Shown here one piece after another: positions 1 to 32,000 of a DNA stretch of 32,000 nucleotides (position 1 is the first letter of the stretch; each line of letters starts with the position of its first letter). Source of the DNA: Bellilinea caldifistulae (lineage in GTDB: Bacteria; Chloroflexota; Anaerolineae; Anaerolineales; Anaerolineaceae); NCBI RefSeq assembly GCF_001306055.1, contig NZ_LGHJ01000011.1, positions 90,001 through 122,000 on the forward strand. Reading direction: 5' to 3'. The notes under the pieces are model-generated. The model ran no database searches and was not told where the DNA came from. It worked only from the letters and a program-made list of their open reading frames with translations. A program made the translations under genes and the position numbers.

Positions 1-158
1 ATTAAGACATCAAAGCCGCACTCGTCCCGCAGGGACTGCACGGCTTCCAGAAGATGTTCCCGGCTGAGGATCAGGGTGGTTTCACCGGCGTAACAATGCA
101 AACCGGCGTTGAACCGTTCCTGAAAGTCCTGGACCACTTTTTCGAGATGTTCGCTCAT
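1..158 (-). CDS. nuoC: NADH-quinone oxidoreductase subunit C, N-terminal fragment (continues off the window)
   Basis: Manual minus-strand translation from the ATG at 158 gives MSEHLEKVVQDFQERFNAGLHCYAGETTLILSREHLLEAVQSLRDECGFDVL. The LRDExGFD signature and the position right after nuoA-nuoB fit NuoC. It is too short to appear in the ORF track. Confidence 0.7.
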   Translation of the reverse strand, partial: MSEHLEKVVQDFQERFNAGLHCYAGETTLILSREHLLEAVQSLRDECGFDVL

Positions 159-233
159 CCGTTACTCCATCCTGCTTGTTCCAAAAATCACATGATGTGG
201 AGAGGGGTCAACCTCTCCCTACGGGTAAACCAA

Positions 234-716
234 CTATGCCCAATCCTTCAATTTCTCACGTTTGACTTTCTCGTGCAGGGTCATCACGCCGTGAATCAGA
301 CCCTCCGGGCGCGGCGGGCAGCCAGCCACGTACACATCTACCGGTACCACCTCATCCACACCCTGCACAATGGCGTAGTTATTGAACACGCCACCGCAGG
401 AAGCGCAATCACCCATGGCAATCACCCATTTGGGATCGGGCATCTGATCGTATAACTGCCGCAATACGGGCGCCATCTTGCGCGAGACGCGTCCGGCGAC
501 AATCATCAAATCCGACTGGCGCGGACTGGCCCGCATCAATTCCATCCCAAAGCGGCTCATGTCGTAAGCCGGCGCCTGGGCGGCCATCATCTCAATGGCG
601 CAACACGCCAGGCCAAACAACATCGGCCACATCGAATTGGTGCGCGCCCAGTTGACTACCTGTTCAAGCGATGTGGTTACAACCCCTAAATTGCCGGTTT
701 TCTGCTCTAGTCCCAT
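234..716 (-). CDS. nuoB: NADH-quinone oxidoreductase subunit B (20 kDa, N2 Fe-S cluster subunit)
   Basis: ORF 234..737 carries the motifs [17 protein letters not shown] and GCPPRPE. I place the start at the internal ATG (MGLEQK) at 716 because AGGAG lies 7 nt upstream. That start gives a 10-nt overlap with nuoA. Confidence 0.93.
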
Positions 717-1063
717 TCTAATGCTCCTTTCTTCCACGCGTACAAATGCGCTACCTCTAAAACGACCAGAAACACCAGCATCCCGAGCAGCCCCAGTGTC
801 CCCAGTTTACGAAGCACCACCGCCCAGGATACTACAAACACAACCTCGATATCGAAGAGAATGAAAAGAACAGCAATCAGATAATACCGCACCGACATGC
901 GCCGCCGGCCGGGGCCGTAAGGTACCATGCCCGACTCATAAGGAGCCATCTTGCGTGGGGTGGGACGGCGCGGGCCGAACAACACGCCCAGCAAAACGAC
1001 AATGAAGCCAATCAAAACGGCGAGTGCAAGGATGACCAGCAGGGGAAGGTAATCTTCGAACAT
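707..1063 (-). CDS. nuoA: NADH-quinone oxidoreductase subunit A
   Basis: ORF 707..1120. From [17 protein letters not shown] the protein has three TM segments and the ...PYESG...F.lFDiE... NuoA signature ([21 protein letters not shown]). The start at 1063 is preceded by AAAGG. Confidence 0.9.
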
Positions 1064-1100
1064 GATCGGCCTTTCAATTCGCACAAATATAGTCCAAGTA

Positions 1101-1127
1101 CCCGAATGTGAGTATATCACATTCGGG
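1101..1127. promoter_or_regulatory. Perfect 11-bp inverted repeat (cccgaatgtga-gtata-tcacattcggg), 38-64 nt upstream of the nuoA start. Candidate operator or 5'-UTR hairpin.
   Basis: Read directly from the sequence. The core is TGTGA-N5-TCACA. Confidence 0.35.
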
Positions 1128-1241
1128 AACGCTGGTGGTAAATTTCACAAGAAAAACGGCTAAACGAACAGAGGTGAAATACTCCCCTATTTTACTTTCT
1201 TTTTGAAATTATGCAACAAAGATGTCTATACTTTTATGGGA

Positions 1242-2501
1242 CTACTCCCCTTCAAGATGGTGGATCAAGTCCGCCACTGCCAGCGCCGTTTCAACAATCC
1301 TGTCCGGCTCGATGAGATCAGGCGTATCCCTTTCGGTATGAATCACATCCTGCATCAGGTCGGCCATTTTTTCAGAAGCAAACGCCAGCGCCGGCACTCC
1401 ATGGATCAAAAACAGACTGTGGTCACTCTGCACCCAGCTTTCGCCCTCCACCAGCCCGCCAAATTTTGCAAATCGCCCGCGAATCATGGCCTCCAATGGA
1501 TTTGGCAGTTGATACAGCGAAAATGCGGTGCGCCCTTCGCGAAAACCCACCAGATCAAAATTAATTCCCAGCCCAATTTCAGTAAATCGCCCCTGATTTT
1601 CCTTCAACCAGATTACTTCACCGGGGTTGGAGTAGTAATCTTCCCCGTTGAGCGCGGTCAATTCAACTGTCCAGTTGAGACGCTCCCCCCGCAGCATTTC
1701 TGCCAGCAACAGCAAGATGGTCACCCCGCTGGCGTTATCCAGCGCGCCGGGTGTGCCTATTTTCGCATCGAAATGGGCAAAACACACCACCCTGCGGCTG
1801 CTTTTGCCGGGCAACATCGCCCGGATATTATTCCCCTGTGACGGCATACGCCGGGCGCGAATTTCCAGCTCAACCATTTTACCGGCCTGTTCCGCCAATT
1901 TTTCTCCCTCCTGCTCCGTCATGTAAACCGAGGGAATATCGAAATCGCCGTCCTCAATCAGCGGAAACGGGTAAACACCGCCCGCAATCTGAGGATCACG
2001 GCCGGTTGCAGCGATGATCGCCAGCGGAGATTTTCGCTCCAACAGGCCAATCCAATGCTGATGCTGTTCATGTTGATAAAAGGGAAAGTTTTTGGGTGTC
2101 CATTGTTGGCGGGTCAATTCACCGTGCAGCAGGACAATCTTCCCCGTAAGGGATACGCTCTCCAATTCGTCCGGACTGCCCACGCAGATCAGCGGGGCAA
2201 TCCACTTCCCGCCCCGGCCGTAAGGGCTGGCTTTGGCTTCAAATGCCAGCCCGCCAGCACACAGACTACAACCCTCTTCCTCCCAGTCCACACATTCGAA
2301 ACGGGAGGATTGTACCTGCCAGCCGTTGGAGGAAAAAGCTCGCCGAATATACTCCGCCGCTTTTTGGTTGCCTTCACTACCCACACTCCGCCCCCCTGTT
2401 TCCACACACAGGAAGTGCAAATATTCCCTGACCCGTTCTTCCCAATTTTTACTGTTCACAATATCACCTTTCCGGATGGTCAAAATACGTGCCCCGTTCA
2501 A
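1242..2501 (-). CDS. M28-family Zn aminopeptidase-like protein (no signal peptide seen)
   Basis: 419-aa ORF. The FAHFDAKIGTPGALDNASGVTILLLLAE and LNGEDYY segments match the M28 metal-ligand regions (H.D...G..DN.SG; E-E/D). Confidence 0.8.
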   Translation of the reverse strand: MNGARILTIRKGDIVNSKNWEERVREYLHFLCVETGGRSVGSEGNQKAAEYIRRAFSSNGWQVQSSRFECVDWEEEGCSLCAGGLAFEAKASPYGRGGKWIAPLICVGSPDELESVSLTGKIVLLHGELTRQQWTPKNFPFYQHEQHQHWIGLLERKSPLAIIAATGRDPQIAGGVYPFPLIEDGDFDIPSVYMTEQEGEKLAEQAGKMVELEIRARRMPSQGNNIRAMLPGKSSRRVVCFAHFDAKIGTPGALDNASGVTILLLLAEMLRGERLNWTVELTALNGEDYYSNPGEVIWLKENQGRFTEIGLGINFDLVGFREGRTAFSLYQLPNPLEAMIRGRFAKFGGLVEGESWVQSDHSLFLIHGVPALAFASEKMADLMQDVIHTERDTPDLIEPDRIVETALAVADLIHHLEGE

Positions 2502-2598
2502 AATTGTAAACCAGAAGAATCGGATATACTTCCTACCAGAGGAGGATTAAGCCCCCCCCAAGCGAGGTAATCTGGATTCAAGCAAGGATGGAGCAGTC

Positions 2599-3651
2599 AT
2601 GAAAGTGCCCCGCCGGCACTCGAACCAATCCCTTTTTCGTCGCTGGCTGGCTTCATGGCGCGATACGGTCGTGCTTTTGCGCCAATTTCGTACACCGCTG
2701 TTGATTTTTGTGGCGGCGCTGCTGGGCGCTGGAGCGCTGTATCAACAACTTTCGGCACGCTTCGCCGAACCGGTGGATGGCTACATCGCTGCCGTGTACC
2801 TGATGCTTACCATTGCCTTTTTGCAGCCGAGCGCTGAGTTTCCGCATCATCCTGCTTTACAGATGTTTTACTTCGTCATGCCGGTCATTGGTGTACTCAC
2901 GCTCGCTCAGGGGCTGGCCGATTTTGGCATCATGCTCTTCAATCGCCGGGCACGCAGCAAGGAGTGGGAAATGGCAATCGCTTCGACTTTTTCCAATCAT
3001 ATCATTCTAATCGGTTTGGGACACCTGGGTTACCGCGTTGTTGAAAAACTGCATCTACTGGGTGAAGCCGTCGTAGTTATTGAACTCGACCCATCCGCCG
3101 ATCTGGTCAATACCACTCAAAAAATGGGCATCCCGGTCATTCAAGAGGATGCCACCCGTCCAACCGCCCTGGAAGCCGCCGGTGTGGCCCGTGCGCGCGC
3201 CATTGTACTGTGTACTCAAAATGACGCCATGAACCTCAAAATCGCCGTCAAAGCCCGCAGCATGAACCCCGGCATCAAAGTCATCGTGCGTATTTTTGAT
3301 GATGACTTTGCTCAATCGCTTCAGGAACAGTTTGGCTTTGTGGCGATGAGCGCCACCGCCATGGCCGCCCCGGCTTTTGCCGCGGCTGCCGCCGGTGCCG
3401 ACATCACCAATCCGATCACTGTGGAAGGACAGTCACTCAGCCTTGCCCGCCTGCAGGTCGGCCCAAACTCCGGACTGATCGGCCAGTCCGTTGGCGAAGT
3501 GGAAAAAAGGTACGACATCAGCATCGTGCTGATCAAGGACGATCAAATCCAGGACATGCATCCCCCCGCCGAACGGCGGATTGAACTGAATCAAACACTG
3601 GTTGTGCTGGGGGGATCATCTCAATTGAATCAGCTGATTCGAGATAACTAA
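2599..3651 (+). CDS. Two-TM pore-like membrane domain fused to RCK (TrkA-N + TrkA-C) domains. Channel-like protein lacking a TVGYG filter.
   Basis: 350-aa ORF with AAGGATGGAG upstream of the ATG. It has an N-terminal pair of TM helices and a Rossmann loop ILIGLGHLGYRVVEKL...VVVIELD. The C-terminal TrkA-C-like region reads GQSVGEVEKRYDISIVLI. Confidence 0.8.
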   Translation: MKVPRRHSNQSLFRRWLASWRDTVVLLRQFRTPLLIFVAALLGAGALYQQLSARFAEPVDGYIAAVYLMLTIAFLQPSAEFPHHPALQMFYFVMPVIGVLTLAQGLADFGIMLFNRRARSKEWEMAIASTFSNHIILIGLGHLGYRVVEKLHLLGEAVVVIELDPSADLVNTTQKMGIPVIQEDATRPTALEAAGVARARAIVLCTQNDAMNLKIAVKARSMNPGIKVIVRIFDDDFAQSLQEQFGFVAMSATAMAAPAFAAAAAGADITNPITVEGQSLSLARLQVGPNSGLIGQSVGEVEKRYDISIVLIKDDQIQDMHPPAERRIELNQTLVVLGGSSQLNQLIRDN

Positions 3652-5537
3652 CGTTCAAGCTGGAAAAGAAGTACCCCATCCCGCCGGTAAATCAACACCA
3701 CCTCCGGGCAGTTCAACAATCCCGCCGGCTGAAGGCTACCCCGGCCCTCACGCAGGTACACAAAGGATAGATTGCCCTCGTCTATCAGCGACCAGAACGC
3801 CTCATCGCAGGTAGTCAGATGGCTGGCACGTTCAGCCCACTGGTTGATTTGGCGGACTTGCTCCGGATCGCCAAGCGTGTAGAGCACCGGCGGGAGTAAG
3901 GTTTGCCGGCCTGTGATCAATGGCAGCCAGTAGCCGCCGTCCACACCCCGGTAAACCCCCGCCATCCATGGGGTGGTATTGATCAGAAAACGGGCATTCG
4001 GCGGCGTGTTCTGGCGGATCCATTCGAAAGCCCGCATATCCGCTTTGGACACAAAGATGGTTTCCGGGTTAAGCACCGAGCGGCTCTGCCAGCCGCCCCA
4101 CCCGATTGCCGCTAAGGCAGCCAGTCCGAGCAGCGCCTGACCGGCCAGCCGCAGACTGCGCCAGCGAAGACGCCCGGCCAGTTCACCCAACCCGACCACC
4201 CCATTTGCCAGCAGCAGGGCAGCCGGTAAGAACAAAACAATCGCCATGTGATCCGGCCGGATCGGGTTGAGACGCACGCCCCACGGCAGCATCAGCAGAG
4301 CGATCACCAGCCCCCAAAAAGCCAGATGGCGCGCGCCCCTCCGCAGCAGCCCCCATAACAAACCCGCCCCGGCGACCATGAACAACCCATGGCTGTAAGC
4401 CGGCCCCAGCAAATAAAGGATGTAATTCCAGTAATCGGCTTGCCCATCATCCAGGGGTAAAACCAGCGAAACCTGCGCGCTTGCCCCAAATTCCTGCCAG
4501 ATGCGCCACAACCACGGCGCAGCCAGCAACACACCCGCCGCGGCACTCAGCCCGGCCGTCACCCCTCCGCGCAGGTCAACTGCATCCCCGTTCGTCGTCC
4601 TCCCCCGCCACCGGCGGAGGATTCCTTCCAGCACCACCAGCGCTGTCCAGAAAGCCAGCAGAAGCAGAGCGGTCAGGTGAGTCAGAGCCACCCCGGCGGT
4701 GAGCAGCAAGGCATGTATCCGTTCGACATTCCGCGAAGATGGACGAGCCGCCCGTTCCACCGCCAGCATCGCCAGCGGTAGCAGCACCAGCCCGGCAGAA
4801 AGAGTATAGCGCCCCCAGGTAACGTAGTAGGCCGGCATCTGGAAGGCAAACGCCACCAGCAGCCCCGCCAGCCCAGCTCGCTTCCAATCCCCCCACCAAC
4901 CTTTTGCCAGCCGATAGACCGAAAGCGCAATCAACCCGTTCAACGTTTGACCGAACACCAGCACCCCCGTGGGTACATCCCAGCCGCTCAGCCAGACAAA
5001 CAGGGCGGTGCTGAGGTGAAAACCGTAATGATAAGCCAGCGGCGCATTGACCTGCGGCGCAAGGGTGGCCGGCAGGCCGCCGTTTTCCAGAATTTTCTGC
5101 ACAATCAGGGTATGATGCAGCGAGTCGACCCAGGCCGGCAGGTACAATTCCCGCGCCTGAAACCAGCGCCAGTAAAGCGCCCCTGCCACACCGGCCAAAC
5201 CGGCAGCCAGCCCCAGCCAATGCCGCCAGCCGTATGGCTGACTTTTGGGAGGCAGGCGCAGCAACCCGCCAACGGTGAGCGAGAGCAGACTGATTGCCAG
5301 CAGTCCAAAAAGGAGGGCCGTCGTGAACCGAAAATGCACCAAAAAACCTGCCAGGCCCATCAGCGCAGTGAGTGACAGCGATAATCCCACCGCCTCAGCC
5401 AGCCATTCGAGCCAGTCCATCGGACGGCGCGCCAGCCAGACCAGCAGCCCGGCCCCGGGCAGCAGCAACACCAGCCCGACGCTCAACGCCGACCAGCCCA
5501 ACTGTTCAGCAGAAACAAACCACCAATCCGCCGGCAT
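3648..5537 (-). CDS. Large polytopic membrane protein (about 13+ TM) with a C-terminal soluble domain. Possibly a GT-C-fold glycosyltransferase; function uncertain.
   Basis: 629-aa ORF. Hydrophobic helices run through about the first 480 aa, followed by a soluble tail (ADMRAFEWIRQNTPPNARFLINTTPWMAGVYRGVDGGYWLPLITGR). The functional call comes from overall architecture only. Confidence 0.75.
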   Translation of the reverse strand: MPADWWFVSAEQLGWSALSVGLVLLLPGAGLLVWLARRPMDWLEWLAEAVGLSLSLTALMGLAGFLVHFRFTTALLFGLLAISLLSLTVGGLLRLPPKSQPYGWRHWLGLAAGLAGVAGALYWRWFQARELYLPAWVDSLHHTLIVQKILENGGLPATLAPQVNAPLAYHYGFHLSTALFVWLSGWDVPTGVLVFGQTLNGLIALSVYRLAKGWWGDWKRAGLAGLLVAFAFQMPAYYVTWGRYTLSAGLVLLPLAMLAVERAARPSSRNVERIHALLLTAGVALTHLTALLLLAFWTALVVLEGILRRWRGRTTNGDAVDLRGGVTAGLSAAAGVLLAAPWLWRIWQEFGASAQVSLVLPLDDGQADYWNYILYLLGPAYSHGLFMVAGAGLLWGLLRRGARHLAFWGLVIALLMLPWGVRLNPIRPDHMAIVLFLPAALLLANGVVGLGELAGRLRWRSLRLAGQALLGLAALAAIGWGGWQSRSVLNPETIFVSKADMRAFEWIRQNTPPNARFLINTTPWMAGVYRGVDGGYWLPLITGRQTLLPPVLYTLGDPEQVRQINQWAERASHLTTCDEAFWSLIDEGNLSFVYLREGRGSLQPAGLLNCPEVVLIYRRDGVLLFQLER

Positions 5538-5599
5538 ACCTTATCTCTACCTTTTGCACTCCATATAAGTTTATTCTACTTTTTCGCCGAGCAGGCACT

Positions 5600-5920
5600 T
5601 CAGCCCAGCAGAAACTGGAAAAGATAGAGCAACAGCATCCCCCCGGCAATGGTCACAAACACATTCCGGCTGCGCCAGGCGATCAAAATGGCCGCCACTC
5701 CCGCCAGCAGACGCGGATTGAACGGCGAGAGGAAAACCTGTCCATCGGCCACCAGCAGTTCAGGCAAAATGATGGCGCTGAGCACCGCCGGAGGCACAAA
5801 GCGCAAAGCTCGCACAAACCACACCGGAGCCTGCCAGCGTCCGTGAAGGGCGATAAAGGAAAGCCGGATCATATAGGTCAACCCCCCAGCCATGAAAATA
5901 ATCAACCAGAACTCGGTCAT
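5600..5920 (-). CDS. azlD: AzlD-family branched-chain amino acid transport protein
   Basis: 106-aa hydrophobic ORF starting MTEFWLIIFMAGGLTYMIRLSF. It has a 4-nt ATGA overlap with the upstream azlC-like gene. Confidence 0.8.
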   Translation of the reverse strand: MTEFWLIIFMAGGLTYMIRLSFIALHGRWQAPVWFVRALRFVPPAVLSAIILPELLVADGQVFLSPFNPRLLAGVAAILIAWRSRNVFVTIAGGMLLLYLFQFLLG

Positions 5921-6663
5921 TGCCGATCACTCCACAAACCGGCGGCAATCCCAGCCAGCGCCGCCAGAATCAAGCCGAGTTTGTAGGGGAGCGCATGTGC
6001 CGCGACAGCCGTCACCCCGGCTGTCACTGCTGAAACCAATAACGGCCGCTCCCGCAGAGCGGGCACAACAATCGCAATAAAGGTCAGGGCCAGGGTAAAA
6101 TCCAGCGACCACCCCGCCGGAATTTGCGCCCCCAGAAAAATACCCAGCGCTGTACTGGCCTGCCAGCATATCCAAACCGCCAGTCCGGAACCCAGTAAAA
6201 ACCAGTGCGGATGACCCGCCAGGCCGTTCTTTTCATAGTGATGGATGCCGACGGCGTAGGCTTCATCTACCAGCACATACGCCAGCACCGCCTTCCAGGA
6301 TGCCGGCAGGTGTTTGAGGTAGGGTGCCAGCGAGGCGCTGTACAGGGCATGGCGCAGGTTGACCACCACGGCGGTCAAAACCACCACCGGCCATGGCGAA
6401 CCGCCGGCGACGAGGTTTACAATCATAAATTGAGAAGAGCCGGCAAACACAATAGCCGACATGGCCTGAGCCGCCCCTGCCGGGAAACCGGCTTTGATCG
6501 CCAGCACGCCGTAAATCATACCAAACGGCGCAATGCCGATGAGCAAAGGGAGCGTGTACTGGATTCCTTTGAGCAGCTGTGTTCTTTTCAAAGCCCGGCA
6601 ATCTTCAATTTGCAACTTTATGGCGGGTACAGCCAGGTAACCCAGAACCGGCCAGGCACTCAT
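5917..6663 (-). CDS. azlC: AzlC-family branched-chain amino acid permease subunit
   Basis: 248-aa multi-TM ORF containing FAGSSQFMIVNL, which is typical of AzlC. It is coupled to azlD. Confidence 0.85.
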   Translation of the reverse strand: MSAWPVLGYLAVPAIKLQIEDCRALKRTQLLKGIQYTLPLLIGIAPFGMIYGVLAIKAGFPAGAAQAMSAIVFAGSSQFMIVNLVAGGSPWPVVVLTAVVVNLRHALYSASLAPYLKHLPASWKAVLAYVLVDEAYAVGIHHYEKNGLAGHPHWFLLGSGLAVWICWQASTALGIFLGAQIPAGWSLDFTLALTFIAIVVPALRERPLLVSAVTAGVTAVAAHALPYKLGLILAALAGIAAGLWSDRQ

Positions 6664-6792
6664 TCAACCGGCAAATTTTCTTATACCGGCTTCATAACCG
6701 ATTGGTTTACGGCTTAACCTGTCCCAATAGATTGAATACCAATTTTTACCGCAATGGGCGGAAAAATGCAATTCTTCTCAAAAACTTGTTTG

Positions 6793-7476
6793 TCACGGGT
6801 ACGCCGGGCGGGTGGGCGTGACCGGCGGGGGCGGGTAACCCGGCTGGGTGCGGGTAGCGGTGGGCGGCAGGGGGGTGGCAGTCGGTGGAGGCGTTTCCGT
6901 CGGCGGCAATGGTGTGGCGGTGGGCGGCTGAGTGGCGGTTGGCGGCACAGCGGTGGGCGTATGCTGGCGTGGCGGCAAAGTTGGAAGCGACGTTGGCGTG
7001 GCAGGCCGACGAGTGGGCTGGGTAACCGGCTGGGTCGGCAGTTGCGCCTCGGTTGGAGTGGGGGTCGTCCCTTCGGTTGGGGTTGGCTGGATTGGAGTGG
7101 ATGTGGGAAGTTGCGCCGTCGGGCTCGGCGAGGGGCGGGGCGGCGGCGGGGTCACACCGGGCGGCAGGGTGGCCGTCGGTACCGGCGATTGCAGATCTCG
7201 GTAAATTGACTCGGCATCCTTACTGCCGGGTACGGCATCCCGCAGGGCATCGCCAATAATCGCCGTCGCCACCACCGGCAGCGGCCGGTCAATCTGGTCG
7301 GCGCTGTAATCAGCCGAGCGGATCGAGTGGAGCGCGACCGGGAACAAAACCGCCCCCTGCACGGTAACCCGCGCCGGACTGAGCAGCATCAGCGCCAGCA
7401 CAAAGACCGCAACCAGACAAACCAGCACGGTCAGCAGGCGGGAAAAGGCATACGGTTGCAGGCGGCGTTTGCCCAA
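6793..7476 (-). CDS. Membrane-anchored protein with a long Pro/Thr-rich extracytoplasmic tail (hypothetical)
   Basis: ORF 6793..7485. It has an N-terminal basic stretch plus a TM helix (LLTVLVCLVAVFVLALMLL), then about 130 aa of P/T-rich sequence (PPTATPLPPTETPPPTATPLPPTAT). I prefer the TTG start at 7476, which lies 8 nt after GGAGG, over the GTG at 7485, which abuts the SD. Confidence 0.55.
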   Translation of the reverse strand: MGKRRLQPYAFSRLLTVLVCLVAVFVLALMLLSPARVTVQGAVLFPVALHSIRSADYSADQIDRPLPVVATAIIGDALRDAVPGSKDAESIYRDLQSPVPTATLPPGVTPPPPRPSPSPTAQLPTSTPIQPTPTEGTTPTPTEAQLPTQPVTQPTRRPATPTSLPTLPPRQHTPTAVPPTATQPPTATPLPPTETPPPTATPLPPTATRTQPGYPPPPVTPTRPAYP

Positions 7477-7555
7477 AAAGATCACCTCCCGGTTTGTTTT
7501 TAGTATAATACGCGCCGCCCTTCGCGGCTTTACAACCGCTTTTCAATTTCCACTC

Positions 7556-7590
7556 AAAAAAACAGCCCCTTCTTCCTCGAAGAAGGGGCT
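7556..7590 (-). terminator. Rho-independent terminator of the ABC importer operon
   Basis: Minus strand: an 11-12 bp stem agccccttcttc/gaagaaggggct (7564-7575 / 7579-7590) is followed by G + 7 T (plus-strand A-run 7556-7562). It lies 27 nt after the permease stop at 7617. Confidence 0.65.
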
Positions 7591-7616
7591 TACTCGTTGT
7601 CATTTTCGTGGAAGGT

Positions 7617-8615
7617 CTATTGCGTCCCTTGCAGGCGCGGGTCAAGCGCATCCCGCAGGCCATCCCCCAAAAAAGTGAAAGCCAGCACCATCAACGAAAC
7701 GCAAATCGCCGGCGGCAGAATCAACCACGGCTGCGCATTGATCGCCGCCTGTCCGTCCAGCATCAAAGCGCCCCACGAGGTGATGAAGATGTCATTCGGA
7801 TTGGTCGAAGGCGTCAGGCCCAGTCCAAGGTAGCCCAGAATGGCCTCGGTAATGATCATTCCGGGAATGGTCAGCGCCGAAAGGATGATGATCGGCCCAA
7901 GGCTGTTGGGCAGCAGGTGGCGGAACATGATCCGCGCATCCGAAGCGCCGATGCAGCGGGCGGCTTCGATGAATTCCTTTTCTTTCAGCGAGAGTACCTG
8001 TCCGCGCACCACCCGCGCAAAACCGACCCAGTTGACAATCGCCAGCGCCATAAACAGCAGGAACAGGCCGTTCAGCAACTTGCCAATGAATGTCTCCCGC
8101 AAAGTGACCATGACGATGATGAAGAACAGCAAATCCGGGAAGGCGTAGATGACATCCGTAAACCGCATCAGGATGTTGTCGAACTGACCGCCCTTGTAGC
8201 CGGCCAGCAGACCGACAACGGAACCCACCAGCACAATCACAATCGTCGGCAGAAATCCCACCACAATCGAAACCCGCGCGCCGTAGATGGTGCGGCTGAG
8301 TACATCCCGTCCAAGGTTATCGGTGCCGAAAAAGAACGCCGGGTCGGAGGGTCTGCCGTTTGGTCCAACTTCCATCCAGGCTGGGGGCAAAAAACTCTTG
8401 CCGGCATTGGTCTGCAGGGGATTGTGCGGGGCGAGTTGGTTTGCGAAGATGGCCACAAACAAGAAGAAGATGATCACGATCATGCCGGCCACCGCCGCTT
8501 TGTTGCGAATGAGGCGGTACCAGGCATCCACCCACAGACTACGCGGTTTGACGGTCATCATGGTCAGGTCGGCAATCTGGGAAGGCGTTGGGTTTACAGA
8601 AGGTTTGGTTGCCAT
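7617..8615 (-). CDS. Peptide/nickel ABC transporter permease (OppC/DppC type)
   Basis: 332-aa ORF with 6 TM segments. The EAA-loop region IEAARCIGASDARIMFRHLLPN is typical of DppC/OppC. Confidence 0.9.
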   Translation of the reverse strand: MATKPSVNPTPSQIADLTMMTVKPRSLWVDAWYRLIRNKAAVAGMIVIIFFLFVAIFANQLAPHNPLQTNAGKSFLPPAWMEVGPNGRPSDPAFFFGTDNLGRDVLSRTIYGARVSIVVGFLPTIVIVLVGSVVGLLAGYKGGQFDNILMRFTDVIYAFPDLLFFIIVMVTLRETFIGKLLNGLFLLFMALAIVNWVGFARVVRGQVLSLKEKEFIEAARCIGASDARIMFRHLLPNSLGPIIILSALTIPGMIITEAILGYLGLGLTPSTNPNDIFITSWGALMLDGQAAINAQPWLILPPAICVSLMVLAFTFLGDGLRDALDPRLQGTQ

Positions 8616-8626
8616 GGCCTACCTCC

Positions 8627-9622
8627 TCAATCCAACCGAATGCGTGGATCGAGAAAACTGTAAACGATATCCACGCTTAAATTGGCCAGCGCAATCAGCA
8701 CCGCGTAAATCAGGGTTGTACCCATAATCATCGAATAATCGCGCTGACCGATTGCCGTCACGTAGGCGCGCCCCATACCGGGGAAACCGAACATGGTTTC
8801 GATAATGAAAGAACCGGTCACCAAAGCTGCCAACGCCGGGCCAAGGATGGTGACAACGGGAATGAGCGAATTCTTAATCATGTGGCGCAGCACCACCACC
8901 CGCTCGGCAAGACCTTTGGAACGCGCCGTGCGGATGTAGTCCATGCGCATCACTTCCAGCATTGAACCGCGCATCAGACGCGCCGTGCGCGCCATCGTCC
9001 CAAAGCCAAGGATGACGGTAGGCAGAACCCAGACACTCACCTCATCCCAGCTGCGCGGCACAATGTTGACCCACTTGAGGGTCGAAGCAAACAGGATAAT
9101 CAAAAACAGCGCCATGACAAAATTTGGCACCGAAATGCCGATTGTCACGATGAACAAACTGACATAGTCAATGATGGTGTTCTGTTTAAGCGCTGCAATC
9201 ACACCCGCCGGGATGCCGATTGCCACCGCAAACAACAGAGCAAACACACCCAACCGCATCGAATAGCCAAAGCGGCTGTACAAAAAGTTTTTCCCCTCAG
9301 GGGGCATGAACAGAATTTGCTGAATGGTCAGGCCGCGCATGCGGTAAGAGGGGCCCAGATTGCCACAGACCAATCCGCAAACAAACTTACCTTGTTTGTT
9401 GAAATCTCCGATAACATACGCCACATACTGCCGCCAGAGGGGTTTGTCCAGCCCGTAATATTCATTGAGAATGCGCTGGGTGTTTTGATCCACCTGGCGG
9501 GCGGTCGTATCCCGATCCCACGGGCCGCCGGGTGCGCTGTGCATCAGGATGAAGGTTATCCCGGATACCACAATAATGACCGGGATCAGCCACAACAATC
9601 GCCGAATGAGATATTTACCCAT
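8627..9622 (-). CDS. Peptide/nickel ABC transporter permease (OppB/DppB type)
   Basis: 331-aa ORF with the MGKYLIRRLLWLIPVIIVVS N-terminus typical of DppB/OppB. The EAA region reads YIRTARSKGLAERVVVLRHMIKNSLIPV. AGGAGG lies before the downstream permease gene. Confidence 0.9.
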   Translation of the reverse strand: MGKYLIRRLLWLIPVIIVVSGITFILMHSAPGGPWDRDTTARQVDQNTQRILNEYYGLDKPLWRQYVAYVIGDFNKQGKFVCGLVCGNLGPSYRMRGLTIQQILFMPPEGKNFLYSRFGYSMRLGVFALLFAVAIGIPAGVIAALKQNTIIDYVSLFIVTIGISVPNFVMALFLIILFASTLKWVNIVPRSWDEVSVWVLPTVILGFGTMARTARLMRGSMLEVMRMDYIRTARSKGLAERVVVLRHMIKNSLIPVVTILGPALAALVTGSFIIETMFGFPGMGRAYVTAIGQRDYSMIMGTTLIYAVLIALANLSVDIVYSFLDPRIRLD

Positions 9623-9677
9623 CTACGGTTTTCCCTCATTTCGAGAATTACTCCCTGTCCTTCAACTTCACAGGGGG

Positions 9678-9713
9678 CTGGCTGGTTCTGCCCGGTCGGA
9701 CAGAACCAGCCAG
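9678..9713 (-). promoter_or_regulatory. Intra-operon stem-loop between the binding-protein gene and the permease genes
   Basis: Perfect 13-bp stem ctggctggttctg / cagaaccagccag with a 10-nt loop. No U-tract follows it on the minus strand. Confidence 0.5.
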
Positions 9714-9742
9714 TTGATCAAACCGTTGAAAACGGATGTCCC

Positions 9743-11548
9743 TTACGGGATCATCGAGGTGTCAATGGTGATGGAGAGCGGATCCACATCACCCGGCCAT
9801 CCGGCGTCCTGCGGGGTGAAGACGATGCCTTTGACCCACGGTTTCACCAGATAGGAGTTGACGTTGTTGACCATGAAGATCACCGCAGCGGTGTCCACCA
9901 GCAGCTTCTGAGCCTGATCGTAGTAGGTGAGGCGCTCTTGCGGATCGAGGGTGGTGTCGCCCTTCTTCATCAGAGCATCCATCTCCGCATTGGCGAAGCC
10001 ATAGCGGCGAGCAAACTCGGAAGTGGACATCCAGTACACACTCAGCCAGTTTTGAGGATCGGGATAGTCGGCGCACCAGCCGAGGTAGAAGACCTGCGGC
10101 AGGGTCTCGCGGTTCTTGGTCAGAGCGGTGTAAGCGGTCGGTTCGACCGGATCCAGCTCAACCTTGACGCCCAGATTCTGGCTCCACTGAGCAGCCAGCC
10201 ACTCGAAGCGGGTGCGGTTGCGGGCAGTACCGGAGAAGGTCAGCTTGATGGGCGGCAGATTCTCGAACGAGCCGTAGCTGGATTTAGCAATTGCTTCTTT
10301 GGCTTTTTCCAGATCGAAACCGTAGCGGGTCTCATTCGGGTCATAGCCGGGGAAGCCCTTGGGGATCCAGGTCAGGGTCGGGGAACCAAGCCCTTGCAGG
10401 ATGTCGGTCACCCACGCTTCGCGGTTGGTACCGTAGGCAAACGCTTCGCGGACTGGCTTTTCGTCAAAGGGCGGCTTGTCCTGATTCATGTAGAAAGCGA
10501 AGGTGCAGGAGCCGGGGTAGATTTGGGCTTCTTTGCTCAACACAGGATCCTGCTGGACAACGGCCAGGTCTTCGGCAACCAGCGGGACAATATCGAATTC
10601 ATTGTTTTTGTAGGCTTCAAACGCCACAGCACTGTCGGTGATGTAGGAGAACTCGATATCGTAGGTGGGAACACCGGCCCAGTAATTGGGATTCGGCACG
10701 AAGTAACCGCGCACGAAGGGTTCCAGAGTCTTGACGATGAAGGGGCCATTGCCGATGTGATACTTCGAGGAAGTCCACCAGATATCGCCACCTTCGGCAA
10801 TCAGTTCTTCCTTGGCGGGGTAGGTCACCCACAGGGAAAGCACGGTGTGCATGAAGGGCGCCGGTTCGCGTTCGGGGGTAGCCGGGTCGCCATCCAGACC
10901 GACTTTGAGAATCAGGCAGTCTTCCTGTTCGTAGTCGGTGCAGGGGTTGCCGTTCAGGTCAAGCGCTTTAACTTCCACGCCGTCCTTGAGGGCTTGCAGT
11001 TCTTCCTCGCTCAGGTTGGCCACATCGGCTTCGCGCCAGGCCACCGCACCGGCAATGTTGTCGGTGATGGCAGCGTATTCACCGGCAGTGGCCGGGTCAA
11101 TGTTGCGCAGAATGGAGTATTCAAAGCGCTTGGCGTTGAGGATGGTACCGTCACTGTACTTCAAACCCTTGCGCAGGGTGAAGGTCAGTTCGGTGGCGTC
11201 CTCGTTGTATTCCCACTTCTCCGCAGCACCGGGGACGGTGTTCAATTGCCCATCCAGTTTGGTCAGACCTTCGTAGATCAGTTTGAGGTGGGCAATTTCG
11301 TTGACGAAGGATGACTTCTGCGGATCAATGATGTCGGGCCAGGAGCCCAGATTGACACGCAGGACGGGCTGTTTGGCTTCGGGCTGCGCAGCAGCTGGAG
11401 TAGCGGTCACCACCACTTCGCGCACTTCGCCTTCCACCACCACCGTTTGAACGATGGTTTCGGGGGTTGCAGCGGCCGGCTGGCAGGCAGAAAGCACCAT
11501 GCTCGCCAGAATCAGCACAGACACAAAAACAAGCAATTTGGAACGCAT
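9743..11548 (-). CDS. ABC transporter substrate-binding lipoprotein, family 5 (peptide/nickel)
   Basis: 601-aa ORF. The signal peptide carries the lipobox LSAC (MRSKLLVFVSVLILASMVLSAC). The body resembles the SBP family 5 fold (...NPNYWAG..., ...GWCADYPDPQNWL...). AGGAGGAG precedes the ATG. Confidence 0.9.
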   Translation of the reverse strand: MRSKLLVFVSVLILASMVLSACQPAAATPETIVQTVVVEGEVREVVVTATPAAAQPEAKQPVLRVNLGSWPDIIDPQKSSFVNEIAHLKLIYEGLTKLDGQLNTVPGAAEKWEYNEDATELTFTLRKGLKYSDGTILNAKRFEYSILRNIDPATAGEYAAITDNIAGAVAWREADVANLSEEELQALKDGVEVKALDLNGNPCTDYEQEDCLILKVGLDGDPATPEREPAPFMHTVLSLWVTYPAKEELIAEGGDIWWTSSKYHIGNGPFIVKTLEPFVRGYFVPNPNYWAGVPTYDIEFSYITDSAVAFEAYKNNEFDIVPLVAEDLAVVQQDPVLSKEAQIYPGSCTFAFYMNQDKPPFDEKPVREAFAYGTNREAWVTDILQGLGSPTLTWIPKGFPGYDPNETRYGFDLEKAKEAIAKSSYGSFENLPPIKLTFSGTARNRTRFEWLAAQWSQNLGVKVELDPVEPTAYTALTKNRETLPQVFYLGWCADYPDPQNWLSVYWMSTSEFARRYGFANAEMDALMKKGDTTLDPQERLTYYDQAQKLLVDTAAVIFMVNNVNSYLVKPWVKGIVFTPQDAGWPGDVDPLSITIDTSMIP

Positions 11549-11695
11549 ATCTTTCTCCTCCTAGAGAAATTTGTGTAAAGTGGATACAGGCTTTGAAACC
11601 AGGGGGGTTTCTTCAGCAAAACAGGTTGCACGGCTTTCCTCCAGCCATCACCTCCTTTCAAATTTCCAAAACGAAACCAACACGAAGAAGATCCA

Positions 11696-12676
11696 TCAAA
11701 CCATGTGACAGGCAACCCAGTGCCCCGGCGCCACCTCGCGGAATTCCGGGCGCTGCTCGGCACAGATGGTATCGGCCAGCGGGCAGCGGGTGCGGAAGCG
11801 GCAGCCGGAAGGCGGGTTGATCGGAGAGGGAACATCCCCTTTCAGGATAATTCGCTGACGGCGCGCCTCAATCACCGGATCGGGAATCGGCACCGCCGAG
11901 AGCAGCGCCTGGGTATAGGGGTGCAACGGGTGATTATAAAGTTCGTGGCGGTCGGCCAGCTCCACCACCACCCCCAGGTACATCACCGCAATACGGTTAC
12001 TGATGTGGCGCACCATCGAAAGGTCATGGGCGATGAACAGGTAAGTCAAACCCATTTGGGCTTGCAGGTCTTCCAACAGGTTGACCACCTGCGCCTGAAC
12101 CGAAACATCCAGTGCCGAAATCGGCTCATCGCAGACAATAAAAGCCGGTTGCAGCGCCAGGGCGCGCGCCACACCCACCCGCTGACGCTGACCGCCGGAA
12201 AACTCGTGCGGGTAGCGGTTGGTATAAGCCGGGTTCAAACCCACCAGTCGCAGCAATTCTTCGGCGCGTTCCTGCGCCTCTTTCCGGTCAGCAATCCCAT
12301 GAATGATCAACGGCTCGCCGATGATCTGCCCAACGGTCATCCGCGGGTTGAGGCTGGCGTATGGATCCTGAAAGATCATTTGCATACGCCGGCGCATTTT
12401 GCGCAAATCCTCGCCTTTCAGCCCGACCAGATCCACACCCTCGAAAATCACGCTCCCCGAAGTGGGCCGGTACAATTGCAAAATGGCGCGGCCGGTAGTG
12501 GATTTACCGCAGCCCGATTCACCCACCAGCCCCAGCGTTTCACCGTGAAAGACATCAAAAGAAACTCCATCTACCGCCCTGACCGCACCGACCTGCCGCT
12601 GAATCAACGTTCCGCGCATGATCGGAAAGTGCTTGACCAGATCACGAACTTGAAGCAGAACTTCGGTGCTTGTCAT
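11696..12676 (-). CDS. Peptide ABC transporter ATP-binding protein (OppF/DppF type)
   Basis: 326-aa ORF with Walker [10 protein letters not shown], signature FSGGQRQR and Walker B FIVCDEP. The C-terminal oligopeptide-type extension carries 4 Cys. Confidence 0.9.
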
Positions 12677-13662
12677 GAACGTTCTCTCCCGGTTTCGGTA
12701 TCAACCCAACAGGCGGAATAATGGTCAGGGGAAACCTGCATAAGAGGGGGATTTTCATGCCAGCAGCGTTCCACCGCGTACTTGCAGCGCGGTGCAAACG
12801 GGCAGTAAGTGGGTTTTTCCAGCAGCACCGGTGGTAACCCATCAATCGAAACCAGCCGACGGCTGCCCGCCTCATCCATGCGTGGCAGGCTGCCGAGCAG
12901 CCCAATTGTGTAGGGGTGGGTTGGATGACCGTACAAATCACGCACGGGGGCGGTTTCGATGATGAAGCCGCCGTACATCACCGCCATGCGGTCGGCCAGA
13001 CCAGCAATCACCCCCAAATCATGGGTGATCCAGATGATCGCCATTCCCAGTTCGTCGCGCAGGCGTTTGACCAGATCCACAATCTGCGCCTGAATGGTCA
13101 CATCCAGCGCGGTGGTCGGTTCATCGGCAATCAGGATCTGCGGGTTGCAGACCAGCGCCATGGCAATCATCACCCGCTGGCGCATCCCGCCGGAAAACTG
13201 GTGCGGATAGTTATTCAAACGATCTTTGGGGTTGGGTATGCCGACTTTGGCGAGCATTTCCGCAACGCGGTCTTCGGCTTGTTTCTGGTTCAGCCCCATG
13301 TGCACTTCCAGTGGTTCGGATACCTGCCGGCCAATGGTCAACACCGGGTTGAAAGAAGTCATCGGGTCTTGAAAGACCATGCTGATCTGCGCCCCGCGGA
13401 TGTGGCGAATTTCCTCATCCGACATGGTCAGCAAATCGCGCCCCTGAAACAGGGCTTTACCGGCCGTGACTTTGCCAGGCGGCGAGGGAATCAGCCGCAG
13501 CATGGACATCACCGTCACGCTCTTGCCGCAGCCGCTTTCCCCCACAATTCCCAATGTTTCGCCTTCTTTCAGGCTGAAAGATACCCCATTAACTGCATGG
13601 ATAACCCCTTCACGGGTACGAAATTGCGTTTCCAGACCTTGCACTTGAAGAATTTCGGGCAT
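12673..13662 (-). CDS. Peptide ABC transporter ATP-binding protein (OppD/DppD type)
   Basis: 329-aa ORF with Walker [10 protein letters not shown], signature FSGGMRQR and Walker [13 protein letters not shown]. It has a 4-nt overlap with the next ATPase gene, and AGAGG lies 7 nt before the ATG. Confidence 0.9.
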
Positions 13663-13745
13663 GCATTGACCTCTGGATTGGGCAGTGATTCAATTAGGAA
13701 AAATTGAGGGGATAATAATAGCCAATTGGTCGAGACACAAGTTGC

Positions 13746-13774
13746 ATTCTACACCTTAAGCGGGGTACTGTCAA
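13746..13774 (-). promoter_or_regulatory. Candidate sigma70-type promoter of the ABC importer operon
   Basis: The minus strand reads TTGACA (13774-13769), a 17-nt spacer, then TAGAAT (13751-13746). This implies a 5' UTR of about 75-80 nt before the ATG at 13662. Confidence 0.45.
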
Positions 13775-13905
13775 TTCAACCCCTGCGCCCGAAAGGGACA
13801 ACAGGGGTGAAGAATTTCCCATTTTTATTGGGAATATGTCATTACTTATTGGATGCTCCGTAAGGTAAAACTAGGAATGAAAGGGTTGAGCATTATAATT
13901 ACTGT

Positions 13906-14649
13906 ATGTATCATACTCCTTTTTTAGAAGAAATCAATACCCTTAATATCCAATTTTCGTTCTATTTCCGGCACGGCAATACCGCTCCGCTGCATGCCGG
14001 TAATGCTCAGCGCTTTCCTGCTGCATCCATCATCAAAATTCCAATTTTGCTGGCCTGGGTACTGCTCGAACGGCGCGGCGAGGTTAACCAGCGGGAAATT
14101 TGCTGCCTGGATGACGAACCGGAAGTGCATGGGGCTGGTTTTTCGTGGCTGTTACACGCCCGCCGCCTGCCTTACCACGATATCCTTCTGCTGATGATGG
14201 CACTTTCCGACAATCTTTGCACCAATCTGATTATCCGCCGCATCGGCCTGGAACGGCTTAACTCCCTCTTCCGGCAGGAGATGGGATTGACCGCCACCGA
14301 AATCCAGCGCAAATTGATGGACTTTGAAGCCCGCCAAAAGGGATTGGATAACTGGATCAGCGCACAAGACTGCATCCGCTTTTTTGAACTATTCGATGCG
14401 CTCACCCCCGCCGAAAAAGCCTGGGTTGAGCCGATGTTGCTGGTCAATCAGGATGATCTGCTGCTCAAACGCGACCTGCCGCGCGACGAGGTGGACTTTT
14501 ACCACAAAACCGGCTCGATTCCCGGCGTCCTGCACGACTGGGGATATACCCGCACCTGCCGCATCTTCCTCTTGACCAGCGGCGCACGAGATGAAACCGC
14601 CCTCTACCCCATCTTTGCCCAGGCCGGCAAACTGCTGCTGGAAAAATAA
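13906..14649 (+). CDS. Class-A beta-lactamase-related serine hydrolase, no signal peptide
   Basis: 247-aa ORF. The three class-A/PBP active-site boxes are present in order: S-x-x-K (ASIIK), S-D-N (ALSDN) and K-T-G (HKTGS). Confidence 0.8.
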   Translation: MYHTPFLEEINTLNIQFSFYFRHGNTAPLHAGNAQRFPAASIIKIPILLAWVLLERRGEVNQREICCLDDEPEVHGAGFSWLLHARRLPYHDILLLMMALSDNLCTNLIIRRIGLERLNSLFRQEMGLTATEIQRKLMDFEARQKGLDNWISAQDCIRFFELFDALTPAEKAWVEPMLLVNQDDLLLKRDLPRDEVDFYHKTGSIPGVLHDWGYTRTCRIFLLTSGARDETALYPIFAQAGKLLLEK

Positions 14650-14748
14650 ACCCCGACCAAGAGCTTTACTCTACCCCATCACACTGAATTTTTTGGGTTC
14701 GATTACGGTCTATTATTGATTGGTTTTATAGAATAAGTTAATAATCTG

Positions 14749-14777
14749 TTGAATTTCGATTGTTGATATTCTATAAT
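14749..14777 (+). promoter_or_regulatory. Near-consensus sigma70-type promoter upstream of the secreted two-gene module
   Basis: TTGAAT (14749-14754), a 17-nt spacer, then TATAAT (14772-14777), all inside a strongly AT-rich stretch. Confidence 0.5.
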
Positions 14778-14854
14778 TCAATTAAACCATGTCCAGACAA
14801 ACAGGGAGGTTTGTCGGCTGGCAGGCCAACGCGCCCCAAAACGCCTGCCTTCAC

Positions 14855-14887
14855 CGCCATCGGTCAACGTTGACCGGTGGCGTTTTT
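14855..14887 (+). terminator. Terminator-like hairpin + T5 inside the leader, 45 nt before the ATG at 14932 (candidate attenuator)
   Basis: An 11-bp GC-rich stem (14855-14865 / 14872-14882, one G-U pair) with the loop aacgtt is followed by TTTTT (14883-14887). Confidence 0.45.
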
Positions 14888-14931
14888 GATGTCGTGGCGC
14901 GGCTCTATCCTTTCAATTGGGGAGGTGTTTC

Positions 14932-16104
14932 ATGAAAAAGTTCGTCCATTTGCTCGTAATTTTGCTGGCAGTCGCCTGGCTGCTTGGCAACGGCACCCAA
15001 CTTGGGCAAGCGCAGGAAGGCAACCCACCCGCTGAAGAAACCAACGCCGAGGGAGATGTCTCCATTCAATCGGCTGTTCAGGGTTACATTCCTGTCCAGG
15101 GCCGCCTGACCGATGCGGCTGGCAACCCGATCAACGGCGCTCATCAGATTGCCGTGCGCATCTACGAAGTCCCTACAGGAGGCAGCGCCCGTTGCTCAAT
15201 CAGTACGCCGGTCAATTTAGATCATGGCCTCTTCACGGTTTTGGTGCCGTGTTCTTCTTCCGTGTTTATCGGAAACGAGTTGTACGCTGGTATCAGCGTG
15301 GATAGCGACTCCGAAATGACTCCTCGCCTGACAATTTACCCCGTTCCGTATGCCATGAGCCTGAAACCCGGCGCAATCATCACCAACACAACCGAAGGCC
15401 AAAGAGCGCTGGATGTCAAAAGCGATGTGGGCGGCGGTGCCAGCGGGGCTGCCCTGTGGGTGGAAAACCGCAGTACTGCCAACGGCATTGGCGAATGGGT
15501 CAAAGCCCGCGGTTCGGATGCCACGCTGGTAATCGAAAACACCAGCAGCGGCTCGTTGCTGAAAGCATTTGGCGGAGATGGCGGCGAGGATGAATTTCAA
15601 GTTACCAACAACGGCACAATCCAGGATAAAGCCGATTCGTATATCTTTGTGCCGGCCATTGAGGCAAAATCCACATCGGCAGACGATGTGATCAATTACT
15701 ACGGCGACGGCAGCATAACCGTTCAATACACATCAACCGGTATCAAAGGGCTTGTCTTTGGTATTCCTTTGCCGGCGGTGTTATACGGTCAACCGGTCAA
15801 AGTGGAAGAAGTGACCATTTTTTACGATGTTTCGAATGCGGGTAGTTCAATCAGCCGAACACAAGTCTTCAAGCAATTGACCAGCGGCAGAATCGGTGGT
15901 GGGCCGGCGTTCATGTACCTTGTGGACAACCCAACCACCCGCAATAGCACCACCTACACATCCTACTCACTTCCTGTAAACCAGTGGCTCAGCGATGAAA
16001 CCGGTTTTCTTACGGTTGCGTTGACGATTAACTACAACAGCACATCTCATTTTCTTGACTTCGGCGGGGTGCGCGTGCGGTTAGGGCACCATCCATTGTA
16101 CTAG
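14932..16104 (+). CDS. Secreted protein of unknown function, fibre/adhesin-like N-terminal module
   Basis: The ORF is 14917..16104. I place the start at the ATG at 14932, with GGAGG 8 nt upstream. The signal peptide is MKKFVHLLVILLAVAWLL...AQ. The N-terminal motif IPVQGRLTDAAGNPINGAHQIAVRIYEVPTGG...GLFTVLV...TPRLTIYPVPYA recurs in many uncharacterised surface or tail-fibre-like proteins as I remember them. Confidence 0.8.
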   Translation: MKKFVHLLVILLAVAWLLGNGTQLGQAQEGNPPAEETNAEGDVSIQSAVQGYIPVQGRLTDAAGNPINGAHQIAVRIYEVPTGGSARCSISTPVNLDHGLFTVLVPCSSSVFIGNELYAGISVDSDSEMTPRLTIYPVPYAMSLKPGAIITNTTEGQRALDVKSDVGGGASGAALWVENRSTANGIGEWVKARGSDATLVIENTSSGSLLKAFGGDGGEDEFQVTNNGTIQDKADSYIFVPAIEAKSTSADDVINYYGDGSITVQYTSTGIKGLVFGIPLPAVLYGQPVKVEEVTIFYDVSNAGSSISRTQVFKQLTSGRIGGGPAFMYLVDNPTTRNSTTYTSYSLPVNQWLSDETGFLTVALTINYNSTSHFLDFGGVRVRLGHHPLY

Positions 16105-16117
16105 GAAGGAACTCACC

Positions 16118-16396
16118 ATGAAAACACGCTGGTTCTTCCTCACTTTTATCCTGTTATTGCTGCTTTCACTGACCCTACCGGCCAGCGCCATGCAATCCGC
16201 CAGCTACAAAGTGGACTGGCTGGTGCCGATAACCGGCAGCGGCGGTAACGCGGCTTCATCATTTTACAGCGCCGATTTCACCCTCGGCCAAAGCGTAATC
16301 GGCAGCGAGAGCGGGGTAAACACCGCCGACTGCCTGGGTTACTGGTGCGGTTCAGGCGGCGAGTACTCTATCATGCTGCCCTTGATCACCCGCTGA
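16118..16396 (+). CDS. Small secreted protein of unknown function with an internal S-x-x-Y-x-x-D-[WF] repeat and a C-terminal IMLPLITR tail
   Basis: 92-aa ORF starting 13 nt after the previous stop, with AGGAAGGA upstream. The signal peptide is MKTRWFFLTFILLLLLSLTLPASA. Confidence 0.7.
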   Translation: MKTRWFFLTFILLLLLSLTLPASAMQSASYKVDWLVPITGSGGNAASSFYSADFTLGQSVIGSESGVNTADCLGYWCGSGGEYSIMLPLITR

Positions 16397-16430
16397 ACCC
16401 AGCGGCAAAGCGTCCATTAGCGCCCTCTGC

Positions 16431-16468
16431 AAAAAAAATAAGCCGGTGGTTGGGGAAAACCACCGGCT
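16431..16468 (-). terminator. Rho-independent terminator of the fusion-enzyme operon
   Basis: Minus strand: an 11-bp stem agccggtggtt / aaccaccggct (loop of 6 nt) is followed by TA + 8 T (plus-strand A-run 16431-16438). It lies 83 nt after the stop at 16552. Confidence 0.65.
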
Positions 16469-16551
16469 CTGCAGGGGTATTCATTGATGGGATTTTGTTT
16501 GGCTGGTTTGATGCTGCTGTTTCGTCCCCCTGCCCAATTGGTTTGACCGCC

Positions 16552-19500
16552 TCAGGCTAACATGCTGCCCATCTCTCGCAAGTTCTTCACCACCTCCTCC
16601 GGTAGCACGGCAGGCTGCACACCCATCAAGCGGCAGGTGATCAGTTTATGGGCGGTGGTTTCGATCACCTCGGTCATATCCGCTGCGCGGCGCAGGCTGC
16701 TGCCCGCCACCACCAGTCCGTGATTCTGCATCAGCACGGCAATGCCGCGCGGCCCCAGCGCTTTTGCCACCGCCTCGCCCAGTTCATCCGTGCCGGGCAT
16801 GATAAACGGTACCACCGGTATCTCGCCAATGAAAGCCGCCTCGGTCGAAAGCGGCAAGAACGGCGTACCGGTCAGCGCCAGCAGGGTGGCGTACGGCGCA
16901 TGGGTGTGAACCACCGCCTGTACCTCCGGCCGGGCGCGGTAAATGGCGCAATGCACCCGCCGCTCGCTGGAAGCGCTGTAATCCGACTCACCCAGCGGGT
17001 TGCCTTGCAGGTCAATCCGTACCATCATTTCCGGACGTAAATCCCCTTTGAAGATGGCGCTGGGGGTGATCCACACCTCGTCCGGTTTGCCCTCCACCCG
17101 CGCGCTGATGTTGCCGCCGGTGGCGGTGATCCAGCCCCGCTCGTACAATTCGCGCATGATTTCGAGGATCTCATCGCGCACATCCCCCGCTTTGCGGATG
17201 ACCGCCGCAGCCGAGTAAGTTGAGACCGCCGCTTGAGCCGCTGCTGCGGACCCGCCCGCCGAGGCCGGCTGGGCGGGCGGCGCGTTCAACACACTCAGGT
17301 CGCCGGGATCGCCTACCGCCTGACGGGCGCGCTGATACGGCGCGCTCAGGTTGATTTTTTGCATGGTCATGGCCTTGGAAGTATCTCCGCTGAAAGAAAT
17401 TTTCCCGGTCATGGCAGCGCGGGTGGGATTTAACCGGCCGGTGAAAATGCCGTCCAGCGTTTCGGCGGTCATTTTCAAACGCACATCCGGCGGATGAGGG
17501 GGATCACCCAAGCCGGCGCGGGCCTCCCCGCCGGCAAAACGCATGTAAAAGGTGATTCCCAGATCTTTGAGGGTGTACTGAAAGGTCACATTTTTATCGC
17601 GGGCAAACGCGCGGATTTCGTCATCCTTTTCGATTTCCTCCAAAAAGCGGCTCAGCAAACGCTGGAATTGTCCGGCCGCGCCGTCGGCTGCTAGAAGTGG
17701 GGTAGATTGACTTTGCGCAGCCGTTGAAGCAGGCTGGCTTTCTTTGCCAATCAGGCGTTTCAGCCCGCCGAGCAGCCCACCACGCTTTTCAGCTGATTGG
17801 CTGGCCGTTTTTTGGGCGGCTTCGATATCGGTAACCCCGGCGGTCGAGGTGTGACGCAGTTTTTCCAACGTCCGGCGGTCGGCGCGCCGCTCCCCCTGCC
17901 AGCGAAAATTGTCCAAAACCTGGGGATTGAGCGCATACCGCGGCCGCTCACCGCTCAACAGCCGTTTCATTTCTTCCAAAATGATCTTTCCTTGATGAAT
18001 GCCGACTTCCTGGGTGTTACCGCCAATGTGCGGCGTGGCAATCACGTTCGGCAGCGCCAGCAGCGGATCATCACTGCCGGGCGGTTCAACCGGAAAGACA
18101 TCCAAACCAGCCCCGGCCAGCCGTCCGGACTGCAAGGCTTGCAGCAGAGCCGCCTGATCCACCAGCGCAGCCCGGGCAGTGTTGATTAAAAATGCGCCGG
18201 GTTTGATTTGCTCAAAAGCGGCCGCATCCAGTAAAGCGCGGGTTTCGTCCGTCACCGCCGCGTGCAGGGTAATGAAGTCGCTGGCGGCCAGCAATTCGCC
18301 CAGTTCCACTTTTTGAGCGCCGTACAGCGCAGCCTGTTCTTCGCTGATGTAGGGGTCATACAACAGCACACACGCCTCAAACGGCAGCAAGCGGCGGATG
18401 ACGCGCTGGCCAATTGCACCGCCGCCGATCACCCCAACGGTTTTTCCCCACAATTCCTTGCCCTGGAAAGCGAAAAAGGCCTGCCCCATCCGTCCCATGT
18501 CACCCGCTTCACCGCCCGGCTGGCGTAAAAAGGCGGCAGCCTCCGGCAGACGGCGCGCCAGCATCAGCATCAAGGCAATCGTCAGGTCGGCCACGGCATC
18601 GGCATTCCGCCCCGGGGTGTTGATCACCGGCACACCGGCCGCCGTACAGGCCTGCAAATCCACGTTGACCGGATTGCCGCGGCAGGCAAAAATCAGGCGC
18701 AGGTCGGGCAGTTTCTCCAAAACTGCCGCATCCACCACGTCCACTTCGGTGACAAATACCGAATAGCCCCGCAGGGCTTCTACCAGATCATCGCCGCTCA
18801 GCAAGCGACCCTCGCGGCGGTAACTTGCGTAGGTTACTTCGCCCAATTCGCTCAGCAGGCGCACCGCCTCATCACCCAAATCGGCGGTAACCAGCATGCG
18901 CGGGCGAAAATCGCGCGGCAGACTGACTGGCGGTGCGGCTCTGTGCTGCATCGCCTGCACTATGCTGCCGGCTGCGGTTTGATCGGCATCTTCGCGCTGG
19001 CGGCGGATGCTGTCCCATTCTCCAAACCATTCGGTGTAAAAACTCACCCGTTCAGCCGGTGGTGAAAAGGTGCGCAAACTTCCGCACAGGCCGCGGGCGG
19101 CTTCGCCGAGGGAAGGATAAGCCCCGGCTGCGCTGGCAGCGCACATCGCCGCTCCAAGCCCGGCAGCCTGTGGCGTCCGGCTGACTTCAACCGGCCTGCC
19201 GCACACCTCCGCCAGCATCTGATTCCACACCTCGCTGCGGGTCAGCCCGCCGCCTGCCCGGATTTGGGAAGCAACCACCCCGGCTGCCCCTTCGGCCTGT
19301 TCGAGATTGAGGCGCATGGAAGCCGCCAGCCCCTCTAAAATTCCGCGTGCCAGACAGGCGCGCCCGGCCTGTCCGGACGGCAGGCTGAAAGTCGAAAAGG
19401 TCAGTGAATCAACCGGCAGGCCCAGCGCAGCCGCGTTGAACAGCTGCACCCCCAGCGTGGAAAAAACCCCACCTGCACCCGGCGGGACGGTGGCGGCTTC

Positions 19501-20481
19501 GCCACACAGCGCAGCCACCGGTTGAGGTGAGTGCGGGTAAAGCACCCCGGCCGCCCATTCGAGGGCGCTCCCGGCCGAACCGGCGTTGCTTTCCACCACA
19601 TATACATCCGGAAGGAGATGCAGCCCGCACCAGGTACGTCCCTCCGCGTGCAGACGCGGCGCTGAGGTAGTCACCATCACCGGGGCAGTGCTTCCGGCGG
19701 CAATCCCGGCCTGTCCGGCAGAGGTGATGCCCGTGCCCAGCAATGCGCTCTGGGTATCGGCGCCACCGGCGGCAACAACGACATCCGGCGGCAAACCTAA
19801 AAATTCAGCCGCGCCGGTGGTCAAGTTTCCCAGCCGCCCCCCCGCCCAGACCACGGACGGGAAGATGTGCTCGGGTAAACCCAGCCCCGTGATTAGATCA
19901 CCCGCCCAGTTGCGCTGGTGTAAATCAAACAGCAGCGATTCGGCAGCCTGCGAAGCTTCGGCTGCCACCACACCGCACAAGCGGTAGGTCAGCCAGTCGC
20001 TCAGCGTCAGGGCGTAACGAGCGCGCTCCAGCAACGCCGGTTGATTTTCTTTAATCCACAGCAAACGCGCCGCCATCAGTACCGGGCTGGGGTAGTGACC
20101 GGTGCGCTGGTAAAGGTCCCGGCCGCGCGCCTCACCCAGAGTCATGCCCTGCTCAACGGCTCGCGCATCGCGGTTGGGCGCGGCAAACAACACCTCACCG
20201 GCTTCGCCGACCAGCACAACGGTGTGGCGCATGCTGACCACCGCAATCCCCCCGATTTCCGCAGGTTGAACGGCGGCACGCCGGATGACCTCGCCGGTCA
20301 ATTCCCCCAGCGTCCGCCAGATGGTTTCGGTATCCAGATCATAAGCCCAGCCACCCGCCGGCGAAAGCGGGTGAGTCCACGAGCGGTAACCGCTGAAAAT
20401 CTGTCCGTCAGCCGGGTTGACCAGCAGGCAGCGCCCGCCGCTGCTGCCAGCATCCCAACCGATAAACCACTGTTTGCTCAT
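16552..20481 (-). CDS. Four-domain fusion protein: FGGY-family sugar kinase / D-isomer-specific 2-hydroxyacid dehydrogenase / SCP2-like domain / class II aldolase-adducin-family domain
   Basis: A single 1,309-aa ORF with GAGGAGG 8 nt before the ATG. Kinase motifs: [42 protein letters not shown]. Dehydrogenase motifs: [40 protein letters not shown]2-like motif: [19 protein letters not shown]. Aldolase motifs: [26 protein letters not shown]. Confidence 0.9.
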
Positions 20482-20501
20482 CGCCTGAACCTCCTCAATG
20501 A

Positions 20502-21473
20502 TTAAACTTCTTCAGCATCGCACAACCAGTGTGCAGTAGCCGTATCAGTGACCAGCACATCCACCAGCCCGCTGGACAGAGCCGCCTTTACCGCCGGTCG
20601 TTTTGGCTGACCGCCCGCCGCAAGCATTTTCAGGGGAATGCGCTGCAGATCGGATAATGAAATGCCGAGCAGCCGCTGGTGAATGCCGGCCGGCACCAAT
20701 TGACCCCGCCGGTCAAAGAAATACCCCAGCACATCCCCCACCGCCTGATAGACGCGCAGTTCGTTCAGGTCCTCCTCACCGAGCAACCCCACCTGATATA
20801 AAAGCGCAGATTGATCCACCGTGCCGACACTGAAAATAGCCACGTTCGCCTGACGGGCAACATCCAGACTGCGCTGGATAAGCGGGTCGGCCAGCAGATG
20901 ATCACGGGTAGCCGGTTCACTGACGAAAGTGGGCAGTGGGAGGTAGTATGCTTCTCCGCCAGTGAGCACTGCCAGCCGCGTCAGCACATCAAAGTTGTGG
21001 GTAACTTCCACCGGACGAAAATACAGCCCGCCCATCAGGGTAACAAAACGACAGGCGAGCGGCTTTTCCAGCACCAGAAAATCGGGAATGTAGGAAATGG
21101 TACGGCTGACCCCAATCCCTACCGTCCAGCCTTCCTGCAACCGCTGAGCCAGCACCATGGCTGCCATTTGGGCTAACGACTGAGCCAGTTCTTCGCCGGT
21201 TTGATCCATTGCCGGAACCAGCCAGGCGTCCTGCAGGGGATAACGCTGCAAGAGGGCTTCCACCAGCGGTAGATCGGTGGAAATCGGTCGGATGCGGATT
21301 TCGACGATCCCACTTTGTCGGGCTTCCTTGAGGAGCCGGTTGACGGTGATGCGCGAGAGACCCAGCCGCGCACCAATCTCCGCCTGAGTCAGGTCTCGTT
21401 CGTAATACAGCCAGGCCACCCGCGCCAGCAGCTGCTCACGGGTGGAGATGTCTTCCAGCGTTGAATCATGCAT
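20502..21473 (-). CDS. SorC-family (LsrR/DeoR-Bsu/CggR-type) sugar-phosphate-binding transcriptional regulator
   Basis: The ORF is 20502..21509. The N-terminal HTH reads [32 protein letters not shown]. The C-terminal effector domain contains [25 protein letters not shown] and LVTD. I prefer the ATG at 21473 (MHDSTLED) because AAGGG lies upstream. The gap to the fusion gene is 20 nt. Confidence 0.85.
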
Positions 21474-21675
21474 GTTACATTTGAACCCTTTCTGAACAAA
21501 TGTTAGCAAATTTTGAAGAAAGATGCAAGTTGTTTTCCAAACTCACCCACCATTTTCAATTCTACTGGTGCAATTCGCCGGTGGATTTTGGCTTGTCATC
21601 TCCCCTACTTTGCTCCACAATTAAGTCATTCCGCCTGGGGCGTCTTCCCACTCTATTCCATCGAGGAAACTCCTT

Positions 21676-22806
21676 TTGAACGCTCTTTTTTTAGTGGTCG
21701 TCTTCCTTTACTGGTCGGCGTTGTACCTGTATGTGCCCACCCTGCCGCTCTATCTGCAAACCAAAACGAGCGATCTGGCGCTGATCGGCACGGCGCTTTC
21801 GATGTACGGGTTGTGGCAGTTGATCGTGCGCCTGCCGCTCGGCATTCTGGCGGACTGGGCCGGACGCCGCAAGCCGTTTGCCATCTTCTGGCTGTTGCTG
21901 GTGGCTGCCGGTGCGCTGACCCTCGGCCATGCCCCCACCATCGAGATCGCCATCCTTGGGCGGGCGCTGGTCGGTGTTTCAGCCGGCACTTGGGTGCCGC
22001 TGGTCGTGCTGTTTTCCAACCGCTTTTCAGCGGCAGAAGTGGTGCGCGCCACGGGTATTCTGGCAATGACCGCAACCACCGGGCGGATCGTTGCCACTGC
22101 CATCAACGGCTGGTTGAATCAACTGGGCGGTTACCCACTGGCATTCAACCTGGCGGCAGCCTCTGCACTGTTAGGTGCCGCTCTTTTGCTCTTTTTACCG
22201 GAAGCGCCCACGCCACCCCGCAAACCCTCCCTGAATGGTCTGAAGCGGTTGATCAGCCGGCGGGAGGTGATGCTGCCTTCCCTCCTCCAGGTGCTGACCC
22301 ACACCGCCGACTTCGCCGCCACCTTCACCTTCATCCCCATTTTGGCGCGTCAGAAGGGTGCTTCGGATGTGGTCATCAGCATGCTGCTCAGCCTCAATCT
22401 GTTGATTGGCCTGGCGGGCAACAGTCTGGCAGCGGTTCTGGCCCAGCGTTTTGGTCAGCGGCGCATGGTCATGCTCAGTTTTGCTCTGCTGGGCGGCGGC
22501 ATTCTTGGCGCAGCCTGGGCGCCAACCCTCGCATGGGTGTTCGTCTTCCAGTTCTGGGTCGGTCTGGGATTTGGAATTGGCTATCCGCTGTTGATGGGGT
22601 TGAGCATTAACCGTGTGGATGCGGCCGAACGCACCACCGCCATGGGACTGCATCAGTCGGTTTATTCGCTGGGCATGTTCCTCGGCCCGTGGCTGAGTGG
22701 GGTGCTGGCGGCTGCGCTGAACATTCCGCTGATGTTCGTGATCATCGGTTTGCTGATTGTGCTGATGGGCATTGGCGGCGCGGCAATCCTCGACGGTCAA
22801 GGGTGA
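21676..22806 (+). CDS. MFS transporter
   Basis: 376-aa ORF (TTG start) with about 12 TM segments. MFS motif A is present as GILADWAGRRKP. It is transcribed divergently from the regulator. Confidence 0.85.
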   Translation: MNALFLVVVFLYWSALYLYVPTLPLYLQTKTSDLALIGTALSMYGLWQLIVRLPLGILADWAGRRKPFAIFWLLLVAAGALTLGHAPTIEIAILGRALVGVSAGTWVPLVVLFSNRFSAAEVVRATGILAMTATTGRIVATAINGWLNQLGGYPLAFNLAAASALLGAALLLFLPEAPTPPRKPSLNGLKRLISRREVMLPSLLQVLTHTADFAATFTFIPILARQKGASDVVISMLLSLNLLIGLAGNSLAAVLAQRFGQRRMVMLSFALLGGGILGAAWAPTLAWVFVFQFWVGLGFGIGYPLLMGLSINRVDAAERTTAMGLHQSVYSLGMFLGPWLSGVLAAALNIPLMFVIIGLLIVLMGIGGAAILDGQG

Positions 22807-22816
22807 AGCGGGCGGA

Positions 22817-22917
22817 GCAGTCTCCCGCAAAGCCCTTGCGGAGGTGGGCCGGAGAGATCAACCTTGTAAACGTCATTGCAAGCGAGCGCGGCAATCTCCC
22901 CCAAAGCCATTACGCGG
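22817..22917. repeat. Imperfect direct repeat (about 25-27 nt, 22817-22841 and 22891-22917) flanking a small hairpin in a convergent intergenic region
   Basis: Copy 1 is gcagtctcccgcaaagcccttgcgg and copy 2 is gcaatctcccccaaagccattacgcgg. They share 22 identities plus a 2-nt indel, aligned by eye. The hairpin is cttgtaa-acgtca-ttgcaag at 22863-22882. Confidence 0.35.
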
Positions 22918-22989
22918 GCAGTTCAGGTATCCTTTCATTAACAACGGCATGATTGCAACCACAGAGAGCTGCCCCGCCCGCGAGTTGAT

Positions 22990-24690
22990 TTAGCCCAGCC
23001 GGGTGGAGTAAAAACGACCCGGAGTGAAGAACGGCCCACGCGGAGCGGCGCTGCCACCGCTATAACCGCCGATCAGGTCGAGGAACGCTTCCACCACCTC
23101 CGCCTGAAAATGGCGGTTGGATTGATACCGCAGGTAATCCACTACCTGATGCGGCTGCCACGCCGAGCGGTAGGGGCGGTTGGAACTGAGCGCATCCCAC
23201 ACATCCACCACCGCAAAGATGCGCGCCCCCAGCGGAATTTCCTCACCCCGCAGCCGGCGCGGATAACCGCTGCCATCCCACTTTTCGTGATGGCAGTAGG
23301 GAATATCCAGCAGGTCGTAGAAGTGGGGAATCGGGCTGAGCAGTTCGTAAGCGTATAACGGATGACGGCGCATCACTTTCCACTCGCTCTCGTCCAGCGG
23401 GCCGGGTTTGAGCAAAATGGCGTCCGGAATGCCAATCTTTCCAATATCGTGCAGCTGAGCGCCGCGGCGCAGTTTCACCAGTTCGGCATGGTTCAACCCC
23501 ATGCGTTTGCCCATTTCCACGGTCAGATCCACCACCCGGTTGGAGTGTCGTTCGGTGGTGAAATCGCGCAATTCCAGCGCGCGCGTCCAGCCGTCAATGG
23601 TGGCTTCGTAGGTCTGATTCAAATCCTGGTTGGACTGTTCCAGTGAGCGGGTCAACTGCGCGTTCTGAATGGCAACGGCAGCCGTGTTCGCCACCAGACT
23701 GAGCAGGGCTGTGTCGGTCGCCATGCGGAAGCGCGCCGGACGGTAACTGTGAGCCTGCACCAGCCCAATTACCTGCCCGCGAGTCAACATGGGCACATAC
23801 ACCCCCGAACGCACCGCCCGGCCAGGGCGTACAAAACCAAGCCGGGCCGTGCCGGGCGGGGCCTGAGCCAGCAGGTCATCTATGACCAGCGGTTTAGCGC
23901 TCTGAATGACCTTAAACTGATGCGAATCGGGATGAGTGAGCCGACTCAGGCGCGGCACGCGGTTCAAATCCACCGGCTCGCCCTCATGTTCCCCATAGGC
24001 GCAAATCAGTTCCTGGGTTTCCCCTTCGTAGAGGGAGATATACACCGTACACACGTCCGGGAGCAATTGAACCACTGCTGCACTCAACCGGCGGTAAATT
24101 TCGGTTAAGTCGTCCAGCTGTGCCAGCGCCCGTCCCACCTCACCGACCGCCGCCAGTTTACTTTCGTTCAAACCCCAAAGCAGACGGGGGTCTTCGCGCT
24201 GCTCACCGGTGAGGGTGATCAACAAGGCAGCCCGTCCGTTGAAGAGAATCGCCTCGATATTGGCATAACTGCGGATCAACCTGCCCTGCTGGTTAAAAAT
24301 GAATAATTCCAACCCATGCAGGGAACGCTCCCCACCGAGGCGGGCGAGGATTTTCTTCAAATTATTCTCGCCTAGCCCCGCTGGTAGGCTGTTTTCGGAT
24401 TGATGAATCAACAGACTGCGGGGAATGCCGATCAGATCACAATACCACGGGTTGGCTTCCAGATAGGTGAAGTCGCGTCTGTCCAGAATGCACACGGCTG
24501 CCGGTACACTTTCGATCAACCGCAGCAATGCCTGACGGGTATGATGCAGCGCCTGCTCATAATAAGAAGCGGCAGATGTGCCTGTCTTGCGGCGGAAATA
24601 AGGGGGACGTTTCATAAAGCCGGGTCTGTTTCCCTTTCTCGTGGGGTGAATTTGTCCACGCAAAATGTAAAAAGCGCATAAAAAAGCCAA
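22990..24690 (-). CDS. PAS-GAF-HD-GYP protein (c-di-GMP phosphodiesterase type)
   Basis: 566-aa ORF. The HD-GYP signatures are HDIGKIGIP and HHEKWDGSGYPRRL. PAS-like (LIESVPAAVCILD) and GAF-like regions lie upstream. The start codon is uncertain (24690 or the ATG at about 24614). Confidence 0.85.
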   Translation of the reverse strand: MAFLCAFYILRGQIHPTRKGNRPGFMKRPPYFRRKTGTSAASYYEQALHHTRQALLRLIESVPAAVCILDRRDFTYLEANPWYCDLIGIPRSLLIHQSENSLPAGLGENNLKKILARLGGERSLHGLELFIFNQQGRLIRSYANIEAILFNGRAALLITLTGEQREDPRLLWGLNESKLAAVGEVGRALAQLDDLTEIYRRLSAAVVQLLPDVCTVYISLYEGETQELICAYGEHEGEPVDLNRVPRLSRLTHPDSHQFKVIQSAKPLVIDDLLAQAPPGTARLGFVRPGRAVRSGVYVPMLTRGQVIGLVQAHSYRPARFRMATDTALLSLVANTAAVAIQNAQLTRSLEQSNQDLNQTYEATIDGWTRALELRDFTTERHSNRVVDLTVEMGKRMGLNHAELVKLRRGAQLHDIGKIGIPDAILLKPGPLDESEWKVMRRHPLYAYELLSPIPHFYDLLDIPYCHHEKWDGSGYPRRLRGEEIPLGARIFAVVDVWDALSSNRPYRSAWQPHQVVDYLRYQSNRHFQAEVVEAFLDLIGGYSGGSAAPRGPFFTPGRFYSTRLG

Positions 24691-24852
24691 TAATGACCTT
24701 GAAAATCGGTTTGGTTTGAGTAAAATAATGGGAAATATCCATTCCCCAAACGTATGGATGCTCGCATTAGTGACTTATCATGAGGGGGTGCAAGGTCAAT
24801 GCCAGCATTGCCAGCCCAAAATAACCACCTGCTATTGAACTGCTAAGCCGGG

Positions 24853-27129
24853 GTGGAGATGATGAACACATCCAACCATCCCGATTTTCTGCAACAAAGC
24901 CCGCAGGCAGCCTTGATCGTCCGCACGGACGGCGAAATCGTGTCCGCCAACCTGCTCGCCCTCCATTTGTTGCGTTATACCGCCGATCAACTTTCGGCTC
25001 TCCCGCTTTGGCATCTCATTCCACCCGAATACCACTCCCTATTTCAGCAAACCGATCGGGAACTGGCTGCTCATTCGGGGACGGAATACGAGCTGTTCGC
25101 GCTGGATCGTGAGCAACAGCGAATACCGGTTGCCGTACGAATTTCGCCCCTGCAAGATGACCTGCTGGGCGTCGAGTTACGCGACTTGCGTCCGGTCAAA
25201 GAAGCCCGCGGTGCTCACCGCCGCCAGACTGCCGTTCTGCGTGCCGTTGCAAATGCCAGTTACCAGTTATTCCGCTCCGCTCAACCGGAAGAAGAAATCC
25301 CGTTGGTGCTGGCGCAATTGGGAAACGCCGCCGATGTCAGCCGGGTCTACATCTTTGAAAATCACTGGGAAAACGGCCAGCGGCTGTTGACCAGCCAGCG
25401 CTATGAGTGGTGCGCTGCCGGCATCCAGCCTCAAATTGACGACCCGACTTTACAAAATTTCGACTACCTGGCTGTCGGATTTGATCACTTTTTAGCCACC
25501 TTGCAGCGCGGCGAGGTCGTATCCGGGCGGGTGCGCGATTTTCCCCCCGCCGAACAGACGGAGTTCAGCCGGCAGGGCATTCTTTCCATTCTGATTATCC
25601 CCATTTTTGTTCAACAGCAGTTGTGGGGGTTCATCGGCTTTGACGAGTGCCGCAGCGAACGCACCTGGCAGCCGTATGAAGTGGACACCCTGCGGACGGC
25701 CGCCAATCTGTTTGGGGCTTTCTTTGAGCGGCGCAAAGCCGAAACCGCCCTGCGCGCCAGCGAAGAACTTTACCGTATGCTGGTCGAAAATCAAGGTTTG
25801 GGAGTTGCGCTGGTGGATGAGGGGGAGAACTTCCTTTACGTTAACCTGGAAACCGAAAAACTGTTTGGGGTTGAGCCCGGCAGTTTAACCGGCCGCAACC
25901 TGAGCGAATTTCTCTCCGCCGATCAAATGCAGGTGGTGCTGGAACAAACCGCCCTGCGCCGCAAGGGCTTCCGCAGCCATTATGAAATCGAGATTGTCCT
26001 TCCCAATCAGCAACGGCGCATCCTCTCCGTCCATGCCACGCCCCATTTTGACGAGAGGGGCCGGTTCATCGGTGCGTTCGGCGTTTTTACCGACATCACC
26101 GATCAGAAACGCATGGAGCAGCGTATCCGCAACCTGTTGATGATCGAACAGTCTCACCGGCGCGAATCGGAAGCCCTGCGGGAAGCCATCAGCGCCTTGA
26201 TTCACGATTTGAACTCGAAACAGGCCGCCAAACAGGTGCTGACCGGTCTGGCGCGCATTCTTCCCTACGACCGCTGTGCGCTGTACCTGCAGCAGCGGGA
26301 TCGGTTTTATCTGGCAGGCAAAATCGGTTACCCACCCGGCGCTCCGCCGCCTTCCCTGACCGCCGTTCACCCCCTGGTGCAGGAAATCCAATCTGCCGTG
26401 CGGTTTGTCAATCACATCCAGGATGAGCGCCAACTGGAATGGCTGGGAGAAACCGGCAAGGGAATTGCCTGGATGAGCATCCCGCTTCGCTGGAACAACC
26501 GCCCCATCGGACTGATTTGGGCCATTCGTTCGGCTCCTTCCACCTTCAAGAATAATGAGGTTGCCCTCGCGGAGACCTTTGCCGGGCCGGCAGCCCTTTC
26601 CATTCAGAACAGCCGTCTGTACAGCCAGACCCAGCGGCTGGCTACGCTTGACCCGCTGACCGGTCTGCTCAACCGCCGTTCCATCTTCGAGGCCGGCGAG
26701 AGGGAACTGCTGCGCGCCCACCGTTATGCCGAACCGTTCAGCCTGCTGGTGATCGATCTGGATCATTTCAAAGAGATTAACGACACCTATGGACATCTGA
26801 TTGGAGATGACCTGATCAAGAAGGTGGCCCGGCGGATGAAACACGCCCTGCGTTCCAGCGATCTGATCGGCAGGCCCGGCGGGGATGAGTTCATCGTTTT
26901 GTTAATCAAAACCACGCCTGCCGAAGCAGTCATGGTTGCCGGTCGGCTGCTCAATGCCCTGCGGGAACGGCCTTTTCGGCTGGAGGGTAATACTCATCAC
27001 ATCACGGCCAGCATCGGCGCAGCCGGTCTGGATGACCCCTCAGCCAGCCTGCAATCGCTGATCCAGCGGGCGGATGCGGCTATGTACACCGCCAAACAAA
27101 ACGGTGGAAATCAGGTGCAGGTGGGATGA
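24853..27129 (+). CDS. PAS-GAF-PAS-GAF-GGDEF diguanylate cyclase
   Basis: 758-aa ORF (GTG start). The GGDEF active site is RPGGDEFIVLL, with an RxxD I-site (RSSD) five residues upstream. DHFKEINDTYGH is also present. Confidence 0.9.
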   Translation: MEMMNTSNHPDFLQQSPQAALIVRTDGEIVSANLLALHLLRYTADQLSALPLWHLIPPEYHSLFQQTDRELAAHSGTEYELFALDREQQRIPVAVRISPLQDDLLGVELRDLRPVKEARGAHRRQTAVLRAVANASYQLFRSAQPEEEIPLVLAQLGNAADVSRVYIFENHWENGQRLLTSQRYEWCAAGIQPQIDDPTLQNFDYLAVGFDHFLATLQRGEVVSGRVRDFPPAEQTEFSRQGILSILIIPIFVQQQLWGFIGFDECRSERTWQPYEVDTLRTAANLFGAFFERRKAETALRASEELYRMLVENQGLGVALVDEGENFLYVNLETEKLFGVEPGSLTGRNLSEFLSADQMQVVLEQTALRRKGFRSHYEIEIVLPNQQRRILSVHATPHFDERGRFIGAFGVFTDITDQKRMEQRIRNLLMIEQSHRRESEALREAISALIHDLNSKQAAKQVLTGLARILPYDRCALYLQQRDRFYLAGKIGYPPGAPPPSLTAVHPLVQEIQSAVRFVNHIQDERQLEWLGETGKGIAWMSIPLRWNNRPIGLIWAIRSAPSTFKNNEVALAETFAGPAALSIQNSRLYSQTQRLATLDPLTGLLNRRSIFEAGERELLRAHRYAEPFSLLVIDLDHFKEINDTYGHLIGDDLIKKVARRMKHALRSSDLIGRPGGDEFIVLLIKTTPAEAVMVAGRLLNALRERPFRLEGNTHHITASIGAAGLDDPSASLQSLIQRADAAMYTAKQNGGNQVQVG

Positions 27130-27142
27130 AAACCAACCGGTT

Positions 27143-30100
27143 TCAGCGGCGGATGACCGGCAAAAACAGCCGGCTACCCTGAATGACCAGCAGCCTTTCG
27201 AGGCTCTGCTCAAAAGACGGACAGGCCTCCGAATGAGCGGTAAGCCGCAGACGGTTTGTCTCTCCCGGCGGTGCGTTCTCCGGCGGAGCAATGGGGAGGT
27301 AAAGCAGGGCGCTTTCCCCCATCTGGATTGGGCCGACATCCGGCGTAACCACCCTCCAGTTGCGCTGATCTACCGCCGAGAGACGAAAGGTATCGGCAGC
27401 ATTGCCAGTGTTGGTGAGGACAATTTGAAGCAGATAATCCTGACCCGCACTCAGGGGAGGAATGTCCTCCGGCACGCTCCATTGCAGACCGCACCGCTGA
27501 ACGGTCAACTCGAGACTGGCTGCCGCCCACACGGAAGAATTTTCCTGGCTCCGAGCCGTCAGATCCAGCCTGTATTTTGATTCCGGTGCAGCCGAGTCCG
27601 GCAACCGGACTTCAACCCGGATCTCCTGAGACTCACCGGCGTTCAGGACAAACGACGGTGGGGACGGATCTGCCGGCAATTCGCCACTGATGCTGATTTC
27701 AACCCGCTCGTTCTGCCCGCCGATGTTGCTGACCTGCCACACAAACGAAGCGGCAGCCCCGGCAGGTAAGATGGCGGACTGCTCCGCCGGGCTGATTGCC
27801 AGCCGGCGCACGGGCGATTCGGCACGGCAGGCAACCGCCTCAAACTCATCCAGCGCCAGGCCCTCAGCGGATTGTTCATCCGCCCCGCTCGCCACCACAA
27901 ACCGCAGGCGGACTTCCTGCTCGCGATACGCGGTCAGGTCAACAGCCAGCGGCGACCAATCCCGCCGATGACACCAGGCCGGGCTACCGCCCAGCGGGTT
28001 GCCAAACGAAACCGCCAGAGTGCCCTCGTAAGGCGGGTTGAGAAGCCCCTCTGATCCAGCCCTGAACCAGGTTTGACCATCATCGGTGGAAATTTCCAGT
28101 AAACCCCCGTCCAGACAGGCCGGCGGTTCGCCAAATTCGTAAGCCATCTCGGCGCGCACCCACACCGCCAGTACGCTCGCATCGTCCGGCAAAGAAAGAA
28201 GGGGAGAAGTCAGGGTTTTTTGCGAAATCTCAGCCGGCGCGGCTGCCCGGGCTACCCCGCCGCGGCCAAAAGCGCCGCTCACCTCCCAGCCGTTTTGCAG
28301 AAGCCAGCCGTCGGTGGGGACGGCATCGAAGGACTGCCTGTACAGCAACTCGCTCTGGCTGCCAAACGGGCACTCACCGGGCGGCGGCAGGGTGGTAAAT
28401 TGTGCGACCGGCGAATAATCACCCGCCCCGCAGCCGTTTTTGGCACGCACCCGCCAGTAATAAGTCTGGCTGGGCTGCAGCTCCCGGCTGAGCGTGAGGG
28501 TTGTCTGGGCAATATCCTCAAAGACCTCCACGATTGGACTGAAATCGGCGTCCAGACCAATCTGCACATCATAACCATCCGCCCCGCTGACCGCTGACCA
28601 GCTCAATTGGGGACGCAGACTGACCCGCATGGCGCCGTTCGCCGGCAGCAGCGGCAGGGGTTTGTCCGAAGGCGCCGCCGGGCGCACCATCAGGGATAAA
28701 GCCGCTGCCTGCTGAAATGCGCTGCTCAGCCCCTGCACGGTGAGAGGAAAGTACCCCGCCGGAAGTTCAGCGGGAATGGTGAGGGTGAGCGCGGCGCTGC
28801 CGGGTGAACCGACCGGGTTGGGTGAAAATGTGCCGCTCACGCCTTGCGGAGGATTGAGCAGCGAGAGGGCCACCATCTGGGTCAGGCTGCTGGCAAGACC
28901 AACCTCCACCGATGGGCTGGAAGCCAGGCCGCCGCAAACCGACAGGGTGTTGGGTTCAAGCGAAAGGGAAAAACGCCGGGGAGCATCCAGCCACAGCCGC
29001 AGGGTTGGGTCGCCCCACAGACTGTACATCTCGTAATACTGTTTGACCAGCGTTTCGCCCGGCAGATAGTACCCGCCAAATGCCAGGAAGGCGGTGCGCA
29101 GGGCTTCTCCCAACGGCGGCGGAGCAGCCGCGTTAGAAAACAATCCATGGAACAGTTCCCTCTCCAGCCGCTCGTCCGCAGTGTGGGTGGTGTCTGCCCC
29201 GGCAGCAATCACCGCCAGAGCGCCGGAGGTGGGGTGCAGCAGCCACGCTTCGGCAAAGGAGGTCTGTTCCTCGTCGAGTTCGGCGGTGCGGCTGGCGAAA
29301 CTGACCAGCAGCGGCAGGGGCGGGCCGGTGAGAGCCGTCACATCCTCCGCCGTAAAATACGGTGACATCCACCCCGGTCTGCTGCCCTGACCAAAGTAGA
29401 CGGCCAGCCCGCGGCCCTCGTTCAGGGCAGCAGCAAGGTCGGTTTTTGCGGCGGCGTATGCATGGACGTACAACCGGTCACCGCCCGGCTGCGGGTTGTT
29501 CGGAAACCGCCCATCAAACCCAGCCGGTTGGGTGTATTGCTCAATCATCTGGTTGTGGATGCTTTCGTTGGCTTCGTCGCCGGCAACGAAAGCAACCCGC
29601 CCCAGCCATGCCTGACTGCCGTCCAGCGCCCGGTAGTCGGCCCATTTCGCCAGCACGGCTTGCAGTTCGGCAGTCGAATGCACCGGCAGACGGGCATAAG
29701 CCAGGTTGGGGGTGTAGTCCCACGCACCGTCCAGCGTGGCGTAGTAGAGGTCGGTGGAGGTGGATAGACCGTTGCGGCTCGGCCAGGCCGGCAGCATGCC
29801 CACATCCCCCACCAGCAGTAAAAACTGCGGCGAATAGAAAAGAATTACGGCACGGATTTGCGCGGCCGAAGACCCGATTTGAGAGAGGGTCTTAAAAATG
29901 ACATCGTATCCCTCAGCCTGTTTTGCGGCAATGTAACCCGCCAGCGCCGGCGCAAACTCATCCGGCGCAATGATCAGGTAACGCGACGGAGCAGACTGGG
30001 CTTCCGTCATGTTGCTGGCGCTCGCCAAAACCCCCTGCGGTTGAGCGGCGAATGCCGCTGCGCGCAGGGGGTTGCTTCGTTCCATCAGGGGAAGGACGGC

Positions 30101-30187
30101 CACCCACACCGTCAGCAAGAGCCCGCATATCCGCCAAGCCAACCGAACACCCCGCCGCTGTGTGCGCATCGTCCACCTCCCGCCCAT
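27143..30187 (-). CDS. Secreted multidomain peptidase-C25 (gingipain)-like protein with substituted catalytic positions, an FN3-like domain and beta-sandwich domains
   Basis: 1,014-aa ORF with a signal/anchor MRTQRRGVRLAWRICGLLLTVWVAVLPL. The C25-like core reads YLIIAPDEF...LLLVGDVGMLPAW...TDLYYATLDG...ARLPV...VYFGQGSRPGW...LLVSFASRTAE...SFAEAWL. The FN3-like region reads LRPQLSWSAVSGADGYDVQ...YYWRVRAKN. The protein ends in LFLPVIRR. Confidence 0.85.
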   Translation of the reverse strand: MGGRWTMRTQRRGVRLAWRICGLLLTVWVAVLPLMERSNPLRAAAFAAQPQGVLASASNMTEAQSAPSRYLIIAPDEFAPALAGYIAAKQAEGYDVIFKTLSQIGSSAAQIRAVILFYSPQFLLLVGDVGMLPAWPSRNGLSTSTDLYYATLDGAWDYTPNLAYARLPVHSTAELQAVLAKWADYRALDGSQAWLGRVAFVAGDEANESIHNQMIEQYTQPAGFDGRFPNNPQPGGDRLYVHAYAAAKTDLAAALNEGRGLAVYFGQGSRPGWMSPYFTAEDVTALTGPPLPLLVSFASRTAELDEEQTSFAEAWLLHPTSGALAVIAAGADTTHTADERLERELFHGLFSNAAAPPPLGEALRTAFLAFGGYYLPGETLVKQYYEMYSLWGDPTLRLWLDAPRRFSLSLEPNTLSVCGGLASSPSVEVGLASSLTQMVALSLLNPPQGVSGTFSPNPVGSPGSAALTLTIPAELPAGYFPLTVQGLSSAFQQAAALSLMVRPAAPSDKPLPLLPANGAMRVSLRPQLSWSAVSGADGYDVQIGLDADFSPIVEVFEDIAQTTLTLSRELQPSQTYYWRVRAKNGCGAGDYSPVAQFTTLPPPGECPFGSQSELLYRQSFDAVPTDGWLLQNGWEVSGAFGRGGVARAAAPAEISQKTLTSPLLSLPDDASVLAVWVRAEMAYEFGEPPACLDGGLLEISTDDGQTWFRAGSEGLLNPPYEGTLAVSFGNPLGGSPAWCHRRDWSPLAVDLTAYREQEVRLRFVVASGADEQSAEGLALDEFEAVACRAESPVRRLAISPAEQSAILPAGAAASFVWQVSNIGGQNERVEISISGELPADPSPPSFVLNAGESQEIRVEVRLPDSAAPESKYRLDLTARSQENSSVWAAASLELTVQRCGLQWSVPEDIPPLSAGQDYLLQIVLTNTGNAADTFRLSAVDQRNWRVVTPDVGPIQMGESALLYLPIAPPENAPPGETNRLRLTAHSEACPSFEQSLERLLVIQGSRLFLPVIRR

Positions 30188-30265
30188 GCAAATGACTCAC
30201 CCTCAGTGAGGATTGTAGCATAAACGGTATCTGTTCGGTTGGAAAAATGTCGGGGAGATAGCGGC

Positions 30266-31789
30266 CTACTGGCGAATCTCCACCACCACGCCGTTTTGCG
30301 CCCAGTTGTAAAGCCACTCGGCTGCCGGCAGGTCGAGGATGATACAGCCGTAGGAAACCGGCCGGCCGAGGCTGCCGGCCCACAGCCGCCGCCCGCCGGA
30401 AAGAGTCGGCAACCCGTGGATACCGTTCATAAATCCCGGCCAGGCTTCGTAAATCCCCAAAAAGTACGGCATGGTCAAATCCCACACCGAGGCGTAGGCT
30501 TCCTGTACATGACTCTGCACCTGAAACACGCCCGGTTGGGTGGGCGAACGGTCAATGCCGGTGCTGATGATGAATTCGCGGATGGGCTGGTCGTTTTCAA
30601 ACACCGTCATGCGCTGTGCCGAAATGAAAATCAGAATCCGCTTGCCGACCACCACCGGCAGCGGCAGCAAATCACTGCGCGAGGGAATGGTCAGGGTGCT
30701 GCCGGACGGCAACACATCCGGGTTGAGGCCGGGGTTGGCGCGTAAAATCATCCACGCCGGAATCTGGACGCGGTAGGAGATGGACAGCAGCGTATCGCCC
30801 GGTTGGACGGTGTAGGTCGTCGGTGGATGGCGCAGGATGACGGTGTAGGGTGTGCCGCTCGCCCAACGCTCGCTCAGGTTGTAGGGGTCAGGCGGCAACC
30901 AGACGGTGCGCCCGTCCGTCAACCGGCTTTGCAGCCCGTCCAGATACGCCGGAAAAGCCCCCTCATCCAGCCGCAGGCGCGGTTCGTCGTCCTGCCATTC
31001 CACCCTCACCCACTCGGCCAGTTGAGCGGGCGGCACGTCCCAAACTTCCCGCTTGTCCAGAATTGGGTCGTAACCCTCAACCCGCAGCGGGCGGTTGAGT
31101 TGGGTAAGCAGTTCGGGCAGGCGCGCTTCCAGCGCAGCCGTGGAAGAAGGCACCGGCCTGGTGACCAGAGTCAGAACCCCGCTGCGAACGGCCAGGGCAG
31201 CGTTCTGCTCCAGCCAGCGCACGGTGGCTTCCACGTCCAGCGCCAACCCGGCTTCACCGGGAGCGGCAGCCCAGCCACCATTGTCGTAGCGCAAAGCCGG
31301 CGGCTGCGGCGGGCGTTCAACCAGCCCCCGCCAGTTGCGCAACTGCTCCACCGCCAGCCTCGGGCTGACCACCACCACCGGACTGACTTGCAGCGGGCGG
31401 CGGTCGAAAATCACCTCGGCCAGTTCCTGCCAGCGCCGCTCACCGCGACCCACCTGATAGGCTTGCTTTGCCGTCGCCGCCGGATCCACCCACACGCCGA
31501 AATCCAGCGGTTTGGCCTGCCAGTAACGCTGACCGTCGGTCACCAGCCAAACCCGCTCACGGTTCCACTGCTGGTCAATCCGCGCTGCGGCTTGCGCCTC
31601 GCTCAACCCGCCGATGGCAGTTTCGCCCACCATCACGCGCGGTGCCACCGGCCCGCCAAACCGGAAGATCAGATACACCCCAAACAGTCCCCAGCCCGCC
31701 AGCAGCAAAAGCGCCAGCACGCTGAGCGCCCAGACGGCCCAGCGCGGCTGCCACCTGACCAGCGAGGATGAGCGGGGTGAATGTCCCAT
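30266..31789 (-). CDS. Membrane-anchored L,D-transpeptidase (YkuD domain) with a LysM domain
   Basis: 507-aa ORF with an N-terminal TM helix. The LysM domain reads YTVQPGDTLLSISYRVQIPAWMILRANPGLNPDVLPSGSTLTIP. The YkuD core reads NGIHGLP...VSYGCIIL. Confidence 0.85.
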   Translation of the reverse strand: MGHSPRSSSLVRWQPRWAVWALSVLALLLLAGWGLFGVYLIFRFGGPVAPRVMVGETAIGGLSEAQAAARIDQQWNRERVWLVTDGQRYWQAKPLDFGVWVDPAATAKQAYQVGRGERRWQELAEVIFDRRPLQVSPVVVVSPRLAVEQLRNWRGLVERPPQPPALRYDNGGWAAAPGEAGLALDVEATVRWLEQNAALAVRSGVLTLVTRPVPSSTAALEARLPELLTQLNRPLRVEGYDPILDKREVWDVPPAQLAEWVRVEWQDDEPRLRLDEGAFPAYLDGLQSRLTDGRTVWLPPDPYNLSERWASGTPYTVILRHPPTTYTVQPGDTLLSISYRVQIPAWMILRANPGLNPDVLPSGSTLTIPSRSDLLPLPVVVGKRILIFISAQRMTVFENDQPIREFIISTGIDRSPTQPGVFQVQSHVQEAYASVWDLTMPYFLGIYEAWPGFMNGIHGLPTLSGGRRLWAGSLGRPVSYGCIILDLPAAEWLYNWAQNGVVVEIRQ

Positions 31790-31833
31790 GCGGTTAAGAC
31801 GCCGTCAGCCGGGGCTGGTTCCCCAACGCCGCT

Positions 31834-32000
31834 TCAGCGCACCGGGCGCGGGTAACCCCACCCGTGCAAACGCACCTGCTGCGGATCGGTGTGCCAGATG
31901 CCGGGGATGTGCGTACCGCAGCGTGGGCAATTTCCCTCGGCCGTCAGCCGGTAATCGGTGACAATGTAGCCGCGCCGCGCCACAACGGTTTCGCCGCATT
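31834..32000 (-). CDS. C-terminal end of a radical-SAM-like enzyme (AmmeMemoRadiSam/PflA-activase-like tail); gene starts beyond the window
   Basis: Manual translation of the frame not listed in the track gives ...CGETVVARRGYIVTDYRLTAEGNCPRCGTHIPGIWHTDPQQVRLHGWGYPRPVR*. The CPxCG...IPG tail and GC3-rich codons look more genuine than the listed ORF 31805..31999. Confidence 0.4.
   Translation of the reverse strand, partial: CGETVVARRGYIVTDYRLTAEGNCPRCGTHIPGIWHTDPQQVRLHGWGYPRPVR

Follow-up and report, generated by a model that had tools for sequence, protein, structure and literature searches.

A widespread kinase-dehydrogenase-SCP2-aldolase fusion protein in Bellilinea caldifistulae and its possible action on polyol-tailed lipids

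The fusion gene and its flanks

We analyzed a 32,000-nt stretch of the Bellilinea caldifistulae genome (NZ_LGHJ01000011.1:90001-122000), which we call the window. It contains a gene that fuses four modules, and the relevant features are as follows.

16440..16469 (-): terminator-like hairpin with a 12-bp stem and a T run, ~85 nt past the fusion stop codon
16552..20481 (-): whole ORF of the kinase-dehydrogenase-SCP2-aldolase fusion; ATG start, 1309 codons plus stop, no internal stop
16555..17181 (-): module 4 (aa 1101-1309), class II (metal-dependent, FucA/DrdA-type) aldolase fold, from Pfam, a structure model and the alignment
17182..17283 (-): linker 2 (aa 1067-1100), Ala/Pro-rich, predicted disorder at aa 1075-1092
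17284..17679 (-): module 3 (aa 935-1066), SCP2 (sterol-carrier-protein-2-type) alpha/beta domain, from Pfam and an AF2 model
17680..17910 (-): linker 1 (aa 858-934), low-complexity, poorly conserved, without a Pfam match
17911..18906 (-): module 2 (aa 526-857), NAD-dependent D-2-hydroxyacid-dehydrogenase-family domain, from Pfam, NCBIfam, PDB matches and the alignment
18952..20481 (-): module 1 (aa 1-510), FGGY-family kinase, from Pfam FGGY_N and FGGY_C
20490..20496 (-): Shine-Dalgarno sequence GAGGAGG, read from the sequence, 8 nt 5′ of the ATG at 20481
20502..21509 (-): SorC/DeoR(Bacillus)-type regulator with an HTH and a sugar-phosphate-binding domain (Pfam Sugar-bind, 194.7 bits)
21676..22806 (+): MFS transporter, divergent, a possible partner (Pfam MFS_1, 149.6 bits)

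The ORF is a single uninterrupted one of 3,930 nt, as an earlier note on this DNA had described, and the motifs quoted there all occur in the translation in the places assigned to them. Two relatives that are 97% and 88% identical (P0001 and P0002) equal the window protein in length and architecture.

The regulator gene lies 20 nt from the fusion gene, and the two are probably co-transcribed; this arrangement recurs in 7 loci. Regulators of the SorC/DeoR type usually sense sugar phosphates. On NCBIfam, this one scores 210.8 bits for DeoR and 156.2 bits for LsrR, both below cut-off. MFS genes occur in 8 loci, and the syntenic Bellilinea locus L001 has both a divergent upstream MFS gene and an identical terminator-like hairpin. 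No lipid or hopanoid genes are present in the window.

Given that this context (SorC-type regulator, MFS transporter) is neutral, a small polyol is a serious rival to the lipid substrate proposed below. In such a pathway, the kinase, dehydrogenase and aldolase would act in turn on a soluble substrate, either an alditol or a deoxy-alditol (such as a pentitol, 5-deoxyribitol or fucitol), to yield DHAP and glycolaldehyde, acetaldehyde or lactaldehyde, and the SCP2 domain would be structural or serve oligomerization only. The regulator and transporter would suit this pathway, as would the kinase, since FGGY kinases normally use C3-C7 sugars and polyols. In Brucella, erythritol catabolism involves the FGGY kinase EryA, the dehydrogenase EryB and the SorC-type regulator EryD. 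A polyol kinase is there followed by a polyol-phosphate dehydrogenase under a SorC-family regulator, the logic that the window unit would share. However, EryB is FAD-dependent, the pathway continues with isomerases rather than an aldolase, and it has separate genes and no SCP2.

The four modules

Profile HMMs detected all four modules far above the Pfam gathering cut-offs (21-29 bits), and the domain borders proposed previously are correct to within ~20 residues. In the kinase, FGGY_N matches aa 7-249 (134.5 bits; gathering cut-off 28.8) and FGGY_C matches aa 366-452 (62.4 bits; gathering cut-off 27). D10, G12, D242 (in GGADTQ) and G411-G412 are invariant in 32/32 sequences; we take D10, D242 and G411-G412 to be the catalytic Asp and the Gly-rich ATP loop. 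The closest characterized match is a structure of LsrK (PDB 5ya0, 170 bits), and the NCBIfam LsrK model (NF008187 equivalog) spans aa 2-510.

This resemblance, together with the LsrR match of the upstream regulator and the name “autoinducer 2 kinase” that JGI gives to many family members, could indicate an alternative way of processing the quorum signal AI-2 (DPD). An LsrK-like kinase would generate phospho-DPD, the dehydrogenase would reduce a keto group, and the aldolase would release DHAP and acetaldehyde, replacing LsrG and LsrF. However, the kinase scores 236.5 bits on the LsrK model against a cut-off of 528, and the regulator, although of a family related to LsrR, scores higher on Bacillus DeoR (211 versus 156). 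Moreover, the Lsr-type transporter, LsrG and LsrF are not among the families present in at least 3 of 87 loci in an unsupervised neighbor survey, and AI-2 processing has no role for SCP2 or for the lipid and hopanoid contexts described below. We regard it as very improbable.

The dehydrogenase matches 2-Hacid_dh at aa 530-852 (61.9 bits) and 2-Hacid_dh_C at aa 635-820 (187.1 bits). Its closest relative is PGDH, whose substrate is a phosphorylated acid. G686/G688/G691 (GxGxxG), D709 and the triad R770/E799/H818 are invariant and align to PGDH. The PGDH pocket, by contrast, is not kept: T578-E579 replaces the “RS” pair, “RGNPV” replaces the “GxGxD” loop, and 10 aa are inserted at aa 661-670. T578-E579, R601 and this insert are pocket changes specific to the family. 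D-3-phosphoglycerate dehydrogenase itself (TIGR01327 equivalog) was rejected as an assignment, with 229 bits versus a cut-off of 454 and no PGDH-type pocket.

Pfam SCP2 matches aa 954-1043 (54.0 bits; gathering cut-off 21.3), and matches of this domain to SCP2 proteins among PDB sequences are weak. Its AF2 model has a pLDDT of ~95 and a secondary-structure pattern compatible with an SCP2-type alpha/beta fold. The model gives refined limits of aa 935-1066 for SCP2 and aa 1101-1308 for the aldolase, and the disorder in linker 2 corresponds to pLDDT <50 at model residues 148-165. Linker 1 has no majority residue over most of its alignment consensus. SCP2 is present in 84/84 full-length clusters and is duplicated in relatives of ~1480 aa.

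Aldolase_II matches aa 1104-1278 (182.4 bits). The metal ligands H1192, H1194 and H1254, the catalytic E1173, and the phosphate-binding G1123-N1124 and S1171-S1172 are all invariant. In Foldseek searches with the model, TM scores against DrdA, FucA and YgbL are 0.86-0.91, and the closest fold is that of DrdA (6btd/6btg; TM 0.91, rmsd 1.6 Å), the 5-deoxy-D-ribulose-1-phosphate aldolase. The module falls below every NCBIfam cut-off: 98 versus 264 for FucA, 114 versus 250 for OtnC, 105 versus 137 for MtnB and 130 versus 251 for an epimerase-named (AraD-like) subfamily, its best match. Tyr113 of FucA and its equivalents in DrdA and YgbL align to T1213/E1214, and position 1214 is Glu or Asp in 75/75 sequences. 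Because the catalytic Tyr of FucA and DrdA is replaced in this way, the aldol chemistry of the module may differ.

The protein carries all four modules in intact form, and its relatives conserve them on a single chain. Given that all were detected by HMMs and that the catalytic residues are invariant across 32 full-length relatives, the fusion is intact and selected, not decayed or mis-assembled, in agreement with the earlier view of its catalytic signatures.

Distribution and gene neighborhoods

All four modules occur in 84 protein clusters (90% identity level) that are 42-97% identical to the window protein, and relatives are encoded in 433 matched stretches of a species-representative genome collection. 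In tblastn, most of the best 80 genome loci, from about ten phyla, align without a break over essentially residues 1-1309; in the remainder, the alignment is broken by contig ends or tandem-SCP2 inserts. An assembly or frameshift artefact joining separate genes might be suspected from broken versions in L007 and L096 (long-read contigs) and from L089, where a kinase-dehydrogenase gene and an aldolase gene are separate and SCP2 is absent. However, other genes on the contigs with broken versions are fragmented too, and the uninterrupted ORFs come from many independent assemblies and phyla. Therefore, the artefact is effectively refuted.

The four-module order had been thought unfamiliar. We likewise found no paper in the searchable literature that characterizes it, but the architecture is not rare, and automatic annotation pipelines already give the family composite names. 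The family is thus widespread yet unstudied. Its context groups are roughly equidistant from each other (40-55% identity).

We surveyed neighboring gene families in 87 loci, 49 of which have good flanks. The commonest neighbors are aldehyde oxidizers and acyl-CoA ligases, and this best supports the order of phosphorylation, oxidation and cleavage, a sequence that had been suggested for one protein with the redox direction left open. AFOR occurs in 12 loci, and ALDH lies immediately downstream in 4 Mycobacterium loci. The fusion enzyme therefore likely has an aldehyde product.

The dehydrogenase might instead act last. The kinase and aldolase would process a ketose-type substrate, and the resulting 2-hydroxy-aldehyde would be converted by AFOR or ALDH to a 2-hydroxy acid and then, by canonical dehydrogenase chemistry, to a 2-oxo acid. 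The intact Arg/Glu/His triad would fit, its Arg being one that ordinarily contacts a carboxylate. The kinase-dehydrogenase gene of L089 adjoins genes for an IOR-like 2-oxoacid:ferredoxin oxidoreductase and for a CoA ligase, while L090 has a kinase-aldolase fusion without dehydrogenase or SCP2, directly downstream of an ALDH gene. However, the kinase and dehydrogenase remain joined in forms with a free-standing aldolase gene, which suggests consecutive steps, and the pocket is heavily remodeled compared with acid-using relatives. This order of reactions is improbable.

In Chloroflexota, the operon GntR-AFOR-[MFS]-aminotransferase-[M28]-SDR-fusion is conserved in 8 loci. Its aminotransferase is closest to PigE (PDB 4ppm, 406 bits), a lipid-aldehyde aminotransferase. 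HpnO, which makes aminobacteriohopanetriol, is likewise of an aminotransferase family (PMC12583986). The partner SDR weakly matches D-erythronate dehydrogenase (64 bits). That match would fit a tetronate-type route, in which a four-carbon sugar acid is phosphorylated, oxidized as by PdxB or PGDH, and decarboxylated by the OtnC-like module to DHAP and CO2. The dehydrogenase's relationship to PGDH, the 114-bit match of module 4 to the 3-oxo-tetronate-4-phosphate decarboxylase model and the YgbL structures among this module's top sequence and fold matches would also fit. However, all such scores are far below cut-offs, the aldehyde oxidizer and CoA ligase would have no substrate, and the SCP2 domain and the hpn and steroid-like contexts would be unaccounted for. 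We consider a tetronate route even less probable than the dehydrogenase acting last.

A CasG-like CoA ligase lies within ~1 kb downstream of the fusion in 12 loci, scoring 603-693 bits on the NCBIfam CasG model versus ~360 on a generic long-chain ligase model. CasG is steroid-24-oyl-CoA synthetase. P450s occur in 11 loci, in 10 of them adjacent to the fusion and co-oriented with it, and 8 loci have a KshA-like Rieske oxygenase (PDB 4qdc, E = 2e-52). EchA19-like hydratases, Ltp-type thiolases with a DUF35 protein and PimCD-like acyl-CoA dehydrogenases are also nearby. With these neighbors, the product looks like a steroid-type acid. The side chain of C32 hopanoic acid, -CH(CH3)CH2CH2COOH, is identical to that of cholate, the CasG substrate.

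These neighborhoods bear on the small-polyol pathway introduced above. GntR-UTRA regulators in 13 loci and the SCP2-less forms L089 and L090 favor it, and AFOR or ALDH could equally oxidize a small aldehyde. However, CasG-like ligases, P450s, KshA-like oxygenases and beta-oxidation genes would be useless for a C2-C3 aldehyde, SCP2 is universal in the full-length clusters and doubled in some, and one clade has the gene within hpn clusters. A small polyol is thus an unlikely substrate, if less so than those of the other rival pathways.

The hpn-linked loci are of two kinds. In L044, L092 and L096, genes for squalene synthase, squalene-hopene cyclase, an HpnG-like phosphorylase and GT2 all lie upstream of the fusion; in L091 and L093, the downstream genes are for an SDR and, after it, an HpnH that shares 80-91% identity with proteins carrying that name. 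Identity among the fusion proteins encoded at these loci is only 61-75%. The hpn linkage came to light only after the hypothesis of a hopanoid substrate was formulated.

A catabolic cleavage enzyme inside a biosynthetic cluster would be odd. The fusion might instead tailor the hopanoid side chain without C-C cleavage, e.g., by phosphorylation, oxidation or epimerization, with the aldolase-fold module acting as an epimerase or isomerase. Its position between an HpnG-like gene and HpnH suits such a role. In L097, an MDR alcohol dehydrogenase occupies the same slot of the hpn cluster, which fits tailoring as well as catabolism. The best NCBIfam match of module 4 is epimerase-named, and L-ribulose-5-phosphate 4-epimerase has Asp at the position equivalent to 1214, where aldolases have Tyr. 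However, this epimerase uses a second acid/base Tyr in its C-terminal tail, and the translated tail of the fusion has none. Also arguing against tailoring are the catabolic neighbors (aldehyde oxidizers, CoA ligases, beta-oxidation genes) and the lack of hpn genes within 10 kb of the fusion in most carriers, including Anaerolineae and Mycobacterium. In its favor, the conversion of ribosylhopane to BHT still has no identified enzyme (PMC12583986). Overall, tailoring is improbable.

A candidate cleavage of hopanoid polyol tails

We propose that the fusion, with the lipid bound by its SCP2 domain, removes the last three carbons from the side chain of bacteriohopanepolyols, which belong to the steroid-like hopanoid membrane lipids. 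These carbons would leave as DHAP, and the other product would be a C32 hopanoid aldehyde. We assign this reading a probability of roughly 0.4. The earlier note had assumed a ketose sugar as the substrate; SCP2 and the neighborhoods instead suggest a polyol-tailed lipid, most probably one of the bacteriohopanepolyols.

In general terms, the FGGY kinase would phosphorylate the terminal primary hydroxyl of R-CHOH-CHOH-CH2OH, and the NAD-dependent dehydrogenase would oxidize the adjacent secondary hydroxyl to give R-CHOH-CO-CH2OP, of the ketose-1-phosphate type. The metal-dependent class II aldolase would then split this intermediate into DHAP and the aldehyde R-CHO. The SCP2 domain would hold the hydrophobic R group, so that a soluble enzyme can act on a lipid. 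As the substrate, we favor the ribose-derived C32-C35 side chain of bacteriohopanepolyols such as bacteriohopanetetrol, which would be phosphorylated at C35, oxidized at C34 and cleaved between C32 and C33. The proposed intermediate is a 5-substituted 5-deoxy-D-ribulose-1-phosphate, comparable to the DrdA substrate.

Some observations count against a hopanoid substrate. Linkage to hpn is limited to a single clade of related loci, whose fusion proteins share only 45-47% identity with that of the window; neither the window nor 86 of the other 87 loci have hpn genes within 10 kb. Informative partners are absent from 24 of the 49 loci with good flanks. We know of no FGGY kinase that acts on a lipid and of no 2-hydroxyacid-dehydrogenase-family enzyme that oxidizes a polyol phosphate, and the conserved Arg770 is a residue that normally binds a carboxylate.

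The closest known systems each share part of the proposed logic. In 5-deoxyribose disposal, or the “DHAP shunt” (DrdK-DrdI-DrdA; MtnK/MtnA/Ald2), a class II aldolase cleaves a 5-deoxy-pentulose-1-phosphate into DHAP and an aldehyde, and DrdA is the best structural match of module 4. The shunt starts from an aldose and uses an APH-type kinase and an isomerase, encoded by separate genes. By contrast, the fusion would start from an alditol, with an FGGY kinase, a dehydrogenase and SCP2 on one chain, and has Glu/Asp for the catalytic Tyr of DrdA. In L-fucose and L-rhamnose catabolism (FucK-FucA-AldA, RhaB-RhaD), an FGGY kinase similarly produces a ketose-1-phosphate, a class II aldolase releases DHAP and an aldehyde, and the aldehyde then goes to an aldehyde dehydrogenase. 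The fusion keeps the metal ligands and Glu of FucA, although its score on the FucA model is low, as given above. However, these pathways use soluble deoxy-sugars and have no dehydrogenase acting ahead of the aldolase. RhaEW does fuse its aldolase to a dehydrogenase, but to an SDR for the aldehyde released by cleavage rather than to a member of the 2-hydroxyacid-dehydrogenase family. Steroid side-chain catabolism (CasG ligase, KshA, ChsE/ChsH/Ltp2) resembles the present case in that close relatives of its genes are partners of the fusion in at least 12 loci, but neither a kinase nor a DHAP-releasing aldolase is known to take part in any steroid pathway. Peroxisomal MFE-2 and the Ubi complex (UbiJ/UbiT) are similar in that SCP2 joined to soluble enzymes would present a lipid.

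With bacteriohopanepolyols as substrates, the aldehyde would in other genomes be oxidized by AFOR or ALDH, ligated to CoA by the CasG-like ligase and beta-oxidized, and aminated hopanepolyols would enter via the PigE/HpnO-type aminotransferase and SDR. In the window organism, a member of the Anaerolineae, the gene is placed under a sugar-phosphate-type regulator and may serve to harvest DHAP. To our knowledge, no enzyme is known that clips three carbons from a hopanoid polyol tail. If our proposal is true, the fusion would supply the enzyme for this step.

The fusion gene and its modules

The earlier note had proposed that an FGGY kinase, a 2-hydroxyacid dehydrogenase, an SCP2 domain and a class II aldolase are encoded by one uninterrupted ORF. 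This was borne out. Six Pfam models match in the order described there, each with a score several-fold over its gathering score, and all of the quoted motifs are found in the translation.

The fusion ORF (window coordinates) and the Pfam matches in its product (residues)
16552-20481, minus strand: fusion ORF, ATG start, single ORF of 1,309 codons
aa 7-249: FGGY_N
aa 366-452: FGGY_C
aa 530-852: 2-Hacid_dh, which encloses 2-Hacid_dh_C
aa 635-820: 2-Hacid_dh_C
aa 954-1043: SCP2
aa 1104-1278: Aldolase_II

A GAGGAGG ribosome-binding site lies 8 nt upstream of the ATG, and the gap between the stop codon of the upstream regulator gene and this ATG is only 20 nt. Roughly 85 nt 3′ of the fusion's stop codon is a 12-bp hairpin with a T run; the same hairpin sequence occurs in a syntenic Bellilinea locus (L001). 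Given the short gap, the ribosome-binding site and the hairpin, the sequence looks like a transcription unit running from regulator through fusion to terminator.

Just past the conserved terminator is a segment of ~1.7 kb (14650-16440) that is missing from the otherwise syntenic L001. Its ORFs have no match in Pfam, NCBIfam or PHROGs.

ORFs in the inserted segment (window coordinates)
14917-16104, plus strand: 395 aa, signal-peptide-like N-terminus
16118-16396, plus strand: 92 aa, signal-peptide-like N-terminus

Elsewhere in the window, a PAS-GAF-HD (HD_5) gene (22990-24690, minus strand) is divergent from an adjoining PAS-GAF-GGDEF gene (24853-27129, plus strand), both of c-di-GMP-type signalling. 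These are followed by a C25 peptidase of the gingipain family (1,014 aa; 27143-30187), which contains fn3 and Ig-like domains, and by a LysM-YkuD L,D-transpeptidase (30266-31789, minus strand).

Curated cut-offs were not reached for any specific equivalog tested, namely LsrK, XylB, PGDH, FucA, OtnC, MtnB and an AraD-like subfamily. The kinase is nearest to LsrK (NCBIfam, 236.5 bits against an equivalog cut-off of 528; PDB 5ya0, 170 bits). We rejected a role in AI-2 metabolism, as the scores are under the cut-off and the survey of neighbours yielded no lsr genes among the families present in three or more of the 87 loci. The dehydrogenase is nearest to D-3-phosphoglycerate dehydrogenase (PGDH; PDB 1ygy, 183 bits), but its pocket is remodelled. 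The ‘RS’ pair of PGDH is replaced by an invariant Thr578-Glu579, the ‘GxGxD’ loop reads ‘RGNPV’ with an invariant Arg601, and there is a conserved 10-residue insertion relative to PGDH. Because of these differences, the module is, judging by its sequence, not a 3-PG dehydrogenase.

In sequence, the aldolase has about the same similarity to YgbL/OtnC-like proteins, to DrdA and to FucA. An AlphaFold model covers aa 928-1309 (mean pLDDT 89.9), and the modelled aldolase best matches DrdA (6btg, TM 0.91, rmsd 1.6 Å), followed by FucA and YgbL. Each of the three generates a DHAP-type enediolate from CH2OP-CO-CHOH-X. Tyr113 of FucA, which is common to the three, aligns with Thr1213-Glu1214 of the fusion; at position 1214, 75 of 75 sequences have Glu or Asp. 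With the acid/base residue altered in this way, chemistry of an epimerase or decarboxylase type is conceivable. Foldseek gave no independent placement of SCP2, its match list being dominated by the aldolase module.

The use of a kinase and a class II aldolase to produce DHAP and an aldehyde is already known from the Fuc, Rha and Drd (‘DHAP shunt’) systems, and erythritol catabolism provides a precedent for a kinase step followed by a dehydrogenase step under a SorC-family regulator. SCP2 is likewise known fused to lipid enzymes (MFE-2) and as a bacterial accessory protein (UbiJ). The fusion architecture itself is not described in the literature that we searched, which included hopanoid catabolism, LsrK fusions, CasG and Rv0727c-Rv0729.

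Conservation and variant architectures

The fusion is real and conserved: the four-domain order, whose spread the earlier note had left to a database query, is found in Chloroflexota through Mycobacterium. A search of 5.8 billion proteins matched 93 clusters, 84 of which have all four modules (identity 42-97%); the closest named cluster is from a Bellilinea MAG (88% identity). When one genome per species was scanned, 433 stretches encoded a relative. For the best 80 of these 433 loci, the match is mostly a single uninterrupted tblastn alignment over essentially residues 1-1309, with exceptions broken by contig ends or tandem-SCP2 inserts. Represented among them are Anaerolineae and other Chloroflexota, Myxococcota, Thermodesulfobacteriota, Spirochaetales, Bacteroidia, Gammaproteobacteria (with Halioglobus japonicus, which is in culture), Planctomycetota (Ca. 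Uabimicrobium amorphum), Actinomycetota, and five Mycobacterium species.

We aligned 32 full-length members that are 45-88% identical to the window protein. Invariant residues are D10, D242 and G411-G412 in the kinase, G686/G688/G691, D709, R770, E799 and H818 in the dehydrogenase, and G1123-N1124, S1171-S1172-E1173, H1192, H1194 and H1254 in the aldolase. Both linkers (aa 858-934 and aa 1067-1100) are variable, and the second is predicted to be disordered.

Some members depart from the common architecture. Proteins of ~1,470-1,490 aa (L008, L075, P0014-P0026 and P0068) have two tandem SCP2 domains between dehydrogenase and aldolase. One locus (L089) has a kinase-dehydrogenase gene and a separate aldolase, without SCP2, and another (L090) has a kinase-aldolase fusion with an ALDH ahead of it; both forms look real. 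We did not accept the split forms in L007 and L096 as evidence for modularity. Many other genes on the same contigs are also broken into two or three ORFs, a pattern typical of uncorrected long reads, and the splits are probably sequencing frameshifts. Because these contigs are so broadly fragmented, split architectures in assemblies of this kind call for caution. Matches with only SCP2 and aldolase are mostly fragments on contigs of 1-3 kb. Two 320-aa proteins (P0157 and P0159) align with the window protein's aldolase end at 88-91% identity, yet have Pfam matches to HTH domains. They may be chimeric gene calls or a regulator-aldolase rearrangement.

Gene neighbourhoods

We called and clustered ORFs up to 9 kb away from the fusion gene at 87 loci, built cluster HMMs and annotated representatives. 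Four contexts recur. In Chloroflexota (8 loci), the operon consists of a GntR(UTRA) regulator, an aldehyde:ferredoxin oxidoreductase, sometimes an MFS transporter, a class III aminotransferase, sometimes an M28 peptidase, an NAD-epimerase-like SDR and the fusion. The aminotransferase is nearest to PigE (406 bits, PDB 4ppm), whose substrate is a lipid aldehyde. The M28 peptidase in the window (1242-2501) is not that of this operon, as the two have no BLAST similarity.

The second context occurs in Myxococcota, ‘Delta’, Gamma and Bacteroidia, and has an acyl-CoA ligase, a TetR regulator, a P450, the fusion, sometimes a KshA-like Rieske protein (E = 2e-52 against KshA), a CasG-like ligase and an SDR. 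Nearby are heteromeric acyl-CoA dehydrogenases, an EchA19-like hydratase, and an Ltp-type thiolase with a DUF35 protein. The CasG-like ligase, which lies within ~1 kb downstream of the fusion in 12 loci, scores 603-693 bits on the steroid-24-oyl-CoA synthetase model versus ~360 on a generic ligase model. The P450 adjoins the fusion on the same strand in 10 loci; its NCBIfam matches are generic only and hence give no clue to the substrate.

In the third context, Mycobacterium, an ALDH is directly downstream, with SDRs, a FadD11-like ligase and WS/DGAT nearby. The fourth is the window's Bellilinea group (7 loci), with a SorC/DeoR-type regulator directly upstream of the fusion; the window and L001 also have a divergent MFS transporter. 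An Opp/Dpp-type ABC transporter beside the fusion is treated as local synteny and not as a partner, since SBP_bac_5 proteins are limited to 5 loci, most of them closely related to the window, and the ATPase matches are generic.

Where both flanks reach 5 kb or more (49 loci), an aldehyde oxidiser, a lipid-CoA gene or an oxygenase is present in 25. The fusion's most widely shared partner is an NAD-epimerase/3beta-HSD-like SDR (18 of 87 loci, e.g. L015 6585-7586), which spans Chloroflexota, Mycobacterium and a clade linked to hopanoid biosynthesis (hpn) genes. In four Thermodesulfobacteriota, ‘Delta’ and Bacteriovoracaceae loci (L020, L022, L029 and L048), a DUF1329/LolA-like protein is upstream of the fusion and a BNR/YCF48-like repeat protein is downstream; this pair may serve the uptake of a hydrophobic compound at the envelope.

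A possible hopanoid substrate

DHAP-plus-aldehyde pathways, such as those for fucose, rhamnose and 5-deoxyribose, are characterised by aldehyde oxidisers beside a kinase-aldolase module. The dehydrogenase is fused straight after the kinase, even where the aldolase is separate (L089), which suggests an alditol-type substrate. The kinase would phosphorylate a terminal CH2OH, the dehydrogenase would turn the adjacent CHOH into a ketone, and the aldolase would cleave this ketone. Because SCP2 is universal and the partners are of steroid type, the remainder of the substrate is suggested to be a steroid-like lipid.

The window's own gene might instead act on a soluble polyol. This is a serious alternative, because the window lacks lipid genes and its regulator belongs to a class that typically senses sugar phosphates. 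With a small polyol as substrate, the fusion would still be an unusually complete three-step pathway on one chain. We know of no FGGY kinase that acts on a lipid, and of no enzyme of the 2-hydroxyacid-dehydrogenase family that acts on a polyol phosphate.

Among natural lipids, bacteriohopanetetrol (BHT) fits best, having a linear terminal polyol attached through a C-C bond to -CH(CH3)CH2CH2-. Phosphorylation at C35, oxidation at C34 and cleavage between C32 and C33 would give DHAP and a C32 aldehyde, the acid of which has the exact cholate-type side chain that CasG activates. We give this reading, in which the fusion cleaves the polyol tail of bacteriohopanepolyols, a probability of roughly 0.4. 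The side chain of BHT is ribose-derived, via adenosylhopane and ribosylhopane (PMC12583986). The aminotransferase would bring 35-aminobacteriohopanetriol into the pathway, in the reverse of the reaction type of HpnO, an aminotransferase-family protein (PMC12583986), and the SDR would reduce the aldehyde left after transamination.

The hopanoid hypothesis was recorded before we searched the neighbour ORFs for squalene-hopene cyclase. The cyclase's DxDDTA motif had one match in 4,191 ORFs, in a Thermodesulfobacteriota MAG (L044). There, a canonical hopanoid cluster (Pfam) lies just upstream of the fusion, with squalene synthase, squalene-hopene cyclase (436 and 407 bits), an HpnG-type phosphorylase, a GT2 and a B12-radical-SAM enzyme. 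By a rough estimate, which is no more than a guide and assumes a cyclase in ~10% of genomes, the chance that a random gene lies within 10 kb of one is ~5e-4, or ~0.04 over 87 loci.

When metagenomes were scanned with the L044 protein, six loci matched. L092 (an intact 1,328-aa fusion, 68% identity to the L044 protein) and L096 (61%) have, directly upstream as in L044, squalene synthase, cyclase, HpnG-like and GT2 genes through to a gene for ~285 aa. In L091 and L093, the contig begins at the fusion, followed by a lipoprotein-like gene, an NAD-epimerase-like SDR and a radical-SAM gene 80-91% identical to NCBI-/JGI-named adenosyl-hopene transferase HpnH. Thus, in this clade, hpn genes flank the fusion on both sides wherever sequence suffices, although these loci are related and hence not independent events. 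In the related hopanoid cluster of L097, the fusion's slot is occupied by a 419-aa Zn-dependent MDR alcohol dehydrogenase (13497-14756), which may be an alternative enzyme for the hopanoid side chain. Accessory enzymes in this slot seem to be exchangeable and plausibly act on the side chain. Within such a biosynthetic cluster, tailoring and turnover are equally plausible roles.

Two further conserved proteins occur in these clusters. One, of ~285-306 aa, has no Pfam match; its two EEARH (ExxH) motifs, ~90 residues apart, look like the signature of a ferritin-like di-iron oxidase. The other is the SDR, which scores only 70 bits on the HpnA model (cut-off 368). The enzyme that converts ribosylhopane to BHT is stated to be unknown (PMC12583986), and this SDR might be a candidate for that reductase.

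Conserved proteins of the hpn-linked loci
Protein of ~285-306 aa beside the fusion: L092 5236-6093; L044 5616-6479; L031 3021-3941; L094 675-1532
NAD-epimerase/3beta-HSD-like SDR adjoining HpnH: L091 5458-6480; L093 3533-4552; L097 11151-12170

Only one clade shows the hpn link; its fusions are 45-47% identical to the window protein, and the context groups are about equidistant (40-55% identity). The reaction type probably transfers between these groups, but the lipid part of the substrate may not. Hopanoid polyols are a probable substrate class and would be a new one. Among bacterial lipids, hopanoids are very abundant, and they serve as key molecular fossils. The searched literature yielded neither an enzyme that degrades the hopanoid side chain nor an enzymatic path leading to C32 hopanoic acids, which are abundant. 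In an anoxic deposit, ββ-C32 homohopanoic acid exceeds all other hopanoic acids in abundance (PMC11884234), and BHT yields C32 products when cleaved chemically with periodate (PMC12583986). That organisms cleave this side chain with the present family, as the first enzyme system of its kind, converting BHT and, once transaminated, aminobacteriohopanetriol to DHAP and C32 hopanoid aldehyde without oxygen, is a tentative and rather doubtful proposal.

The fusion is a concrete, expressible candidate, a single soluble protein to phosphorylate, oxidise and cleave a polyol tail, in a family that extends to cultured Mycobacterium, Halioglobus and Ca. Uabimicrobium. If the hopanoid reading is true, metabolism would gain a lipid-polyol version of the ‘DHAP shunt’, and FGGY kinase, 2-hydroxyacid-dehydrogenase-family and SCP2 modules a new use. 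CasG-like ligases and steroid-type beta-oxidation would then open the way to complete hopanoid degradation. The C32 hopanoic acids and hopanols that dominate sediments would be microbial products, not purely those of abiotic diagenesis, with Anaerolineae harvesting DHAP as an example of their source, and the interpretation of C31-C33 hopanoid biomarkers would change.

Follow-up and report, generated by a model that had tools for sequence, protein, structure and literature searches.

A single gene in the window, the whole 32,000-nucleotide stretch of Bellilinea caldifistulae DNA analysed here, encodes a 1309-residue fusion of an FGGY kinase, a D-2-hydroxyacid dehydrogenase, an SCP2 (sterol-carrier-type) domain and a class II aldolase. 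We tentatively propose that this protein phosphorylates, oxidises and then cleaves its substrate, preferably a polyol-headed amphiphile, to yield DHAP and an aldehyde. Proteins of this kind are spread over hundreds of bacterial species: the fusion architecture is present in ~80 species genomes from at least 8 phyla, no fewer than 84 protein clusters (90% identity) share it, and our literature search found no paper describing the kinase-dehydrogenase-SCP2-aldolase arrangement. It is the fusion, and not the three-gene locus in which it sits here, that is the conserved unit.

Layout of the locus and its modules

The fusion gene follows a regulator gene on the minus strand, with a transporter gene diverging from the shared control region (positions are those of the window):

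16440-16469, minus strand: intrinsic terminator at the end of the probable regulator-fusion transcript; stem of 12 bp (7 G-C pairs), loop of 6 nt, T8
16552-20481, minus strand: four-module fusion gene, 1309 aa (FGGY kinase, D-2-hydroxyacid dehydrogenase, SCP2, class II aldolase)
16555-17184, minus strand: class II (metal-dependent) aldolase module, residues 1100-1309, with phosphate pocket and metal ligands
17302-17682, minus strand: SCP2 module, residues 934-1060, with low-complexity linkers on either side
17902-18906, minus strand: NAD-dependent D-2-hydroxyacid dehydrogenase module, residues 526-860, nearest to D-3-phosphoglycerate dehydrogenases (PGDH)
18952-20481, minus strand: kinase module, residues 1-510, LsrK branch of the FGGY family; D10 and D242 invariant in the family alignment
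20482-20501, minus strand: intercistronic spacer of 20 nt, with Shine-Dalgarno GAGGAGG at 20496-20490
20502-21473, minus strand: SorC-family transcriptional regulator, 323 aa, with N-terminal HTH and 'Sugar-bind' (sugar-phosphate-binding) domain
21474-21528, minus strand: candidate promoter and operator for the regulator and fusion genes, -35 TTGCAT at 21528-21523, -10 TAACAT at 21505-21500
21593-21621, plus strand: candidate sigma-70-like promoter of the MFS gene, TTGTCA, 17-nt spacer, CACAAT
21676-22806, plus strand: divergent MFS transporter, 376 aa, TTG start with GAGGAA upstream

This anatomy of SorC regulator and fusion, divergent MFS gene and terminator had been described in the earlier note, and is present with small corrections to its coordinates: a strong terminator does close the unit, at 16469-16440 on the minus strand rather than at 16431-16468. 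The regulator ends with TAA at 20504-20502 and the fusion opens with ATG at 20481, so that the 20-nt spacing and the intervening GAGGAGG reported previously are as described. A scan of this spacer gave neither terminator nor promoter, and the equivalent gap is also short (~20-28 nt) in three related loci (L001, L004 and L007). Whilst the mechanical open reading frame of the regulator opens at TTG 21509, the start conserved across relatives is ATG 21473, which leaves the control region at 21474-21675 (202 nt), as had been named before. Here, 17 nt separate the -35 and -10 hexamers of the candidate regulator promoter, and an imperfect palindrome on the plus strand (GAACAAATGTTA at 21494-21505, GTTACATTTGAAC at 21474-21486) overlaps the -10 and the leader. 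This element is kept in the window, L001, L007 and L004, amidst DNA that has diverged; L001 also retains both hexamers of the candidate MFS promoter. Considering the short gap with its ribosome-binding site, the lack of a terminator between the genes, and the candidate promoter and palindrome conserved ahead of the regulator gene, it is probable that regulator and fusion share one transcript, with the fusion second in an operon of two genes. The MFS protein is of the MFS_1 type and matches drug/H+ antiporter-like proteins; the sugar-porter model did not fit.

All four Pfam domains of the fusion score far above their gathering thresholds (FGGY_N/C at residues 7-452, 2-Hacid_dh at 530-852, SCP2 at 954-1043, Aldolase_II at 1104-1278), the SCP2 match reaching 54 bits against a cutoff of 21, with AlphaFold pLDDT of 85-92. 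The dehydrogenase module has kept D709 as well as two invariant features, its GxGxxG motif and its R770/E799/H818 triad, and carries a clade-specific insertion of 14 residues, whilst the phosphate pocket (GGN.S and SSE) and metal ligands (E1173, H1192, H1194, H1254) of the aldolase module are invariant across the family. Judging by these invariant residues, all three catalytic modules look competent.

Conservation, fission and genomic neighbours

The earlier note had regarded the locus as self-contained. However, the regulator adjoins the fusion in only 5 of 83 related loci, all of them in Anaerolineae (six loci counting the window), and the MFS gene in 1 of 83, the 88%-identical Bellilinea genome L001 (two counting the window); the three genes are thus not conserved as a unit in relatives, an outcome which the earlier note itself had held to count against its reading. 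What does persist is the set of modules. In L085, a kinase-dehydrogenase protein is followed by an SCP2-SCP2-aldolase protein; in L086 and L095 the same kinase-dehydrogenase fusion precedes a separate aldolase, with SCP2 absent altogether; and in L097 the kinase is fused to the aldolase. Other proteins are dehydrogenase-SCP2-SCP2-aldolase (P0123) or two-domain SCP2-aldolase (P0153 and P0172). A fully unfused operon (L096) reads MFS-aldolase-GntR-SCP2-dehydrogenase-AFOR-FGGY, its genes being 35-52% identical to the matching modules. Since these split and unfused arrangements still keep the modules in one another's company, they show that the four work together. The bond between SCP2 and aldolase is particularly close: this SCP2 subtype, a rare one with 307 clusters among 1.84 billion representatives, is essentially confined to this aldolase, and is nearly always fused to it or encoded beside it, in zero, one or two copies or as a separate gene.

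Aldehyde-oxidising enzymes are the commonest functional theme amongst the neighbours. In 12 loci (L008, L016, L019, L020, L028, L096, L014, L017, L059, L097, L025 and L038), the unit contains or adjoins a gene for aldehyde:ferredoxin oxidoreductase (AFOR) or aldehyde dehydrogenase (ALDH), which supports an aldehyde product. A second theme is lipid-related. The hopanoid-associated HpnA, above its NCBI curated cutoff, is found near the fusion in 7 species of 3 phyla, in rearranged orders that also include a PigE-like aminotransferase and an M28 peptidase. HpnA is joined by HpnH in one case, L029, where 2.4 kb separate HpnH from the fusion (542 bits, cutoff 225). This hopanoid-gene linkage belongs to members ~50% identical to the window protein, and not to the window itself. 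Five Myxococcota loci hold a P450 and a TetR regulator, with the P450 directly upstream of the fusion, within 45 nt, and in L033 overlapping its start codon. Elsewhere we find steroid-24-oyl-CoA-synthetase-like (664 bits) and FadD11-like (808 bits) ligases, lipid-transfer thiolases, a LuxC-type acyl-CoA reductase and a polyprenyl synthase. A third group of neighbours is of sugar type: four loci (L009, L064, L079 and L085) contain a classical sugar-acid cluster with KDG kinase, KDPG aldolase, GFO/IDH oxidoreductases and BKACE, and a GPH-family symporter, alpha-mannosidase and ROK protein appear in some. Sugar isomerases, sugar ABC systems and PTS are not among the recurrent neighbours. As 135 immediate neighbours represent 130 different Pfam families, each of these contextual signals rests on a minority of loci.

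Proposed reaction and the nature of the substrate

From the domain architecture, the conservation of catalytic residues, the pattern of fusion and fission and the neighbourhood statistics, we infer both an order of steps and a class of substrate. The substrate would end in a vicinal polyol, and the LsrK-like kinase, as its family suggests, would phosphorylate the terminal CH2OH. The PGDH-like, NAD+-dependent module would then turn the adjacent CHOH into a ketone, giving a head group of the ketose-1-phosphate type; PGDH performs the same oxidation next to CH2-O-phosphate. Lastly, given the conserved metal and phosphate ligands and a structure like that of FucA and DrdA, the aldolase module would cut the C3-C4 bond, sending three carbons of the polyol head into glycolysis as DHAP and releasing the remainder as an aldehyde, to be oxidised in many relatives by the adjacent AFOR or ALDH. 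The SCP2 module most likely holds a hydrophobic tail, and it is this that makes an amphiphile with a polyol head the preferred substrate. Indeed, the rare SCP2 subtype, together with HpnA, HpnH, the P450s, the steroid and fatty acyl-CoA ligases and the lipid-transfer thiolases, suggests that the substrate is probably hydrophobic-tailed, and a bacteriohopanepolyol-type side chain is the best candidate, with other polyol lipids possible. The SorC-family repressor presumably sits on the conserved palindrome at the promoter of its own gene until a phosphorylated intermediate or product releases it, and the divergent MFS protein would serve as membrane transporter for the substrate or for a product.

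Several observations pull against a lipid. The window's own partners, a SorC regulator and a generic MFS protein, do not point to one, and the sugar-acid clusters and the SCP2-less split systems (L086 and L095) sit awkwardly with the model. D-2-hydroxyacid dehydrogenases normally require a carboxylate beside the oxidised carbon. To our knowledge, moreover, characterised FGGY kinases all act on small soluble sugars or polyols. Could the same chemistry, ending in DHAP and an aldehyde, serve such a compound instead? A tetritol, pentitol or 5- or 6-deoxy-alditol would give formaldehyde, glycolaldehyde, acetaldehyde or lactaldehyde, with SCP2 as a structural or scaffolding part. The sugar-phosphate sensing of the SorC family, the sugar-type genes listed above and the split versions without SCP2 all agree with this, as does the aldolase's second-best solved relative, the 5-deoxyribulose-1-phosphate aldolase DrdA; small aldehydes, too, are oxidised by AFOR and ALDH. 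We judge a small soluble substrate somewhat less likely than a polyol lipid, as it leaves unexplained an SCP2 subtype that stays fused to the aldolase, occurs twice over in some lineages and has its own gene in the unfused operon, and as the recurrent partners are P450, TetR, HpnA, HpnH and steroid or fatty acyl-CoA ligases instead of the isomerases and uptake systems of sugars.

Comparison with known systems

The aldolase module raises the question of whether the last step is cleavage or decarboxylation. By sequence, its best PDB match is Klebsiella YgbL (6voq, 95.6 bits), it groups with the E. coli decarboxylase YgbL/OtnC at 84% bootstrap in a small tree, and it lacks an equivalent of FucA Tyr113, the last two features counting against the polyol-lipid model. 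Perhaps the kinase acts on a sugar acid of the tetronate type (erythronate, threonate or a longer aldonate). Oxidation by the PGDH-like module at the carbon adjoining the phosphomethyl would then give a 3-oxo acid, from which the aldolase-fold module, as an OtnC-like decarboxylase, would yield DHAP and CO2. This would satisfy the dehydrogenase's preference for a carboxylate and suit the sugar-acid contexts of some members. However, the NCBIfam OtnC model gives 114 bits, below its cutoff of 250, and structurally the module is closer to the true DHAP-releasing aldolases FucA and DrdA (Foldseek TM 0.85-0.87) than to YgbL; FucA and the fusion give equally good scores with the separate aldolases of SCP2-less systems. 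A decarboxylation would make no aldehyde, leaving the 12 AFOR/ALDH loci unexplained along with SCP2 and the lipid-type neighbours, and we regard this route as improbable.

Within the FGGY family, the kinase domain falls in the LsrK branch, as the earlier note had supposed: LsrK is its best NCBIfam model (236 bits, with XylB next at 191), its best PDB match is 5ya0 (173 bits, next 114), and a neighbour-joining tree unites it with E. coli LsrK (97% bootstrap) and separates it from XylB, GlpK, LyxK, FucK, RhaB and AraB. The LsrK peptides quoted in support are exact in E. coli LsrK, and the window matches them at 12/27 and 6/9 positions. From this likeness came the proposal that DPD is phosphorylated, that the dehydrogenase acts as a reductase on a keto group of phospho-DPD or its isomer, and that the aldolase-fold module splits a 5-deoxy-pentulose-1-phosphate into DHAP and acetaldehyde, with the SorC regulator in the role of LsrR, itself a SorC-family protein and 31% identical to that regulator. 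In a variant that we considered, the aldolase-fold module would instead epimerise 1-deoxy-L-pentulose-5-phosphate towards DXP. Coherent as this scheme is on paper, and suited as acetaldehyde would be to AFOR and ALDH, it is the least probable reading: LsrB, LsrC, LsrD, LsrF and LsrG homologues, and an LsrACDB-type transporter, are absent from the window (as the earlier note had already seen for LsrF and LsrG) and from all 86 related loci, nothing here supplies the LsrG-type isomerisation on which cleavage depends, just six loci have the regulator next to the fusion, and no place is left for the lipid and terpenoid neighbours or for SCP2, a dedicated aldolase partner which the earlier note left out of account and which points towards a hydrophobic substrate. 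The fusion system is probably not one of quorum-signal (AI-2) processing. The more general idea of a class II aldolase ending the route with DHAP and an aldehyde does fit the aldehyde oxidisers nearby. Sequence scores, too, speak against AI-2: the kinase shares 27% identity with LsrK and falls below half of the LsrK cutoff (528 bits), and the regulator scores 156 bits on the LsrR model (cutoff 486) but 211 bits on that of Bacillus DeoR.

The regulator–fusion locus and its surroundings

By ORF scan, Pfam and alignment, the anatomy proposed in the earlier note – a regulator followed by the fusion, a divergent MFS gene and a terminator closing the unit – was right to within a few bases.

Features of the locus and adjoining genes (window coordinates; fusion domains in residues)
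16552-20481, minus strand: fusion gene, 1309 aa (ORF scan and Pfam)
Fusion residues 7-452: FGGY kinase, N- and C-terminal domains (Pfam)
Fusion residues 530-852: D-2-hydroxyacid dehydrogenase (Pfam)
Fusion residues 954-1043: SCP2 (Pfam)
Fusion residues 1104-1278: class II aldolase (Pfam)
16469-16440: terminator closing the unit, a 12-bp stem then T8
Gap of 20 nt upstream of the fusion: GAGGAGG Shine-Dalgarno sequence
ATG at 21473 to a TAA stop 20 nt upstream of the fusion: SorC-family regulator gene (HTH and PF04198), 323 aa, start placed by alignment with relatives
21528-21523 and 21505-21500: candidate regulator promoter, -35 TTGCAT, 17-nt spacer, -10 TAACAT
21593-21621: promoter-like site before the MFS gene, TTGTCA, 17-nt spacer, CACAAT; conserved in the related locus L001
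21676-22806: MFS_1 transporter gene, 376 aa, diverging from a 202-nt control region
22990-24690, minus strand: GAF and HD_5 (HD-GYP-like) protein
24853-27129, plus strand: PAS-GAF-GGDEF protein
27143-30187: 1014-aa protein, Peptidase_C25 (gingipain-like) followed by fn3 and Ig-like domains

The regulator scores 194.7 bits on PF04198 ("Sugar-bind"; cutoff 27) and matches HTH models over residues 23-72, which places it, as had been supposed, in the same SorC family as LsrR. Given the 20-nt gap with its ribosome-binding site, the lack of a terminator between the genes, and a similarly short gap (20-28 nt) in three of five relatives (loci L001, L004 and L007), we infer that regulator and fusion are co-transcribed; a sequence scan of the junction found no promoter-like or terminator-like site. 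Directly 5' of the regulator ATG, a 55-nt element with diverged flanks is common to four Bellilinea-clade loci (the window, L001, L004 and L007), and over the regulator -10 and short leader lies an imperfect palindrome, TAACATTTGTTC ... GTTCAAATGTAAC (coding strand). The element is plausibly a candidate autoregulated promoter and operator, and the regulator and MFS protein would fit a sensor of a phosphorylated intermediate and a generic transporter.

This arrangement is not, however, the self-contained unit that had been supposed. Across 83 loci, tblastn found the regulator in five and the MFS gene in one, and we reject a conserved regulator-fusion-MFS trio, an outcome that the earlier note itself had named as refuting its reading. 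The five related loci in which the regulator adjoins the fusion (L001, L004, L007, L010 and L074) are all Anaerolineae, and the MFS gene adjoins it in L001 only; in other lineages the fusion is paired with GntR/UTRA, TetR or MarR regulators.

Elsewhere in the window, 22990-27129 holds a divergent pair of c-di-GMP-type signalling genes, and synteny with L001 suggests that the ORF at 30266-31789 encodes a CBM96-domain protein. Two consecutive ORFs at 14917-16396 (395 and 92 aa), each starting with a hydrophobic, signal-peptide-like stretch, converge on the fusion terminator and have no counterpart in the syntenic Bellilinea locus L001; the 395-aa ORF has no Pfam match. An M28 peptidase gene lies at 1242-2501, and we considered whether it is of the M28 type associated with HpnA and the fusion in other Anaerolineae, which tblastn did not bear out, giving no match.

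Four modules on one chain

The first module is an FGGY kinase (PF00370, 134.5 bits; PF02782, 62.4 bits), with D10 and D242 invariant in 18 members of the family. The earlier note had assigned it to the LsrK lineage, quoting E. coli LsrK peptides that proved exact, and the assignment stands: LsrK is the best NCBIfam match (236.5 bits, against 191 for XylB), Salmonella LsrK (5ya0) is the best solved relative (173 bits; the next reaches 114), and 18 diverse fusion kinases form the sister clade of E. coli LsrK with 97% bootstrap. That neighbour-joining tree, in which the clade stands apart from XylB, GlpK, LyxK, FucK, RhaB and AraB, used E. coli references only, with EryA and D-ribulokinase outside the set.

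Membership of the AI-2/Lsr system, a possibility raised in the earlier note, is rejected, since curated cutoffs are failed and the Lsr partners are absent from the window and from 86 related loci. The kinase module is 26.6% identical to E. coli LsrK, and its 236.5 bits are under half the 528 of the LsrK equivalog NF008187; the regulator scores 156 bits on the LsrR model NF011947 (cutoff 486) and fits a Bacillus-type DeoR model better (211 bits), yet still below that cutoff of 420. Searching with every E. coli Lsr protein, tblastn detected homologues of LsrB, C, D, F and G neither in the window nor in those 86 loci; the LsrA matches are generic ABC ATPases. No Ery model, as an erythritol system might have yielded, was among the best 25 NCBIfam matches listed. 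Some databases annotate relatives of the fusion as 'autoinducer 2 kinase' or 'L-ribulose-5-phosphate 4-epimerase', and we caution against the AI-2 kinase label for these proteins.

The second module is a D-isomer-specific 2-hydroxyacid dehydrogenase, with both Pfam domains (PF02826, 187 bits; PF00389, 62 bits), the GxGxxG NAD motif and the Arg-Glu-His triad; across 18 members sharing 45-88% identity with the window fusion, G683, G686, G688, D709, R770, E799 and H818 do not vary. It is closest to D-3-phosphoglycerate dehydrogenases (PGDH; Mycobacterium tuberculosis SerA1, 182 bits), although it scores 229 bits against the 454 required by the PGDH equivalog TIGR01327 and aligns to profile positions 29-314 of 525 only. 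3-Phosphoglycerate is unlikely to be its substrate.

The third module belongs to the SCP2 family (PF02036, 54 bits against a cutoff of 21.3), and its AlphaFold model is predicted with the expected order of helices and strands (pLDDT 85-92); fusion members of about 1480 aa carry two such domains. A word-indexed homology search with SCP2 alone gave no match, whereas an exhaustive HMMER search found 307 representative clusters among 1.84 billion proteins, and nearly all of those examined were partners of a fusion-type aldolase or stand-alone copies. Considering how rare this subtype is, and that it nearly always accompanies a fusion-type aldolase, we regard it as an accessory dedicated to the aldolase step. 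Just two proteins in that search had a clearly different architecture, P0246 (1909 aa), polyketide-synthase-like with a C-terminal SCP2, and P0215 (694 aa), glycosidase-like with two SCP2 repeats.

The last module falls in the class II aldolase/adducin superfamily by its PF00596 match (182 bits), its metal ligands (E1173, H1192, H1194 and H1254) and its phosphate pocket, GGN.S (G1122-G1123-N1124) and SSE (S1171-S1172), all invariant in 18 members. Structure prediction confirms the folds of this module and of SCP2, the ligand tunnel and domain packing lying beyond the method; the aldolase model resembles FucA and DrdA (TM 0.85-0.87) more than YgbL (0.82-0.83) or AraD (0.77). By sequence the module sits between YgbL/OtnC, DrdA and FucA: YgbL/OtnC (6voq, 95.6 bits) and the 5-deoxyribulose-1-phosphate aldolase DrdA (6btd, 86.8 bits) are its two best matches in the PDB, and YgbL is its nearest E. 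coli paralogue (84% bootstrap). Every NCBIfam equivalog cutoff is nevertheless failed, with 98 bits against 264 for FucA, 114 against 250 for OtnC (NF043034, 3-oxo-tetronate 4-phosphate decarboxylase), and 130 against 251 for the AraD subfamily PRK06557; identity to AraD is 27%, and the fusion has SSE where AraD has SSD. No tyrosine aligns with FucA Tyr113, where the fusion reads LSTEAAF. Since the module lies between FucA and OtnC and lacks Tyr113, sequence does not assign aldolase, epimerase, decarboxylase or dehydratase chemistry.

That the four modules form one functional unit is argued by nature's own fission products, which show the same partnership. One locus (L085) encodes an FGGY-dehydrogenase followed by an SCP2-SCP2-aldolase; two (L086 and L095) encode an FGGY-dehydrogenase and a separate aldolase without SCP2, this aldolase being as similar to FucA as to the fusion; and in L097 an aldehyde dehydrogenase precedes an FGGY-aldolase fusion. 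The exhaustive SCP2 search added a dehydrogenase-SCP2-SCP2-aldolase protein and SCP2-aldolase two-domain proteins. A fully unfused operon, MFS-aldolase-GntR-SCP2-dehydrogenase-AFOR-FGGY (AFOR, aldehyde:ferredoxin oxidoreductase), lies on one strand of a Logan SRR9651403 contig (L096:1432-9539), with a stand-alone SCP2 of 126 aa; its products share 39%, 35%, 52% and 35% identity with the matching window modules, each nearer the fusion than any E. coli paralogue, and it would make a good source of individually expressible components.

The fusion is a widespread, unstudied multi-enzyme. The nearest proteins to that of the window are 97% (a metagenome) and 88% identical (Bellilinea sp., Anaerolineae), and the same four-domain arrangement (1265-1488 aa) recurs in at least 84 clusters at 90% identity. 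A scan of one genome per species gave at least 80 loci with full-length matches of 41-80% identity; those listed include 36 Chloroflexota, 27 Myxococcota or 'Deltaproteobacteria', four Spirochaetales, two Mycobacterium (M. innocens and M. persicum), two other Actinomycetota, two Halioglobus and a few others, with single loci in Ca. Uabimicrobium (Planctomycetota), Margulisiibacteriota, Thermodesulfobacteriota and Christensenellales. Across 185,579 species-representative genomes, pattern matching picked out at least 351 stretches that encode a relative, in Chloroflexota, Myxococcota, Spirochaetota, Actinomycetota (including the Mycobacterium kansasii complex), Planctomycetota and others. Full-text literature searches found no paper on the four-module architecture.

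Gene neighbours across lineages

There is no universal neighbour: when 689 neighbouring ORFs were clustered all against all, no family extended beyond nine loci, and a Pfam census spread the 135 immediate neighbours over 130 families. We therefore rejected the idea that one conserved gene beside the fusion would disclose the pathway, the contexts being lineage-specific. Aldehyde oxidisers nonetheless stand beside or within the unit in 12 loci, as AFOR in six (L008, L016, L019, L020, L028 and L096), as an aldehyde dehydrogenase (ALDH) directly upstream in four (L014, L017, L059 and L097), and, in both mycobacteria (L025 and L038), as an ALDH-family protein encoded immediately downstream.

A block of GntR, AFOR, class-III aminotransferase (best model PigE, 428 bits), M28 peptidase and HpnA accompanies the fusion, whole or partial, in five Anaerolineae (L008, L016, L020, L028 and L064), and lies rearranged on its other side in a Thermoleophilia genome (L082); AFOR, GntR/UTRA, the PigE-like aminotransferase, M28 and HpnA recur at L084:3617-9990. 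Such a block could be a pre-processing module that converts an amine or aminoacyl head group to a polyol. An 'HpnA-like' neighbour cluster proved to be mixed, its Mycobacterium and type-B SDRs reaching only 69-155 bits on the HpnA model, and we accordingly counted only those above the NCBI curated cutoff: seven of about 80 species, in three phyla (421-446 bits against 367.65).

In L029, from a 'delta proteobacterium' MAG, 1.3 kb separate the fusion from HpnA and 2.4 kb separate it from HpnH, the adenosylhopane synthase (542 bits against a cutoff of 225). This was the only locus with a tblastn match to HpnH, and the window has neither HpnA nor HpnH. At L029:10001-17472 (CAVWLW010000069.1) the fusion adjoins a conserved gene of unknown function, a true HpnA and HpnH; the same gene adjoins the fusion in L083, and in L029 an MlaC lipid-transport gene follows a few kb away. 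No description of a link between the fusion and hopanoid side-chain genes, as in L029, was found in the papers searched, nor did literature searches find a paper describing a hopanoid catabolic enzyme. By published accounts HpnA has no known function and does not occur in genomes without hpnH; no enzyme has yet been assigned to the step from ribosylhopane to bacteriohopanetetrol, and HpnO, an aminotransferase, works at that same C35 carbon (PMC12583986, PMC5462960).

Other lineages bring further lipid-type neighbours. Five Myxococcota loci have a cytochrome P450 directly upstream, within 45 nt (overlapping the fusion start codon in L033), with a TetR regulator beside it in four of the five, and often a ligase nearest steroid-24-oyl-CoA synthetase (664 bits) and thiolase-like lipid-transfer proteins. 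The nearest relatives of the P450 did not discriminate, macrolide hydroxylases being nearest and the steroid oxidases CYP142 and CYP125 further down. The mycobacterial loci hold a FadD11-like ligase (808 bits) and SDRs near 7-beta-hydroxysteroid and mycolate reductases; a LuxC-type acyl-CoA reductase adjoins the fusion in L082, as does a polyprenyl synthase in L064. In M. innocens and M. persicum (M. kansasii complex; L025:1-14000 and L038), cultured mycobacteria with a full fusion and tractable for genetics, IlvA, FadD11-like ligase and SDR genes lie on one side of the fusion and a 573-aa ALDH-family protein on the other.

Proposed chemistry, possible substrates and known systems

PGDH oxidises the CHOH next to a CH2-O-phosphate. 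The simplest chemistry that would use all three activities, with step order and substrate predicted from the modules, is to phosphorylate, oxidise and cleave: the kinase would phosphorylate the terminal CH2OH of a vicinal polyol end group, the dehydrogenase would oxidise the neighbouring CHOH to a ketose-1-phosphate-type head, and the aldolase would release DHAP and an aldehyde by retro-aldol cleavage. This endpoint is a part of the earlier interpretation that survives.

Which substrate, then, would enter such a pathway? Given the dedicated SCP2 and how common lipid, terpenoid and steroid-type neighbours are, we tentatively consider a molecule with a hydrophobic tail the likeliest class. A small soluble polyol or deoxy-sugar undergoing these same reactions is somewhat less likely, SCP2 and the lipid-type neighbours standing against it. 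In four loci (L009, L064, L079 and L085) GFO/IDH oxidoreductases, BKACE-SDR, KDG kinase and KDPG aldolase lie near the fusion, a context that looks like sugar-acid catabolism and points away from lipids. An acid-sugar route of the OtnC type, to which the match with YgbL would lend itself, is improbable with the module below the OtnC cutoff. AI-2 as substrate, for all the LsrK ancestry of the kinase, is highly improbable in view of the missing Lsr partners.

Within the hydrophobic-tailed class, one specific version is a long shot: that the family is the first enzyme system to cleave the side chain of bacteriohopanepolyol or a closely similar polyol lipid. SCP2 would extract the hopanoid, the kinase would phosphorylate the C35-OH of bacteriohopanetetrol, the dehydrogenase would oxidise C34, and the aldolase would cut C32-C33 to give DHAP and a C32 hopanoid aldehyde, which AFOR or ALDH would oxidise to C32 hopanoic acid. 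Where the Anaerolineae/Thermoleophilia block is present, the M28 aminopeptidase, the PigE/HpnO-like aminotransferase and HpnA would act first, turning aminoacyl-aminotriol and aminotriol hopanoids into the tetrol. This version draws on the context of relatives about 50% identical to the window fusion, the window itself giving no hopanoid pointer. The hopanoic acids and hopanols dominating recent (young) sediments are C32 compounds, and if the hopanoid reading were true it would give them an enzymatic origin and suggest a function for HpnA. More broadly, a polyol-headed lipid substrate would open up the bacterial catabolism of hopanoid-type membrane lipids and explain why hpnA, of unknown function, travels with the fusion. 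As one recombinant protein could reconstitute the complete mini-pathway, the substrate is directly testable.

Several known systems share parts of this design. In the L-fucose and L-rhamnose pathways (FucK/FucA, RhaB/RhaD) and the 5-deoxyribose DHAP shunt (DrdK/DrdI/DrdA), a kinase, of the FGGY or another family, and a metal-dependent class II aldolase likewise act together; the ketose-1-phosphate is split into DHAP and an aldehyde, which a dedicated oxidoreductase handles, and in structure the aldolase module has no closer relatives than FucA and DrdA (TM ~0.86). There, however, an isomerase makes the ketose, whereas in the fusion a PGDH-like dehydrogenase is predicted to do so after phosphorylation; the fusion also has all activities on one chain, an SCP2 module and no FucA Tyr113. 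The four-carbon acid-sugar pathway of OtnK and OtnC similarly reaches DHAP through a kinase and an enzyme of class II aldolase fold, and YgbL is the best PDB sequence match of the fusion module; yet OtnK is of the DUF1537 family and not FGGY, and OtnC, whose cutoff the module fails, releases CO2 rather than an aldehyde. SerA and PdxB share the fold, the Arg-Glu-His triad and the NAD motif of the dehydrogenase and oxidise a CHOH beside CH2-O-phosphate, the reaction predicted here, but the fusion dehydrogenase lacks the ACT and ASB regulatory domains and has a clade-specific 10-residue insertion.

With the Lsr autoinducer-2 system of Enterobacteria the fusion shares a kinase that is sister to LsrK among E. 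coli FGGY paralogues, a SorC-family regulator adjoining the kinase gene in the window, and a (predicted) DHAP endpoint. It differs in that kinase and regulator fall below the Lsr equivalog cutoffs, that dehydrogenase, SCP2 and class II aldolase modules take the place of the missing thiolase LsrF, isomerase LsrG and transporter LsrACDB, and that the regulator linkage is limited to a few Anaerolineae.

SCP2 modules occur in multi-enzymes and carriers such as peroxisomal MFE-2 and SCPx, alkylsulfatases, and UbiJ/UbiT of the ubiquinone metabolon, attached to soluble enzymes that work at the polar end of hydrophobic molecules. In the fusion, too, SCP2 is joined to the last-step enzyme, although to our knowledge none of these combines it with a sugar kinase or class II aldolase. 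Eukaryotic sphingoid-base catabolism, through sphingosine kinase, sphingosine-1-phosphate lyase and fatty aldehyde dehydrogenase, follows the logic proposed for a lipid substrate: the head is phosphorylated, and a C-C bond is cut to give a small phosphorylated unit and a long-chain aldehyde, which is then oxidised. Its enzymes are of unrelated families (a DAG-kinase-like kinase and a PLP-dependent lyase), and its product is phosphoethanolamine rather than DHAP.

Every domain family of the fusion was already known, and reaching DHAP by way of a kinase and a class II aldolase is likewise familiar. The novelty lies in their joining: a single chain of 1300 residues carries a kinase of the LsrK branch, a dehydrogenase resembling PGDH, a dedicated SCP2 and an aldolase resembling FucA, and the link to SCP2 and hopanoid-associated genes is unexpected.
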